Shown here in pieces: positions 1 to 64,000 of a stretch of 64,000 nt of DNA. Positions within the stretch are counted from its first letter, which is position 1. Each line of letters starts with the position of its first letter. The notes below the pieces were generated by a model. It was not told where the DNA came from. It searched no databases and saw only the letters and a list, made by a program, of their open reading frames with translations. The translations under genes were made by a program, and so were the position numbers. Where the stretch lies: IMG/VR virus record IMGVR_UViG_3300028920_000028, one strand, 5' to 3'. This DNA comes from an uncultured virus (IMG/VR IMGVR_UViG_3300028920_000028). Its lineage: Duplodnaviria; Heunggongvirae; Uroviricota; Caudoviricetes.

Positions 1-11664
<11,664 letters not shown>

Positions 11665-11685
11665 TTAGGGAGCGCCCCCGCTACA

Positions 11686-14454
11686 TCAAAAGTGGAGGAT
11701 TATGTACCGCGACAAGGACGCGCTACCGAGGCTACCCAGCATGAACTTCGTCCACGATCCGCTTGACCTTGAGGCGAGCGTGTGGCCTATGGCCCCCAGC
11801 GGACCGCCCGAACTGCCCGGGTCGTTCCTGACGCTGGTCGACGGGATGTAGATGTCTCCGGCCCCCGTGTTCGCCCCCGCGCCGTTGATCGCGCTTGCGG
11901 GCACCTCCAGTTCGTACGTGTTTCCGTTCCTCGACCCTGTCCGTATCCTGATGGATATCAGCTGCACGTCCGCGTGCGGGCCAGATGGCGCGGTCAGCAC
12001 TCCGCCCGTCCTGCTCGGCGACCCCACGTGGGAGAAGTTGAAGCCGAGCGAGTACGAGCAGTCGGTGCCCGACGCGGCCCCGGTGTTGTCCGTGGTCACG
12101 TTAAACGCGTCTGCGGTGTGCGTGACGATTGTGGTCGCCAAATACTCCACGTTGGAGTTGCGGATGATGACCCTGTCGCCATCGGCGTGTCCGTGCGCCG
12201 TGTTGTTAATTGTCAACGTCGTGCCGAGCTTGGACCAGCTTTGCTTCGCGTACGTGGTCGACGCCGACACGCACCACACCTCGATGCCCGTGTCGCCGCC
12301 CGCCTGATATCTGCTCACCTGGCCGTACAGTTCCGTGTCCGAGAACGTCCCCGTGCCGGTCGCCCCCATGACCCCGGCCCCGGTGACGCCCTGCGCCCCC
12401 GTGGACCCCTGTATCCCCTGCAGGCCCTGAAGTCCCGTCTCGCCCTTGCCGACGGGACCGGTTTCGCCCTGCGCCCCCTGCTCGCCCGTCTCGCCCTGGT
12501 CGCCGACGGCTCCGGTCTCGCCTTGGTCGCCCTGCGCGCCCGGCAGCCCCGTCGCCCCGGCAAGCCCGGTCGATCCGACACCCGTCACTCCGAGGCCCGT
12601 GAGGCCTTGGTCGCCCGTGGCGCCCTGGGATCCGGGGAGGCCCGTGTCACCCTGCAGGCCGGTGGTCCCCTTGCCCTGCGCCCCGGTGACACCCTGCGCG
12701 CCCTCGACACCCGTCGGCCCGGCGAGTCCGGTCGCCCCCCACGGTAGGAACTTGCCGGTGGCGCCCTGCAACCCCGTCGGCCCGGGCAGCCCCGTATCCC
12801 CGACCATCCCGGTGACGCCCAGCCCAGTGAGGCCCTGCGCCCCAGTCACACCCTGGAACCCGGTCGGCCCTATCCCGACGCCGACGGGCAGTTCGAACTC
12901 GGTGCTCGCGACCCCTATTTCCACCATGTCCGGGGTGCCGGCCACCTTCTCAAGGCGAAGGAACAAATAATCCTTGTTGCTTGCCTCCGATGCCAGCACC
13001 GGGAAGGTCATGATGTGGAACTCGTTGACCGTCGAGGCGCCGGACCACGTCTGCGTGCTCGTGGTGAGGGCGCCGAGCGAACTCATGTCGTCGCCGTTGT
13101 CGAATCCCTTGTAGGACAGCCTCATCGCCGCCTCGGCCGTCCCGGTCGCCCCCGCGAGGATTCCCGCGTGCATGTTCATGTCGGCGATGCCGTCCCACTC
13201 GTGCGGGACGCGTATGACCGCCTCGGCCTTGTCGCCTACATCATCATAGGTGAGTATGTCCCCGAGGGCGCCGTAGGACCAGCCCTCGACCACCCCATTG
13301 AGTTTCCAGCCCTCGAGGGGCAGTATCTTCTCGAAGGTGTCGAACGTCGCAAGCCCGGGGCCTGTTGCCCCGACTGCGCCGGTTTCCCCCTGTGCGCCTT
13401 CCACCCCGGTCTCGCCGGGAGGGCCGCCGTATGCGCCGGTCGGTCCTACCGCACCCCGTGTGCCTGTGTACCCTTGCGCCCCGGTCGGGCCCTGCGCCCC
13501 GTCCAAGGCCACGGCGGACAGGCAGGCCTTGGTAAGGACATCAGCCCTCGCTGCGGGTATCTTCCAGAAAACATCGATGTCGTGCGTTCCGATTGGGAGA
13601 TCATCGGTTGTCAGGTGGAATGTGCTCGACTGCGGATTGGAGGTGGAGTACTCCGTCCACTCCCCCGTCACGCCCCCGCAATTGACGAGGAAGGTGATGT
13701 CATGATCAGCGCCGAGGCTGTAGAAGTCAGCCGTCAGCATGTTGAGGACGCGGGCGGGTCCGTTCAAGGTGATGGACGATTCAAGCCCGGTAATGGGCTG
13801 GTATTCGGAGGTGCCCGTTTCGTTGTAGACCGTTTCGACGCAGTCGGCCGCGACGACCATGTCGTCGATGACGCCCGGGCCCGTCGGACCCATCAGACCC
13901 GTGTACCCCTGCGAACCCTGCGCCCCGGTGTACCCCTGTGCGCCGGTTTCGCCCTGGCTCCCCGTGTCGCCCTGCGACCCCTGCAGGCCCGTCGGCCCGA
14001 TGAGCCCCGTGATCCCCTCGGCCCCGGTGAAGCCCTGCGCGCCGGTCTCGCCTTGGGACCCCGTGTCGCCCTGGGCGCCCTGTATCCCGGTCGCGCCCTG
14101 CAGCCCCGTGTTGCCTATCCCGGTGAGGCCGTCGATGCGCTGCTCGATCTGGCTGATGGCGTCCTGCACGTCGGTGGCGGATATGCCCGTGATGGGGTCG
14201 AACGAGATGCCGGACGCGGGCAGCCTGTCGACGTGGATGTCGGTGTAGAGGTTCCAGACCGTTCCGCTGAGCCCGTTGATGTCCTGCACGGCGCCGGTGC
14301 AGCACTCCTCCAAAGCATCGATGTCCTGCTGCGCGCCGGTCAGCCCCCACTGCAGCGAGTCGATCGCCGCCGAGAACCCGAGCGCGTCACCCTCGAGTCC
14401 CGTGAGGAGGGCGTTGATGTCGCCATCGAACCACCTGCGTGTTACTTTGCTCAT
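11686..14454 (-). CDS. Collagen-like fibre protein (922 aa): N-terminal coiled coil, several G-X-T tracts separated by globular domains, C-terminal beta-rich domain
   Basis: ORF track; [23 protein letters not shown] tracts; heptad-like segments LTGAQQDIDALEECC and DVQDAISQIEQRIDGL. Confidence 0.9.
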   Translation of the reverse strand: MSKVTRRWFDGDINALLTGLEGDALGFSAAIDSLQWGLTGAQQDIDALEECCTGAVQDINGLSGTVWNLYTDIHVDRLPASGISFDPITGISATDVQDAISQIEQRIDGLTGIGNTGLQGATGIQGAQGDTGSQGETGAQGFTGAEGITGLIGPTGLQGSQGDTGSQGETGAQGYTGAQGSQGYTGLMGPTGPGVIDDMVVAADCVETVYNETGTSEYQPITGLESSITLNGPARVLNMLTADFYSLGADHDITFLVNCGGVTGEWTEYSTSNPQSSTFHLTTDDLPIGTHDIDVFWKIPAARADVLTKACLSAVALDGAQGPTGAQGYTGTRGAVGPTGAYGGPPGETGVEGAQGETGAVGATGPGLATFDTFEKILPLEGWKLNGVVEGWSYGALGDILTYDDVGDKAEAVIRVPHEWDGIADMNMHAGILAGATGTAEAAMRLSYKGFDNGDDMSSLGALTTSTQTWSGASTVNEFHIMTFPVLASEASNKDYLFLRLEKVAGTPDMVEIGVASTEFELPVGVGIGPTGFQGVTGAQGLTGLGVTGMVGDTGLPGPTGLQGATGKFLPWGATGLAGPTGVEGAQGVTGAQGKGTTGLQGDTGLPGSQGATGDQGLTGLGVTGVGSTGLAGATGLPGAQGDQGETGAVGDQGETGEQGAQGETGPVGKGETGLQGLQGIQGSTGAQGVTGAGVMGATGTGTFSDTELYGQVSRYQAGGDTGIEVWCVSASTTYAKQSWSKLGTTLTINNTAHGHADGDRVIIRNSNVEYLATTIVTHTADAFNVTTDNTGAASGTDCSYSLGFNFSHVGSPSRTGGVLTAPSGPHADVQLISIRIRTGSRNGNTYELEVPASAINGAGANTGAGDIYIPSTSVRNDPGSSGGPLGAIGHTLASRSSGSWTKFMLGSLGSASLSRYIILHF

Positions 14455-14548
14455 TAGTTGTCCCCTGCGAGGATCAGGGCCGGTCGCCGCGCGGCGCGCA
14501 GGAACAGCCCGCGCCGCGCGGCGTGTGAACGTTCACTGGGGCCTTTCG

Positions 14549-14601
14549 ATTAATACATTATTTCAGCCCGACTTCAGGGCCGAACCTGATAGTCTATTAA
14601 T
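14549..14601. promoter_or_regulatory. Two divergent copies of an AT-rich motif (candidate phage late promoters)
   Basis: AATGTATTAAT on the minus strand (14549-14559) points to the collagen genes. AGTCTATTAAT on the plus strand (14591-14601) points to 14663. A related GATCTACTAAT lies at 25767-25777 (minus). Confidence 0.4.
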
Positions 14602-14662
14602 TTTCAAGTCATCGGAGACAGTCCGTTGGGCCGCTCGCGGCCTTGGCCACCAGGAGAGCAGC

Positions 14663-14896
14663 ATGGACGAGCAGGCCTTGAGGGACGGACAGGTCTGGGA
14701 GAGCGATGGGTCCCTCATACAGGTGAACGAAACGGGGGGCGGCTACGTCGTCGCGAATTTCAGGGTTTCCGGGGGGAGTCTGGAATACACGGACTCGGTT
14801 GTGTACAAGGACGCGAACAGGCTGATCAGGCTTCTGAAGAGGCTCGGCATGAAGCCGACGGACAAGGTGATAACGCTTTGCGAGGCCGGGAGCTGA
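14663..14896 (+). CDS. Hypothetical protein (77 aa), one copy of a ~70-aa repeated domain
   Basis: AGGAG ribosome-binding site, then ATG MDEQALRDGQVWESDG...; similar to both halves of the next ORF. Confidence 0.75.
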   Translation: MDEQALRDGQVWESDGSLIQVNETGGGYVVANFRVSGGSLEYTDSVVYKDANRLIRLLKRLGMKPTDKVITLCEAGS

Positions 14897-15378
14897 GGGA
14901 CGGGGACACGTGGAGGTCACGGGACAGAATAGCCTTGGTCAACCTCCGGGGCGGGATGCTGTCGCTGGTGATCTTCCACGCGTCGGGGAACACGGTAGCC
15001 TTCGAAAGGATACTTGAGATGCCATCAGAGGACAAGGCCCGGGCGCACCTTTCGGGCGAGGGGTACGCAAAGTCGGACGGCAGGATACGCATGGCGGATC
15101 GCAGGGCGGCAAAGCCCATATCCCCCGCCAAGGGCCAGGACACGATGCCGGTCGAGCCCGGTCAGATCTGGCAGAACGGCCGCGTTGTGGTCAGCGTGCA
15201 GAAGGCGATCGAGGGGCTGAACCTCGTCGAATTCGAAATCAAGGGCAGGGGCCTCAAGTTCACGGACGCCAAGCCGTTCAGGGACCCCACAAGGGCCGCC
15301 CGCTACATCGAGAGCCTGAACTGCGGGCTCACGAACAAAGTGCTCTCCGCGGCCGCGCCGTCGGCGTCCGCCATCTAG
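14878..15378 (+). CDS. Hypothetical protein (~166 aa), two copies of the same ~70-aa domain
   Basis: Probable TTG start after AAGGTGA; units ELRDGDTWRSRD... and PVEPGQIWQNGR.... Start uncertain. Confidence 0.65.
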   Translation: MRGRELRDGDTWRSRDRIALVNLRGGMLSLVIFHASGNTVAFERILEMPSEDKARAHLSGEGYAKSDGRIRMADRRAAKPISPAKGQDTMPVEPGQIWQNGRVVVSVQKAIEGLNLVEFEIKGRGLKFTDAKPFRDPTRAARYIESLNCGLTNKVLSAAAPSASAI

Positions 15379-15662
15379 CACCCGCACCGCTTCATGATGT
15401 CCGTGAACGTCCGCGCGTGCCTCGACCTCGAGGCGTAGCCGACCCTGTCGCGGCCCTCGGCCTGCGACTCGCAGCACTCCCTGGCGGCGAAGGCCAAGAC
15501 CCATCTGCGCCTGTTCGACTCGCGCCTGAACCCCATCGTGCGGGATCGGTGCAGGCCGATCAGCAGCCACTTGTCGATGGTCCCGTCCGTGAAGGCGTCG
15601 CCTATCTTGAAAGCCCTCTTCGCGCAGAACTTTCGAAGGTCGGACGCGGTCAGCTCCAGCAT
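15375..15662 (-). CDS. Hypothetical protein (95 aa)
   Basis: MLELTASDLRKFCAKRAF...; start overlaps the end of the upstream small ORF. Confidence 0.5.
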   Translation of the reverse strand: MLELTASDLRKFCAKRAFKIGDAFTDGTIDKWLLIGLHRSRTMGFRRESNRRRWVLAFAARECCESQAEGRDRVGYASRSRHARTFTDIMKRCGC

Positions 15663-15787
15663 TCGCGCATCTTCTTCATGTTCGGCATCGGGCGCCACGG
15701 CTTGCTGTGGCCGAAAGAGACGACCGCCACGAGCGCGGCCACGCCGGCCATGGCGAAAAAGACGCCGAGTAACAAGTGCTTCAACAT
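15650..15787 (-). CDS. Small membrane protein (45 aa)
   Basis: Manual translation MLKHLLLGVFFAMAGVAALVAVVSFGHSKPWRPMPNMKKMRECWS; one transmembrane segment. Confidence 0.5.
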   Translation of the reverse strand: MLKHLLLGVFFAMAGVAALVAVVSFGHSKPWRPMPNMKKMRECWS

Positions 15788-15847
15788 AGCTTCGACCCGC
15801 TGTAAGAAATGTGTATGTGTTTTCCTTACGGGCGTTGACCCGCAAGG

Positions 15848-16402
15848 CTATGATTTCGCCCTTTTTACCCTCGCATACGCAATCGTCGCCGAGGCCACGG
15901 CTATGACGGCTGCCATCACCGCGCCGACCACCTCGATCAGCTTCATGGCCACGTTGACGCCGTCGATGACCCTCTCGTTGTTGCCGTGGATGTTCTTGAG
16001 GATCTCGGTCATCTTTTCCTGGCCCACCTCGAACTCGACCATCTTCTTGTCTATCGCCCGCATCTCCGTGGCGAACTCGCGGTAGGTCACGTACTGACCC
16101 GACGTCGGCGGACCCGACCCCCCGGCCGCGGCCCTGGGCTCCGACGTGAACGACGAGAGGCCGTTGAGGCCTACTGCCGCCGCCAGCCCAAGTTCGCCAA
16201 CGCTGTCAGCCGGCCCCTCAGCCGGCCCCTCCGGCGGCGGCATCTCCTGCGGCGGGGGGACCGTGACCTGCTGCCTGTACACGAATCCCTTGACCTGCTT
16301 CTGCCCAAGCTCCTCCGTCTTCTCGAGGAGGCTGTCAAGATCCTCCCCTCCCATCGCGGACGCGCAGGCGACCGACGCGCACACCAGCATGAGCCATCTC
16401 AT
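15848..16402 (-). CDS. Exported or membrane-anchored protein (184 aa): signal peptide, Pro-rich linker, coiled coil, C-terminal TM helix
   Basis: MRWLMLVCASVACASAMG... and ...VVGAVMAAVIAVASATIAYARVKRAKS. Confidence 0.7.
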   Translation of the reverse strand: MRWLMLVCASVACASAMGGEDLDSLLEKTEELGQKQVKGFVYRQQVTVPPPQEMPPPEGPAEGPADSVGELGLAAAVGLNGLSSFTSEPRAAAGGSGPPTSGQYVTYREFATEMRAIDKKMVEFEVGQEKMTEILKNIHGNNERVIDGVNVAMKLIEVVGAVMAAVIAVASATIAYARVKRAKS

Positions 16403-16416
16403 ACAGCACCCCCGTG

Positions 16417-17400
16417 TCATTTCTCCTCGGGCAGCCCGCAAGCCCTGAGGCAGTCCTTCACGTAGGGATGCAATGAGGACATTATCACGGAGGTCTCCGT
16501 GACCTCGGTGTGGTGGGAGTCCAACTTGACTGCGTCGGCGGTGCACTCCGACCACCTGTCGAACTTGGGGTACACAAGGAAGCACGCGTTGATGCTGTGA
16601 ACGTCGATGCCCCCGGGTCCGTCCGGGAAGATGGTCTCGGCCGTGTGGACGAGCGGCCCGACCACGCAACCCAGCCCGAGCTCCTCCCTGACCTTGCGCG
16701 CCGCAGCCTCCTTCATCGTCTCGCCCTTCATCACCCGCCCCCCGGGGAGCCACCACTGCCCCTGGGCCGGCTTGTCCGCGCGCTTGACCAGCAGCACCAT
16801 GCCGCAGTAGATGACGGCGACATCGACGCACGCTATCGGCGCGGCCCGAAGAACCTCCCGGTAGAGATCCTCCTCGATGAGGTTGGGGTCGAAGTCGCTC
16901 GACCTGACGATCGTTCGAAGCGCCGCGCCCACGTCTCCGTCCGTAAGCCCGAGGCGCGAGTCGGTCCGCACGAGCCTCTCACCGTGCGGGGCTATGTCGG
17001 CGGTGTCGTCGTCCAGCACAACGTATCCGTCGATGCCGCCCTCGTAGGTGCGCATCCACTCCGTTATCTCGTGCCCGCGGCCCCACGAGAGCCCCGCCCT
17101 CCTTCGGAAGTCCTTGCACGCGCTCAGATTAGGGGTCATGCCAATGATCCTGCGCGTGTCGAACGGCTCGGGGTCGGGTGCCCCGCGGGACTTGTGCCGG
17201 TTGCCGCCGCCGAGAAACAGCGCCCTGAGGCTGTCCACAGTCTCGCCGCGCCTCCGCGTGCTTGTCACGACCGCGTGGGCGTCGGCCTCCTTGAGTATCA
17301 CGTTCAGCCGCCGGACGCAGTCCGGGTCGAAATGGCTGTAATCCGTTTTGTCGTTGGCTATTACGCCGTCCACGTCCAAGAACACCACCCTCACGGCCAC
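16417..17400 (-). CDS. HAD phosphatase (Swiss-army-knife RNA-repair type) fused to a GDP-mannose mannosyl hydrolase-like Nudix domain
   Basis: VFLDVDGV, VVTSTRR, RGHEITEW, YVVLDD (HAD). PIACVDV, LLVKR, WWLPGGRVMKGETMKEAAARKVREELG (Nudix box). Confidence 0.85.
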   Translation of the reverse strand: MAVRVVFLDVDGVIANDKTDYSHFDPDCVRRLNVILKEADAHAVVTSTRRRGETVDSLRALFLGGGNRHKSRGAPDPEPFDTRRIIGMTPNLSACKDFRRRAGLSWGRGHEITEWMRTYEGGIDGYVVLDDDTADIAPHGERLVRTDSRLGLTDGDVGAALRTIVRSSDFDPNLIEEDLYREVLRAAPIACVDVAVIYCGMVLLVKRADKPAQGQWWLPGGRVMKGETMKEAAARKVREELGLGCVVGPLVHTAETIFPDGPGGIDVHSINACFLVYPKFDRWSECTADAVKLDSHHTEVTETSVIMSSLHPYVKDCLRACGLPEEK

Positions 17401-17460
17401 CTCCCTTCGCTCCCTTCAACATACCATCCGGAATTGACGTTTTTAACGCACAAGATTTAG

Positions 17461-17490
17461 TTTACACGGGTGGTTTTGAAAAAGTATATT
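17461..17490 (+). promoter_or_regulatory. Sigma70-like early promoter
   Basis: TTTACA-N18-TATATT with AAAAG before the -10, followed by a GGAGG ribosome-binding site for coaC. Confidence 0.65.
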
Positions 17491-17509
17491 AAGTTGGAGG
17501 AAACGGCAC

Positions 17510-18091
17510 ATGAAGATTCTGTTGGGAGTGACAGGAAGCATAGCGGCCTACAAGGCGGCGTCGGTGACGAGCGCCTTGGTCTCCCGCGGCCACGAGGTGA
17601 GGGTGTGCATGACCGAGGCTGCGACGAAGTTCGTCGGCCCGGTCACCTTCTCCGCCCTCTCCCACCAGCCCGTGATCCTCGACGAGGACGAGTTCAGGGC
17701 CGACGGCCACATCCTGCACATCGAGATGGCGCAGGAGTGGGCGGAAAAGGTGGTGGTCGCGCCCGCCTCGTACGACTTCATCGGGAAGATCCTGGGCATG
17801 CGCGCGGACGACGCGCTGTCGGCCATCTGCGCCGCCTGGAGGACCAACATACTCGTGTGCCCCGCCATGAACGACGTTATGTGGCGGAACTTGGCCCGCG
17901 ATTTACAAGAAGGAGCCATGCAGGATCGTGTGCGCGTGCACGAGGATCCGTCCGACCACATCATGGGGTGGGACTACCGCACTTTGGATATCTTGGCGCC
18001 GGCCGCCAAGAAGCTGGCGTGCGGCACCGAGGGGACGGGTGCGCTGCGCCCCACAAGGGACATCGTCACATTCATCGAAAGCAGGGGATAG
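17510..18091 (+). CDS. coaC: Phosphopantothenoylcysteine decarboxylase-like flavoprotein (HFCD family)
   Basis: ILLGVTGSIAAYKA, MTEAATKFV, HIEMA, VVAPAS, PAMNDVMW, KKLACG (catalytic His and Cys present). Confidence 0.9.
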   Translation: MKILLGVTGSIAAYKAASVTSALVSRGHEVRVCMTEAATKFVGPVTFSALSHQPVILDEDEFRADGHILHIEMAQEWAEKVVVAPASYDFIGKILGMRADDALSAICAAWRTNILVCPAMNDVMWRNLARDLQEGAMQDRVRVHEDPSDHIMGWDYRTLDILAPAAKKLACGTEGTGALRPTRDIVTFIESRG

Positions 18092-18093
18092 CA

Positions 18094-18540
18094 ATGTTCT
18101 GGAGAAGGAAAAAGGAGGAGCCGAAATTCTCGGACGACACGAAGGACATCGTCAAGTACGTGTGGAAGTGCACGGTCAACTGCTCCGCCCGGTGGTACTG
18201 GGACGGCGTGACACACCGGTTCGGCATCAAGTTCGCCTGGGACTGCAGGGACCTCGGCTGCAGCTTTAGGCTCATCCCCGACGAAAAGGGCGGGTTTTCC
18301 TTTCTGATCAAGAGGCTGAAGGACAAAATCTGCGTCGCGGACCTCGACGCCGGGCTCTTCCAAGCGGCCCTGCTGCAGGCCTTGGAGCCGGAAACGGGAG
18401 AGATCGAGACGCCGCCCAACTGCCTCAAGCTCATGCACGAGATGCTGATGGACCGCTTGAACCGCGCGTCCAAGAAGATGACACACGGCACGATGAGGCA
18501 GATCGCGAACAAGATCAGGAAACTGGAGGGCGAAAAATGA
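18094..18540 (+). CDS. Hypothetical protein (148 aa) between coaC and coaB
   Basis: MFWRRKKEEPKFSDDTKDIVKYVW...; tightly packed, with an ATGA overlap to coaB. Confidence 0.75.
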   Translation: MFWRRKKEEPKFSDDTKDIVKYVWKCTVNCSARWYWDGVTHRFGIKFAWDCRDLGCSFRLIPDEKGGFSFLIKRLKDKICVADLDAGLFQAALLQALEPETGEIETPPNCLKLMHEMLMDRLNRASKKMTHGTMRQIANKIRKLEGEK

Positions 18541-19289
18541 GGAGAAAGGTCATGGTCACGGCCGGGGGCACCCGGGAGTACATCGACGACGTCCGCGTCG
18601 TGACGAACATATCCTCCGGCGCGCTCGGCTGCAAGATCGCCGAGGCGTTCCTCGAAAACGGGGCGCACGTGTTCTACGTCCACAGCAAGGGTGCCCCGAT
18701 GCCGGTCATCCTGGAGGACGGCCTATCGAGGCTGACGACGGAGCAGTTCGTCACCACGGGCGACTTGATGGACACGATGGGGTCGTTCTGCAAGGGCATG
18801 GGCATGGACGTGGTCGTCCACTCCGCCGCCGTCAGCGACTTCACCTTCAGGCGCGACGTCCCCGTCAAGGTCAGCTCCGACAGCGAGGAGGGCTTCATCG
18901 AGCACCTCCGCCAGGCCATCGTGCGCACGCCCAAGATCGTCAAGAGCGTCAAGCAATGGTGCCCCGGGTGCACGTTGGTCAGCTTCAAGTTCACCGTCGG
19001 CAAGAGCCGGGACGACCTGCTCAACATAGCCTGGCACGCGGGGAGGGGGTGCGGCGCCGACTTCGTCGTGGCCAACGACAAGGAGGAGATGAAGCGGAAC
19101 AGAAGCCACACCGCCTACCTGGTGAATGTCCGGGAGGAGCCGCTCGATTTCGACGGGGGCAAATGCGGCCATTTCTTCCGCATGGAGGACAAGGACCAGA
19201 TCGCAAAACTGCTGGTCAAGGCATCGCACGGCTTCCTCACCGGCGGCGTTGGCACGCGCTTCAGGCTAACGGAAAAAGGTGCCAAATGA
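18537..19289 (+). CDS. coaB: Phosphopantothenate--cysteine ligase
   Basis: VMVTAGGTREYIDDVRVVTNISSGALG, HSAAVSDF, TPKIV, LVSFK, DFVVAND. Confidence 0.9.
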   Translation: MRRKVMVTAGGTREYIDDVRVVTNISSGALGCKIAEAFLENGAHVFYVHSKGAPMPVILEDGLSRLTTEQFVTTGDLMDTMGSFCKGMGMDVVVHSAAVSDFTFRRDVPVKVSSDSEEGFIEHLRQAIVRTPKIVKSVKQWCPGCTLVSFKFTVGKSRDDLLNIAWHAGRGCGADFVVANDKEEMKRNRSHTAYLVNVREEPLDFDGGKCGHFFRMEDKDQIAKLLVKASHGFLTGGVGTRFRLTEKGAK

Positions 19290-19447
19290 GGGCGCTCGCT
19301 CTGTTCCTGGCGTGCAGCTCGCTGGCGCTGTGCCTGGTCCTGCGCTGCGGACCGGGGGCGGGAGAGGACACGGGGATCCTATTGGCGGGTTGGGGGTGGG
19401 TCTCCTTTTTCGCCGGGGCGTTCATCATCCACGACAGGGGATTGTAG
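19286..19447 (+). CDS. Small two-TM membrane protein (53 aa)
   Basis: MRALALFLACSSLALCLVL...ILLAGWGWVSFFAGAFII; ATGA overlap with coaB. Confidence 0.55.
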   Translation: MRALALFLACSSLALCLVLRCGPGAGEDTGILLAGWGWVSFFAGAFIIHDRGL

Positions 19448-19541
19448 GTGAGGAAGGATCTCAAGGGGGCCATCGAGTCGGGCAAGTTCACGTGGACGGC
19501 GCAATCGGCAAGCGGCAGGACAGGATGAGGGGGCGTTGACA

Positions 19542-21419
19542 ATGGAGTTCCGCTTCGGGGACACCCCCAAATGCAAGAAGTGGGAGCAGATACACGCGCC
19601 GAACATCGATGTGGCGAAGAAGATGTTCATGGCGTCCGTGCTATACCCCGAGCATTACGTGGCATACGACCAGATGGAGGGTTACGAGAAGCCCGAGGAC
19701 GAGGACCTACCCGACGACCCCGAACTCGATGACGAGTGCAGCGAACCAGAGGACGAGGAAGAGGAGGACGAGGAAAGGGAGGAGCCTGATGCGCCCCCCG
19801 TCCCAAGGGCCGATGCGTACATACAAATCTACGACGAGGAGTGGAACGAGATTGGGAAGCTTCCCTACAAGGAGTGCGTTGAGTTCGAATACGGGGACAT
19901 CCAATCGACGTCGCAGAGGCTCATAGGCTCGCCCGCGGGCGACGCCGAATTCGACCAGAAGTCCCTCCCCGTCATAGGCAAGCCGGCCCTTCTCCCGCTG
20001 ACCCCCAAGTCGGAACTGCGCAGGAAGCACGAGCTCATCGAGGCCAAGCTCGGGGAGCTGGAGCAGGCGAAACGCGAATTGGAGCTGGCGGCGAGGGCGC
20101 TGAAGAGGGAACTGTCGAGCAAGAAGCGCGTCATCGCCATGATAGAAACGTTCCTCGGCGTCAGCGAGGAGGTCGTGCTTCTCAAGGACGGAGAGCCGGC
20201 GCCGGAGGAGGAGCCGCTCCATGTGTTCCAGCAGCTCTTGTTCATGGACGAGGAGATAGGGATCTGGTCCGAGGGCGGGCTTGGCTACGAGGACATCGAC
20301 AAGTTCGACGAGTGGGTGGTGCAGAACGCCGAGACGTTCCTGTACAAGCCGAAATCCGTCTGTGCCTTCAGGGTGCGCCGGGAAGAGAAGAAATACACGG
20401 ACGACCCCCTCGTAAACTTCTGGATGAACCAGGAGAACTTCAACACTTATTGGTTCGTGCGCAACGGGTCGCGCTACTACCGCATATGGTCGGGCATCCA
20501 CATCAACGAGAAGGTCTTCCCGACCAACGACGAGATGGCCGAGGTCATGGAGGAGGCGTCAAGGTGGGGCGGCGAGTACGGCAAGGACAAGGTCGAGTCC
20601 TGGCAGAACCGCTACATCTTCGGCATGCTCGCCCTGCAGGGCATGATAGAGCGCACGGACATGTTCGGGACGTCGCTGCGGGGACACGTCAACTTTGCCA
20701 AACCGCACGGCATACCGGAGGACAGGGTGATCCTTGTCCGCGACGCCGAGACAAATCATTGGATCGGTGACGGCCGGCCGTCATGGTACGAGTACCGCAA
20801 GGCAAACGGCAATTCCATCAAGGTCGGGAGCCGTATCGTCATATCACGTGACCGCTGGAGGATGAGCAACGAGAACAACTGGCGCACCTATCCGTTCAAG
20901 GCAAGCCACCCGAGCCATGAAGAGGTGTACACCGTCGACGAGGTGTTCGGGAAGGAGAACCGCTGGAGCACCGAAGGCGATTTTGTGATACGATACCGTG
21001 AGAAGGGGGAGAATTGGTACAGGCAGAGTGATGGGTGGCGCGGCACGAAGTGGGTGCTGCGCGAAAGAAAGAATCGCGTGCCCTTCAAGCTGTACAGGGA
21101 CGAGGCCCTCAACCTGGACGAGATCACTCTCGAGGACATCGAGTACTACATGCACTGCCGCCTGTATCGCAAGGACTATCTCGACATGCTGCCGGCGCTC
21201 CACCTCGTCCTGCGGATCAAGCGGGAGGAGCGCGCCCTCGAGGCGGAGTTCGTGAGGCTGCTCGCCTCCAAGCTCGGGTGGGAGGAGGGCCGCCACGGGG
21301 AGATATTCGAGGCCATCGACTGGTGGAAGCTGAAGAACAAGTGGAAGAGGGCGGTCACGGCCGACGAGCCGAAGGCCATGAGGATGATACTCAAACGCCT
21401 GCAGGAGGAAGAAAGGTGA
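19542..21419 (+). CDS. Large hypothetical protein (625 aa) with an acidic tract and a coiled coil
   Basis: Long ORF with normal composition; DEECSEPEDEEEEDEER tract; ELEQAKRELELAARALKREL coiled coil. No family recognised. Confidence 0.85.
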   Translation: MEFRFGDTPKCKKWEQIHAPNIDVAKKMFMASVLYPEHYVAYDQMEGYEKPEDEDLPDDPELDDECSEPEDEEEEDEEREEPDAPPVPRADAYIQIYDEEWNEIGKLPYKECVEFEYGDIQSTSQRLIGSPAGDAEFDQKSLPVIGKPALLPLTPKSELRRKHELIEAKLGELEQAKRELELAARALKRELSSKKRVIAMIETFLGVSEEVVLLKDGEPAPEEEPLHVFQQLLFMDEEIGIWSEGGLGYEDIDKFDEWVVQNAETFLYKPKSVCAFRVRREEKKYTDDPLVNFWMNQENFNTYWFVRNGSRYYRIWSGIHINEKVFPTNDEMAEVMEEASRWGGEYGKDKVESWQNRYIFGMLALQGMIERTDMFGTSLRGHVNFAKPHGIPEDRVILVRDAETNHWIGDGRPSWYEYRKANGNSIKVGSRIVISRDRWRMSNENNWRTYPFKASHPSHEEVYTVDEVFGKENRWSTEGDFVIRYREKGENWYRQSDGWRGTKWVLRERKNRVPFKLYRDEALNLDEITLEDIEYYMHCRLYRKDYLDMLPALHLVLRIKREERALEAEFVRLLASKLGWEEGRHGEIFEAIDWWKLKNKWKRAVTADEPKAMRMILKRLQEEER

Positions 21420-21652
21420 CGTCGCGCTACCTCGCGCACAACGGGCGCCTGTCCGCCGACGCGTTCGAGAGGATCGTGGCCGCCGTCGTCAAAAATGGCC
21501 CGGAAGGCATGCCTGCCGCCCGCTACGGGCACAGGGTCACCGACATGGTCGTCAATGTGATGAATCTCGTCCCGATGGATCCCATGAAGAAGGCCGCCGC
21601 CAACCTGAGGGCGCTCCTGTACGCAAGGCTGCGTGACGGAGCGAAGCCATGA
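21416..21652 (+). CDS. Hypothetical protein (78 aa)
   Basis: GTG start overlapping the upstream stop, after GGAGG; MTSRYLAHNGRLSADAFERIV.... Confidence 0.6.
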   Translation: MTSRYLAHNGRLSADAFERIVAAVVKNGPEGMPAARYGHRVTDMVVNVMNLVPMDPMKKAAANLRALLYARLRDGAKP

Positions 21653-22077
21653 AGAAACCTGGAGGCAGCATGAGGGCGACGAAACACGACGTGGCGATGT
21701 GCATGAGCCTCACCGCGAGCGTGATAAACAACGCGGCCAGCCGCCTCATGGCCGCGGCGTGCATGGAGGCCTCCGAGCCCATGGACTCGAGCGTATTCGC
21801 GGGATGGCTGCGCCGTACCAGGCACACGGAGAGCATGAACTTCGCCCTGATGTCGCTCCAGACGTACCACTACCTGAGGAACTACAGCCTCGGCGTCAAA
21901 GTCCATTGGGTCGTGGACAGCCCCATGCACAACCCCACCGTCGGCATCGTGCCCGTGGGCTATGTGGTGCGCAAGGCCAAGAACGGCTACACCGGCGTAT
22001 GCCTCGCCGTGACAAGGCTCGTGGAGGGCGACGACGTGCACTTGGTCAAGGAACTGCCGGGGTGGGAGCGGTGCTGA
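21649..22077 (+). CDS. Hypothetical protein (142 aa)
   Basis: ORF track; ATGA overlap with the previous gene. Confidence 0.6.
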   Translation: MKKPGGSMRATKHDVAMCMSLTASVINNAASRLMAAACMEASEPMDSSVFAGWLRRTRHTESMNFALMSLQTYHYLRNYSLGVKVHWVVDSPMHNPTVGIVPVGYVVRKAKNGYTGVCLAVTRLVEGDDVHLVKELPGWERC

Positions 22078-22311
22078 CTACAACCCCATGTAGGCCTCGG
22101 GGTCGTGGGGATCCCACACGATCATGTCGGAGTCCGGCGGCACCGAATCCGCCTGCGCCACGATGAGATTGGCGCCGTCCCTGTGGACGATGTAACTGTG
22201 TCCCCCGTGATCGACCTTGACACCTTGGGAGTCCCCAAGCGCCGCAAGAAGGGCCTTCGAGCAGATCTGCGCCATGGTGCCTGCGTCCATGCCCTTGAGC
22301 AGCAGGGCCAT
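22078..22311 (-). CDS. Hypothetical protein (77 aa)
   Basis: ORF track; directly follows the polyvalent gene. Confidence 0.65.
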   Translation of the reverse strand: MALLLKGMDAGTMAQICSKALLAALGDSQGVKVDHGGHSYIVHRDGANLIVAQADSVPPDSDMIVWDPHDPEAYMGL

Positions 22312-22312
22312 G

Positions 22313-25300
22313 TCAAAACCCGGTCACCTTCCGTATATAGGGGGCTATGCGGTCCTGCTCGCCCGGCCCGAACCTCTCGCGGTGTCTTCCCGACTCGATC
22401 AGAATTTCGCCTTGGGGGTGCGCGTAGGCGATGTCCTCGACCCTCTCGATCTGCGCCCGGGTGGGCCGGCTGCGGAAGTCGAACATGAACTCGCCCCGCC
22501 CGGCGTGCATGCGCACGGCCCCCATCCTGCAGAACGCGTCCATGAACTTGTAGGCCTCGGCGCCGGGCGGCACTATGTCGTCCGGGATGACAAGGCCTAT
22601 CTCGCGGTGGTCGAGCGACCGCGTGCCGCGCTCCCCCATGTTGAGGAGCCTGCCGTCCGGGAGGATGTAGCCGGCCTGGTCCAATATCCCCGTCGTGCCG
22701 AAGTGCTTCACCGCCGCCCGCATCACGGCATTTGACCTCCGCCTGTCCGTGGGCTGATAGAGACTTTTCTTGCCGACCGCCGAGAGGAAGCCTCTCGCGT
22801 GGTCGCCCGTGAGGACGACGTCTCCTTTCTCGTCGGTGACCCACTTGGACAGCAGCTGCTTGGCGTCCGCGCCGCCCCGGAAGTCGTAGTCGAGCGCGTT
22901 CATCGCCTTGGAGAAGGCGTCCCAAACTTTCATGGGGACGGCTTCACGGTCGATGTGGATCTTGTCGCCCTCCACTCGGTAAAAGGATCCGCCCCTGTCC
23001 GATCCGGCCCTGTCCAAAAGGTAACTCCGAACCACAGCCGTCGCCAAGCCACAAGGAATTCTTGTGGCTTCCGCACCCTCCTTGATTGCCGGCACCTTTT
23101 CGTATTCGAGGAGCGGCCTCCCCCCCGCGTTGTAGACCCCCGTGAGCGCGGGGATCAACGACTTCAGCTTGTCAGCCAGCGGGGCGCCCAGCCTCTTCCA
23201 CGAGCCCACCTCGCTCAACATGCTGACGAACACCATGCGGCTGTGCGTCTTGTTGTAGTTCATCTTGAGGGGCAGCCCCACCCCGAACTTCTCCTCGAAG
23301 TCCGTGTGCTGCGCGTCGCCGACCCACGCGTAGAGGTCGCCGGCCTCCGACACCCCCATGCGGACCGTGCCGTACTTCGACGACTTGAGGGCGTCCCTGA
23401 ACTCGGACGGCGTGGGATCCTTGAAAACCTCCAAGTACCCCTTGAACCACGGCCTGTTGACCTCGTCGGCCTTCCAGAAGGCGGCGTACTTCCCGACGAC
23501 CGACAGCGGCGACGGGCCGGCGCCCTCCATGATTGAGGTCACCCGCTCGATGATCGCCTTGGCCTCCTGCGGCTTGAACAGGATCGGGATCCCACCAGCG
23601 GCCCCCCAAGCCCTCAGCTTGTCGGGGCTGTCGTCTATGAGCACGTTGCCGTCGCCCGCGTACTGCGACTTGTCCCTGCCGAACACGGTGATGTGCTCGG
23701 CCCCCGGGAAATGCCTGTCGACGATGGCGTCCTTCTTGGCGAGGAGGCTCTCGCGGTTCTCGCGCCACCGTTTCCCCACGCCGACCGACGAGAGTATGGC
23801 CGGGTCGTACTTGGACAGCGCCCTCCACACCCGGACCCCCTCGGGTATCGGCTCCGTGACCCTGAGCCACTCCTCGAGAGGCGCGGCGTTGACCCTCCTC
23901 CAGAACTCGTCGGTCTCCTCCGGTGTCCCCCGCTCCCCGCCGAGCGCCTTGAGGGAGCCGTCGAGGTCGAGGAGGACCCCGTTGAGGTCGAAGTACACCT
24001 TGCGCTCGCGCCCCGCCGCCGAGCGGGACTCGAAGGGGCGTCCCGTGTCCTCCTTGCCGGCGAGTTCGTCAAGGGCCGACCTGCCGCCCTGCACGAACCA
24101 GGAGGCCAGGTTGCTCCTCTGGTGCACGACGTTCAGCATCGAGTCGAGCGCCAGGAGCTTCTGCTCGTAGTCGGTCGCCGTCATCGCCTTGTGCAACCAC
24201 TTGACCAGGTAGTCGATCCCGTAGTCGGAGATCATCCACTCGCCGTGGATGTCGGCTATTGCCGTATCGATCCTGTCATCGATATCCTTCGGTATCGGTA
24301 TCTCCCTTTCCCTGAACTCGTTCAGCGGGTCGCCCGCGGTGTGGCCGGAGAGATAGTTGTTCACGTCTATGCGGACGACCTTGTTGAGGAAGTCCTCAAG
24401 TATGTCGTCGATGCCCCTCTCGTCCCGGACGACGCCCGCCTTGGCGTAGTCGCGCCATATCTTCTTCATCCTGGCGGTGTTGAGCGGCGCCAGCTTCCTG
24501 GGCGGCCTGTTCTCGACGATGTTGTCGATGGCCCTTTCGAGTTCCTCCTGGTACCTCTCGTGGTAGACCCCCCAGGCGGCCTCGTGCGGGTCGCGCCATG
24601 AGGCCGTCACCCTCGACGCCCACACATCCGAATACTGCCCGTACTTCCCGGGGTCGTCGTCCAGCTTGTCGACCACGATGTAGCCCGGATCGAACCGGAC
24701 ACCCGGTATCTTGCGCCAGTTGTAGCCCGCGCCGGCCTCGTACGCGCCCGGGGGTATGTCGATGGTGTAGACGCCGTCCGGCAACTGCGCCACGACGTAT
24801 ACGTGCTGGTCGCCCACCGCCGCGCTGATTGTCTGCGCCTCGATCCCCTTGGACGACAGCACCCCCGCCATGTTCTCGGCTATGTCCTGGCAAACCCCGC
24901 CGGCGCCGAGGACCTCGTCAATGCCCTCGTCGTTCTGGTCCCAGGCATCGTAGGCCCTCTGGGCGGCGGACGCCAGGGCCGGAAGCAGCGGCCGTATCGC
25001 CGCCGGGATCCCCGAGGACAGCGCGGCCTCCTTGGACCGCTCCATCTGTTCGACCGCTTTGGTCGCCCATGCGTAGCCCGGGTCGCCGCCCCACAATAGC
25101 CACGCCACGTAGCCCCTGTCCTTCCACGGCTCGTCGCGGTGCTTCGGGTCGATTGCCTTGTTCTTGCGGTGCCGGTCGAAGAACGCCTTCATCCGGCGCA
25201 CGGTGGAGGGGGACAGCTTGGAGCGGTTCTTGAGGTTGACGGCCCGCTGCACCCCCGACCCCACGCCCTCGGCCCCCGCCTGCTGGGCGCTGAGGCCCCC

Positions 25301-25393
25301 GCGCCCCTTGGCGCGCCGGCGGTACCCGAGGCCCTTGGCGGCCGCCGCCGCGACGGACGCCGGGGGCACCAGATTAGGGGATCCCCCGCTCAT
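22313..25393 (-). CDS. Polyvalent multidomain phage protein (1026 aa) including a papain/transglutaminase-like domain and an NT5C-like HAD domain
   Basis: Start MSGGSPNLV overlaps the upstream stop. Domains: YVAWLLWGGDPG; GGVCQDIA..QHVYVV..TIDIP (Cys-His-Asp); ISDYG..LNVVHQRSNLASWFVQGG; KVYFDLNGVL..NVLIDDSPDKL..W..AGGIPILF; HFGTT..AGYILPDGRLL..DHREI. Confidence 0.85.
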   Translation of the reverse strand: MSGGSPNLVPPASVAAAAAKGLGYRRRAKGRGGLSAQQAGAEGVGSGVQRAVNLKNRSKLSPSTVRRMKAFFDRHRKNKAIDPKHRDEPWKDRGYVAWLLWGGDPGYAWATKAVEQMERSKEAALSSGIPAAIRPLLPALASAAQRAYDAWDQNDEGIDEVLGAGGVCQDIAENMAGVLSSKGIEAQTISAAVGDQHVYVVAQLPDGVYTIDIPPGAYEAGAGYNWRKIPGVRFDPGYIVVDKLDDDPGKYGQYSDVWASRVTASWRDPHEAAWGVYHERYQEELERAIDNIVENRPPRKLAPLNTARMKKIWRDYAKAGVVRDERGIDDILEDFLNKVVRIDVNNYLSGHTAGDPLNEFREREIPIPKDIDDRIDTAIADIHGEWMISDYGIDYLVKWLHKAMTATDYEQKLLALDSMLNVVHQRSNLASWFVQGGRSALDELAGKEDTGRPFESRSAAGRERKVYFDLNGVLLDLDGSLKALGGERGTPEETDEFWRRVNAAPLEEWLRVTEPIPEGVRVWRALSKYDPAILSSVGVGKRWRENRESLLAKKDAIVDRHFPGAEHITVFGRDKSQYAGDGNVLIDDSPDKLRAWGAAGGIPILFKPQEAKAIIERVTSIMEGAGPSPLSVVGKYAAFWKADEVNRPWFKGYLEVFKDPTPSEFRDALKSSKYGTVRMGVSEAGDLYAWVGDAQHTDFEEKFGVGLPLKMNYNKTHSRMVFVSMLSEVGSWKRLGAPLADKLKSLIPALTGVYNAGGRPLLEYEKVPAIKEGAEATRIPCGLATAVVRSYLLDRAGSDRGGSFYRVEGDKIHIDREAVPMKVWDAFSKAMNALDYDFRGGADAKQLLSKWVTDEKGDVVLTGDHARGFLSAVGKKSLYQPTDRRRSNAVMRAAVKHFGTTGILDQAGYILPDGRLLNMGERGTRSLDHREIGLVIPDDIVPPGAEAYKFMDAFCRMGAVRMHAGRGEFMFDFRSRPTRAQIERVEDIAYAHPQGEILIESGRHRERFGPGEQDRIAPYIRKVTGF

Positions 25394-25722
25394 TTCTTCC
25401 TTCCCCTGCGCCTCTTCCCGCCGTCGCCCCCCGCCTCCGACTTGCCCTCGGCCACGGGGTATTCGACGCTGCGGAACGGGGGCCTTATGAAGAACCTCAC
25501 GCGCTCGTCCTTCAAGGTCAGCTCGTAGCCGCCGCCCTTGTAAACCACCTTCACGACGTTTTCCACGACTATGCACGTGTCCGACGAATGCACCTCGACC
25601 GTTCTTCCCGACGAGTCCGCCATGCACACCATGTCGACGTAATCATAGTCCATGTCCGCCCGGGGGGAGTCGAGCATGACGAGGAGCAGCAGGGCCGCAA
25701 GCGCCGTCTTGAACACTAACAC
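25390..25722 (-). CDS. Putative secreted protein (110 aa)
   Basis: N-terminal signal-like FKTALAALLLLVML; basic C-terminal tail. Confidence 0.65.
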   Translation of the reverse strand: MLVFKTALAALLLLVMLDSPRADMDYDYVDMVCMADSSGRTVEVHSSDTCIVVENVVKVVYKGGGYELTLKDERVRFFIRPPFRSVEYPVAEGKSEAGGDGGKRRRGRKK

Positions 25723-25789
25723 ACCGCCTGTTAGGGTGCAAAGGAGATATCCGATTCACGCCTTTTATTAGTAGATCAACGCACCGCCC

Positions 25790-25818
25790 TTGACCTCCCC
25801 GGCAGGATATACTATATT
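25790..25818 (+). promoter_or_regulatory. Sigma70-like promoter
   Basis: TTGACC-N17-TATATT upstream of 25906. Confidence 0.7.
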
Positions 25819-25856
25819 GAAACCAAGGCCGCGCAGGCCGTAGCTTCCGCCGAGGT

Positions 25857-25881
25857 ATCCACGGGGAGTCTCCCCGTGGAT
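25857..25881. repeat. Perfect 25-bp palindrome in a 5' leader
   Basis: ATCCACGGGGAG-T-CTCCCCGTGGAT. Confidence 0.9.
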
Positions 25882-25905
25882 TCAACCAACAAAGGGAGGG
25901 AAGCG

Positions 25906-26490
25906 ATGAACGTTTCCAAACTCATAGCCGAGTTCGCCGGGCTCCGGCAACTCTTCGACGACCCGGTCAGATGCCCGGTCGGGCCGGATCTCATCCACTA
26001 CCTCGCACAGCCGAGGGCGCATTCCACGCAGTTCGACTACGCCACCGCCTACCGGGAACTCCGTGGGCGGACCCACGAGGACGACATGAGCCCCCTGGGA
26101 TACGCGCCGACGGACTACACGGTGTTCAAGGCGCGCTACCGGCACCTGGCCAACAACAACACGGCCTACCGGATAGCGTGCAAGAGGAACCCGACGGTGC
26201 CGGAGCTGGAGAAGTTCGCCAGCACCCGGCCGCAATGGGCCATCCTGTGGCCCGTCAAGGTCTACCTGCAGCACCACATGGCGCTGGCCAGGGAGTACCG
26301 GGGGATGCTGCCGTTCGGCAGCGAGGTGATACGTTTCCTCAATGAGCGGATGGGCATGGAGCTGCCCGTCACACCAAGCGCGACGGACCACGTGATGCTG
26401 CGGGATTTGAGCAACGGCATGGCCGAGGCTCTCGGCATCCCGACAGTGGTGGTCAACGACGTCATGTACATACTTGGCAGGGACAGCTAG
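25906..26490 (+). CDS. Hypothetical protein (194 aa); C-terminus weakly resembles HhH-GPD glycosylase tails
   Basis: GGGAGGG ribosome-binding site; ...MLPFGSEVIRFL...MAEALGIPTVVVNDVMYILG. Confidence 0.7.
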   Translation: MNVSKLIAEFAGLRQLFDDPVRCPVGPDLIHYLAQPRAHSTQFDYATAYRELRGRTHEDDMSPLGYAPTDYTVFKARYRHLANNNTAYRIACKRNPTVPELEKFASTRPQWAILWPVKVYLQHHMALAREYRGMLPFGSEVIRFLNERMGMELPVTPSATDHVMLRDLSNGMAEALGIPTVVVNDVMYILGRDS

Positions 26491-26544
26491 GGGCACCTGC
26501 GCGGCCCCCTCACATCCCCGTAGTGAAAAAAGTTGAGATTTTAT

Positions 26545-26573
26545 TTTACACACCAATTGCAGAAAAGTATATT
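26545..26573 (+). promoter_or_regulatory. Sigma70-like early promoter
   Basis: TTTACA-N17-TATATT with AAAAG before the -10 and an AT-rich upstream element. Confidence 0.7.
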
Positions 26574-26608
26574 AACCACGGAAGGCAACAGGAAACCGGG
26601 GAAATGCG

Positions 26609-27331
26609 ATGGCATACCAACTGCAAAAGACCACGGGGGCGGAGCTCAACGGGGTTAAGGCCTCCGATGCCCTGGGGATGTACTTCGACCGAAAAATATC
26701 GTGGGTGGAGCTGGCCATGGTGATGGACGCTTTGGGGCCGAGCCCCGAGACGGATCCCGGGCTGGCCCTGGACGAGCCGAAGCGGAGGCGCATACGGAGG
26801 ATGATGCAGGCCTACCGCCTCCTGAAGGGCAAAAGGCCCGACTACATCGAGGGCGCGCTCAAGAAGGCCGGGACGTGGGTCCCGAACCCCGAGGCCCTCA
26901 ACTACCTGCTCGTGCTGTACCGCGAGAACAAGGAGGAGCCGAAGGCGAGAAACGCGCTCCTTCTGGACACCATCGACAAGGTCATTTCCGGCAAGATCAT
27001 CGAGAAGCAGATACGCATACTCGTGCGGAAGCAGCGGAGCGGCGCCCGCGGGGCCGCGTCCGCCAGCGTCGAGCGCGACGGCACGGACCGCAAGCAGGCG
27101 GTGGTGACGCCGGACAGCAAAAACCAGGGGGACCCGAAGTCGGTGGCGGCGGCGGAGTCGGCCTTGAAGTCGCTGAACTTCATCCTGGACACCGCGCTGG
27201 AGCGGAACTCGTACCGCAACCTCCGCGCCGTCCTGGGCGCGGAGTGCCGAGCGATGAGCACCAGGCTCAGCTGCATAGCCGACGAGGAGTTCCTCAAGAT
27301 GTGGAGGAAGCGAAAGGTGGTCGACCTATGA
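26609..27331 (+). CDS. Basic helical hypothetical protein (240 aa), possibly nucleic-acid binding
   Basis: ORF track; first gene after the promoter; ATGA overlap with the ATPase gene. Confidence 0.8.
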   Translation: MAYQLQKTTGAELNGVKASDALGMYFDRKISWVELAMVMDALGPSPETDPGLALDEPKRRRIRRMMQAYRLLKGKRPDYIEGALKKAGTWVPNPEALNYLLVLYRENKEEPKARNALLLDTIDKVISGKIIEKQIRILVRKQRSGARGAASASVERDGTDRKQAVVTPDSKNQGDPKSVAAAESALKSLNFILDTALERNSYRNLRAVLGAECRAMSTRLSCIADEEFLKMWRKRKVVDL

Positions 27332-29205
27332 CCGACAGGTTCGAGTGGAGCTTCGGCTCAAATGCGGGCATGCTCCTGGCCCACGTCAGCGAGTACGAGC
27401 CGGAGCGCGGCCTGTACGAGCTGTCGAAGAACGCCGAGGAGGCCGGGGCCAAGAAGATACGCATCGAGTTCGACTACGACGGCCGCCGCATAGTCATCGG
27501 CGACGACGGCGACGGCATGGGCGCCGACGAACTGGGCCGCATGAGCCAGAACATCGGAAAGTCCTCGAAGGACATGAAGCACTACGGCGTCGGCATGATG
27601 TCGTTCTTCCGCGTCGGCACGCGCATCGTCATCTTCTCCAAGCGCAAGGGCGACAAGAGGCCGTGCGTGCTCTCGTGCGCGATCGCGAACGACTCCATAG
27701 TGTCGGACACCGGCGGCCCCCGGGAGGCGACCGACGCGGACATGGCGGAGCACCCCGTGCAGACGGGCAAGCTGACGCACGGCGCGAAGCACGGCACGAT
27801 AATGATCGTCGAGGGTGTCGGCAGGAACAAGGCGAGCCGGTACGACTTCACGTTCGACATGCGGGAGGTCTTCGAGAAGAAGCGGTTCGAGGGCTACTTC
27901 CGGCGCGAGGCGGACTACAAGCTGGCCACGTACAGCTACTACATCAAGTACGGCCAGGACAAGCCCAAGAAGCTCACGGCGAAGCTCGGATCCGGCAAGC
28001 ACATAAAGATAAGGTTCCCGGACAAGGACCACCCGTGCATCCGTGGGGGCGAGCCGATCAACGTGTTCTGCATCGACTCCGACACCTACGAGATCCGCGT
28101 CGAGATCGACCTGTGGGCGAGCGCGTCGCAGCGCGGGGCCATCCACGTCTCCGAGGACAAGCAGAACGTCCTCGAGATGAAGGACGCCATGAGGCACTCC
28201 ACGCGGCTGTCGTACAAGTCCTCGATATTCCTGGGCCACCCGATGGCCAAGTACCTGCGCGGCCTGGTCGACGTGCATGTCAAGCCCCTCAACGGCGCGC
28301 CCGAGAAGTCGATATGGTCCGGCAGCCGGATGCAGCTGAACATGAGCGGGCCGTTCGGGGCCGCGCTCGCGAACATGCTGAACCACATCGACGTCGAGTT
28401 CCTCCGGGACGTCGTGCAGGACTACGTCTCCGACAAGCTCAGCATGAAGGACGAGAGGCGCTCCAGGGAGATACAGGAGGACATGGAGGCCATGGTCAAG
28501 AGCCACCCCGTCTTCTTCGAGAGCCTGGTGTCGATGCAGTCGGTGGACGAGGTCCACCCGCACAGGGTCAAGTGCCGGGGCTGCGGCCTGTCGGCGACCC
28601 CGTCCAGGGGCCTGCCGCCGAGCGGCCAGATGTCCAACGAGTGCATCTACTACATGCCCGAGGCCCGGACGTACTACTGCGGGAACTGCGGCACGACGTG
28701 GAAGCGCGCCGTCAGGCCGATGCCCGCCAGCAAGGGCAGGTCGCCGACGTACAGGCAGCCCAAGCCCGGCACCGGGACGTCGCGGCGGAAGAGGCACGGC
28801 TTCGGGTTCACGTTCAGCGTGCGGCCGTTCGAGTCGCGCGACGAGCGCCGCACCCGGGTGGACGGCACGACGATAGAGATCAACTCCATCCACGAGTCGT
28901 ACAAGGCCCTGGCCTCGATGAAGGGGTCGGTGGCCGGCCGCCTGCTCAAGGTGTACGAGCGGCAGCAGGCCCTGCAGGCGATAGTCGAGCACGAGGCCGA
29001 CAACCTCACGCGAGACCAGATCATATCGAAGCTGCGCGACGGGGACTCGATGGTCCTCACGTGGTACAACCCGGACAAGACGCAGGGGAGCCCTGCGGAC
29101 ACGCTTTCCGGCGGCGCCGAGCCCGGCAAAGGGGCCGCGGCGACCGGGCCGTCGGTTGTCGAACCTACAGCTGCGGACCTCAAGGCCGCATGGGAGGGCA
29201 GATGA
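27328..29205 (+). CDS. GHKL (HATPase_c, MORC/Hsp90-like) ATPase with a zinc ribbon (625 aa)
   Basis: LYELSKNAEEAGA (motif I), DDGDGM (II), IGKSSK..HYGVGMMS (III), HGTIMIVEG (IV); CRGC...CGNC. Confidence 0.85.
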   Translation: MTDRFEWSFGSNAGMLLAHVSEYEPERGLYELSKNAEEAGAKKIRIEFDYDGRRIVIGDDGDGMGADELGRMSQNIGKSSKDMKHYGVGMMSFFRVGTRIVIFSKRKGDKRPCVLSCAIANDSIVSDTGGPREATDADMAEHPVQTGKLTHGAKHGTIMIVEGVGRNKASRYDFTFDMREVFEKKRFEGYFRREADYKLATYSYYIKYGQDKPKKLTAKLGSGKHIKIRFPDKDHPCIRGGEPINVFCIDSDTYEIRVEIDLWASASQRGAIHVSEDKQNVLEMKDAMRHSTRLSYKSSIFLGHPMAKYLRGLVDVHVKPLNGAPEKSIWSGSRMQLNMSGPFGAALANMLNHIDVEFLRDVVQDYVSDKLSMKDERRSREIQEDMEAMVKSHPVFFESLVSMQSVDEVHPHRVKCRGCGLSATPSRGLPPSGQMSNECIYYMPEARTYYCGNCGTTWKRAVRPMPASKGRSPTYRQPKPGTGTSRRKRHGFGFTFSVRPFESRDERRTRVDGTTIEINSIHESYKALASMKGSVAGRLLKVYERQQALQAIVEHEADNLTRDQIISKLRDGDSMVLTWYNPDKTQGSPADTLSGGAEPGKGAAATGPSVVEPTAADLKAAWEGR

Positions 29206-29771
29206 GCAAGAAACTGAAGCAGCCCGCGGAGGACAGCCTGCGCGGGAGACTCCTCAAACGCCTCAGCGAGGCGGGCGGGACGGGGGCCACCGGAAGCGAA
29301 CTGGCGGTCTCCGCCGGCGACCAGACGGGCAAGAACCTCGGGCTGGTGCAGACCACGGTGTACGGCCTGCGGCAGCTGGGCATCCGCATCGACTTCGACA
29401 GCGAGCGCTACATCCTCAAGGGGCGCGGCGACTCGTACACGAGGTACAGCAAGGACGGGAAGTGGACCCCGGTGAGCCGCAGAAAAAGGGCGAAGAGGTC
29501 GTCGGGCAAGAAGGTCAGCCTCGTGCAGCAGACCCAGCGGCCGCGCAGACCCGCCGACACGACGAAGCCCGTGGCCAAGCAGGTCGGCGCCGGCATCTTC
29601 GTCATCCGCAAGGGCGAGTTCAAGAAGGCCCTGGACCTGCTGCCCCACAAGCAGCGGGAGGGGCTGATCAAGCTCGGCCGCCGCGTCGAGGCCTACAACG
29701 AGGTCTGCGGGCGCGTCATGCGGATGAACGACGAGATGAGGAAGGAACTCGAGGCCCTGACGGAGGAGTAG
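29202..29771 (+). CDS. Winged-HTH protein with C-terminal coiled coil (189 aa)
   Basis: RLLKRLSEAGGTGATGSELA...LVQTTVYGLRQLGIRIDFDSERYILKG; ATGA overlap. Confidence 0.75.
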   Translation: MSKKLKQPAEDSLRGRLLKRLSEAGGTGATGSELAVSAGDQTGKNLGLVQTTVYGLRQLGIRIDFDSERYILKGRGDSYTRYSKDGKWTPVSRRKRAKRSSGKKVSLVQQTQRPRRPADTTKPVAKQVGAGIFVIRKGEFKKALDLLPHKQREGLIKLGRRVEAYNEVCGRVMRMNDEMRKELEALTEE

Positions 29772-29798
29772 CGCCGGGGGCGGTTCCGGGAGGGGCCG

Positions 29799-29834
29799 CG
29801 GCGCGGGCGTCGACATCGAGCCCGCGCCGTTTTT
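29799..29834 (+). terminator. Intrinsic terminator after the GHKL operon
   Basis: CGGCGCGGGC...GCCCGCGCCG stem followed by TTTTT. Confidence 0.7.
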
Positions 29835-29848
29835 CAACGGGGGCAGCC

Positions 29849-30100
29849 ATGGGCGAACGCGTCAACAAGGCGGTCAGGGGCCGCATCCTCAACCGGGTCA
29901 TGAACCCCGTGAGGCGCCATCTCTCCGTCTCGGTCGACGCATGGTCGGCGACGGGCGTGGAAGCGGCCAGGTGGCCCACCAACGTGCTGCTGAGGTCGCG
30001 CCTGATGCCGGTCGTGGACAGGGCAAGGAGCGCCACGGCCATATGGCACCAGAGGGTGTCCGCGATGTTCGCCGACAGATATGCGGATCCCCCCTCATGA
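29849..30100 (+). CDS. Small Arg/Val-rich hypothetical protein (83 aa)
   Basis: MGERVNKAVRGRILNRVMNPVRRHL...; coupled to the next ORF. Confidence 0.55.
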   Translation: MGERVNKAVRGRILNRVMNPVRRHLSVSVDAWSATGVEAARWPTNVLLRSRLMPVVDRARSATAIWHQRVSAMFADRYADPPS

Positions 30101-30363
30101 ACATGAGATGGTACGAAAGGCTCATACTGACGGGTGACGGCGCTCTGGTCAACAAGGCCCGATCCGAACTTTTTATCACGAGTCTGAGGAGGAGGGTGCT
30201 CGCCTCCACGACGGGACGCAAAAGGCTAGGGGACCGGCCGGTGACGGCCGTCCCGCAGGACAGGATACGGATCCGGATCAACGACTACACGTGGCCCGTG
30301 AGGTCGGCCGTGCGCAGCGGAGTCCGGCGCAGACTCGAGGGGAGGGGCAATGAGCATGCTTGA
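30097..30363 (+). CDS. Small Arg-rich hypothetical protein (88 aa)
   Basis: MNMRWYERLIL...; ATGA overlap. Confidence 0.5.
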   Translation: MNMRWYERLILTGDGALVNKARSELFITSLRRRVLASTTGRKRLGDRPVTAVPQDRIRIRINDYTWPVRSAVRSGVRRRLEGRGNEHA

Positions 30364-30556
30364 CGGGATCCTGCGCGGCCTGGGGGAAGGGCTCCTCGGA
30401 GCGCTGCGCCTACTGCCGGGCCTCGCGAGGAAGCGAGACAGAGTGCTTGGCTGGTGGGTGGAACACGACGAGGACGGCATCCCGTCCTTCCGTTTGGTGG
30501 ACAAAGTGAGAGATCTGCCGCGCTGGCTCCAGAGGGATCGCCGAAAGGGCAAATAG
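30350..30556 (+). CDS. Hypothetical protein (68 aa)
   Basis: ORF track; GGAGGGG ribosome-binding site. Confidence 0.6.
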   Translation: MSMLDGILRGLGEGLLGALRLLPGLARKRDRVLGWWVEHDEDGIPSFRLVDKVRDLPRWLQRDRRKGK

Positions 30557-30605
30557 CCGGGGGCGGCTCGCAAAAGGCGCATTATGGACGGGAGGGGAAA
30601 CAGCC

Positions 30606-30827
30606 GTGAACGCGCATCCGAAGATCGGCGAGGTGCGCCCGGGGCCGCGGGCCCGGGCCAAGCTGGATGAGTACCTCACGGACATGCACGGCCTCGTCGC
30701 CTATGGATTGGAGCCCGACGCCCTCCAATCCGTTTGGATCGATGTCAGGATGGAGCTCATGCGCCGGGTAGAAGTTCCGTCCACGGCCGCCGTCAGGGCC
30801 GCCCCGCACGGCACCGCCGAACCGTAG
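30606..30827 (+). CDS. Hypothetical protein (73 aa)
   Basis: ORF track; GGAGGGG ribosome-binding site, GTG start. Confidence 0.55.
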   Translation: MNAHPKIGEVRPGPRARAKLDEYLTDMHGLVAYGLEPDALQSVWIDVRMELMRRVEVPSTAAVRAAPHGTAEP

Positions 30828-30931
30828 CGGACTGTTGCATCCGCGCAACATATCCATGCAAGCGCATTGCATGGATGCAACATCAGGTTCGTGCGACCCC
30901 GCACAGGGGCGTTGACTGCCGCCAATCCCTC

Positions 30932-30947
30932 AGGCACGCTTGTTGCT
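30932..30947 (+). promoter_or_regulatory. Sigma54 (-24/-12) promoter
   Basis: AGGCACGCTTGTTGCT matches the TGGCACG-N4-TTGCW consensus with exact GG-N10-GC spacing; palindromes at 30833-30882 upstream. Confidence 0.7.
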
Positions 30948-31002
30948 TTCCTGTATCGGATCATCTTTCACAGCCATCCAAATACCAACGGAGGAGGAAG
31001 GC

Positions 31003-31263
31003 ATGCCCGGAAGAGACCAGACGGGGCCGAACGGCCAGGGACCGCTGACAGGCAGGGGATTCGGTGACTGCAACGAGGTGCTGAGGTCCGTCGGCCGCAC
31101 CCTCGGGGGCGGTTTCGGAGCAGGCTTCGGCCGCGGCTTCGGCGGCGCCTTCGGACGCGGGCGCGGGTTCGGGCCCGGCGGCCGCGGGCAGCGCAACGTC
31201 TACCGCCAGACGGGGCTGACCGGCTGGCAGCGCGGCGTCCGCAGGGGGCCGACCGACAGCTAG
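31003..31263 (+). CDS. DUF5320-family Gly/Arg-rich protein (86 aa)
   Basis: MPGRDQTGPNGQGPLTGRGFGDC N-terminus, GFGRGRGFG repeats, YRQTGLTGWQR; GGAGGAGG ribosome-binding site. Confidence 0.8.
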   Translation: MPGRDQTGPNGQGPLTGRGFGDCNEVLRSVGRTLGGGFGAGFGRGFGGAFGRGRGFGPGGRGQRNVYRQTGLTGWQRGVRRGPTDS

Positions 31264-31288
31264 GGACACGCGCGCATCGGGGTCACGA

Positions 31289-31324
31289 GGGGGGCCGCCG
31301 GCATCGGCGGCCCCCCTTCCTTTT
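31289..31324 (+). terminator. Intrinsic terminator after the DUF5320 gene
   Basis: GGGGGGCCGCCG-GCAT-CGGCGGCCCCCC followed by TTCCTTTT. Confidence 0.8.
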
Positions 31325-31331
31325 GCCCGGC

Positions 31332-31361
31332 GTTACGGCACGGGGGTGAAAAAAGTATATT
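31332..31361 (+). promoter_or_regulatory. Early-type promoter
   Basis: GTTACG-N18-TATATT with AAAAAAG before the -10. Confidence 0.55.
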
Positions 31362-31380
31362 ATGGGACGGAGGGAGTCAC

Positions 31381-31593
31381 ATGAACGGCAAACGCGCGAG
31401 GGACAGGGTGGAGGACGCGGTCGACAGCTTTATCGCCGAGCGGCTCGAGAGGGCGTGCCTAGCGGTGCCGGATCCGGTCGCGCATCGGGTGGACCACAGG
31501 GTCGCGCGGAGGATAGAGCGCAGGAGGCGCTTCGTACCATATTATCTCGGAGGCGATTCCATCGAATGGTCTTCGACGCTGGATCTGTTCTAG
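31381..31593 (+). CDS. Small Arg-rich hypothetical protein (70 aa)
   Basis: ORF track; GGAGGGAG ribosome-binding site; C-terminus resembles the next gene. Confidence 0.65.
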   Translation: MNGKRARDRVEDAVDSFIAERLERACLAVPDPVAHRVDHRVARRIERRRRFVPYYLGGDSIEWSSTLDLF

Positions 31594-31601
31594 GGGGCGG
31601 C

Positions 31602-32012
31602 ATGGCCTCGTACACACGGCGCATCACGCGGTGCATCGACGACCGGGTGAACGATCTCGTCATGAAGATGGGCACCCGCATCACGGCGGACACGGCCCAC
31701 ACCGACCACGTCCGGGTGTGGGCCTCGCGCGAAACGGACAGGATAAGCGCCTTCCCACGAGCCGGCATCAGGAGTAGGCTGCGCGCGCTTCCGGCCGCAC
31801 GGGTCGGGGTGGCCGTCGGGCGCGCGATGTGCAACGGTCTGACGCTCGGCGTGTGCAGTCGCGCCCGGGAGGCGACCGACATGCACAGGGGGGTGCTCTC
31901 GAGCGGAGTGTGGCTGCGCATCGGCCCGAAACTCCGGACCAGGGTGCCCTACAGATACTACGGCGCGACCATCAACTGGGTGTCCTCCGACGACGCGACC
32001 CCGCTGCCATGA
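31602..32012 (+). CDS. Arg-rich hypothetical protein (136 aa), partial paralog of 31381-31593
   Basis: RTRVPYRYYGATINWVSS versus RRFVPYYLGGDSIEWSS. Confidence 0.6.
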   Translation: MASYTRRITRCIDDRVNDLVMKMGTRITADTAHTDHVRVWASRETDRISAFPRAGIRSRLRALPAARVGVAVGRAMCNGLTLGVCSRAREATDMHRGVLSSGVWLRIGPKLRTRVPYRYYGATINWVSSDDATPLP

Positions 32013-32296
32013 GCGACCACACGAGTCACGCCCCTCCCAATATCGCCCGACATCCTCCAAGGGTGCGCAGATACGTGAAGCTGGCCGTCTGCGAGATGGT
32101 CTTCGGCGGCTTGAACAAGAGCGCCAGGGGCGCCTTCGGCGATGCCGCCGTAACGGCCATCAACGACAGATTCAGCGAGAGGCGGCTCCTGCAGGACAAC
32201 TTCTCCAGGGTCGCCGGGGCGCTGCGGGGCAGAGTCCTGTCCCGGGCGCGGGGCCGCTCGCTACCCCACAACCCGTCGAAGCCGGGTTTCGTGTAG
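32009..32296 (+). CDS. Hypothetical protein (95 aa)
   Basis: MSDHTSHAPPNIARHPPRVRRYVKL...; ATGA overlap. Confidence 0.5.
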   Translation: MSDHTSHAPPNIARHPPRVRRYVKLAVCEMVFGGLNKSARGAFGDAAVTAINDRFSERRLLQDNFSRVAGALRGRVLSRARGRSLPHNPSKPGFV

Positions 32297-32335
32297 GGTA
32301 ACACCCATCCCGATCATGCCCACTTTCATCATTAC

Positions 32336-32480
32336 AGTGTCATGATAGTGTCATGATTTTGTGCGTACACTGTACGTACAGCCTAACCATCGATGTTTCA
32401 ATCCCTTGCACATTTTGATGTCAAGAAATGTGCGTACGGGCGCCGTACAATGTTCGACGCTTCATGATCTTACATCAAAT
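32336..32480. repeat. AT-rich non-coding block with direct and inverted repeats
   Basis: AGTGTCATGAT x2 in tandem (32336-32357); TGTGCGTAC at 32360 and 32429; TGTACGTACA palindrome; inverted pair TTTGATGTCAAGA (32414-32426) / TCTTACATCAAA (32468-32479). Confidence 0.75.
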
Positions 32481-32485
32481 TTCAC

Positions 32486-32514
32486 TTTACAGCCAAACCC
32501 CATAAAGGTATATT
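32486..32514 (+). promoter_or_regulatory. Sigma70-like early promoter
   Basis: TTTACA-N17-TATATT. Confidence 0.7.
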
Positions 32515-32596
32515 AACGATGCGCGCACGAGTCGTACAACCGCGAAGCCCGCAGGCTCCGCGACACCACAAAACGCGTCGAGGAAGGAGTGTAGAG

Positions 32597-33208
32597 GTGC
32601 TGCGATTCCAATACAAGACCGACAACGTTTTCAACGAAGTCCTCGAGCGGGCCCTCGGGGAGACCATCGACTCCATCAAGGAGTCGCTCAGATACGAGTC
32701 CGACGGGGATGACAGGTTCGACCTCATCCAGCACATCTGGGAGGACGATATCAAGAGGGCCTTCGGCACGCCGGAGTTCCTCCTGCACGTCCTGGAGGCC
32801 CTGCTCGAGGCCCACCAGAGCAAGGATCTGTACATGCCGACAGATTGGCACTTCCTGCTTCTGGATCGGATACTGCACTCGTGGTGCGACTGCTACGGCG
32901 ACATGGCCGGCGAGGCCGACAACGACTTCCTGTTGAGGGACGACGACGGCGACCCCATCATGGAGGTCAAATTCAGGGATGTCGTGGAAACCTTCTTCTG
33001 GGACACCGACTACGACTTCCCGGCCGATCTCGCCGCGCAACTGCGGGGAACCGTGGTGCAGGAGCAGTCCGACGTGAGCGACGTCGCGCTGAACGCGTCC
33101 ATGCGGAAGTCCGTGGACTTGGAGGACGTCAACCTGGTGCCGTGGCGGGACGGGGACGACCGGGGGGAAGCCGGCTGCTGGTGGAAGGAGGAGTTGGAGG
33201 AGGCGTAG
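32597..33208 (+). CDS. Highly acidic hypothetical protein (~203 aa)
   Basis: AAGGAG ribosome-binding site, then GTG; hand count gives about 50 D+E versus about 19 K+R. Confidence 0.8.
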   Translation: MLRFQYKTDNVFNEVLERALGETIDSIKESLRYESDGDDRFDLIQHIWEDDIKRAFGTPEFLLHVLEALLEAHQSKDLYMPTDWHFLLLDRILHSWCDCYGDMAGEADNDFLLRDDDGDPIMEVKFRDVVETFFWDTDYDFPADLAAQLRGTVVQEQSDVSDVALNASMRKSVDLEDVNLVPWRDGDDRGEAGCWWKEELEEA

Positions 33209-33212
33209 TGTA

Positions 33213-33244
33213 GCCGCGCCCGTTCAAGGCGCGTGAGTTGAAAC
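33213..33244 (+). CRISPR. Solitary type I-C-like CRISPR repeat unit (candidate RNA anti-CRISPR); not an array
   Basis: GCCGCGCCCGTTCAAGGCGCGTGAGTTGAAAC, 32 nt, with a CGCGCC/GGCGCG stem and an 11-nt tail; matches the I-C layout GTCGCGCCC-N5-GGGCGCGTGGATTGAAAC. Confidence 0.7.
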
Positions 33245-33307
33245 AGGCAGGCGTCAGTTATGAGGCCGTGGCCCGCCACGGAAACACCAAACAACTCCCG
33301 ATGTACC

Positions 33308-33339
33308 GCCCCCACCGGTCGCTGACGATCGGTGGGGGC
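33308..33339. terminator. Strong hairpin between convergent transcription units
   Basis: GCCCCCACCGGTCG-CTGA-CGATCGGTGGGGGC; no clear U tract. Confidence 0.5.
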
Positions 33340-33340
33340 C

Positions 33341-33520
33341 TCATCGAAGCGTGATGACCGTCCTCTCGGATCCCGGCTCCACGTGCATGTCGACGGCCTG
33401 CCCCCAGTGCAGGGGGCCGCGGCCGTACACGGGCGTCACCGTGCGCGTCTGGCTGATCTCGACGTTTTCGTGGGTTCGGTTGTACAGGACCCTGCCGCCC
33501 CGGACGACCAGCACCGTCAC
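33341..33520 (-). CDS. Hypothetical protein (59 aa)
   Basis: Manual translation MTVLVVRGGRVLYNRTHENVEISQTRTVTPVYGRGPLHW...ITLR; GTG overlaps the upstream stop. Confidence 0.5.
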   Translation of the reverse strand: MTVLVVRGGRVLYNRTHENVEISQTRTVTPVYGRGPLHWGQAVDMHVEPGSERTVITLR

Positions 33521-33831
33521 GGGCTCCTCGACGGGGGCAACGGCACATCGGGTAGATCAAGGTCGTGATGTAGAATGCGCGTGAGTTCCCTTCTGTTGGC
33601 TGGGATCATGAGGTAGTTCTCGAAAATCTGCCTTTCAGTCTGCTTGAAGTCCTCCTTCTTGATGAAGAATACTTCGCCGCACCCGAAGCATCTGTATCCT
33701 ACCAGTTCCCTCGCGGGGTTGTCATACGGTTCTATCTGCCTGTTATTGCAAGAGTGGTTCCGTATGGCCCATAGCCACTCATCCGCATCGAGATAATGGG
33801 CGCCCATCGTCTGCCTATCCTCCGCCGCCAT
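33517..33831 (-). CDS. Small putative Zn-binding protein (104 aa)
   Basis: HSC...CFGC; AAGGGG ribosome-binding site. Confidence 0.7.
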   Translation of the reverse strand: MAAEDRQTMGAHYLDADEWLWAIRNHSCNNRQIEPYDNPARELVGYRCFGCGEVFFIKKEDFKQTERQIFENYLMIPANRRELTRILHHDLDLPDVPLPPSRSP

Positions 33832-33885
33832 GTCGATCCCCTTGTTGAGGGCTTCTGTGTGAATATACTATCTTAGAGTCGGTCG

Positions 33886-33917
33886 TCCGCGCCCGAAAAC
33901 GGTGCGCGGGTTGAAAC
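33886..33917 (+). CRISPR. Second solitary type I-C-like repeat unit
   Basis: TCCGCGCCCGAAAACGGTGCGCGGGTTGAAAC, 32 nt; shares CCGCGCCCG-N15-TTGAAACA with the unit at 33213; TATACT -10 box at 33864-33869 just upstream. Confidence 0.6.
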
Positions 33918-33941
33918 ACCAGTGAGATGGCCGCACCAGTT

Positions 33942-35276
33942 TCAATGCTCCCAAGCGCGGTAGTTCACTCCCCTCTCCTGCAGCTCCCGTATCAACGGGG
34001 CCGATGAACGGTCGTCGAACGACGGGTCATGCCATTCTACGAGCAGTTCCGAGACGTGGTCGATGGCCCCGCTGTCGAGCAGCCTGCGCACGATGCCGTA
34101 CTCGGCGCCCTCCACGTCCAGCTTCAAGACGATGTGCCTTCCCTTGAAGGACTCCACCACCGCCGCGGCGTCCACGCAGGCGACGCGCAGGGGGTTGTCC
34201 CTGTCCAGCTTCTCCTTCTTCTCGCGGAACAGCGTGCTGCCCGCATCACCCCAGCGATCCACCGCCCGGTAGAAGTCGGATGTCCCGTCGGTCGTCCACA
34301 GGCATTCGGACTTGACGGCGATGTTGTATTGCCTGTTGCGATCCCGCACTGCCTCGAGGTCGGGCAGATGCGCCGTGTCCGGCTCGTAGAAGCACACATC
34401 GCACCCCAAGAGGTCGGGTCGGTTGTTCAGGAACAGACCCACTGACTCGCCCTTGCGTGCGCCGCCGTCGATGAAGACCTTCCCGGCCCCCGGCGCCCGG
34501 CGCTCGCTCACCAACCCCATTTCCGCATACTGCCCCCATCGGTCGCCGACGATTGGCGGGAGGCGGGGATCCAGCCTCCCCAGGAACTCAAAGTAGCGCC
34601 CTCGCCCGAGGATGTCCTCGCCGCGGGACAGGAGCCGCTCTAGGCGCGCCGTGTCCTTCTTCTCGGGTGTGTTGTCCTGTGTCTCCGAGAAACTTTCCAG
34701 CTTGTACCTGATGGCGTCCACGCCGCCCAAGTAGGAGAAATGCCAGCCGGCGCGGGGTATCCACACGTGGTTGGCCCTGTGCCCGCGGAGCCTCTGCAGC
34801 GTGGTCGCGCGCACGGCGCCGATGGTCGAGACGAGCGTCCCCCTCCAGGTGTAGGGCGACATGCAGTTGAGGTAGTAGTAGAACAGAAGCTGGTCCAAGG
34901 CCACCGTGCCGTACTTTTCGGATTGCTCACACGCGTAGGGCAGCGAGTGGGGGTTGGGGATCTCGTCGACGTCCGACATCACCACGTACCTGGGGTTGAT
35001 GTCCTCCGCGGCCCTCTGGAGCGCGTCGCGGGCGGAGAACTCCCTCTCCCATGGGTTGTCGGTCGCCAGGAGTTCCGGGATTTTGCGGTACACGATCTTC
35101 TCGTGGTACGGCTTGAACCTGCCCCAGTTGGCCTCCAGGTTGAAAGGTTTGGGGTTGCCCGTGAAGGTATATGCCGACTCCACGATGACGAAGGCATCCA
35201 CGTGCGGGGCCAGCATCGCCAGGCGCATCTGCAATAGATCCAACTCATTCAGGAACAGGAAGCAGTCGGCTATCAT
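33942..35276 (-). CDS. GT17-like (beta-1,4-GlcNAc transferase) glycosyltransferase fused to an FkbM-family methyltransferase
   Basis: DCFLFLNELDLL, VESAYTFTGNPKP, MSDVDEIP, AGWHFSYLGG; then FIDGGARKG, LKLDVEGAEY, LLVEWH. Confidence 0.9.
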   Translation of the reverse strand: MIADCFLFLNELDLLQMRLAMLAPHVDAFVIVESAYTFTGNPKPFNLEANWGRFKPYHEKIVYRKIPELLATDNPWEREFSARDALQRAAEDINPRYVVMSDVDEIPNPHSLPYACEQSEKYGTVALDQLLFYYYLNCMSPYTWRGTLVSTIGAVRATTLQRLRGHRANHVWIPRAGWHFSYLGGVDAIRYKLESFSETQDNTPEKKDTARLERLLSRGEDILGRGRYFEFLGRLDPRLPPIVGDRWGQYAEMGLVSERRAPGAGKVFIDGGARKGESVGLFLNNRPDLLGCDVCFYEPDTAHLPDLEAVRDRNRQYNIAVKSECLWTTDGTSDFYRAVDRWGDAGSTLFREKKEKLDRDNPLRVACVDAAAVVESFKGRHIVLKLDVEGAEYGIVRRLLDSGAIDHVSELLVEWHDPSFDDRSSAPLIRELQERGVNYRAWEH

Positions 35277-35479
35277 GGCTTGGTTCGCTTTCTTGACCGA
35301 CCTTGCCCCCGCGCTGGTTTCGGGTTGCTTTCCTCTTCATCGGGCGCGGAGAGGGGAATCCCACGCTTTGCCCCCTTGTAGCCCCCTCTCCAAGCGCAGG
35401 CCAAGACGGGCTTTGCGCCCCACAGCGTGGGCGGGATGACGGTGCGGGGCCACTCCTTGAAGGTCATGGCGCGCCTCAA
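35273..35479 (-). CDS. Hypothetical protein (68 aa)
   Basis: Fills the gap between neighbours with 4-nt overlaps on both sides. Confidence 0.45.
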   Translation of the reverse strand: MRRAMTFKEWPRTVIPPTLWGAKPVLACAWRGGYKGAKRGIPLSAPDEEESNPKPARGQGRSRKRTKP

Positions 35480-36189
35480 TACGGGTGCAGGCTGTAGAGG
35501 TAGTCGCTCGCGGCCTGCGCCCGCTCCCGCTCCAGACGCTCGTAGGCTTCCAATATGAGCGGCATCGCCTTCTGGGACAGATGGACGCCGTCCCTGAGAT
35601 ACTCCCCCTTTGACGTCATGTCCAAGTTCACGAGCTCACGAAACACCGACAGGACGACGCCCTTCGGGAAATGGTGCCTCAGGCGCGCTGTGAAGGCCTC
35701 TGTGGCCTCGTTGCGCTCCCGGGTGGTTCCCAGGTGGGGGTAGGGGTTCTCCTCGCTCACACGGGCCTCCGGGTCGTCGTGGTTGCACGTGGGGGGCGGG
35801 GCGAACAGCATGACGTCCCTGCCGGAGTCCATGAGGTTGCCGGCGAACCCGGCGTACCTGTCTGCGGCCTCGCCGGCGACATCCCCGATGATGCGGCCCT
35901 GGGCCTTCGCCTGCTTCACCAGGTGGACGCGGCAGTCGATCTCCCCGAACGAGAGCATGATCCGGTCCTCCTTGGGCAGCCCTTGGACTATGGACATCAC
36001 CTTCGAAACGACCTCGTGCGCCGGGTTGCCGAAGCTGTAGGCCAGGTATCCGCCGATGCGATAGGTCCGGAACGGGGGAAGCGAGTCTTGGGGGCAGGGG
36101 TGTCCGCTGGACACGATGTCTTTCCCCGTGAACACGCTCACATGGCTGTCGCCTATGCAGTGTGCTGTAATATCATCTACTGTTTTCAT
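35476..36189 (-). CDS. SGNH/GDSL-family hydrolase or acyltransferase
   Basis: IGDSH, FGEIDCRVHL, DGVHL. Confidence 0.8.
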   Translation of the reverse strand: MKTVDDITAHCIGDSHVSVFTGKDIVSSGHPCPQDSLPPFRTYRIGGYLAYSFGNPAHEVVSKVMSIVQGLPKEDRIMLSFGEIDCRVHLVKQAKAQGRIIGDVAGEAADRYAGFAGNLMDSGRDVMLFAPPPTCNHDDPEARVSEENPYPHLGTTRERNEATEAFTARLRHHFPKGVVLSVFRELVNLDMTSKGEYLRDGVHLSQKAMPLILEAYERLERERAQAASDYLYSLHPY

Positions 36190-36287
36190 AAGAGGCCTTG
36201 TCTTGCGAATACCTGTACGATACCCCCGACTTTCAAAAAACCCAAAAATCATACACGTATAGGTCGTGTCCTACGCTTGCGAGATAA

Positions 36288-36902
36288 TCACCTTCTGGAC
36301 AGAAGATTCCACTTATTGTTCAACTCACGAAAATCGTATTCATCGTAGAACTCAAAATCGCGTGCGTTTCGAACTTTTGTAGGTTCCTTATTCAAAGAGT
36401 CATGTATTAGGTCATAGTCTATAGACTCTTCTGAAGAAACAAAGCGTATAATACTAATTATGTATTTAATCCTGTTTGTACCAACTATGTCGCTGTATCT
36501 CACTTTAAGGTTTTTTGATTCAGGTAGGATCCACTTGTCCATAAACCCTAACCAATAAGGCGCTTTTTCCTTTAGAAAGTTCTTCCAAGATTCCAAGTTG
36601 TGACTAATCTGTCCTTTGGACACAAGGAAACTATAATACGATGTCAAGCACCCCTCGGGGTTTCGGTATTGAATAATATGACTCCAACCTTTTATGCACT
36701 TATATTTTAATCCAAAATCATGATTCTTCTGGACATTAGTACTTGATTCTATACACGGGACTCTTTGACAGTGTCCATAAAATTCACAGTAGTGCATAGA
36801 ACTTTCAAAGTAATAGTTCAATATTCTCATCAAATAGTGATGACCGCTACGTGGAAACGTAACGACTTGAGTTCTATTTAAGCTTTTCACAGTTTTGGTC
36901 AT
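36288..36902 (-). CDS. Sulfotransferase-like protein
   Basis: TFPRSGHHYL (PSB loop), KNHD, QYRNP..LTSYY, VRYSDI. Confidence 0.75.
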   Translation of the reverse strand: MTKTVKSLNRTQVVTFPRSGHHYLMRILNYYFESSMHYCEFYGHCQRVPCIESSTNVQKNHDFGLKYKCIKGWSHIIQYRNPEGCLTSYYSFLVSKGQISHNLESWKNFLKEKAPYWLGFMDKWILPESKNLKVRYSDIVGTNRIKYIISIIRFVSSEESIDYDLIHDSLNKEPTKVRNARDFEFYDEYDFRELNNKWNLLSRR

Positions 36903-38053
36903 CTTATAACCTGTGTATCGTATCGATCTGCCAGACTTGGGTTTCTAATAATCTCTTCGTACAAAACGCTACCTGGCATAGCTATATACTTACTAACATT
37001 AACTCTATCTAATTTAAGTTGTGATATTAAGGTGTTAGTGGCAATACGGTCTTCCTCCTCCTCGTATGGTGTTTCCGTTAGAAAGCTACCATACACCTTG
37101 ATACCTTCGGATTTACAGGTTCTAACGAACCTATGTATCTGGTCTACTGTTATATCCTTCTTGTATCGTTTTAAGAGCTTTGGACTACCCGTTTCTATAC
37201 CAACATACAAAGAAACACACCCCGCTCTTTTCATAAGGCTAATCTGGTTATTTGTTAGATCGACTCTGGATTCACATTTCCATGAAAACTCCAAACCCCT
37301 ACTCAAAACTTCTTCACAGAAAGATACTAGTCGCTGTTTACTTGCAGTAAAATTGTCCTCTCTAAAATATATTCCTTTAGAGTTGTGGTCTGAGATTAAG
37401 TATCCTATATCGTCTAACACTCTTTCCACCGAATGATATGTCCATCTCCGACCATAGATCCCTCTCGTACTACAAAACTCGCATCTGTTCGGACATCCCC
37501 TACTTGATGAATACGTGTATACGTTTTTCACCGAGGGGCACTCCTCTATAGTTCGATTATACTTAGGAGCCGAAAACAGTTCATAAGGAACTCTAGGCAG
37601 GTCGTCCAAGTTCTCTATGCGCCCGGCTACTATGACCCTATCTCGTAGGCTTTCATCAAGTATGCCCCGCAACACATACTCTCCCTCACCGCGAACAACA
37701 TGGTCAAAATATCGGAGGAGGGTATCAGGTAAGATTGTGGGATGCGCACCACCCGCGATTAGCTTGCCCTTAAATCCTTGGCTACGTATTTCCCTCGCAA
37801 GAATTGAAGCTTCTTCATAGCAGGCTGAATTAACCTGTATACCAATCGCCTCGACACCCCCCAAAGAGGGCAGCTTATCGCCTGCGTAGATATCACATAT
37901 GGACGGTTGAAACCCACAAGACCGAAGATACCCCGCTATGTACCCAAGTCCCAACGGTGCTCGGATGTCTCCCAGATGAAAACCGTATTTAGGACTTGTC
38001 GGCATCGGGGGAGTAAGTAGAAGGATCCTGGGGCTACTCTTGAAGCCGGACAT
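36899..38053 (-). CDS. B12-binding radical SAM protein (class B methyltransferase-like)
   Basis: PLGLGYIAGYL, AGGAHPT, VRGEGE, SSRGCPNRCEFC, EDNF, GIETGS. Confidence 0.9.
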   Translation of the reverse strand: MSGFKSSPRILLLTPPMPTSPKYGFHLGDIRAPLGLGYIAGYLRSCGFQPSICDIYAGDKLPSLGGVEAIGIQVNSACYEEASILAREIRSQGFKGKLIAGGAHPTILPDTLLRYFDHVVRGEGEYVLRGILDESLRDRVIVAGRIENLDDLPRVPYELFSAPKYNRTIEECPSVKNVYTYSSSRGCPNRCEFCSTRGIYGRRWTYHSVERVLDDIGYLISDHNSKGIYFREDNFTASKQRLVSFCEEVLSRGLEFSWKCESRVDLTNNQISLMKRAGCVSLYVGIETGSPKLLKRYKKDITVDQIHRFVRTCKSEGIKVYGSFLTETPYEEEEDRIATNTLISQLKLDRVNVSKYIAMPGSVLYEEIIRNPSLADRYDTQVIR

Positions 38054-38795
38054 ACAGCCTACTTTCTTTCATCTTCTTTTTCTTGTACTCTATTTGCTCT
38101 TGTGTGTTATAGGAGAATCGTACGGAGTTAGAAACCGCCGGCTCATAGTTGCTCTTTACAAGTTTCAAAAAATCTTGACTATCGCAAGCATCGCACAGAC
38201 TGCCAAGTTTGTTAAACCCGGCTCTGCAGCAGCGCATAGTGTAGTCTACATGACCGTAACCGCACCACCCGAACTCTGTAGTATCAAAATATCCTACTGT
38301 ATCAATTACTCTCTTTGTAAACGTCCAAAAGGCCCCTTGTATGTGGTTGTCATCTGAATTATACTTTTGAAGTAGCCCTTTTGGCTCTTTTACGACTTGT
38401 AGTTTTACGTCGTCATACCAATTTGGATCCATAAATACTAGATGGTCATACCCCGACAAACGAACGGCCAATTCGTATTTTGAATCCCACCCTTTTTTGA
38501 TAAATACTACATCATCATCGCATTTGAAACCTATATCAAATTCGTATTCACAAGACTTTTGGAGAATAGTGTTTGTCTGCCGATGGATACCTACACGGTC
38601 ATTTTTGATGAGTACAACATCAACACCACTAAACTGTAAACTCTCCAAAAATTCTATTGTGCCGTCTGTAGATCCATCATCAGCAACCACCAAGATCCAA
38701 TTAGAACTTTTGTCCCTAGTGCTGTTCCAGCTTTTCAGCAGATTGGACAAATAAACCCTTCTATTATATGTGGTTACTCCAATAAAATAAGTCAT
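38034..38795 (-). CDS. Glycosyltransferase family 2
   Basis: GVTTYNR, VADDGSTDGT, KCDDDV, GYGHVDYTMR. Confidence 0.9.
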   Translation of the reverse strand: MTYFIGVTTYNRRVYLSNLLKSWNSTRDKSSNWILVVADDGSTDGTIEFLESLQFSGVDVVLIKNDRVGIHRQTNTILQKSCEYEFDIGFKCDDDVVFIKKGWDSKYELAVRLSGYDHLVFMDPNWYDDVKLQVVKEPKGLLQKYNSDDNHIQGAFWTFTKRVIDTVGYFDTTEFGWCGYGHVDYTMRCCRAGFNKLGSLCDACDSQDFLKLVKSNYEPAVSNSVRFSYNTQEQIEYKKKKMKESRLYVRLQE

Positions 38796-39601
38796 AACGT
38801 GAAAGATCCTACAAGTAGATCGTTGTCCTTGGCAAATCTGCTGATCGTGTCGTTTGACGACGCCGCAAACTCAGGAGTGTACCCACGGTTGAATTTCTGG
38901 GATTCGGGGTGGCCCCCAAACCAATGAACAGCATATGAAGTGTCGGGTATCTGGAACTCACCGGAGTGAATCCGGACTACATCATCAGAACTTGAGATGG
39001 GATAGAACGCCTCATTCTCCGTCCTGTATACCTTCTCTTTGGATTTCTGATCCACGAATTTGGAACACCGTTCATTGAGATAGATGAAGAACTGCGGGCC
39101 AATGCAACAGTAGTCGTTCGCGTCAAAATGGGTGTCAATTTCAGAAAAGGCGATTTCAGGCAAAAGAGATTCCTTTGACGCGCCCAATACCCCCACATAC
39201 GGCATCGAACGACATCCGTACACAAAATCATAACCTCCCAGGTCATCGAACGGCCGGCATACGATTTGGTCGACATCCAAATACCAGCCGCCGCCGCGGA
39301 GAACATCCCATCGGAAGAAATCAGAAACGAAGTTGGGGGCGACTCTTTTCCCGTTGGAATAAGACCGTATTTCGATGCCCAGGCCATCCCACTCCGATGA
39401 GAAATCGGACACATCATCCTTGGACATGAAATCTTGACGGTCACGGGTGCTCCAAGTGCGAAAGCCCTCCTGCTTTTCGCTTTTGTATAGCACCATCTTC
39501 CATCCAGGGTGGAATTTACGAAACGAACGTAGGGTGAGAAGCCTTAAGAAAGAGAACGGTGTTCCGTCACCCCAAAAGAAATAAGCAATCTTGGGTATCA
39601 T
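38792..39601 (-). CDS. GT32-like (DXD sugar-binding) glycosyltransferase
   Basis: MIPKIAYFFWG, SDFFRW, GGWYLDVD, IGPQ, YAVHWFGG. Confidence 0.85.
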   Translation of the reverse strand: MIPKIAYFFWGDGTPFSFLRLLTLRSFRKFHPGWKMVLYKSEKQEGFRTWSTRDRQDFMSKDDVSDFSSEWDGLGIEIRSYSNGKRVAPNFVSDFFRWDVLRGGGWYLDVDQIVCRPFDDLGGYDFVYGCRSMPYVGVLGASKESLLPEIAFSEIDTHFDANDYCCIGPQFFIYLNERCSKFVDQKSKEKVYRTENEAFYPISSSDDVVRIHSGEFQIPDTSYAVHWFGGHPESQKFNRGYTPEFAASSNDTISRFAKDNDLLVGSFTL

Positions 39602-40299
39602 GTCAGCCTTTCGACCTCGGGGGGGATTTCTCCACGGCGATATTCTCCAACATATCTGCCCAAAATCGATGCATCGCCGTCATGGGTGACGGCCCTCTTC
39701 GCGGTGTCCAATTCGATGACCTGAATTTCCGGACATGAGCGAATTCCCTTCTTGAAGATCCATGCGCGTTCCGTCATGTCCCTGTCGGCGTAGTAATATT
39801 GGTAGGCGCTGCTGTACATTCCTATGTCACGGAACACGCTCTTTCGATAGACCCCGAAGTTCATGCAGTAATCTGGACCGACGTAGGCTATCCACTGCTG
39901 ATTTGAGGTCCTCCATTTGTTTAGATCTTTTGCGTCCTGTACGTTGCCCCTAGCCCAATGGAATATGAATACATCATAGGGTTCGTCGAGGATCTCGAAC
40001 ACTTTGCCCCAAGGTGTCGCCATGAGAACATCGTCATTCCATTGGCAGACGTTTTCAAACGATGACGCACGGATTCCTGCGTTCATGAAATGCGGATAGG
40101 GACTCCGACGGCCGATTTCAATGACCTTGAGCCTGTCGCAGGATCGTTCCCGCAGATATTCCAAAGTGCCGTCCGTCGAACCGCCGTCGACCAAAACGAG
40201 TTCGATGCGGTTGTGCGCCTCTATCGTGTTACCGAGAACGAGCGGCAGCAGACCCCTCCTGTTCAACGTCCCGGTCACTATGCTGAGTCCGCTACTCAT
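39598..40299 (-). CDS. Glycosyltransferase family 2
   Basis: SIVTGTLNR, VDGGSTDGT, WNDDV, YYADRD. Confidence 0.9.
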   Translation of the reverse strand: MSSGLSIVTGTLNRRGLLPLVLGNTIEAHNRIELVLVDGGSTDGTLEYLRERSCDRLKVIEIGRRSPYPHFMNAGIRASSFENVCQWNDDVLMATPWGKVFEILDEPYDVFIFHWARGNVQDAKDLNKWRTSNQQWIAYVGPDYCMNFGVYRKSVFRDIGMYSSAYQYYYADRDMTERAWIFKKGIRSCPEIQVIELDTAKRAVTHDGDASILGRYVGEYRRGEIPPEVERLT

Positions 40300-40925
40300 A
40301 ACTTGCTACTCTCGTCGTAACCAAATTCCTTAAGATCCTCTTCAAAGTATCCTCGTAGGAATTCAATGTCAGCGAGCGTGACGAGCTTCCTGGCTTCCTT
40401 CGGCCGCGGCGATTTGATATGACGCCCATGTATATGTGTTTCCCGGTCGTACTCCGAAAAGTCTTTGAATAACGAAGCCCTTCTCATGTTTGACTCAAGG
40501 GATGACTGCAACCTAACGGATTTCGTTTGAGTTTCACAAAAAGAAACCTTGAAGTACATCGAGTAGTTTCTAAATAGATAATCGTAATCGTTGTAAAACA
40601 ATGAGTAGTTAAGCATTAAACACTTTCCTGTGTCACGATATCTTTTGACGTCGCCCACGTTCTTCTTGATCCATTTGGCTGCCTTTTTTATATCAACCGA
40701 AGTAATCTTGGAATTGGTATCGATTCTCGCTTGGCTTATGGTCGCATCGATGAAGTTTCGATAGCTACATACACAAAGGCTATAATCTACTCCCTCCAAG
40801 AAACCCTGCACTTTCCTTACCCTCGCCGATGGAAAAAGCCACTTCAGCGTTTGGTAAATTAGAGTACTGCCGCTACGCGGGAGGCCTGCCGAAACCAGAT
40901 CTTTGCCGGATAGGTCATTACTCAC
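40296..40925 (-). CDS. Sulfotransferase-like protein
   Basis: AGLPRSGSTLIYQ, SYRNFIDATIS, LKEFGY. Confidence 0.75.
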   Translation of the reverse strand: MSNDLSGKDLVSAGLPRSGSTLIYQTLKWLFPSARVRKVQGFLEGVDYSLCVCSYRNFIDATISQARIDTNSKITSVDIKKAAKWIKKNVGDVKRYRDTGKCLMLNYSLFYNDYDYLFRNYSMYFKVSFCETQTKSVRLQSSLESNMRRASLFKDFSEYDRETHIHGRHIKSPRPKEARKLVTLADIEFLRGYFEEDLKEFGYDESSKL

Positions 40926-42490
40926 AGCTTACCCATATCTTTCACAAAAAGCTTGTCCTCCACCACGACGGCATCTATTTGCGTATCACGTAAAACGTCA
41001 AGCGCCTCCTTAACCGTATTGAGGATAGGCTTTCCTTTGATGTTGAAAGAGGTGTTCAACAAAACCCTTTTGCCTGTCAAACGATTAAACTCCCCCAATA
41101 GGTCATAGAAGTACTTGTGACTCTCCCTTGTGACCGTCTGTATCCGTGCGGTACCGTCGCAGTGCGTAACGGCACCCAATGATGTTCTCCACTCCTCACG
41201 CACAGGGGCCGCGAACGACATAAACGGGGAATCCCCGTCGAACTCGAAGTACTTACCGCAGTCCTCTTTGCGAACAAACGGGGCGAACGGCCTGAACCAT
41301 TCCCTGTACTTCACTCTCGCGTTGAGCGTGTCCTTCATATCCGGAATGCCGGGATCGCATACAATGCTCCTGTTACCAAGGGCCCGCGGGCCGCACTCGG
41401 CCCTTCCACGCGCTATTCCCACTATCTTCCCTGCGGCAATCAACTCCGCGACAGTTCCGATATCCGCCTCCCTTGCCCCCCGTGCGGTCGCCTGCGCCGA
41501 TAGATCACCCAAATCGAAAAGGTTGGGGCCAAGGTACGCAGGGATCTCTCTTCTTTTTGGGGGATTCTTCAGCAAGAGCATGCCGAGGGAAAGGCCGCAA
41601 TCGTTCGGACTGGGGGGCACGTAAACGGGCACCCCATGTTTCAGTCGTATCTTTTCGTTTGTCAGCACATTCAAGGCGCACCCACCAGCGAGACATATGG
41701 GCAACCCTCGATGTTTCTCGATGATCGGGTCGATTGATTCGAACACCGCCCCCTCGAACGTGCTTTGCGTGGTGGCCGCAACGTCATACGAGATCTTACC
41801 CTCGAGCGCATCGACATGGAAGTCGAACCCCGCCTTTTTTCCCAGATTTTGTAGCATCCGCTTGTCCTGCCCGTTGCTTCGAAAGAACCCGGCCAAATGC
41901 GCCTCCAAGTCAAAAAGCGGATCACCGTAGGCGCAGAGGCCCATTAGCTTACCCGGCATGGACAGACCGCTTCCGGATTTCCTTATCTCAGAGAGGGGCC
42001 ATCCCATGCATAAGTAGGCCGTTCCAAGGTCATAGGGAAACGAGGCCAGCTTTTCTATCTTGGTGCCGCAGGCGTGGAACACGTTGAAGAAGGAGATGCC
42101 CACAAGATCGTCGCCGCCCCCATCGTAGGATATGACAAGCGCCTCCTCGAACGGGCTTGTGAAGAAAGAAGACGCGGCATGCGCGGAATGGTGTGGCACG
42201 TCCTGGAACTCACGCACACCAAATATCTCCGACACCAGGCCTTGCTTCGCCTGCGGAAGTTGATTCGTGTAGCACACATCAAACTTGATCTCGCCGAACT
42301 CCGAGATCAAGCAATCTCTTATTTTGCCCAAAACATTCGCGCAACCGGGATTCTCCTCGAATTGCTTCCAAAGAAAATCGTACCGATTTCCCGTAATCCT
42401 CTCAACCTCGAATGTTCTGTACGTATCACCAATACGGAAGGACAACGACGCATCGTGTGACGTGTATGCAGCCATGCTGTTGTTTGCCAT
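40922..42490 (-). CDS. O-carbamoyltransferase (NodU/CmcH family)
   Basis: HDAS, HHSAHAASSF, YDGGGD, GKLMGL, AGGCALN, GPRALGNRSI, REWFRPFAP, HCDGTARIQTV, LLNTSFN. Confidence 0.95.
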   Translation of the reverse strand: MANNSMAAYTSHDASLSFRIGDTYRTFEVERITGNRYDFLWKQFEENPGCANVLGKIRDCLISEFGEIKFDVCYTNQLPQAKQGLVSEIFGVREFQDVPHHSAHAASSFFTSPFEEALVISYDGGGDDLVGISFFNVFHACGTKIEKLASFPYDLGTAYLCMGWPLSEIRKSGSGLSMPGKLMGLCAYGDPLFDLEAHLAGFFRSNGQDKRMLQNLGKKAGFDFHVDALEGKISYDVAATTQSTFEGAVFESIDPIIEKHRGLPICLAGGCALNVLTNEKIRLKHGVPVYVPPSPNDCGLSLGMLLLKNPPKRREIPAYLGPNLFDLGDLSAQATARGAREADIGTVAELIAAGKIVGIARGRAECGPRALGNRSIVCDPGIPDMKDTLNARVKYREWFRPFAPFVRKEDCGKYFEFDGDSPFMSFAAPVREEWRTSLGAVTHCDGTARIQTVTRESHKYFYDLLGEFNRLTGKRVLLNTSFNIKGKPILNTVKEALDVLRDTQIDAVVVEDKLFVKDMGKL

Positions 42491-42499
42491 GCGTCCTTC

Positions 42500-43312
42500 C
42501 TAAAAGAAGCGTCTGAAGCACGAACGCCAAAGATGCTTTTCAAATGAAACGTATTCCAAGGCGGCCTCGAAATTCCTTTTGACAGCCGGTAATCTGCGCT
42601 CGTAGTCCTCCTCCCCAAGCGAGCCGATAGCAGCGTCCAAGCCATCGAGCGACTCGAACAGGATCATTCCGTCCGGGTCGAAGAACTCGTGCGCTTTCGG
42701 GAATCCCCAATAGATCGGTACGGTGCCGGTGAGAAAACAGTCCATGATCTTCTCGCTGAAGTACGAATTTACCGCACAGTTCTCGATGGCAATGCTGTAT
42801 CGGTAGTAGGCCAGGCCGTCAATCTTTTTAGCTATAGGCTTGTATCCGCGCCCGAATAACCCCTCTATCCGATCCTTGAACCTGTCAGCGACGACATGTC
42901 GTAGCCTCTGACCATGCGTGAACCGCTTGTCTGATGCTATCATCGACAGGTTCTTCATCTTAATGTTCACCCCCCTGTAACCCTCGTCTATCCATGTCGT
43001 ACCGTATGGATAGTACACGAAATTTTCGGTGCCGGCGAGCCTCTCATCGAACGTGCAGACAAAGTCAAACGCATCGTGGTGCTGCTCCACAAATCTGTAT
43101 ATTTGGGGGTCTACGACGACCGGCTCAAACAGTACGGCCACCTTATGTTCACTACCGCTGCTCAGCGCCTCTGAAAGGAACCGATCCGTGAAAACTGTTA
43201 GATAGCTGTCGCGTGGCTGCCTGTCCCACACCCACTCAAACCACGAACACGGCCTCTCGGGAAATCTTTCGCTGAAAAAATTCAAGTCTCGTATATGAAT
43301 TTGATTCATCAT
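42500..43312 (-). CDS. GT10 (fucosyltransferase-like) glycosyltransferase
   Basis: YRYSIAIENCAVNSYFSEKIMDCFLTGTVPIYWG. Confidence 0.9.
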   Translation of the reverse strand: MMNQIHIRDLNFFSERFPERPCSWFEWVWDRQPRDSYLTVFTDRFLSEALSSGSEHKVAVLFEPVVVDPQIYRFVEQHHDAFDFVCTFDERLAGTENFVYYPYGTTWIDEGYRGVNIKMKNLSMIASDKRFTHGQRLRHVVADRFKDRIEGLFGRGYKPIAKKIDGLAYYRYSIAIENCAVNSYFSEKIMDCFLTGTVPIYWGFPKAHEFFDPDGMILFESLDGLDAAIGSLGEEDYERRLPAVKRNFEAALEYVSFEKHLWRSCFRRFF

Positions 43313-44250
43313 GTAAGCCCCAAACTTTCAGCGAGAATCTCCCTCTTCCTCTGGATGATGTCCCGCCTCACGGGGTCGTCGTAGAAGTAGAACGACTGCA
43401 GCAGCTCCAGCATCCAAGAGTACTTCTTGTTCTGCCCCGACGCGGGCTCGTGGTGGAGGTGGTACACGTCGATGGGCGGGTCGTCGGCGTAGGCCGCGGC
43501 GCCCAAGAAGTGGTTCTGTATGATGCCCTGGCCCTTTCCGTGCAGGATCTCCAATTTGGTCCAGAAGAAGGAATCCTCCGGGCTGTACCCGTAGAACAGT
43601 TCCGGATCGTACCCGCCGACGGCCTCGAAGTCATCCGAGCGCACGACAACCGACCCGCCGGGGCTGCCCGGCTTCGAGGGGGTCGAGTACTCGTTCATCC
43701 ACCCCGGGGCGTTCTCGTACTGCCCGGCCTCGATGAGCGCCGTCGCATAGGACGATAGCATCCGCACCCGCCTCTCCCTGTACGGCTGAAGCCACTTGGC
43801 GCCCTTTGCCAGGTGCTCCCGCACCTTCCCGAAGAACCCCCTCTCCACGAGGATGTCGACATCGTGGAAGATGCACCACTCCGTCCTCGGCGCCTCCATG
43901 AATCCCATGTTGTAGCACAGGGACTTCTCAAACAACCCCTCCGACCTCTTGTCGTCGGGCGGCACGCACACGTACGCGACGCAGGCCTCGCGGCACAGGT
44001 CGGGGTAGACCGGCTCGGCGGCGTTCTCGATGACGACGACGCGCACCGAAACGTTGGCGGACGCCGCCGACTCTCTGATGTGGGCGAGGCAGGGCTTGAG
44101 AAACCTTTGCCTCCCCCGAACGGGTATCAAGAGGTTGTAGTCCGCCCCGCCGCCCGGGATGATGGCCTTGTATCCGGGCGACCATTTGATTGCGCCGTAG
44201 TCGATTCGGTTGGACTCCATGTCCTTCAGGAACTGCTCCGGAGACAGCAT
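43309..44250 (-). CDS. GT-A glycosyltransferase with a GT7-type C-terminal motif
   Basis: LIPVRGR, KSLCYNMG, FHDVDIL, VGGYDPELFYGYSPED, YHLHH. Confidence 0.85.
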   Translation of the reverse strand: MLSPEQFLKDMESNRIDYGAIKWSPGYKAIIPGGGADYNLLIPVRGRQRFLKPCLAHIRESAASANVSVRVVVIENAAEPVYPDLCREACVAYVCVPPDDKRSEGLFEKSLCYNMGFMEAPRTEWCIFHDVDILVERGFFGKVREHLAKGAKWLQPYRERRVRMLSSYATALIEAGQYENAPGWMNEYSTPSKPGSPGGSVVVRSDDFEAVGGYDPELFYGYSPEDSFFWTKLEILHGKGQGIIQNHFLGAAAYADDPPIDVYHLHHEPASGQNKKYSWMLELLQSFYFYDDPVRRDIIQRKREILAESLGLT

Positions 44251-44270
44251 GCCTCACCCCGCGTTTCGTG

Positions 44271-45122
44271 TCACTCCCCGGCGCCGTTTCCGGGAGATAG
44301 TTTGAGATCCATCTCTTGATGCGCCGATATGTTGTCGAACCCCGCGATGGGGTCGAGGTCAATCCTCCTGCCGGACAGGTATTCCCCGTTGAGGTACGCT
44401 GCGGACACGGTGCCGCAGTGGTTCCCGTTAGCGCCCTGCACCTTGTTGACGGGGATGTTCATCACGGGCGACCTGTCGAGGCACATCATGTATGGCTTCA
44501 TTATCGGATTATTGGCAAGTATGCCCTCGAAATGGTTGGGCGTGTGGTAGGGCAGCCTGTGGATGAGCGGGAAGATGTCGGCCGTCTTGAAGATGTGAGC
44601 GTCCACGCTCATTGGGTACGACCAGTCGCCCATCAGGCCCTGCCACCTCCACAGTCCCGGCGCCTCGAACCCGGGGGGCGGCGTGTCCCTCTGCTCCGTG
44701 TAGCAGTACACTATGCGGGGGTGCATCCGCAGGGAGAAGCAAGCCACGTCGTCGCGCGCCCCGAACTCCTTGAACCGGGCGCTACCCTCCGGGTCAAACG
44801 GCTCCTTGAACACGTTGTCGTCCACCAGGAACATCGTGTACGGCTTGCCGGGGTCGACCAGCTGCCGCACCCACGCCCGGAACCCGCCGCCGTACTGCCG
44901 GGTCGGGAACCCCTCGTCGACCCAGTTGACGGGACGGTTCCCGTGGTGGCTGATCACCATGTCGTAGCCGTCGCGGTACGCGTTGCTCGAGCACGTCCGC
45001 AGGACGTGGATCATGCCGTCGTAGCGGAAGAACCGCCACATGCTGCGCAGGAGGAGATCCAGCTGGCAGCCCCTGTCCTTGCTGAATATGATGATGTTGG
45101 TGTCGCCGCTCATCTCTGCCAC
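44271..45122 (-). CDS. Putative GT-A fold glycosyltransferase
   Basis: IIIFSKDRGCQLDLLLRS, MFLVDDNVF, WSYPMSVDAHIF, PNHFE. Confidence 0.7.
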   Translation of the reverse strand: MAEMSGDTNIIIFSKDRGCQLDLLLRSMWRFFRYDGMIHVLRTCSSNAYRDGYDMVISHHGNRPVNWVDEGFPTRQYGGGFRAWVRQLVDPGKPYTMFLVDDNVFKEPFDPEGSARFKEFGARDDVACFSLRMHPRIVYCYTEQRDTPPPGFEAPGLWRWQGLMGDWSYPMSVDAHIFKTADIFPLIHRLPYHTPNHFEGILANNPIMKPYMMCLDRSPVMNIPVNKVQGANGNHCGTVSAAYLNGEYLSGRRIDLDPIAGFDNISAHQEMDLKLSPGNGAGE

Positions 45123-45829
45123 TTCCTGACGTAGTATTGGCGGTTAACGTCCCAAAGGGCGTCGCTTATCGCGTAGCTCCGCGCGTGCGCCTGATGAAGG
45201 GTCAGAAGATCGTCCCGGTCGGAAAACCTGACACGCGCCGCCTCAACCTGGTTGCGGAAGTCGTCATCGTCGTACCCTACCCCTTTGGCATACTCCTCAT
45301 CGAACCCGCCCACTTTCCGATAGGTGCCCGCCGACAGCGCGGTGCAAAAATGCAGCCTTCGATGGTTGTGCCGGGTGTGGACCAGCCACTGCCCATCATT
45401 GTACTGCAGCGAGGGGTACTCGCCGGCCGACGACGTGACGGCCACGTCCCGGCACCCGCACACCACATACACGCCCGGGTCGGCCTCGAACTCCCCATCC
45501 AGCCCCGAAAGCACATCCGCGTGGTGCATGACCTCGGGGTTCGTGAGCAATATGAATTCCCCCCCGCACTTCCCCGCCCCGAAGTTGAAGGCGGGCGAGG
45601 GGTTGCTGCACCCGCTCGGCGACGGGTAAACGACCACGGGTATGTCCATGAACTCCCTGAGCGTCGACAGCAGGGCGTCGTGCAGCCTGTGGCTGTTGAC
45701 ATCCTTCAAGTCCTCCACGACCACCACCTCATAGTCGTCGCGCCCGGCATAGTGGTGCCGGAACGACAGGAGCGTGTTGCGGAACTCCTTGGCGCGGTCG
45801 TGGTAGGGCATGAGGACGCTGTACTTCAC
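45110..45829 (-). CDS. Glycosyltransferase family 2
   Basis: GTG start; YSVLMPYHDR, LTNPEV, VGGFDEEYAKGVGYDDDDF. Confidence 0.85.
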   Translation of the reverse strand: MKYSVLMPYHDRAKEFRNTLLSFRHHYAGRDDYEVVVVEDLKDVNSHRLHDALLSTLREFMDIPVVVYPSPSGCSNPSPAFNFGAGKCGGEFILLTNPEVMHHADVLSGLDGEFEADPGVYVVCGCRDVAVTSSAGEYPSLQYNDGQWLVHTRHNHRRLHFCTALSAGTYRKVGGFDEEYAKGVGYDDDDFRNQVEAARVRFSDRDDLLTLHQAHARSYAISDALWDVNRQYYVRKWQR

Positions 45830-46809
45830 ACGAACTCCCTGTGCTCGACATCCTTGACCAGCAGAGCGAGGACGCGGTTGTAGTCCCCGTAGTAGCACCG
45901 GTCGCATTGGTGGCCCTTCTTCACATGCGACTTGTCCGAGAACGCCGCGGGGAGATCGTCTATGGTGCCCATGCACAGTTCGTCGGGCATCTTCCTCTCG
46001 AGTCCCTTGATGGCGTACTGCGCGCCGCAGCACATGAATATCTTCCCGTCCGCCGCTATGACCGGCTTGAGATACCCTATGTAGCAGTCGCCTCCCCTCT
46101 CCGGATGCGCCCTTGGCTGGAACACCGTTCGGCCGAGGTCCACCCCGCGCTTCCTCAGCGCCTTTTCAATCATGTCCATGGGAACGTTGTCGGTGTCGAA
46201 AAGGTCGGCCACGACGCGGACGTGCGTGAACCCGTTCTCGTTGGCGAAGGTGATTACCCTCTCCAACTCGTCGATGTTGGGGAACTTCGAGGCGACATGG
46301 CTGAAGGCCCAATCAACGCTGTCGTTTTCCCTCACTGCCTTCCTGTATCTGTCGGCGTACACGGGGGCAAGCGCGCGGGCGTCGTCGTTGCTTATCCTGC
46401 ACCAGGTCAGGAGATCGAGGACACCCTCATCGATTTCATGCAGGATCTTGCCGTTCGTGACGAGGCCCGTCTTGATCCCGAGTGTGGAGAACAGCATCAA
46501 TATGCGCGAGAAATCCGGATGAAGGGTTGGTTCCCCGCCGCCCGTGATGGTGACCGCCCTTGTGCCCATGGCCGACAGGAAATAAGCCAGCCTCTCTATC
46601 CTCTCAAACGGCAACTCCTTCTTCCTATCCTCCTTGGAGCAGGAGCAGAAGGCGCAGTTCATGTTGCACCTGTTCGTTGGCATCAGCTGCACATGATAGG
46701 GGATTATGCGCTTTTTCGCCTCCCCTATGATCTCCGTGCTCTGGAGGAGCTTGACCGGGAGGGCGTCAGCCGATGTGAAACTCTCCTTGACGTTGCTGGA
46801 TCGTCCCAT
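45826..46809 (-). CDS. Radical SAM protein with C-terminal SPASM-like Cys residues
   Basis: CNMNCAFC, ITGGGEPTLHP, LVTNG, CYIG..MCC..CDRC. Confidence 0.9.
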   Translation of the reverse strand: MGRSSNVKESFTSADALPVKLLQSTEIIGEAKKRIIPYHVQLMPTNRCNMNCAFCSCSKEDRKKELPFERIERLAYFLSAMGTRAVTITGGGEPTLHPDFSRILMLFSTLGIKTGLVTNGKILHEIDEGVLDLLTWCRISNDDARALAPVYADRYRKAVRENDSVDWAFSHVASKFPNIDELERVITFANENGFTHVRVVADLFDTDNVPMDMIEKALRKRGVDLGRTVFQPRAHPERGGDCYIGYLKPVIAADGKIFMCCGAQYAIKGLERKMPDELCMGTIDDLPAAFSDKSHVKKGHQCDRCYYGDYNRVLALLVKDVEHREFV

Positions 46810-47546
46810 CAGATATCCTCCACAAATTGGTACTGCGGCATGGCGGCCATGTACCGCGTGTAGAACATCTGCTGCTTGAGGTACAGCTTCGCATCGTTGA
46901 AGGCGGTCTCCTGGTTGTAGACGTATATCCTTTCGGGGATCCACCTCGTCCTGCGATACCCCGCCATCTCGAGCATGGGCCACATGAAGGCCAGATCCCA
47001 GGCCACGCGGAAGTAGCCCCCCTGCGGATCCTCGAAGCCCGCCCGGTCGACCCTGTCCCACAGCTTCCTCTTGAACGTCTTGAGGTGGGACGCGCGCCAG
47101 GATACCTTGCGGATGTTGCCCTCGAAGTCCTCCGGGCGGTACGGCTCCTTCGTGTTGGTGTTGGCAGACGGGTTGGGGTAAGACATCCAGCTACCGTACG
47201 TGAGCAAGAGGTCGGCGTCCGAGTCGTACTCCCTCTTCACCACCTCCAGACTGTCGGCCCTGGCCAGCCAGTCGTCGGCGTCGATCGAGACGATGATGTC
47301 GTCCGGCTCCATGTGGAGCGTGTCTATGGCGTCGCACGTGTTCATGAGCGCGAACTGGCGCTCGGCGTTGAGGACGACCTTGATGCGGGGGTCGTCCACG
47401 GAGCATGCGTGTTCGTATGTCTTGTCGCCGACGGGATCGAGGACAACGCACGCTTGCCAGTCACCGACGGTCTGGGCCACCAATGACCGCAGGCATGTCC
47501 TCACGTACCCCTCGGCGGGGCCCCCCACCACTATGATCTTGAACAT
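46809..47546 (-). CDS. Glycosyltransferase family 2
   Basis: SIDADDWL, LTYGS, SHLKTF, AWDLAFMWPMLEMAG, YVYN. Confidence 0.85.
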   Translation of the reverse strand: MFKIIVVGGPAEGYVRTCLRSLVAQTVGDWQACVVLDPVGDKTYEHACSVDDPRIKVVLNAERQFALMNTCDAIDTLHMEPDDIIVSIDADDWLARADSLEVVKREYDSDADLLLTYGSWMSYPNPSANTNTKEPYRPEDFEGNIRKVSWRASHLKTFKRKLWDRVDRAGFEDPQGGYFRVAWDLAFMWPMLEMAGYRRTRWIPERIYVYNQETAFNDAKLYLKQQMFYTRYMAAMPQYQFVEDI

Positions 47547-47556
47547 TTGCCCTCGC

Positions 47557-48606
47557 TTATGCGCTCGTTCTTCCCAAATAGCTCTCCAGGGACGCGACTA
47601 TCCTCTCCGAGGCGTGTCCGTCACCGAACGGGTTGGCCGCGGACATGTTCGGGTCGTAAACCCATTCGAGCATGTCGTAGAAGTCGTCCCCCTCCGCCAG
47701 CTTCGCGTGGCCCGACCACACCGCCTCCTGCCTCTCGGTGGTGTCCCTGCACACGATGACCTTCTTGCCGAAGCAGCACGCCTCCTCCTGGATGCCCCCG
47801 GAGTCGGAGATGATGAACTGGCAGGACGCCAGCATCCTCATGAACTCCCTGTACCCCATGGGCGGCACGACCTTGAAGTTGTGGGCCGTCACCGAGTCGA
47901 GCGCGCCCTGGACGTCGGGGGCCGGGTGCGCCGGGAACACGAACTCCAGCCCGGAGCAGTGGTATTTCGCCAGCCGATTGATGGCGGCGAGGATCTCCCC
48001 GAACCTCCCGGCGTTCTCCCTGCGGTGTAGCGTCACGACGACTGTGTTCGAGTTCGATGGGGCGTAGCCCAGCTCGTTCACGGCATCGACTATGGTGTTC
48101 CCCGTGACGACCACGTCTCCCGGCACGGCCTCGTTCTGGAGGTTCGTGGCGGCGCCCTCCGTGGGACACCAGTTGATGGAGGCGACGCTCGATATGCTGC
48201 GCCTGTAGAACTCCTCCGGGAACGGCGACATGACGTCGTACGTCCGCAGCCCGGCCTCGACGTGGCCCACCCGCACGCCCGCGAGGAACGCCGACACCGC
48301 GGCCATGTAGGCCGTGGCCGTGTCCCCCTGCACGACGAGCATGTCGGGCCTCTCCTGGCGGACGATGGGGTCGAACTGCTGCCCGAAGGAGCACACGAAC
48401 TCGGTCAGCCCCCTGCCTTCCCTGCCCGGCGGAAGGTCGTAGGTCGGCTCCGGAAGGAGATCCCTGACATCCTCGTACAGGGACGTGTGCTGCCCCGAGA
48501 ATACCGTCGTTATGTCGAAGGTGCCCTTCGCCTTCCGCAGCACCGGGGACAGCTTGATGATCTCCGGTCGCGTCCCGTAGCACACCATTATCCTCTTCTT
48601 GGGCAT
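47557..48606 (-). CDS. wecB: UDP-N-acetylglucosamine 2-epimerase (non-hydrolysing)
   Basis: GTRPEIIKL, GQH, VQGDT, HVEAGLRT, PFPEE, TGNTIVDA, TLHRREN, SDSGGIQEEA, NPFGDGHASERI. Confidence 0.95.
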   Translation of the reverse strand: MPKKRIMVCYGTRPEIIKLSPVLRKAKGTFDITTVFSGQHTSLYEDVRDLLPEPTYDLPPGREGRGLTEFVCSFGQQFDPIVRQERPDMLVVQGDTATAYMAAVSAFLAGVRVGHVEAGLRTYDVMSPFPEEFYRRSISSVASINWCPTEGAATNLQNEAVPGDVVVTGNTIVDAVNELGYAPSNSNTVVVTLHRRENAGRFGEILAAINRLAKYHCSGLEFVFPAHPAPDVQGALDSVTAHNFKVVPPMGYREFMRMLASCQFIISDSGGIQEEACCFGKKVIVCRDTTERQEAVWSGHAKLAEGDDFYDMLEWVYDPNMSAANPFGDGHASERIVASLESYLGRTSA

Positions 48607-48628
48607 CCGCCCCTCCCCGCGTAAGCTC

Positions 48629-49879
48629 CTACATGTACTCCTCGGCCCTGTGATCCTCCTCGTTCGTCATCCTGAAGAACGATGGCTCCTCCGACTCCGG
48701 GAAGAACCTGCGGGCCTGCTCCTTGATGTCGTCATTGGTGACGGCGAAGATGTCCTCCTTGACCTTGTCGAGCGGCTCCATGGCGCCCGTGACATCGATC
48801 TCGTCGAACACGTTCGCCGCGAACCCGTCGCTCGTCTGCCGCTTGGAGGCCTCCTGGAAGTAGAGGTTCTTCTTCGACGTGAGCAGGAGGTCGTCCCCGA
48901 ACCCCTCCGACCTCGCCCGGTCGATGACGCCGAGTATCTCCTTGCGGGCCTCGTCGATGTTCCTCTTGTCCATCTGGCTGTACACGAACATGGCGTTGAG
49001 GTCGCGGCTCTCGTCCTCCTCGACCCGTATCCTGTAGCAGAACCCCAGCTCCTCGCGGATGCGGCGGAACAGCATCGAGTGCATGCCCTGCCCGAAGCCG
49101 TTCATGAACACATTCCACGCGGCCCGGCGGGCGCCCACGTCCGAGGCGGTCGGGACGCGCGCGCCGGCGAACCCGATCACGGCCTGCTCGCCGTGGTGGT
49201 GGAAGCGGTACTCGGACGGGTCGGGATCCCGGCCGTCGCGGGAGTACGGCTCGGGGTCCCCGAGATACCCGTCGGGCGGCTCGATCCCCGAGAAGAAGTC
49301 GATGACGCGCGCCCTGTCCAGGCCCCCGACGACGGCGAAGGCCATCCGGTCCCGCTTGTAGTGCCTGTTCCGGAACGCCATGAGCCTGTCCTGCGTCATG
49401 TCCCGCACGGACTGCTTTCGGCCGACGATGCGGTGCCCGCGGTCGCCCCAATACCGCCACGTCGTGGTTTCGAGGAAGAACCACAGGGGGTCGTCGAGGT
49501 ACGTCTGGCACTCCTCGAGGATGACGCCGCGCTCCCTCTCGAACTCCCTGTCGTGGAAGGCCGGGTGGAACAGCATGTCGCACACGAGGTCGCCGGCCAC
49601 CTCGAAGTCGTCGGTGGCGAAGCTCTGGTGGAAGCACGTCCGCTCGGTGTTGGTGTAGGCGTTCTGGTCGCCGAGCCGCGAGCCGATCTCGGTGATCTGA
49701 TCCCAGGTCCTGCTCTCGGTGCCCTTGAAGAAGATGTGTTCGAGGAAGTGGGCGCAGCCGTAGTCGGCGGGGTCGTGCTCGTCGGCGGACCCCGCGCGGG
49801 CTATGACCCGGAAGGTGCCTATCTCCTGCCCGTTGTCGTGGAACAGGATCTCGTTGCCGTTGACCGTGAGTCTCTCCAT
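48629..49879 (-). CDS. M16 (pitrilysin-family) zinc peptidase
   Basis: AGSADE, GCAHFLEHIFFKGT, NAYT, ERGVILEE, SMLFRRIREELGFCY. Confidence 0.9.
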   Translation of the reverse strand: MERLTVNGNEILFHDNGQEIGTFRVIARAGSADEHDPADYGCAHFLEHIFFKGTESRTWDQITEIGSRLGDQNAYTNTERTCFHQSFATDDFEVAGDLVCDMLFHPAFHDREFERERGVILEECQTYLDDPLWFFLETTTWRYWGDRGHRIVGRKQSVRDMTQDRLMAFRNRHYKRDRMAFAVVGGLDRARVIDFFSGIEPPDGYLGDPEPYSRDGRDPDPSEYRFHHHGEQAVIGFAGARVPTASDVGARRAAWNVFMNGFGQGMHSMLFRRIREELGFCYRIRVEEDESRDLNAMFVYSQMDKRNIDEARKEILGVIDRARSEGFGDDLLLTSKKNLYFQEASKRQTSDGFAANVFDEIDVTGAMEPLDKVKEDIFAVTNDDIKEQARRFFPESEEPSFFRMTNEEDHRAEEYM

Positions 49880-49926
49880 CTGGATCTCCTTCTGTGTATG
49901 GTATGTGATTTCGGCAGTTTACAGCA

Positions 49927-50730
49927 TCATATGAACTCGACGTCCCTGTCGTACACGTTGAAGTCGGTGCCCCCCTTTTTCCACTTCACCTCAAGGAACC
50001 TCTCGGCCCCCCCGTGGAACTGGCGGAAGTCCTCCGGAAGCGGGCGCACGTTCTTCAAGACGCCGACCATCCCGTCGGACTTGCGGCGCACCTTGGAGCC
50101 GATGTCGCCCGGCTTCGACGCGCCGGGGTCAATCTCGTATATCCGCGACGGGTCGAACACCACGACCTGGTCGCCGTCCAGCAGTCTCCTGATGCCCTTG
50201 CCCTTGAACCACACGGCGTCGTACTTGGACTTCAGCCCCTGCGTCAGCCTCCTCGTCGCCTCGACCCTGTCCGTCCTCGCCAGCTCGGGGTCGTACCCGT
50301 TATCCACCCACCACCCCATCATGGTGCGGGGCGCGCCGAAGTTGATCGTCTCGAGCCTCGGGACGTCCAGGTAGTAAGTCCTCATGCCCCTGGCGGTGCC
50401 CCCGGCGAAATGCTTCGCGTTGGACTTGCTCGTCGTGAAATAGACGCCGTATCCTAGATGGTGCACCGGCGCCGGGATGCCCCCGTGGTAGGGCCTGTCC
50501 GGGTAGCCGTGGACCGTCGGGCCCTCGCTCGGCCCCGTCTCGAAGACCTTGAACCCCTCCTCGCGTATGTTCTTGAGGCTCTCCTGCGGGGTGCCGTGCC
50601 ACACCGGCCCGAAGAGGCCCCTGTCGCGGGCCTCCTGCAGGCTTATCCTCTGCGCCGCCGCCGCGTCGACACCCACCGAGGCGGACTCCAGATATGCCAG
50701 GACGACGTTCGCCGCGGATGCCTTGGTCAT
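49927..50730 (-). CDS. ADP-ribosyltransferase-like protein of the type found in phage polyvalent proteins
   Basis: VWHGT...F, LGYGVYFTTSKSNAKHFA, YDAVWF, QVVVFDPSRI. Confidence 0.75.
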   Translation of the reverse strand: MTKASAANVVLAYLESASVGVDAAAAQRISLQEARDRGLFGPVWHGTPQESLKNIREEGFKVFETGPSEGPTVHGYPDRPYHGGIPAPVHHLGYGVYFTTSKSNAKHFAGGTARGMRTYYLDVPRLETINFGAPRTMMGWWVDNGYDPELARTDRVEATRRLTQGLKSKYDAVWFKGKGIRRLLDGDQVVVFDPSRIYEIDPGASKPGDIGSKVRRKSDGMVGVLKNVRPLPEDFRQFHGGAERFLEVKWKKGGTDFNVYDRDVEFI

Positions 50731-52187
50731 TGCTTCACCACCTTGTCGTAGAATTCCTCGAGCTCCCGGCTGCTCTGCGGCAGGGCGGCGGCCCTTTCCT
50801 TGTCCACTTGGAAGGCGCGCCCGCGCGGATACACCGCCTCCACCCTCGCCTTGGACGGGTCGGAGACGTAGAACTCGTTCCCGAAGCCCCGCCTGACCTG
50901 CCTGTAGGCCCCCCGCGGCACGTCGCTCATGTCTATGAGCGCGGCGTAGGGCCTGCCCTCCCCGCCCGGGCCGTAGTCGGACCAGGCGTCGAGGTGGGAG
51001 GTCACCATCAGTTTGCCCGTGTCTGTCCTGCCTGTGGAGAGGCTGGACATGTCCCTGGGGCCCTTGGACGGGTCTATCTCGAAGTTCGGGTCCTCAGTCC
51101 AATGCCAATAGGTGCCGTGCTTTATCTCGCCCAGGAAGTCCCTCTCGAACTCCTCGAACGAACCGCACTTCCGCGCCTCGGCGGCGAGGCCGCGAAGGGC
51201 CGCCGGGATTCCCCCGGAGGACTGCTTTGGCCTGAGCCCCCTCCTTCTCTCCCGCACCGCCTTGGGGTCGAAGGACGCCCTCTTCAAGCGCGGCAGGCTG
51301 TCCCCGATGACCGACGAGTCACCGAGGTACTCCTTCGGCACCGACTTCGTCAGCCACACATTGTTGTTCGACAGGAAGAACTCGTGGCCGTCCCCGTGCA
51401 TGCGGCCCGCGTCCACCTCTATGACCACGGGCCTGCCGTGCCGGCTACCCACCTTGGTGGCCGTCTCGGCGTCCCACGACAGGTGCACGTATTGCCTGCC
51501 CCTTGGCTGGATGCCCTCGGCGTAGATGGCATTGAGCGTCTTCCCCGCCGTACCGTGGAACAGCTTGTCCGGCGGCTTCCTTGGCTCCAAGCCCAAGTCG
51601 AGATCCTTGATGGAGTGCCCTTGGCACGCCCGTATCTTCGTGCCGTCGGGGCTGTACTCGAATCGCCCCTTCTCGTCCTCCGCCACGATCTTGTCCAGCC
51701 CCGCGCGGTCGACCGTCCTGCCGTGGCTCCGAAGGGCGCCGATCAGGCCGGCGACGTTCGCCCACCCGGCGCGGTCGAGACTCAGGCCAATCGCCTCGGG
51801 CTTGTGCCTCAGCACGAAGCTCAGGAACTTGCCCCCGAGCTGCCCCCCGACCTTGCTGCGCATCTTTCTCCTCTCCTGCACCCTCTTCTTGGCCCTGGCC
51901 TGCTCGGCCCACCTGCTCACGTCCGACCGGGAGCTCTCGTCGTACACCCCGCCGCGGACCCAGCCCCCGCTGCGTATGTCCGTGGGATCCAAGCCGAGAA
52001 ACTTGGCGAACATGACGTGCGTGCGGCCCTCCGGCTCCGTGTCCACGTACAGTTCGCCGTCAAACGTCCTCAGAGCCGGGTAGGAGCCCTCCTGCGGCAC
52101 CTTGGTGTACAGACCCCTTATGCGGGTCCTCTCCCCGTAAAGGTCGGCCGCGGACAGCCTCAGCGCCGTTGACACGCATTCCCTCAC
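50727..52187 (-). CDS. kptA: RNA 2'-phosphotransferase (Tpt1/KptA) domain fused between an unknown N-terminal domain and a C-terminal ART-like domain (486 aa)
   Basis: KFLSFVLRH, DEKGRF, IRACQGHS, LFHGT, GRQYVHLS, NNVWLT. C-terminal YWHWT..LMVTS..GFGNEFYV. GTG start overlaps the upstream stop. Confidence 0.85.
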   Translation of the reverse strand: MRECVSTALRLSAADLYGERTRIRGLYTKVPQEGSYPALRTFDGELYVDTEPEGRTHVMFAKFLGLDPTDIRSGGWVRGGVYDESSRSDVSRWAEQARAKKRVQERRKMRSKVGGQLGGKFLSFVLRHKPEAIGLSLDRAGWANVAGLIGALRSHGRTVDRAGLDKIVAEDEKGRFEYSPDGTKIRACQGHSIKDLDLGLEPRKPPDKLFHGTAGKTLNAIYAEGIQPRGRQYVHLSWDAETATKVGSRHGRPVVIEVDAGRMHGDGHEFFLSNNNVWLTKSVPKEYLGDSSVIGDSLPRLKRASFDPKAVRERRRGLRPKQSSGGIPAALRGLAAEARKCGSFEEFERDFLGEIKHGTYWHWTEDPNFEIDPSKGPRDMSSLSTGRTDTGKLMVTSHLDAWSDYGPGGEGRPYAALIDMSDVPRGAYRQVRRGFGNEFYVSDPSKARVEAVYPRGRAFQVDKERAAALPQSSRELEEFYDKVVKQ

Positions 52188-52924
52188 CACGACTCCACCC
52201 TTTCGTACGGGGGCTTGGCCATTATCTCCCGGTGGCTGGCCTGCTGCTCCTCGGAGCGCTCCTTCTCGTCGTTGTGGGGCGTCTCGCGGTTGTAGACGTA
52301 CAGCTGCTCCCCCATCCACCTCACCCGGTCGTACCCCGCCATCTCGAGCATGGGCCACATGAACGACAGATCCCACGCGGTTCGGTAATATTTACCGTTC
52401 CCGTCCCTCAGATCCTCATCCCTCACCCTGCGCCAAACCTTGTGCCTGAACGTCCTGAGGTGGGAGCCGCGCCACGGCCCCTGCCGCAAGGCGCCCGCGT
52501 CGAACTCCGCCCGCTGGTACGGCGCGCTGTTGTTGACGGCCATGGGGTCGGGGTAGCCCACCCAGGAGCCGTAGGTCAGCACGACCTCCGGGCTCCCCTC
52601 GTAGACGCGCCTGACCCGCTCCAGCACCCGGGGGCCGTTCAGCCAGTCGTCACCGTCCACGGTGACCACCACGTCGTCGGGGTCGGGATCCATGAGGCGC
52701 ACGGCCCTCACGATGTTCGCCAAGGCTCCGTCGTGCGCCGCTATGTTGACCGCCACCGTCATCCTGTCGTCCACCTTGGAGAGCGCCCTCTCGGGGGCGT
52801 CGTCCACTGCATCCAGCACCACCGCCGCCGACCAGCCCCGGTCCGTCTGCGACTCCAGCGAGTCGAGGCACCGGTCTATGTAGGGGCCGCACGGGCCGCC
52901 CACGACGGCAATCCTGAATCTCAT
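52184..52924 (-). CDS. Glycosyltransferase family 2, close paralog of 46809-47546
   Basis: IAVVGGP, VDGDDWL, LTYGSW, SHLRTF, AWDLSFMWPMLEMAGY, YVYN. Confidence 0.85.
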   Translation of the reverse strand: MRFRIAVVGGPCGPYIDRCLDSLESQTDRGWSAAVVLDAVDDAPERALSKVDDRMTVAVNIAAHDGALANIVRAVRLMDPDPDDVVVTVDGDDWLNGPRVLERVRRVYEGSPEVVLTYGSWVGYPDPMAVNNSAPYQRAEFDAGALRQGPWRGSHLRTFRHKVWRRVRDEDLRDGNGKYYRTAWDLSFMWPMLEMAGYDRVRWMGEQLYVYNRETPHNDEKERSEEQQASHREIMAKPPYERVESW

Positions 52925-53700
52925 CCCCATATCCCCCGCAGTTCGTCCTCGCCGAGGGTGTCCGTCAAGGCCCTGTGCTTCCACTCGATGTACTCCCGGT
53001 CGTCGCCTGGCGGGTGGTACAGGGACACCTCATTGACTACGCACATTAACAGATTACGCCTCGCGCACTCCAGGGCGTAGTGCCCGTCGTCGCTCGCGTA
53101 GATCCTGTGCCCGGTGTACCCGCCAATGGCCCTCCACGTGTGGTACGGGGTCAGCAGCGCCCCGCCGGCGACCCCCTCGTTCCCGGCCCGGGATGTGTAG
53201 GAGTAGCCGCCCCCCTCCCATCGGACGGGGTCCTTGTCCAGCACGTGGCAGCACCCGCCCTCCTGGTTGGCGGACAGGGCGCCGAGGTCGCGCCACATCG
53301 GGTGCGACCTGTACGCCTCGAGCATCCTGAGGAGCCACAGCGGGTCGCGGGCCACCATGTCCGAGTCGTAGCTCAGCACGTAGTCCATGTGGGTGCCCGC
53401 GGCCATGTCCTCGACCATCCGATTCACGATTTTGGGCTTCCCCATGTTCGTCGGGGGCTTGTAGAGTCGGTAGTCCCCGAACTTGTACCTGAATTTCTCC
53501 AGGCCGTCCGGCCTCGCCAGGAACCTCGTCAGCGACTTCGACGCCCCGTTCACGCCGACCATGATGCGCATGGAGACCCGCTCGGGGAGGCCGCCCCTCG
53601 TCCACAGGGCGTCCGTCGCCAGGAGGCTTTTGACCGACTCGACGACCTTGTCCTCGCGGTGGTACACCGGTACGAAGATGCCCACGATGTCTACGTGCAT
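52921..53700 (-). CDS. GT2-like glycosyltransferase
   Basis: IFVPVYHR, LSYDSDM, IGGY..IYASDDG, LYHP. Confidence 0.75.
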   Translation of the reverse strand: MHVDIVGIFVPVYHREDKVVESVKSLLATDALWTRGGLPERVSMRIMVGVNGASKSLTRFLARPDGLEKFRYKFGDYRLYKPPTNMGKPKIVNRMVEDMAAGTHMDYVLSYDSDMVARDPLWLLRMLEAYRSHPMWRDLGALSANQEGGCCHVLDKDPVRWEGGGYSYTSRAGNEGVAGGALLTPYHTWRAIGGYTGHRIYASDDGHYALECARRNLLMCVVNEVSLYHPPGDDREYIEWKHRALTDTLGEDELRGIWG

Positions 53701-54140
53701 GGCGCCTCGCCCCCCGTCGTATACGGCACGCACTCCTGCTCGTCGAAGGATTCGCGGTCGCTGGGCTCCGGCTCGGGGGGCGGCGCCTCCTGCATCCCGA
53801 AGCCGATCTCGCAGAACTTCCGCGCGTCGCAGTGGGTCCTCCACCCCGTTCGCCCGTCGGGGTGGACGTACTCGACCATCACGCCGTGGTTATCCTTGAA
53901 CGGTATGAGCCGGATGGTGAACGGCTTGTCCCTGTCGTGGTGGTCGCGTACCTCGATGCACTGCCCGCGCCGCACCACATCGACGTACGGCCCCTTGCCG
54001 AGGCTCGGGAGCATGCTGTGCCGATAGTCGATCCGTATGCCCCAGCGCACCTTCGACCACCACCGACGCACGGCGCACTTGGCGAAATGGACCTTCCAGC
54101 CGAGCTTCGTCCTGTAGCCGTCCCTCTTCCTGAATATCAT
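53691..54140 (-). CDS. Hypothetical protein (149 aa)
   Basis: MIFRKRDGYRTKLGWKVHF...; ATGA overlap with the upstream gene. Confidence 0.6.
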   Translation of the reverse strand: MIFRKRDGYRTKLGWKVHFAKCAVRRWWSKVRWGIRIDYRHSMLPSLGKGPYVDVVRRGQCIEVRDHHDRDKPFTIRLIPFKDNHGVMVEYVHPDGRTGWRTHCDARKFCEIGFGMQEAPPPEPEPSDRESFDEQECVPYTTGGEAPCT

Positions 54141-54397
54141 GACCCCAACCCCCTTATCTCCTCGGCGCACCGAAGATGGACCTCCGCCCCCACGCCCAGG
54201 TCGCCCATCCCGAAATCCGCCTCCCAAGTGTCGGCCAGGTGCCGCAGATGCACCTTGGCGTAAATCCTCTTCGAGTAGTTCACCATGCGGAGGGCCTCCT
54301 CGAGGCACTGCCCGTAGGCTTCCCTCCGCCCCTGCGTCGAGTCCGCCCTGTAGGTCTCCCGCGCCCATCTCTGAAGCAGCGCGTCTACGGGATCCAC
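54137..54397 (-). CDS. Hypothetical protein (~86 aa)
   Basis: MDPVDALLQRWARETY...; fills the gap between neighbours. Confidence 0.5.
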   Translation of the reverse strand: MDPVDALLQRWARETYRADSTQGRREAYGQCLEEALRMVNYSKRIYAKVHLRHLADTWEADFGMGDLGVGAEVHLRCAEEIRGLGS

Positions 54398-56466
54398 GAC
54401 AGCCCCGGCGCGAACCTCTCGCTCCGCAGATCGAGGTTTTTGTTGAAGTGGGGGTCGCCGAACGTGGAGCACCCCCACGTGAGCTCCATCCTCCTCACCG
54501 CCTCCGCGAACTCGGGCGTGTTTGTGTCGGGTCCGCGGGACGCCGACTCGTGGTGGACGAGCGAGGCCCAGGGGGTGTACACCACCTTCTTGCCGGCGCG
54601 GTTCAGGCGCAGGCAGAAGTCGATGTCGTTGAACGCGGTGGGCAGGCCCTCGTCGAACATGCCAGCCTCAAGGAACTCCTCGAGCCGCACGGCCATGCAG
54701 GCGCCCGTCACGGCGCTCACCCTCTGGGTGAGGTGCGGGCGGCAGAAATAGGCCGGCCCCGCGTCGTCCAGGCGCTTGTGCGCGTGCCCGGCTATGCCGC
54801 CCATGCCGATGACCACCCCCGCGTGCTGTATCCTCCCGTCGGGGTAGAGCAGCTTCGGCCCGACGGCGGCGACGCCTGGCTGCACCAGCTCCTGCGCCAT
54901 CTCCCGCAGCCAGTAGGGGTCGCGCGCCTCGACGTCGTCGTTCATGAACACGACGGCCCCCTGGAGCGTGGTGTGGGGGTCGTCCATCATCGACCCGACG
55001 GCGGCGTTGTTGAGCGCCGACCAGTTGAAGGGCCTGCCGTCGACGCCCACCACCATGCGCACGCCCGGGCCCTCCATCCAGCCCTGGGCCTCCCGCATGG
55101 CTTGCCTGGCCTCCGGCCCGCTGCCGTTGTCCACGACATGCACGACGATTTCGTTCGGGTAGTCGACGGCCCTTATGGACCGCAGGCAGGCCTCCAGGTG
55201 GCGCGTGTTGTCTTTGGTCGGGATGACGATCCGCACGGACGGGGGGTCCGGGGGCGCCCTCCGCACCCTGTACGTACCCGGGAACCTGCCCTTCATGACG
55301 GCCGCGCCCGGCCCGTGCTCCGCGCGCACGGCCTTACAGACCGCCGCCACGCCCGCGTCCCAGGCGTCGCCCTTGGCCCCGTGGCTGTTCGCCGTGGAGG
55401 AGGGCGTCCTGCGCCAATGGTACAGCACCTCGGGGACGTGGACGACGTTGCGCTCGGAGGCCCCCCGCGTGGCCCTCAGCCAGAAGTCGTGGTCCTGGGC
55501 GCCGTCGACCGACGGGTCGAGGGGGTGGTTCCTGACGACCCACAGCCTGGCGGCCGTGAGGTGGCACGGGTAGTTCTGGGAGAGGAGCATCTCGCGGTTG
55601 AAGTCCGGCTTAAAGTGCGGCTCGCCGTGCCTGCCGTCCTCGTCGATCTTGTCCTCGTCGGTGTACACGAGCCTCGCCATGGCCCTGTCCGAGAAGGCCT
55701 TCGCCACGTGCATGAGGGCGTCCGGGTGGAGCGCGTCGTCGCAGTCGAGGAACGCCGCCACGGTGTCGTCCCCGTCCACACCGTCCACGCACCTCATCGT
55801 CGCCCGGGAGATGCCCACGCGCCCCGCGGCCCTCCCCACGACGGTGATCTCGCCGGAGTGCGCCTGGAGGACGTCCCACAGGGCGCCCTGGCCCTCGCTG
55901 CCGTCGAGGAAGGCGCGCAGCTCCCAGTGGGGGTACGTCTGCGCCTTCACCGACTCTATGGCCCCCTCCAGGAACCTCGGCTCAACGCCGTAGACGGGCA
56001 TCGCCACCACCACCTTGGGCGGGCTCTCGATCGCGAAGGCCTCCTCGACCGAGGCCCTGGCGACCAGGCGCATGTGGTGGGAGCCCCCGGGGTCCCGGTC
56101 CATGAGGACGCACACCGGGCACGGCTCCCCGCCGTCGGCCCCCTCCACCCTGACGGTCAGCCCGGATCCGACTTCGAAGCCCCTGTCGAAGTCCATCTGG
56201 AGGCTGACCCAGCCCGGCAGCTCGCTGGACACGGGCGCCGACTCGACCTTCCTCGCCCCCGTGTCCGACTCCACCGTCATCCTCACGGTGACGGGGCCTG
56301 CGGCCGCGCGGCCCCTCGGCAGCGTCACGGGGACGTCGACGCTCTCCAGCTCGCACGGGCCCGGGACTTCCACGGCGGCCGAGAAGTCCGCGACGTATCC
56401 CGGCCTCCCGCCGTCCGTGCCCGGCCTGCGCACCCCCACGCTCCTTCTGACGCGGAACCTCTCCAT
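54385..56466 (-). CDS. Tandem two-domain GT2 glycosyltransferase with an extra N-terminal domain (693 aa)
   Basis: VAMPVY..SVKAQTYPHWEL, FLDCDD, YTDEDK, PHFKPDF, GAQDHDF, LYHWR; second domain IVIPTKD, FNWSALNN, MNDDVE, IQHAG, AVTGACM, FNDIDFCL, HHESASRG. Confidence 0.9.
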   Translation of the reverse strand: MERFRVRRSVGVRRPGTDGGRPGYVADFSAAVEVPGPCELESVDVPVTLPRGRAAAGPVTVRMTVESDTGARKVESAPVSSELPGWVSLQMDFDRGFEVGSGLTVRVEGADGGEPCPVCVLMDRDPGGSHHMRLVARASVEEAFAIESPPKVVVAMPVYGVEPRFLEGAIESVKAQTYPHWELRAFLDGSEGQGALWDVLQAHSGEITVVGRAAGRVGISRATMRCVDGVDGDDTVAAFLDCDDALHPDALMHVAKAFSDRAMARLVYTDEDKIDEDGRHGEPHFKPDFNREMLLSQNYPCHLTAARLWVVRNHPLDPSVDGAQDHDFWLRATRGASERNVVHVPEVLYHWRRTPSSTANSHGAKGDAWDAGVAAVCKAVRAEHGPGAAVMKGRFPGTYRVRRAPPDPPSVRIVIPTKDNTRHLEACLRSIRAVDYPNEIVVHVVDNGSGPEARQAMREAQGWMEGPGVRMVVGVDGRPFNWSALNNAAVGSMMDDPHTTLQGAVVFMNDDVEARDPYWLREMAQELVQPGVAAVGPKLLYPDGRIQHAGVVIGMGGIAGHAHKRLDDAGPAYFCRPHLTQRVSAVTGACMAVRLEEFLEAGMFDEGLPTAFNDIDFCLRLNRAGKKVVYTPWASLVHHESASRGPDTNTPEFAEAVRRMELTWGCSTFGDPHFNKNLDLRSERFAPGLSWIP

Positions 56467-56469
56467 GCG

Positions 56470-57072
56470 CTACTCCCCGTCCCCCACGTGGTCGAGGAAC
56501 ATCCCCACGAACTTCTCCAACGTGCGCCCCTCCCCGCCGAGGCCCGGCAGCGTGATGACGGGCTGCGATATGGACGCCCGCGTCTCCAAGTAGGCCCCCC
56601 TGAGCCCCTTGAGCTTGTCCAGGTCGGTGTCCGGGTCCCGGTCGTAGCACACCTCCGGCGGCGTGTCCACGAACACGTAGAGGTCGGGCTGCGTGAACAG
56701 GCTGCTGTGGAGGTACAGGTCCGTGAGGAGCCCGTGGCAGTGGGGCGAGAAGAACTTCGCGTAGGCGATGCCCGACCACAGATACCGGTCGCACACGATG
56801 TTCCCGCTGCCGAGCAGGTCCTGGTGTCGCAGGCGCGACTCGAAGAAGATTCTCTCGCGCTCGTACTCGCCCACCGGCGAGTCGTCGGAGTTGAGCCGGT
56901 CGGCCTCCTCGGTGCTGAACGTCGGCTCCTTGGTCCAGATGAAGTCCCCGAGGTGGGGGTCGACCTTGAGCGCGCCGTCCTCGTCCCGGAACTCGTTGTT
57001 GACCCAGGCCTGGAAGTTGACCGACAGGGAGGACTTCCCCGACCGGTCGATGCCCTCGAACACTATAAACAT
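56470..57072 (-). CDS. tmk: Thymidylate (dNMP) kinase
   Basis: FIVFEGIDRSGKSS (P-loop), KEP, VCDRYLWSGIAY, PDLYVFVD. Confidence 0.85.
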   Translation of the reverse strand: MFIVFEGIDRSGKSSLSVNFQAWVNNEFRDEDGALKVDPHLGDFIWTKEPTFSTEEADRLNSDDSPVGEYERERIFFESRLRHQDLLGSGNIVCDRYLWSGIAYAKFFSPHCHGLLTDLYLHSSLFTQPDLYVFVDTPPEVCYDRDPDTDLDKLKGLRGAYLETRASISQPVITLPGLGGEGRTLEKFVGMFLDHVGDGE

Positions 57073-57098
57073 TCTCGGCTCCTTTCCCCCTCGCCCCG

Positions 57099-57782
57099 CT
57101 ATCTGATCTTGGGCCTGTTCTTCGAGGCCCTGACTCCGTCGTATGCCATGCTCAGCCTGCGGAACTCGCGCACGACCGAGGATTTATACTCCTTCACGTA
57201 CTGCCTGTCCTCGCGGCTGTATTTTATCGTGCGCAGGTAGTCGCGCCCCCCGACGTACACGCGGGCGCCGTACTCCGCGCCCTTCTTTCTGGCATGCATG
57301 GAGAAGTAGTGGGCGCCGCACAGTATGCTCGCGACGTCGTCCCACACGGTCGTGTCGGGCCTGTAGCTTATGTGGAGGCTGTCGCACATGTCCTTGATGG
57401 TCTTTTCCTTGATCTGCATCAGTCCCTTCGCCGGCGGCCTCGACTTCGACTTTGCCGAGGGGTTGAAGTTCGACTCCATCCTCATGAGCGCGGCGTACCA
57501 CTCCCAGTCGAAGCCGTACTTCCGCGACATCTCGTCGAAGAAGAAGCTGTAGTAGTAGGCCCTTATCGAGTCCAGGTCGTAGCTCCTCACGAGGACGTCC
57601 GTCATGTCCTCGATGCGCTGCTCGCGCCGGATGTACCCCATGAGCCTCTCGGTGTTCTCCTTGAGGAGCAGATCCCGATCCTTGTGCACCCTGCCGAGGT
57701 AGTAGAAGGCGCCGTACGCGCCCAGGGAGGAGAACAGGACCAAGTGGATTATGACCCACGTAACAAAGCTTCTCCAACTCAT
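57099..57782 (-). CDS. SLT-domain lytic transglycosylase with an N-terminal TM anchor
   Basis: ALMRMESNFNPSAKS, AKGLMQI; hydrophobic N-terminus VTWVIIHLVLFSSLGAYGAFYYLG. Confidence 0.85.
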   Translation of the reverse strand: MSWRSFVTWVIIHLVLFSSLGAYGAFYYLGRVHKDRDLLLKENTERLMGYIRREQRIEDMTDVLVRSYDLDSIRAYYYSFFFDEMSRKYGFDWEWYAALMRMESNFNPSAKSKSRPPAKGLMQIKEKTIKDMCDSLHISYRPDTTVWDDVASILCGAHYFSMHARKKGAEYGARVYVGGRDYLRTIKYSREDRQYVKEYKSSVVREFRRLSMAYDGVRASKNRPKIR

Positions 57783-58096
57783 TTCACCCTCCTTCCCTTG
57801 AACAGTTTCGTGCCGGGGGGCGTGGGGTCGTTCTCGACCCTTCTGAGCAGCTTCCCGTCCTCCCACCACTCGAGGGTCCCGTCCGGGTGCACGACGGCGG
57901 GGTGCTTCCTGCGGTGCCTCTTGCCGTGCCGCCACCACGCCCTGTACCCGTTGTCCATGACCTCGGCGGGGCCGCGCTCGCGGTGCTTCACGCCGCCGCG
58001 TATGTACACGTAGCCGCCCGGGACCGGGTGCCTCCCGTCCTCCATCTTCGGGACGCCGCCGAGGCTGGCCCCCGCGTTGACGTACTGCCTTCTCAC
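57779..58096 (-). CDS. Short beta-hairpin repeat protein (HRxxGPA/W repeats)
   Basis: KHRERGPAEV..YRAWWRHGKRHRRKHPAVV..TLEWWEDGK. Confidence 0.7.
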   Translation of the reverse strand: MRRQYVNAGASLGGVPKMEDGRHPVPGGYVYIRGGVKHRERGPAEVMDNGYRAWWRHGKRHRRKHPAVVHPDGTLEWWEDGKLLRRVENDPTPPGTKLFKGRRVK

Positions 58097-58893
58097 CTTG
58101 ACACCTCCTCCCGCATCGTGTCGTCCCGCACCATCCCCCTGTCCCTCGCCTGCTCGTAGGGCAGCACGATGTTGCGGCGGTAGTACCGCCTCAGCGCCTC
58201 CTCGCCGCCCTCGGCGCACACTTGGTTGATGCCGCGCCACCCCACGCCCATCTGCTCCAGCTTCGTCTCCGACCACCTCCCGCGGTGCTTGCTCACGAAC
58301 TGGTCCTCGCTGCGGTGCGGGTAGTGGTACAGGCGCAGCGAGGGCGTGTCCTGGACGGAGTCCTTGATGAAGGGGTAGAACCTCATGAAGTGGTTGCCCT
58401 GCTCGATGCTCTCAAACCCCTGCGCGGCGTGGATGACCTTCTTGCTGTCGAACTCAATCGTGTCCGGGTCGCAGTGCAGCATCCTCTTGACGGGGTTGGG
58501 CTCCGAGGGGTCGTCCATCTCCGTGGGCCTGAATGTCGTCCCCTCGGGGTAGACGACGTTCGCGCCGTAGCCCCAGAACGCGCCGACGACGTACCGCAGG
58601 TCGCCCGCCCAGAACTCGTCGGCGTCGGAGTTGACGACCCAGTCGGCCCCGAGGTGCGCGCAGTGGCGGACCATGCGGGCCACCCACAGCTCCTGGTCGT
58701 AGACGTCGGAGGCCATGGTCAGCACGGTGACGCCCCCGAGCTCCCGCGAAAGCGAGGCCAGGACATCCGACGTGCCGTCCGTGGACATGTTATCCATCAC
58801 CACCAAGTGGTCCACCTTCGGGCGGTGGTACCGCACGTGCGCCTCGACTATGTCGATCTCGTTCTTCACGAGCAGTGTCATCATCAGCTTCAT
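58093..58893 (-). CDS. Glycosyltransferase family 2 (Glyco_tranf_2_4 type)
   Basis: TLLVKNEIDIV, MDNMSTDGT, NSDADEFW, QGNH, YHYPHRS. Confidence 0.85.
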   Translation of the reverse strand: MKLMMTLLVKNEIDIVEAHVRYHRPKVDHLVVMDNMSTDGTSDVLASLSRELGGVTVLTMASDVYDQELWVARMVRHCAHLGADWVVNSDADEFWAGDLRYVVGAFWGYGANVVYPEGTTFRPTEMDDPSEPNPVKRMLHCDPDTIEFDSKKVIHAAQGFESIEQGNHFMRFYPFIKDSVQDTPSLRLYHYPHRSEDQFVSKHRGRWSETKLEQMGVGWRGINQVCAEGGEEALRRYYRRNIVLPYEQARDRGMVRDDTMREEVSR

Positions 58894-58894
58894 G

Positions 58895-59782
58895 TCAGTC
58901 GCCGTTCGCGATGTGGCGCCACAGCGCCACGCGGTCGATGTCCACGCTTATCCTGTCCCTCTTCGGCTCCGGCTTGGTGCCCCATCCGCCCTTCCCCCTG
59001 CACAGCCGGCCGTGATACCACGTCACAACGCCTGGGTGGGCGTGCGCGACTGCGGCGGTCGGGTCGTGGAACTTTTTGCCGTCCCTGCTGCTGAGGTACA
59101 GGTCCATGCCCTCCCGTATCAGCCCCGCCCCGCGGCCTGCGGGGGGCGCCGCCTTCACCGCGGCGTGCACAGCCCTGTCGTACACCAGGGTGTGGCACAC
59201 GTTCTTGGACACGAACCGCCTGTCCGCCACGTCGGCGGCGAGCAGCGCCTCGCCCCCGGGGATGCAACCGCTTAGGTTGAAGGTCGGCACAAAGGACTTG
59301 CCCTCGAACTTGTCCAGCCTCTCCACGTCCATGCCGTGCACGTCGTACCCGATGAAACCCCCCTGCATCGTGACCCGGGAGATCTCCATCTTTGGGTGCG
59401 CCTCGAGGTACGGGCCGATGTTCTTCAAGGGGCCGCAGGCGAACAGCTCCGTGCCGGGGTCCTCCCGGAACGCGTCGTCCAGGAGGTCGCCCGACGCGTG
59501 CCGCGCCTCCGCGGAGACCGGGCGGCCCGCCCTTTTGAGCATGCTCACGTGGAACCCGCCCCAGTTCATGTCGCCCTTCGGCGCGCCCAGCTTCGACGCA
59601 GGCACCCCGACCCTGGCGTCGAGGCCCAGCTCCGCGACGAGGTATTCGGCGATGGCCACTTGGTGGGAGTGGCCCGGGGTCAGCAGTATGGCGCGTATGT
59701 CGGCCACCCCGGACAGGTAGCAGATCGCGAAGAAGTCGTCCGGGTCGTGCCCGAGGTCGGTCTCTACCACCAACGGTCTCAT
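58895..59782 (-). CDS. Nucleoside hydrolase (inosine-uridine preferring family)-like protein
   Basis: ETDLGHDPDDFFA, ACGPLKN, MQGG, TFN, KFHDP. Confidence 0.85.
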   Translation of the reverse strand: MRPLVVETDLGHDPDDFFAICYLSGVADIRAILLTPGHSHQVAIAEYLVAELGLDARVGVPASKLGAPKGDMNWGGFHVSMLKRAGRPVSAEARHASGDLLDDAFREDPGTELFACGPLKNIGPYLEAHPKMEISRVTMQGGFIGYDVHGMDVERLDKFEGKSFVPTFNLSGCIPGGEALLAADVADRRFVSKNVCHTLVYDRAVHAAVKAAPPAGRGAGLIREGMDLYLSSRDGKKFHDPTAAVAHAHPGVVTWYHGRLCRGKGGWGTKPEPKRDRISVDIDRVALWRHIANGD

Positions 59783-60495
59783 ACGCTCGCCGCCGGTGAG
59801 GGTGATATGCCCCTGCATCTCCAGCAAAGGGGGATCCTGGACTCGGAAACCATGTCGGCCGCCTCGGCGAACCCGTCGAGGATCTTGCCGTGGTCCTCCT
59901 CCTCGATGTTGCCCAGGGACACGAGGCCCCTATACTCGGCGCAGCACAGGCGCACGTTGCCCCCATAGTTCACGGGCAGCTCTATCTTGGAGGGGCGGAT
60001 GCACGCGCCCTTCGACACGGGCCCGGGTCCGTAGATGTCCATGCGCGTGTCGTAGTACGCCTTCGCTATCTCGATGTTCGGGAGGCCCCCGGTGATGTCG
60101 CGGAGCCGCTGCTCGACCGACGGGTCGTGCAGCGTGAACACCGCCTTGTCGAACGCCTCCAGCCAATTGCGGTGGAACGGCTGGAGGAGCGCGCCGTTCG
60201 ACCACAGTATGAACCTCACGCCGGGGATCGCCGCCAGCATGCGGTTCATGAGCGACAGCATCCTGTCGACGTCCGACAGGGGGTCGCAGTAGTAGTGGAA
60301 CCCCACCATCCCCGCGAAGCCCCGCTCGTGCACCCTTGCGGCGAAATCCACGATGGTGCGGTCGGGGCATTTCTCGCGCCGCTCGTGCGGCGGGTAGCGC
60401 AACGGGTCGTTCGCGGGGCAGAAGGGGTGGCTGCCCGCCATGCCGCACCCGTCGGCGACCTCGAAGGAGAGATATCGGAGATCCGAGAAGTTCAT
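59779..60495 (-). CDS. Radical SAM/SPASM-like protein with an atypical C-x5-H-x2-C motif
   Basis: SFEVADGCGMAGSHPFCP, FHYYCDPL, WSNG, CIRP..GNVRLCC..LGNI..CWRC. Confidence 0.7.
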   Translation of the reverse strand: MNFSDLRYLSFEVADGCGMAGSHPFCPANDPLRYPPHERREKCPDRTIVDFAARVHERGFAGMVGFHYYCDPLSDVDRMLSLMNRMLAAIPGVRFILWSNGALLQPFHRNWLEAFDKAVFTLHDPSVEQRLRDITGGLPNIEIAKAYYDTRMDIYGPGPVSKGACIRPSKIELPVNYGGNVRLCCAEYRGLVSLGNIEEEDHGKILDGFAEAADMVSESRIPLCWRCRGISPSPAASV

Positions 60496-61028
60496 TTCGA
60501 GGGCGTCCCCCACAGTTCCGTATCGCGCACCATGGCCTTCACCGCGAAGTATCCCCCGACCGAAAACTTCACCAAGTAGGAGTCGTCGTCGGGGTAGCAT
60601 TGCTCGATGACCCCGAAGGCGTTCCTGCCGATTTCGATGACCGCTTGGCCCGCGGGCACCTCCCTGGCCTCGCATGTCCTGACCCAATCCCCGTCCTTGT
60701 ACCTCTGCCGTCTACCATGCCGCCCCGCCTGTGCCTGCCCGCTTACGCAATCCCCCATGTACCCCATGGCGATGGACAGCCCGTGCCGATAACCCTCCCC
60801 CCACTCCGACCAGCTACCGCGCGATGCCGCCTTCTCTTCCTCCAGCAGTTTCCTCAGCACCCTTCCCCTATAGGCATCCACCCCCGTCGCATCGGGAGTC
60901 TGCCCCTCAAGGGCTGCGGCGATCTTCGCCTCGAGCCAATCCACGCGCCTCTGCCAGTCCTGGCTGGTCATGTTCCACGGGAGCCACTGCTCCCCGCTCT
61001 CGCGCTCGTACTGCTCTTTGAGGTCCAC
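60492..61028 (-). CDS. Hypothetical protein (178 aa)
   Basis: ORF track; AGGGAAG ribosome-binding site, GTG start. Confidence 0.65.
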   Translation of the reverse strand: MDLKEQYERESGEQWLPWNMTSQDWQRRVDWLEAKIAAALEGQTPDATGVDAYRGRVLRKLLEEEKAASRGSWSEWGEGYRHGLSIAMGYMGDCVSGQAQAGRHGRRQRYKDGDWVRTCEAREVPAGQAVIEIGRNAFGVIEQCYPDDDSYLVKFSVGGYFAVKAMVRDTELWGTPSK

Positions 61029-61091
61029 GGGTCTTCCCCTTCGGCGTAGGTGCGACGCACAAAATCGGCAGGCAGGCCGATTGATTGTTGG

Positions 61092-61532
61092 TTAGTCGTC
61101 GCTCGGGATGAACTGCACAGACACGCTTACCAGTTGGTCATCCTCCCGCCTCTCCCACGAAACGGACTCGACACTGCAGAGGTTGATGCCCATCTGGTTC
61201 GGGATCACGTTCAGCGGAAGCGGGCTCTCGCCCGAACTGATCAACTCGTCCACGCTCTTGACGAACTTGCCCGCCGGACGCGGCCCGTTCTTCGCCGGGA
61301 AGACGACGGTGTCGACCGTGTCCCCCCTGCTGTCCTGCACATACATCGTCACGTGCTCGTCGGAGGGGATGACCTCCTCGTGCAGGACAGCGTCGTCAGG
61401 GCCTGTTGACACCACCCTGCGCTTGACCTTGTCCACCGAATACCCATGACACTCGACAACGTGGTAGTGAGCGCCCGCCCGCCACCTTGCGCTGTCCTCT
61501 TTCTTGACCATCTCTTGGAACTTGAGAAGCAT
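61092..61532 (-). CDS. Hypothetical protein (146 aa)
   Basis: ORF track; AGGAAGGTAGG upstream of the ATG. Confidence 0.75.
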   Translation of the reverse strand: MLLKFQEMVKKEDSARWRAGAHYHVVECHGYSVDKVKRRVVSTGPDDAVLHEEVIPSDEHVTMYVQDSRGDTVDTVVFPAKNGPRPAGKFVKSVDELISSGESPLPLNVIPNQMGINLCSVESVSWERREDDQLVSVSVQFIPSDD

Positions 61533-61599
61533 ACCTACCTACCTTCCTAAACAGCCTGCCTGCCTTTTCTTCTATCCCGTCCCGCCGACGCGGTCCGAG

Positions 61600-62346
61600 C
61601 TACCTCCAATTCAGCCTCCACCGCTCCTTGGGGAGGTACTTGCTCTCGTCCTCGAACTCGTAGACAAAGGGCGCGCCGTACCCGGCCTTGCGGGGGTCCT
61701 TCTCGATCTCCTCCGGCCGGTAGCCCCAGTTCTCGCACTGCCCCGCATGGAAGCAGTAGATGTCCCGGCAGAACGCGACCCGGTAGCCGCGCGCGTTCAT
61801 GTCGATGGATATGATGTTGTCGTCCCCGAACTGCATCAGCTGCGGCTTGAACGAGTCGGGGGGGAGCGCGGCCCTGCGCACCATCTTGTAGGTGTTCCCC
61901 ACCGCGCGGCAGTACACGACGTCGTGGTCGTACTCCCCGGTCGGCGACTGGAACTCCTGCGGGGGCAGCTGCATGGCGAGGAGGCCGACCTGCGGGTGGC
62001 TGTCCATGATGCCCCGCATGCGGGACAGCCAGTCGGGCGACAGCTTCGGCGGGAGCACGTCGTTGTCCGTGACCACGTAGTAGTCGTCCGTGACCTCCGC
62101 CATCATGTGGAACACGCCCTTGTTGTACAGGCACCCGGTGTTTCGAGAGTCCAAGGTCAAAGAGGTCAGCTTGCCGCCCTCGAGGAGGCCCAGGGCGTAC
62201 TCCCTGTCCTCCCTGTTGGACATGCAGTCGTTGTCGTACATGTGCAGGTCGAACGTCCCCGGGTCCGTCCGCTCGTAGATCTCCCGGACGCACCGCTTGG
62301 TCATGAGCCGGCGGTGGAACGACGTGATGAATATCGGCGTCCTCAT
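61600..62346 (-). CDS. GT2-like glycosyltransferase
   Basis: IFITSFHRR, MYDND, VTDNDVL, FGDD, CFHAG. Confidence 0.8.
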   Translation of the reverse strand: MRTPIFITSFHRRLMTKRCVREIYERTDPGTFDLHMYDNDCMSNREDREYALGLLEGGKLTSLTLDSRNTGCLYNKGVFHMMAEVTDDYYVVTDNDVLPPKLSPDWLSRMRGIMDSHPQVGLLAMQLPPQEFQSPTGEYDHDVVYCRAVGNTYKMVRRAALPPDSFKPQLMQFGDDNIISIDMNARGYRVAFCRDIYCFHAGQCENWGYRPEEIEKDPRKAGYGAPFVYEFEDESKYLPKERWRLNWR

Positions 62347-62933
62347 GTCTGCTGGCCTATCTGTCCCTGTATCTGCGTAAGGGCTTCCTTGACGCCCTTC
62401 ATCTCGGTTTCCAGGTTCAGCTGCTGGTCGGGGACGTTGAGGATGGCGTACTGCATGGTGTCGCACATCCACCTCGTCATCGCCGACTGCACCATCGCCG
62501 GGAACTTGCCCTCGATGAGCCGCCGCACCCTCTCGTAGGACTCCTTCAGCTGCTCGTCCTCATTGACCATCTGGGTGACGCTCTCCTTGAACGTCCTCAC
62601 GGACTCCTCGACGATCATGCTCACCATCTGCTCCCGGGAGGACCTGTATTCCCTCATGCGACCCTGGTAAGTGCTGGACGCGCGTATCTCGTCGTCGGTG
62701 GCCTTCGACGCCCTTTTGTCGCTGCCCCACGACGACAGGGACGCGTCCCTCGCCCTCATGTCGGTGAGAACGGACTCCTCGTACGCCCTGCGCTCCTCGG
62801 CGTACGGCTCCTCGAGCCACTTGCGCATGACCTCCACGGCCAGGGACTTCTTCTGCTTCGCGCTGAGCGACTTGAACATGTCGACGATCGTGTCGCCGAG
62901 CTGGTGCGCCTCAATCTTCAACGTCACGTCCAT
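62343..62933 (-). CDS. Helical coiled-coil hypothetical protein (196 aa)
   Basis: ORF track; GGAGG ribosome-binding site. Confidence 0.75.
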   Translation of the reverse strand: MDVTLKIEAHQLGDTIVDMFKSLSAKQKKSLAVEVMRKWLEEPYAEERRAYEESVLTDMRARDASLSSWGSDKRASKATDDEIRASSTYQGRMREYRSSREQMVSMIVEESVRTFKESVTQMVNEDEQLKESYERVRRLIEGKFPAMVQSAMTRWMCDTMQYAILNVPDQQLNLETEMKGVKEALTQIQGQIGQQT

Positions 62934-63225
62934 CGGTTCCCTCCTTTTCCACGGGTTCGTAGAATGCGTTGAGTCTTTCCTCGTTGAGGACCATGAGGGT
63001 CTTCAGCCGCCCCACGGCGATGTAGTCCCCGTATTCGGCCTTCTCCGTGTCCCCGTCCCCTGTTTCGACAAAGATCGCCCCGTCGGCGAACACGATGTCG
63101 CCGTCGTCGTACGCCCTGACGAAAACCTCCGGCAGATCCTCGAAGTTTGGCTCGTCGAGGAGGTCGGACACGGCATACACGTCGACCTCGAGCGGCTTCC
63201 TCCTGCATCTCAAAGGCTTTATCAT
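62911..63225 (-). CDS. Phage protein of the PGDYG-like type (104 aa)
   Basis: RRKPLEVDV...ETGDGDTEKAEYGDYIAVG...FYEPVE. Confidence 0.7.
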   Translation of the reverse strand: MIKPLRCRRKPLEVDVYAVSDLLDEPNFEDLPEVFVRAYDDGDIVFADGAIFVETGDGDTEKAEYGDYIAVGRLKTLMVLNEERLNAFYEPVEKEGTDGRDVED

Positions 63226-63833
63226 CGCGCCCCCCCGTCGTGCGTTATGAAGTAGTTGCCTGGGATGGCCGTGCCCGGGTAGGGCGCGAAGTCCAGCTTG
63301 AACCCGGGCATCACCCCCCATATGTCCCTGATAACGTCCTCGTCCGGCGTCCACAGGTGCTGGGGGTTCCCCCTGTGATCCTGGTCGGGGAGAGACACGA
63401 TGACCCCCTTCACCGCCAGATCCCGCATCCTCTCGGCGCAAACCCTCACCTCGTCCAGGGGCATATGCTCGAGCGTCTCGAAGCACATGACCGCGTCGTA
63501 CGCGCCGGGGAGGTCCAAGTCGGCGAAGTACCCCTCGTGCACCGCGTACCTTATGAAGTTGCGGTCGGCGTACCTGCGCGCCGCCGCGGCCAGGTCGGGT
63601 ATCAATTCCACGCCCTCGACCTTGAAGCCCTTCCCTATGAGAAGGAAGTCGAGCCACCCGTCGTAGCTGCCGATGTCCAAGGCGGTTTCGGCGCCGATTT
63701 CCTTGAGAAAGCCGGTCGCCTTGAGGTAGTGGTTTGCGTCCCGGACATTGCCCATGTGGGCCATCGGGTTCGGGAGGTAGCCCCCCGGCAGCCGCACCGA
63801 GTGCGCCCGGATCCGCTCCGTCCTGTCCCTCAT
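63222..63833 (-). CDS. Class I SAM-dependent methyltransferase
   Basis: ALDIGSYDG, GVE, YDAVMCFETLEHM, SLPD..NPQHL. Confidence 0.9.
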   Translation of the reverse strand: MRDRTERIRAHSVRLPGGYLPNPMAHMGNVRDANHYLKATGFLKEIGAETALDIGSYDGWLDFLLIGKGFKVEGVELIPDLAAAARRYADRNFIRYAVHEGYFADLDLPGAYDAVMCFETLEHMPLDEVRVCAERMRDLAVKGVIVSLPDQDHRGNPQHLWTPDEDVIRDIWGVMPGFKLDFAPYPGTAIPGNYFITHDGGAR

Positions 63834-64000
63834 GGCATCCCCACCCATTCAAAGTCCCCCGTCCCCTCGTCCCACAGCACCGCGTGGCTCCATCCGTACC
63901 CGAGGCCTATGGTCCTGACGCCCCCGTAGTCGTAGACGCCGTAGTAGTGGTGGTGCCCGAACGCGTGCAGCCTCGGCCTCAGCAGCGCCGCGAGCCCGGA
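63830..64000 (-). CDS. Metallophosphoesterase C-terminal fragment (5' end outside window)
   Basis: Manual translation ...LLRPRLHAFGHHHYYGVYDYGGVRTIGLG...; stop overlaps the methyltransferase ATG. Confidence 0.7.
   Translation of the reverse strand, partial: SGLAALLRPRLHAFGHHHYYGVYDYGGVRTIGLGYGWSHAVLWDEGTGDFEWVGMP

Follow-up and report, generated by a model that had tools for sequence, protein, structure and literature searches.

The window (the whole 64,000-nt stretch of DNA that was analysed) contains a 132-nt intergenic gap with solitary, divergent mimics of two types of CRISPR repeat, I-C and I-G. The gap is located between a plus-strand gene for an acidic protein and a convergent two-gene operon on the minus strand. 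The mimics can possibly serve as decoys of the Racr type that end the two convergent operons, a reading that is preferred here with a confidence somewhat short of even. Their origin from CRISPR repeats, their solitary state, their strands, and their position behind genes are established from the sequence. The stop codon of the acidic gene is at 33206-33208. Four nt later there is a 32-nt unit, the type I-C-like unit 1 (33213-33244, plus strand), and a further five nt on there is a 36-nt unit (33250-33285), in which the type I-G-like unit 2 covers 33251-33285 on the minus strand. Units 1 and 2 stand tail to tail, 6 nt apart. Unit 3 (33308-33350, plus strand) consists of a 14-bp hairpin and an I-G-like cut-site and handle segment. 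An earlier note on this DNA had given the coordinates of all three units, which were borne out by reading the sequence. It had also described lone mimics of more than one subtype behind the acidic gene, with neither an array nor cas genes. This core was upheld, with the cas search covering 120 reading frames; the assignment of one unit to type III-A was not.

Type I-C repeats are 32 nt long, and processing by Cas5c/Cas5d leaves an 11-nt 5' handle. Unit 1 has the same 32-nt length and is made up of a 6-bp stem (CGCGCC/GGCGCG), a 7-nt loop, and an 11-nt tail, TGAGTTGAAAC, which is a natural variant. The 6-bp stem and the entire 11-nt tail are held in common with natural arrays. Unit 1 differs from type I-C repeats in being solitary, in the loss of the seventh stem pair, and in its 7-nt loop. 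Position 2 is a C where T is found in all 39 of the aligned natural I-C repeats, and the longest run identical to the closest of the aligned natural I-C repeats is 17 nt. Model R1 was built from 39 natural I-C repeats and gave unit 1 26.0 bits (E = 8.6e-5), the best match in the window, a score that is inflated because the source arrays for R1, as for model R2 below, were fetched with patterns from the units themselves. The next match in the window reached 14.3 bits. In unrelated natural DNA (approximately 226 kb in total), R1 stayed at or below 15.1 bits over 189 kb and at or below 11.9 bits over the other 37 kb. The natural I-C consensus, at up to three mismatches, has a single site in the window, which is unit 1 with one mismatch. 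Thus, the type I-C likeness that the earlier note had assigned to unit 1 was borne out by both model R1 and the consensus pattern, with chance excluded by the shuffles. Among species genomes, the pattern CGCGCC-N5-9-GGCGCGTGRRTTGAAAC picks out CRISPR arrays at 122 or more loci, and the exact tail of unit 1 is the dominant tail in four of these 122 (for example L078, with 81 copies).

Unit 2 resembles the repeats of type I-G, formerly named type I-U. On the minus strand it reads GTTTCCGTGGC-GG-GCCACGG-CCTCAT-aac-TGACGC, with a 6-bp stem and a tetraloop. Type I-G repeats, with examples from Thioalkalivibrio (PMC9638904) and Thiodictyon (PMC5944118), are 36 nt long and processed by Csb2. This nuclease is a tight binder of the hairpin, and its cut falls 4 nt 3' of the stem (PMC9638904). 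Unit 2 keeps this cut-site context, CCTC/AT (the slash being the cut), and has the same GTTTCCG, paired stem, and following CCTCAT as type I-G repeats. In contrast to them, its loop is shortened from 6 to 2 nt, and 3 inserted nt break the handle. Model R2, built from 17 natural I-G repeats, had its best match in the window on unit 2 (24.3 bits, E = 1.7e-4, likewise inflated), and its maximum in 172 kb of other natural DNA was 12.5 bits. All 26 pattern positions of the I-G repeat core are matched by the minus strand of unit 2. The I-C match of unit 1 appeared in 0 of 100 shuffles, and the I-G match of unit 2 likewise in 0 of 100. The stem of unit 2 carries a compensatory change, a T-A pair where natural repeats have C-G, G-C, or A-T. 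A pattern derived from unit 2 was found at 119 or more metagenome loci, most of which are arrays of 72-74-nt period; 103 of the loci have a dominant repeat with TGAAGC at its end. The repeat of these arrays has been printed as type I-U for Thiodictyon (PMC5944118).

The earlier note had likened unit 2 to the type III-A repeat of M. tuberculosis. This did not hold, as 19 of 36 positions are identical (ungapped, counted by eye) to the M. tuberculosis variant in PMC8245516. The first 8 nt and the last 8 nt each agree at seven positions, but in the middle only 5 of 20 agree and the stem is lost, so the III-A reading was rejected. The plus strand of unit 2 had no Rfam match. The resemblance of both ends to III-A is explained by the I-G reading: the end ACGGAAAC is complementary to GTTTCCGT, with which I-G repeats start at the 5' end, and GCGTCA to the TGACGC tail.

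In unit 3, a 14-bp hairpin (33308-33339, -34.5 kcal/mol) is followed by CCTC/ATCGAAGC, and the tail GGCCTCATCGAAGC ends at 33350. The 4-nt offset from the stem and the 8-nt handle are as described for Csb2, whereas the stem has twice the length of the type I-G stem and an unrelated sequence, and of the GTTTCC 5' end there is only a vague trace. The segment 33337-33350 agrees at 13 of 14 nt with the natural I-G segment GGCCTCATTGAAGC, which comprises the cleavage site and the handle. The claim of an I-G-like tail one base off therefore stands at 13 of 14 nt, in a weaker form, since a tail with at most one mismatch also appears in 2 of 100 shuffles. At up to two mismatches it was reached by 36 of 100 shuffles, and R2 gave no report on unit 3 at E ≤ 10. 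The tail does overlap the stop of a minus-strand frame, as had been noted; this is the stop of the 59-aa frame, at 33341-33343. The two I-G-like units, 2 and 3, face away from each other.

No CRISPR array or mini-array, meaning at least two like repeats at spacer distance, was found in the 64-kb window, which is part of a record of 181-464 kb. The earlier note had reported no spacers, and indeed unit 1 has no other copy in the window even with three mismatches allowed; neither R1 nor R2 has a second strong match there, and the distance from unit 1 to U4, a weak unit described below, is 669 nt. It had also reported no cas genes, and PADLOC identified 0 cas families in 120 reading frames between 14 and 64 kb. 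This set was made up of frames of at least 150 aa and of three small ones beside the gap; the collagen-like genes lie outside it, in 1-14 kb. Rfam gave no match at gathering thresholds; two sub-threshold matches to CRISPR-DR models reached 13.3 bits (cut-off 45) and 17.7 bits (cut-off 35). Unit 1 probably falls below the published 41.1-bit SRUFinder cut-off by our own estimate of blastn scores against the natural repeats that were fetched, although the SRUFinder repeat file may contain a closer one.

The genes around the gap can indicate how the units might be transcribed. The acidic gene (32597-33208, plus strand) encodes a 203-aa protein with a pI of 4.2, and its cluster representative is also 203 aa long; use of a longer frame from 32519 is unlikely. 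Before this gene is a promoter-like site, TTTACA-17-TATATT (32486-32514, plus strand), in which 10 of the 12 positions fit the consensus. The second hexamer of the site copies a recurring GTATATT motif, which also precedes the plus-strand genes at 17485, 26568, and 31356. The minus-strand operon consists of a 104-aa frame (33517-33831) with a CxxC pair and a 59-aa frame (33341-33520), which starts with a GTG that shares bases with the 104-aa stop codon (GTGA). The motif AGTATATT (33862-33870, minus strand) is approximately 30 nt upstream of the ATG of the 104-aa frame and, judging from its recurrence, is a putative promoter; the TATACT/AGTATATT palindrome is a better fit to the minus-strand operon. 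The sense strand is the plus strand for units 1 and 3 and the minus strand for unit 2, an arrangement that, with these promoter-like motifs, fits two convergent transcription units. The earlier proposal of several decoys on one transcript is contradicted by these strands. Both strands of 33209-33350 were scanned for intrinsic terminators (a GC-rich hairpin followed by a T-run) and none was found, and terminators without a T-run could still lie there. A minus-strand transcript would meet a very stable hairpin before unit 2, and this may stop transcription.

Racr RNA anti-CRISPRs work as decoys, and the mechanism proposed for this locus is modelled on them. The I-C-like unit 1 would be transcribed in sense within the 3' end of the acidic gene mRNA. 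A transcript of the other strand would carry the I-G-like unit 2 in sense, beyond the end of the 104-aa/59-aa operon, and the long hairpin of unit 3 would bring a second I-G cut-site and handle motif to the plus strand. Cas5c of type I-C could then bind, and perhaps cut, the unit RNA, and the Cas6-like domain of Csb2 could do likewise for type I-G. The bound repeat-recognizing proteins, together with Cas7, would be drawn into dead-end complexes, away from real crRNAs. On this reading, the record would belong to a phage that infects a host with both systems. Units 2 and 3 keep a stem followed by CCTC/AT, which is the context read by Csb2, and for this reason they were counted in favour of the decoy reading.

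RacrIC1 lies 11 nt behind an acrIC5 homologue, with which it forms one bicistronic RNA (Camara-Wilpert et al. 2023, PMC10651486), and unit 1 lies 4 nt behind the acidic gene. As with Racrs and SRUs, the locus has a lone, intergenic, repeat-like hairpin with a handle and without an array or cas genes. It differs from them in having two subtypes in one 132-nt gap, on opposite strands, and in being probably far more divergent than the SRU cut-off allows. In the SRUFinder screen, 17,823 repeats served as the blastn reference, with minima of 41.1 bits and 90% coverage (PMC10651486). Going by the SRU table in supplementary file 3 of that paper, the I-C word occurs 2,014 times and the I-G word 50 times, twice per row in 15 rows viewed, which corresponds to approximately 25 rows; in the wording of its main text, 'I-G' and 'different subtypes' each have 0 occurrences (PMC10651486). 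RNA anti-CRISPRs are so far represented by one experimental study and by catalogues built by near-identity to host repeats. The locus suggests that decoys for different subtypes may be neighbours in one element, with both strands of a convergent gap in use. It also suggests that working mimics may keep just the stem base, cut site, and handle, which would put them under the cut-offs that screens usually apply. A possible target for RNA anti-CRISPRs is type I-G with its nuclease, Csb2.

The handle word TTGAAAC occurs four times in 32297-33945 against 0.12 expected, an excess of approximately 30-fold, and none of 20,000 local shuffles reached four. Because of this excess, weaker units may flank the gap. 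U0 (32395-32432, minus strand) is an AT-rich 7-bp hairpin followed by GGGATTGAAAC, which agrees with 10 of 11 nt of the commonest natural I-C tail. R1 gave it 14.3 bits (E = 0.15), from the tail alone, and its fold z-score is -2.7. Taken alone, U0 is within noise, and it may be counted only as part of the TTGAAAC excess. U4 (33882-33917, plus strand) is 36 nt long and consists of GTCG, a 9-bp bulged hairpin, and GGGTTGAAAC. Its R1 score of 11.5 bits (E = 0.92) is within noise, its fold z-score is also -2.7, and it has no Rfam match. When aligned to natural I-C repeats of 32 nt and 37 nt, its likeness to them needs indels. U4 as a unit with its own promoter was rejected, as the promoter scan lists no plus-strand site, the palindrome fits the minus-strand operon, and the R1 score is within noise. 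A TTGAAAC at 33939-33945 (minus strand) is the inverted-repeat partner of the U4 tail and overlaps the stop of a glycosyltransferase gene (33942-35276). Another at 25817 (plus strand) was not counted as a unit; it is directly behind a promoter-like element, and no hairpin was seen there by eye.

A wider reading of the locus is possible, if on the doubtful side. It would be a bidirectional anti-CRISPR module for two subtypes, with an I-C decoy behind the acidic gene and an I-G decoy behind the 104-aa/59-aa genes. The handle hairpins at 32395 and 33882 would extend it to a 1.7-kb island, and the flanking proteins would be new Acrs. If this were true, it would be the first RNA inhibitor for type I-G. 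Divergent mimics that keep the protein-contact parts alone would then be a class missed by identity-based screens.

The units could also be captured relics. Pieces of I-C and I-G arrays would have been recombined in and would now be decaying, with the hairpins kept as transcript-end or RNA-stabilizing structures and no anti-CRISPR activity. This is rather unlikely. The strong divergence would suit decay, as units 1 and 2 reach 24-26 bits where canonical repeats reach 51-53 bits and other solitary or terminal units 33-49 bits. Unit 2, with its shortened loop and 3-nt handle insertion, is in keeping with this as well. All three hairpins are exactly at the expected terminator positions of convergent genes, but none of them has the T-run of an intrinsic terminator. 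The placement of units on different strands, which a single decoy transcript would not need, is compatible with capture, but random capture would hardly be expected to bring two subtypes into 132 nt and to leave the handle word in 30-fold excess nearby. Moreover, the parts that are kept are those that Cas proteins read (the tail and stem base of unit 1, and the stem and CCTC/AT of units 2 and 3), and the stem of unit 2 is maintained via a two-sided change.

Rather than acting as decoys, the units might be guide-type RNAs, similar to Cracr RNAs or hijacked single guides, in which a handle and an adjoining short guide direct the host Cascade to a cas or toxin promoter or to another target. Cracr RNAs are viral crRNA-like regulators, described in the preprint on them as multiplexable and sometimes co-encoded with Acr proteins (bioRxiv 10.1101/2024.10.29.618823). 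Repeat-like handles are a feature of these phage RNAs and also of the units at this locus. Viral regulators with guides of approximately 19-21 nt exist for types I-C, I-E, I-F, I-B, and V-A (bioRxiv 10.1101/2024.10.29.618823). At this locus, 21 nt separate the unit 1 handle from the next hairpin, and the tail-to-tail geometry is read directly from the R1 and R2 matches. However, a Cracr needs a repeat-guide-repeat arrangement in a single-type array, with a guide directed at a promoter of the host, and at guide distance no further repeat of like type was seen here. By that preprint's account, Cracr RNAs encoded together are always aimed at variants of a single type, whereas two subtypes are present here, and I-G is absent from the types it reports (bioRxiv 10.1101/2024.10.29.618823). 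A guide role is thus improbable. With units 1 and 2 tail to tail and 6 nt apart, each 'guide' would be the complement of the repeat of the other subtype.

An antisense role for unit 2 is still less probable. The plus-strand form of unit 2 would be the complement of a host I-G repeat and would pair with repeats of the pre-crRNA, blocking or misdirecting processing. Unit 2 would indeed be antisense on a transcript of the acidic gene, with no terminator-like site in between, and its complementarity to natural I-G repeats extends over 26 pattern positions. However, no precedent was found in the literature examined, and the repeat core is itself a hairpin, so that pairing would compete with folding. 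In addition, the minus-strand transcript could equally carry unit 2 in sense. It is very improbable that these are ordinary GC-rich terminator hairpins with a chance likeness to CRISPR repeats: the curated Rfam models stay below their thresholds, the unit 3 tail alone recurs in 2 of 100 shuffles, and U0 and U4 are within noise, but the I-C and I-G matches appear in 0 of 100 shuffles even at up to three mismatches, the best window-wide matches of two independent repeat families are 6 nt apart, and no cross-match above 15.1 bits occurs in approximately 400 kb of natural DNA.

The acidic protein belongs to an unnamed family of approximately 200-aa proteins, with 178 representatives at E ≤ 1e-3 in a profile search and a median pI of 4.47 (148 proteins). 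It has no Pfam, PHROG, or PADLOC family match and no PDB sequence match. Its predicted structure has a pLDDT of 92.2 with a 65-sequence alignment and 40.8 with two sequences. At E ≤ 0.001, a Foldseek search with the model had no match in either PDB or BFVD, and VIA gave a Z of 4.2 at best. With 178 representative clusters, a confident model, and no known fold, this family is a possible protein partner of the decoys. Its members sit on metagenome contigs of up to 28.6 kb. For the 59-aa frame no family was found, including by PADLOC. The search for relatives of the 104-aa frame returned the frame itself alone, and it has no PDB sequence match. The ESM Atlas search gave no usable match. No relatives of the locus were found in INPHARED phages (DNA and protein), in IMG/VR, for which an alignment of 12 acidic family members was used, or in JGI metagenome contigs.

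No hallmark phage genes (capsid, terminase), tRNA, or rRNA were found within the 64-kb window. Most of the reading frames scanned have no family match, and RNA-repair and tail-fibre-like (collagen) matches are present. The record is likely viral and phage-like, given the few family matches, the RNA-repair and collagen tail-fibre-like matches, the recurring promoter motif, and the lack of tRNA and rRNA. A Logan contig, an independent assembly of possibly the same DNA run, spans the region with 0 differences.

The decoy reading would involve a host with both systems, and genomes were explored for I-C and I-G arrays together. I-G arrays are present in none of three Chromatiales-type genomes and in none of the five genomes behind the I-C loci L009, L012, L078, L086, and L098, of which L078 and L012 carry the exact tail of unit 1. 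Of five genomes with I-C-type arrays, one has them; the genome with both I-G-type and I-C-type arrays is G068. Solitary I-G-like units were also identified elsewhere. L262, the sole one found in IMG/VR, is, like unit 2, a lone I-G-like unit; it is in a viral contig and has no I-C-like unit within 1 kb. A second, L239, is on a 66.8-kb contig. Both score higher than unit 2 and have no I-C-like unit beside them in the DNA examined. The L239 unit (35.9 bits) follows a stop codon at a distance of 15 nt, directly precedes the next gene, and has the same shortened 2-nt loop form as unit 2.

The gap at 33209-33340 is bounded by converging genes, the acidic gene (32597-33208, plus strand; TAG stop at 33206-33208) and a 59-aa frame (33341-33520, minus strand). 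The GTG start of the 59-aa frame shares bases with the stop of a 104-aa frame (33517-33831, minus strand). Unit 1 (33213-33244, plus strand) is a 32-nt sequence, GCCGCGCCCGTTCAAGGCGCGTGAGTTGAAAC, that begins 4 nt past the acidic-gene stop. Unit 2, as a 36-nt element (33250-33285), starts 5 nt past unit 1. Unit 3 begins with a 14-bp hairpin (33308-33339; -34.5 kcal/mol, z -6.2), followed by a tail, with GGCCTCATCGAAGC ending at 33350. The coordinates reported in the earlier note are right for all units. A single sequencing run, a marine sediment metagenome and possibly the window's own source, was found to contain the stretch; its Logan contig covers 32300-34100 without a difference or a gap, so there is no sign of misassembly.

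Unit 1 had been described as a type I-C mimic. A pattern made from its stem and tail, CGCGCC-N5-9-GGCGCGTGRRTTGAAAC, matches CRISPR arrays in at least 122 species-genome loci. Among the 122 loci listed, the dominant tail is TGGATTGAAAC in 104, TGAATTGAAAC in 9, TGGGTTGAAAC in 5, and TGAGTTGAAAC in 4. The last of these is unit 1's own tail, and its four loci include one 81-copy array. The top match in the window to R1, a covariance model of 39 distinct natural I-C repeats (alignment A2), is unit 1, with 26.0 bits (E 8.6e-5) and a runner-up of 14.3 bits; in unrelated natural DNA the ceiling was 15.1 bits (189 kb) and 11.9 bits (37 kb). The natural I-C consensus, with up to 3 mismatches allowed, matches the window only at unit 1 (1 mismatch) and matches none of 100 shuffles. 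Unit 1 departs from natural repeats at position 2 (C not T) and in the seventh stem pair; its loop is different as well, a part that varies among natural repeats too. By its sequence, unit 1 is a type I-C-like repeat, as had been proposed.

On the minus strand, unit 2 has the sequence GTTTCCGTGGCGGGCCACGGCCTCATAACTGACGC. Type I-G was formerly called I-U. For Thiodictyon syntrophicum, the 36-nt repeat of type I-U is listed as GTTTCCGCGGCGAATTCGCCGCGGCCTCATTGAAGC (Table 6 of PMC5944118). The pattern GTTTCCG-N-GGC-N1-8-GCC-N-CGGCCTCAT matches at least 119 metagenome loci, mostly arrays, with a period of 72-74 nt. Of the 119 loci listed, 103 have a dominant repeat with a TGAAGC end, and the dominant repeat measures 36 nt at 108 of the 118 listed loci that match a longer pattern. 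A second covariance model, R2, was built from 17 distinct natural I-G repeats (alignment A3). Its top match in the window is the minus strand of 33251-33285 (24.3 bits, E 1.7e-4), with a runner-up of 12.0 bits; other natural DNA, 172 kb in all, gave no more than 12.5 bits. The 26-nt I-G repeat core matches unit 2 with 0 mismatches, and it matches 0 of 100 shuffles even at 3 or fewer. In the R2 alignment, unit 2 has a loop of 2 nt versus 6 in natural repeats, a stem pair altered on both sides to T-A, and 3 nt inserted ahead of TGACGC. Rfam gave a single hint, CRISPR-DR16 on the minus strand, at 17.7 bits (below the cut-off of 35). The earlier note had read the plus strand of unit 2 as III-A-like. 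Compared by eye with a M. tuberculosis repeat variant (PMC8245516), that strand is identical at 19 of 36 positions, with 7 identities in the first 8, 7 in the last 8, and 5 in the middle 20, and the stem is lost. Both III-A-looking ends are simply complementary to the 5' end and tail of an I-G repeat. Unit 2 is a type I-G-like repeat on the minus strand and not a III-A repeat.

Unit 3 lies 52 nt from unit 2 and overlaps the stop codon of the 59-aa frame. Its I-G-like tail was borne out in part. The natural 14-nt I-G segment GGCCTCATTGAAGC matches 33337-33350 at 13 of 14 nt, and shuffled windows contained such a site in 2 of 100 cases at up to 1 mismatch and in 36 of 100 at up to 2. The window scan with R2 missed unit 3 because the stem there is unrelated and has double the length. 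The I-G repeat sense strand is given as GTTTCC...CCTC|ATTGAAGC, and Csb2 is described as cutting 4 nt 3' of the stem, leaving an 8-nt handle, and as binding the hairpin (KD ~50 nM) and not the handle (PMC9638904). At the sequence level, unit 3 shares this geometry. It could simply be a transcript-end hairpin, and its support is weaker than that of units 1 and 2.

Within the window, the units are solitary. No second copy of any unit was found there, and none of 120 reading frames (14-64 kb) matched a cas family in PADLOC. TTGAAAC, with which the I-C handle ends, is present 8 times in the window, counting both strands, and 4 of these are within 32297-33945. Shuffles that preserve local composition gave a mean of 0.12; ~3 in 10,000 reached 3 or more, and none of 20,000 reached 4. 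Two of the surrounding sites are possible units, not established, since each alone is within R1 noise: an AT-rich hairpin with GGGATTGAAAC (32395-32432, minus strand; 14.3 bits) and a 36-nt GTCG-hairpin-GGGTTGAAAC (33882-33917, plus strand; 11.5 bits), the tail of which pairs with GTTTCAA at 33939-33945. At 25816-25823 (plus strand), ATTGAAAC stands directly behind a promoter-like TTGACC-N-TATACT in a divergent gap; it was left out of the repeat-like units because no hairpin was seen by eye.

Promoter-like motifs are present on both strands. Upstream of the acidic gene is TTTACA-17-TATATT, the second hexamer of which is a copy of a GTATATT motif that also stands ahead of plus-strand genes at 17485, 26568, and 31356. 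On the minus strand, the motif precedes the 104-aa frame (33862-33870). Unit 1 would therefore be in sense on a plus transcript, 4 nt behind the acidic gene, and unit 2 would be in sense on a minus transcript, behind the complement of the long hairpin. In its longer form, A(A/G)GTATATT, the motif is found at 17485, 25813, 26568, 31356, and 32509 (plus strand) and at 33862-33870 (minus strand), 10-45 nt upstream of start codons, and it is probably the -10 box of the element's own promoters.

Solitary repeat units and RNA anti-CRISPRs (Racrs) are established (PMC10651486). The supplementary table of that paper includes many I-C units and one contig with two I-G units; 'I-G' occurs 50 times, twice per row in 15 rows, which corresponds to ~25 rows. 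Its main text has 0 occurrences of 'I-G' or 'different subtypes.' In one genome (G068), the I-G repeat pattern matches 279 times and the I-C-type tail pattern 38 times. Together with PMC5944118, this makes a host with both systems realistic. The sole I-G-like lone unit found in IMG/VR has no I-C-like neighbor within 1 kb, and no other instance of two subtypes arranged in this way was found. A lone I-G-like unit with a 2-nt loop, as in unit 2, is present at 301-332 (plus strand) of a 66,771-base contig (L239). It lies 15 nt past a stop codon, and the next small gene, with its ribosome-binding site and ATG, follows directly. This lone unit is likely a solitary repeat unit in another element.

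Units 1 and 2 are very probably derived from CRISPR repeats. The earlier observation was real, and its reading, of I-C, III-A, and I-G mimics as decoys on one early transcript, was half right. Units 1 and 2 may tentatively be considered Racr-type decoys for I-C and I-G, a role given slightly less than an even chance. It is rather unlikely that they are captured fragments in decay whose present role is to end transcripts. With R2, canonical I-G repeats reach 50.6-53.3 bits, those that are terminal or solitary 32.9-48.9, and the lone unit of L239 (66.8-kb metagenome contig) 35.9; the gap units are clearly more diverged than any of these. No hairpin of the gap has the T-run of an intrinsic terminator in a terminator scan. 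A role as guide-type RNAs is distinctly unlikely, and antisense action is improbable. The R1 and R2 scores are somewhat flattering, since both models were trained on arrays fetched with patterns taken from units 1 and 2 themselves and the pattern-fixed columns are invariant by construction. Three points are independent of model training: natural arrays of each family occur at more than 100 loci, no shuffle matched, and the top matches of two different repeat families are 6 nt apart. Chance resemblance is highly improbable. The published solitary-repeat screen demands 41.1 blastn bits and 90% coverage (PMC10651486). The longest run of unit 1 identical to its closest aligned natural repeat is 17 nt, and we reckon that both units would escape that screen.

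The acidic protein most likely starts at 32597, which gives 203 aa with a pI of 4.17. A profile search of 1.84 billion representatives found 178 relatives at E<=1e-3, 65 at <=1e-10, and 7 at <=1e-30. Members of the family have ~200 aa, a median pI of 4.47, and conserved motifs including PTD-HF-LLDR and FFWD-DYD. Ten were looked up, and all are metagenomic and named only 'hypothetical protein.' A confident model from 65 sequences (pLDDT 92.2, pTM 0.88) had no Foldseek match at E<=0.001 in PDB or BFVD, and its best Z in a wide VIA search was 4.2. The genes acrIC5 and RacrIC1 are 11 nt apart on one RNA (PMC10651486). The acidic gene and unit 1 resemble that pair in position and charge only, which gives no evidence that the acidic protein is an Acr.

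The element is read as a very large phage or a similar mobile element. The cluster of the acidic protein is represented on a 181,259-base contig and that of the 104-aa protein on a 463,769-base contig. The window has a G+C of ~65%, 4-nt gene overlaps, and genes for giant collagen-like proteins, RNA repair (HAD_SAK_2 with NUDIX, Tpt1), a thymidylate kinase, an SLT transglycosylase, and many glycosyltransferases. It contains no capsid or terminase gene, no tRNA, and no Rfam family, and a search of IMG/VR did not recover the record. No family was assigned to 28 of 51 frames tried against Pfam or to 21 of 31 tried against PHROGs. One collagen-like frame (1-11664, minus strand; >3,888 aa) runs off the window start. 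Another collagen-like gene, with 922 aa, comes next (11686-14454, minus strand). Both have 18-nt periodic Gly-X-Y repeats, and their PHROG 'tail fibre' matches seem to be driven by these. The HAD_SAK_2 ('Swiss Army Knife' RNA repair) and NUDIX domains are fused (16417-17400, minus strand), and the Tpt1/KptA RNA 2'-phosphotransferase domain is in a 549-aa protein (50727-52376, minus strand). The gene at 30940-31263 (plus strand) encodes a small DUF5320-domain protein (E 2.7e-8). The region 36000-44000 is a low-GC island (43-55% versus ~65%), and its composition suggests that it was acquired separately. It holds a tightly coupled minus-strand operon with glycosyltransferases, a B12-binding radical SAM enzyme, and a carbamoyltransferase. 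Among sugar-modifying genes, 45826-47061 (minus strand) encodes a radical SAM protein for which PADLOC gave a match to its prokaryotic viperin models (pVip, E 1.5e-15).

Follow-up and report, generated by a model that had tools for sequence, protein, structure and literature searches.

Two short elements resembling type I-C CRISPR repeats were located in a compact region of the 64-kb window (the whole stretch of DNA that was analysed). They are referred to as solitary repeat units 1 and 2 (SRU1 and SRU2), and the region around them carries the gene of an acidic protein, two small overlapping reading frames and a large glycosyltransferase gene. The features of the locus, with the evidence by which each was placed, were as follows:

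32395..32426, minus strand: weak candidate for a third unit, an AT-rich hairpin followed by the tail GGGATTGAAAC (model R1, fold).
32486..32514, plus strand: strong promoter-like sequence TTTACA-17-TATATT for the 203-aa gene and SRU1 (10/12 consensus).
32597..33208, plus strand: gene of the acidic 203-aa protein (P0003); SRU1 falls in its 3' untranslated region (database gene call).
33213..33244, plus strand: SRU1, the better-matching solitary type I-C-like repeat unit (model R1, stem pairing, tail).
33308..33339, no strand assigned: 14-bp GC-rich hairpin between convergent genes (fold -33.1 kcal/mol, z -5.0).
33341..33520, minus strand: 59-aa ORF, the C-terminal half of an uncharacterised H-C-C-C zinc-binding family (homologues, fusions).
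33517..33831, minus strand: 104-aa ORF, the N-terminal half of the same family (homologues, conserved residues).
33842-33889, both strands: AT-rich box with promoter-like sites on either strand (looser promoter scan).
33842..33869, plus strand: promoter-like TTGTTG-16-TATACT upstream of SRU2 (8/12 consensus, looser scan).
33862..33889, minus strand: promoter-like CGGACG-16-TATATT aimed at the 104-aa gene (8/12 consensus).
33886..33917, plus strand: SRU2, a solitary type I-C-like repeat unit (pattern match, model R1, fold).
33939..33945, minus strand: TTGAAAC, an exact inverted copy of the SRU2 tail (sequence match).
33942..35276, minus strand: 444-aa gene of a glycosyltransferase family 17 and FkbM methyltransferase protein (Pfam PF04724, 1.7e-29, and PF05050).

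Both units are intergenic and both lie on the plus strand, as the first-pass annotation of this DNA had stated and as the ORF map agrees. SRU1 starts 4 nt past the stop codon (33208) of the 203-aa gene. SRU2 stands between two minus-strand genes, 24 nt past the stop codon of the 444-aa one and 54 nt ahead of the start codon of the 104-aa one, and the flanking ORFs were recognised as real genes by their codon-position GC. No credible plus-strand ORF was found after SRU2, which had also been noted earlier; the ORFs seen beyond 33917 run antisense within the 444-aa gene.

The sequence of SRU2 is TCCGCGCCCGAAAACGGTGCGCGGGTTGAAAC. The earlier claim that this element shares a bipartite unit with a copy 673 bp upstream was confirmed by a search with the motif CCGCGCCCG-N13-17-TTGAAAC, which matched at exactly two places in the window (33214-33244 and 33887-33917), in each case on the plus strand and 673 nt apart. 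When the window was shuffled with its dinucleotide composition preserved, no match of any kind was obtained in 100 shuffles. The candidate third unit at 32395-32426 on the minus strand is weak: it scored 12 bits against model R1 (described below) at a non-significant E of 0.36, the match covered the tail only (32395-32411), and its hairpin of -5.5 kcal/mol was equalled by 10 of 200 shuffles.

Compared as 32-mers, SRU1 and SRU2 agree in 24 of 32 letters; the differences are at positions 1, 11, 12, 13, 15, 18, 22 and 24. None of the differences falls in the 5' stem arm or in the last 8 nt, and the single difference in the stem turns a G-C pair into a G-U pair, so that pairing is retained. The chance that all eight differences would fall outside those 15 positions is C(17,8)/C(32,8) = 0.002 by our own arithmetic, a post hoc figure, since the shared blocks had drawn attention in the first place. 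The distribution of the differences favours a constraint acting on the shape of a putative RNA.

The figure of 78% given by the tool refers to the span 33214-33245.

The likeness to type I-C repeats was evaluated with a covariance model (R1) that was built from 18 I-C repeats and searched over the whole window on both strands (128 kb). The repeats had been fetched from IMG/VR and genome-contig loci with patterns taken from the window. Because the 3' 17 nt of all R1 sequences were fixed by a search pattern derived from the window's own tails, only the 5' half and the stem of the model count as independent evidence. SRU1 matched R1 with 30.9 bits (E 5e-7) and SRU2 with 21.5 bits (E 4e-4), and these were the only two significant matches in the 64 kb. 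The next one was the reverse strand of SRU1's own stem (E 0.012); apart from it, the rest of the 64 kb gave nothing below E 0.01. The fetched loci include true arrays of 6 to 28 copies with a period of about 65 to 68 nt. Csd1/Cas8c was present in four of the five genomes with this repeat type, in one of them on the same contig as the array, and this co-occurrence (a tool result) ties the repeat type to subtype I-C. No Rfam family reached its gathering score in the window, and at E <=10 on 33100-34050 none lay on either unit.

A type I-C repeat is described as having a 2-nt 5' overhang, a 7-nt stem, a 5-nt loop and an 11-nt 3' overhang (PMC8524198). In this canonical register SRU1 and SRU2 keep both overhangs; each of them pairs six of the seven stem positions and continues into an 11-nt tail ending in GTTGAAAC, the tail being TGAGTTGAAAC in SRU1 and CGGGTTGAAAC in SRU2, where one of the six pairs is G-U. 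Both units share with the Cas5c substrates described there the length of 32 nt, the GC stem in canonical register, the 11-nt tail and the same orientation rule. They depart from those substrates in having six pairs instead of seven, the 9-15 pair being broken in both, a loop of 7 nt instead of 5 nt, and C at position 2, a place occupied by T in each of the 18 model sequences. The trinucleotide that follows the cleavage point is altered in each of them, and no array is present. This trinucleotide, U22-G23-G24, is the reported main determinant for the Cas5c of B. halodurans; positions 22-24 read UGA in SRU1 and CGG in SRU2, against UGG. Each of the two changes occurs in nature, since A at position 24 was seen in two of the 18 model sequences and C at position 22 in one. 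The minimum-energy fold of SRU2 (-17.2 kcal/mol, z -3.2) adopts a shifted register, in which the tail is 7 nt and positions 22 to 25 are buried.

The best identity to the 18 I-C repeats in hand was 26/32 (81%) for SRU1 and 24/32 (75%) for SRU2. Judged by the R1 scores, the canonical pairs, the 11-nt tail and the array-forming repeat type, both units resemble I-C repeats in predicted structure as well as in sequence, and the earlier description of them as I-C-like was upheld.

Further, the surroundings of the units were inspected for other repeats. Each unit was aligned locally to the 150 nt on either side of it, on both strands, and the scores obtained (6 to 8) were reached equally well by 70 to 193 of 200 shuffles; as the flanks are at shuffle level, they hide no second repeat. 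Thus, no repeat or partial repeat was found within 150 nt of SRU1 or SRU2 on either strand, in agreement with the earlier view of the units as solitary. The locus does not form a CRISPR array, which takes at least two repeats with spacers of some 30 to 40 nt: here 641 nt, genes included, separate one unit from the other. Both are intergenic and lack any repeat or partial repeat within 100 bp, as the definition of a solitary unit in PMC10651486 has it. A genome scan for units starting with CCGCGCC returned six loci, none of them an array of that form, so no host was identified.

The first-pass annotation had also assigned SRU2 its own promoter, and this assignment stood only in part. The sequence TTGTTG-N16-TATACT is present on the plus strand directly before the unit; it agrees with the consensus at just 8 of 12 positions (3 of 6 in the first hexamer), and the promoter scan made no call there. 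Sites of 8/12 quality occur in the window at 0.34 per kb per strand, and at 1.6 in stretches of lower GC. The opposite strand holds an equal 8/12 site, CGGACG-16-TATATT, which is correctly positioned for the 104-aa gene and whose TATATT is also the second hexamer of two 10/12 promoters, at 32486-32514 and 25790-25818 (the latter read by eye). Since sites of equal quality stand on both strands, the AT-rich box is ambiguous. No terminator-like site was found between SRU2 and 34190. The inverted TTGAAAC sits 21 nt downstream of the SRU2 tail (33918-33938 between them) and overlaps the stop codon of the 444-aa gene; a fold of 33905-33950 pairs it with the SRU2 tail, at z -0.04 no better than shuffles.

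The units bracket two small minus-strand ORFs, which had been described earlier as two genes. Both ORFs are indeed present between the units; they proved to be halves of one family, which are fused in relatives. For the 104-aa protein, a search at E <=0.001 yielded 11 distant homologues. Across 12 aligned members of the family H26, C48 and C51 are invariant and C28 is nearly so, which supports the zinc binding predicted for this protein, a point on which the first-pass annotation appears to have been right. For the 59-aa protein two homologues were retrieved, 89 and 93 aa long. P0008 (148 aa) and P0009 (160 aa) combine a part like the 104-aa protein and a part like the 59-aa protein in a single protein. 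In the window the two ORFs lie in different frames and overlap by GTGA at the stop codon of the 104-aa ORF, with AGGAG just upstream, an arrangement that reads as a split, translationally coupled gene or as a frameshift.

It had been suggested that these ORFs are Acr/Aca-like partners, and nothing obtained here spoke for that. Neither ORF gave a Pfam family (E <=0.05), a PADLOC match, an Acr homologue or a helix-turn-helix. The predicted structure of the 104-aa protein (pLDDT 61, low confidence) had its best PDB match at E 0.04 and none at E <=0.001, and the profile of the zinc-binding family found no Pfam or PDB relative. At 0.54, the 104-aa gene is poorer in GC than its surroundings (about 0.65). 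The 14-bp hairpin at 33308-33339 is probably a bidirectional terminator. The 641 bp between the units (33245-33885) hold the elements of a complete transcription unit: the promoter-like box, the coupled genes and the strong hairpin. A reading of 33258-33340 as a fragment of a second glycosyltransferase gene was discarded, since a 33-nt match of 85% and a 19-aa tblastn match (E 0.057) were too weak.

The gene upstream of SRU1 starts with GTG preceded by GGAAGGAG. The encoded protein is very acidic: in its 229-aa ORF form it has a pI of 4.5 and a net charge of -24, and the codon-position GC of the ORF is coding-like (GC3 0.86). No known family or fold was found for the 203-aa protein in Pfam or in a PDB fold search (best E 2.5, model pLDDT 70), and the protein atlas search gave nothing usable. 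Fold, Pfam and PADLOC searches found no likeness to a known Acr, and PADLOC called no system for the region. IMG/VR contained no relative of the 104-aa protein, of the 229-aa protein or of the 203-aa family profile. A metagenome scan with the 229-aa protein yielded four distant loci (29-39% identity by best segment), and an I-C-like unit was found at none of the four. On one of the contigs with a homologue of the 203-aa protein (L117, a distant metagenome contig of 45% GC) the homologue sits downstream of a conserved gene pair, one member of which is a GHKL-type ATPase, and the same pair is present in the window at 26660-29109. To judge from the gene order, this neighbourhood argues against a simple Acr reading of the 203-aa protein.

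The 104-aa protein is recorded in the protein database on a contig of 463,769 bp, and the replicon, of ~464 kb and from marine sediment, is probably a very large phage. Among sequencing runs, a single one was listed as containing this DNA, a marine sediment metagenome; it is a DNA run, perhaps the source, in which nothing but the source contig was seen, and no RNA run was listed. In the window, one ORF encodes a collagen-like protein of at least 3,888 aa, a 922-aa collagen-like protein matches tail-fibre families, and many glycosyltransferases and radical SAM enzymes are also encoded. Further genes are those of Tpt1, a HAD/NUDIX protein, split CoaC and CoaB, dTMP kinase and a lytic transglycosylase. 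When 39 proteins were scanned against NCBIfam, 21 had no family, and nearly all the other matches lay below, or far below, the curated cut-offs. No tRNA gene was found in the window, no ribosomal-protein family among the proteins scanned, and no capsid, terminase or other hallmark virion or packaging gene in the window. A DNA search of phage GenBank entries with 31000-36500 returned no match. One 467-kb IMG/VR record (G001) shares a 1104-aa protein, one of five proteins tested; it has no match for the 444-aa, 203-aa, 627-aa or 834-aa proteins, and its two matches to R1 (E 0.06 and 0.14) are stemless by eye.

The closest published parallels are the RNA anti-CRISPRs (Racrs) of Camara-Wilpert et al. 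2023 (PMC10651486). That work reports 2,103 solitary repeat units on viral sequences, found by the SRUFinder rule of >=90% identity and coverage to a known repeat, with a database of 17,823 repeats. RacrIC1, an inhibitor of type I-C in that description, is found 11 nt behind an acrIC5 homologue and shares its transcript, which carries two active inhibitors. Like the Racrs, each of our units is a single intergenic unit on what is probably a mobile element, and neither cas genes nor an array lie close to it. SRU1 shares with RacrIC1 the type I-C affiliation and the place directly after the gene of a small acidic protein (4 nt vs 11 nt), and its arrangement of 203-aa gene and 10/12 promoter mirrors the acrIC5-racrIC1 bicistron. 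SRU2 is comparable in standing behind a promoter-like box. Unlike the published SRUs, the units reach 75 to 81% identity instead of 90% or more, here in a comparison with 18 repeats only. Unlike the Racrs presented in that report, they form two diverged copies 673 nt apart, and unlike acrIC5, the protein upstream of SRU1 bears no likeness to a known Acr.

A second parallel is offered by the Cracrs of Liu et al. (bioRxiv 10.1101/2024.10.29.618823), which, like the putative SRU RNAs, are derived from CRISPR repeats, carried by phages and would interact with the Cas proteins of the host. The preprint describes viral crRNA-like RNAs whose targets are cas or toxin promoters, among them type I-C ones. 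The Cracrs presented there are mini-arrays whose spacer partly matches a cas or toxin promoter, whereas the SRUs have no second repeat within 150 nt.

A putative RNA anti-CRISPR or guide function of the units appears plausible. As the best explanation it was tentatively proposed, at somewhat less than even confidence, that SRU1 and SRU2 are solitary repeat-mimic RNAs which engage host type I-C proteins as decoys. According to this proposal, the plus strand across both units would be transcribed: the mRNA of the acidic 203-aa gene would end with SRU1, and the SRU2 RNA would arise from the weak promoter placed back to back with that of the 104-aa gene. If the host carries a type I-C system, its Cas5c would bind the hairpin and the GTTGAAAC tail, Cas7 could load onto the RNA downstream of the unit, and the Cas proteins would be diverted into useless complexes, as by the published Racrs. 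We infer the transcription, the Cas binding, the effect on immunity and the phage nature of the replicon; what is observed is that the units resemble I-C repeats in sequence and structure, that they stand alone between genes, and on which strand they lie. The decoy proposal is supported by the likeness to I-C repeats, the solitary status, the pattern of differences between the units and the published Racr precedent, and also by the viral-looking context, poor in known protein families, with collagen-like and tail-fibre-like proteins, no tRNA gene and, among the proteins scanned, no ribosomal-protein family. It is weakened on the side of SRU2 by the 8/12 promoter with its equal minus-strand site and by the missing terminator, and in general by the divergence from real I-C repeats, below the 90% of the SRU finder. 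The altered trinucleotide and the shifted fold of SRU2 count against it too, as do the lack of a unit at the four distant loci of the 203-aa gene, the genome scan that gave no array of the CCGCGCC form, the absence of a capsid or terminase gene from the window and the single protein shared with the IMG/VR record. Within the decoy proposal SRU1 makes the stronger case and SRU2 the weaker one.

The solitary units may also be explained without any decoy. They might be relics or sites that act at the DNA level, i.e., what remains of a repeat or mini-array that had been captured, or else duplicated flanks or recombination sites belonging to the 641-bp cassette, which fills the space exactly between them. 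The divergence of both units from the repeats in hand agrees with such an origin, and the shared C at position 2 and the broken 9-15 pair point to one origin followed by duplication. The complete transcription unit between the copies and the low GC of the 104-aa gene speak for a cassette as well. However, the differences between the units spare the stem arm and the tail, and the stem change keeps the pairing, which looks like a constraint on RNA shape; flanks produced by integration would begin identical, and the source run (one assembly only) showed neither a variant nor a joint. This origin was considered unlikely. In a special form of it, SRU1 and SRU2 would be the duplicated flanks of a self-contained 641-bp cassette with promoter, split zinc-binding gene and terminator, that is, a repeat, a giant "spacer" and a repeat on a phage genome, with phage-borne CRISPR repeats serving as docking or exchange sites through host adaptation machinery or repeat-directed recombination; this form was regarded as highly improbable. 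Mere chance, with the units as ordinary GC-rich hairpins of a high-GC genome, was rated just as improbable. Such hairpins are common in the window, and a loose form of the bipartite motif was found in 30 IMG/VR contigs, where most matches are stemless by eye. Against this stand the E values of both units over the 128 kb searched, the absence of the motif from all shuffles, and the stem and tail of both units in the register of true arrays. In addition, four of the window's eight TTGAAAC sites fall within 1.55 kb around the locus.

Two further explanations keep an RNA and change its role. Read antisense, the hairpin at 33887-33910 might end or attenuate the 444-aa mRNA, or an antisense-repeat RNA could pair with the repeats of host pre-crRNA. 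SRU2 is flanked on both sides by minus-strand genes, a fold of 33832-33950 (minus strand) places two hairpins directly after the 444-aa stop codon, and the 104-aa gene has a promoter-like site of equal quality, with a TATATT shared by the 10/12 promoters. On the other hand, no T-run follows the hairpin, and the whole fold (z -0.7) does not rise above shuffles. A plain terminator would leave unexplained both the GTTGAAAC tail in I-C register and the twin SRU1, which is sense to its upstream gene, and for the Cas5c of S. mutans it was reported that the complementary strand of its repeat was left uncut (PMC8524198). A minus-strand role was rated quite unlikely. The other explanation, a one-repeat guide, assumes that after Cas5c cleavage the 11-nt tail and the phage sequence following it would load Cascade and target a rival phage or a host promoter, in the manner of the Cracr or crRNA-like RNAs, for which type I-C cases are on record in the preprint cited above. 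A mini-guide with a spacer-like part had been put forward in the first-pass annotation, together with a search of the post-repeat sequence against phages. A search of IMG/VR with the 29 nt that directly follow each unit, in which any base was allowed at every sixth position, gave no match, and the sequence after the units had no match elsewhere in the window. These results, and the lack of a second or degenerate repeat within 150 nt, set against the Cracr mini-arrays, count against a guide, which was rated about as unlikely as the minus-strand role.

The decoy proposal is of a kind already known, the repeat-mimic trick being present in other phages. In principle it offers little that is new, since viral solitary repeats are on record in the thousands and one of type I-C has already been tested. 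From the placement of SRU1 alone, the acidic 203-aa protein becomes a candidate anti-CRISPR. If active, the units would add a high-GC, marine-sediment replicon of this size to the elements that fight type I-C systems by repeat-mimic RNAs, and, with two diverged copies in one genome, the differences between them would map the positions that such a mimic must keep.

Between SRU1 and SRU2, the two solitary type I-C CRISPR-repeat-like units, the 104-aa and 59-aa ORFs (33341-33831, minus strand) were identified by a family alignment as two halves of one protein family. In the relatives P0008 and P0009 both halves were fused into a single protein of 148-160 aa, whereas in the window the two ORFs did not share a frame and overlapped by GTGA. 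Judging from this frame arrangement, the pair represents either a split gene or a frameshift.

The TTGAAAC motif was concentrated around the locus, where 4 of the 8 sites in the window fell inside 1.55 kb. The following two sites were recorded:

32395-32426, minus strand: weak AT-rich hairpin unit headed by a TTGAAAC site, with an I-C-like layout (E 0.36 with a covariance model of 18 type I-C repeats)
33939-33945, minus strand: TTGAAAC, an exact inverted copy of the SRU2 tail, over the stop codon of the 444-aa glycosyltransferase/FkbM gene

The latter was separated from the SRU2 tail by the 21 nt of 33918-33938. A small hairpin (33257-33285, minus strand) lay 12 nt past SRU1; on the opposite strand, it matched Rfam CRISPR-DR16 weakly and without significance (17.7 bits, E 0.56). 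The strong, terminator-like hairpin at 33304-33336 was 85% identical over 33 nt to 34528-34560 within the 444-aa gene.

Upstream of the promoter of the 203-aa gene, which encodes an acidic protein and ends 4 nt before SRU1, AGTGTCATGAT occurred twice as a direct repeat in the region 32335-32380 (plus strand), along with a palindrome around GTACACTGTACGTAC. These elements resemble operator sites. The 203-aa family was linked to a 214-aa protein and a GHKL-type ATPase (36% identity, E 1e-122) both in the window and in L117:

26660-29109 and 32597-33136, plus strand, window: members of the linkage
3875-8661, L117 (a distant metagenome contig of 45% GC): the corresponding linkage

Such a linkage, common to the window and a distant contig, suggests a conserved module, for which no PADLOC system match was obtained.

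Other cargo of the window comprised the following genes:

1-11664, minus strand: collagen-like ORF, 3,888 aa or longer, extending beyond the window edge
11686-14454, minus strand: second collagen-like protein of 922 aa, next after the former
17510-18091 and 18537-19289, plus strand: CoaC-like and CoaB-like genes, two separate, divergent genes

The larger collagen-like ORF was composed of G-x-y repeats and two non-repeat domains. A minus-strand ORF was contained in the gap between the CoaC-like and CoaB-like genes, and such separate genes are unusual cargo in a phage-like replicon. A low-GC island (36000-44000; GC 0.43-0.55 versus ~0.65 elsewhere), made up of genes for glycosyltransferases, B12/radical SAM proteins and carbamoyltransferases, was situated within a long minus-strand sugar-modification block and looks like a recent acquisition.

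Other very large viral contigs each held several I-C-like solitary units or mini-arrays, scattered along the contig and bearing a GTGAGTTGAAAC tail:

L032, L038 and L097: one 329-kb IMG/VR contig
L073 and L078: one 255-kb contig

The I-C tail GGCGCGTGGGTTGAAAC was also present, with no hairpin ahead of it, in a family of ~15-16 kb contigs from one sample (L041-L043, L053, L058 and ~25 more loci), within a conserved sequence located ~0.5-1.7 kb from one contig end. Finally, solitary I-C-like units with a CCGCGCC start were detected in two Candidatus Caccocola assemblies (L109:842-987 and L113:1001-1032), both of which also had Csd1. Given the conserved GCTTATGT-like sequence that followed them, these units may be regulatory RNAs of the host or of a prophage.
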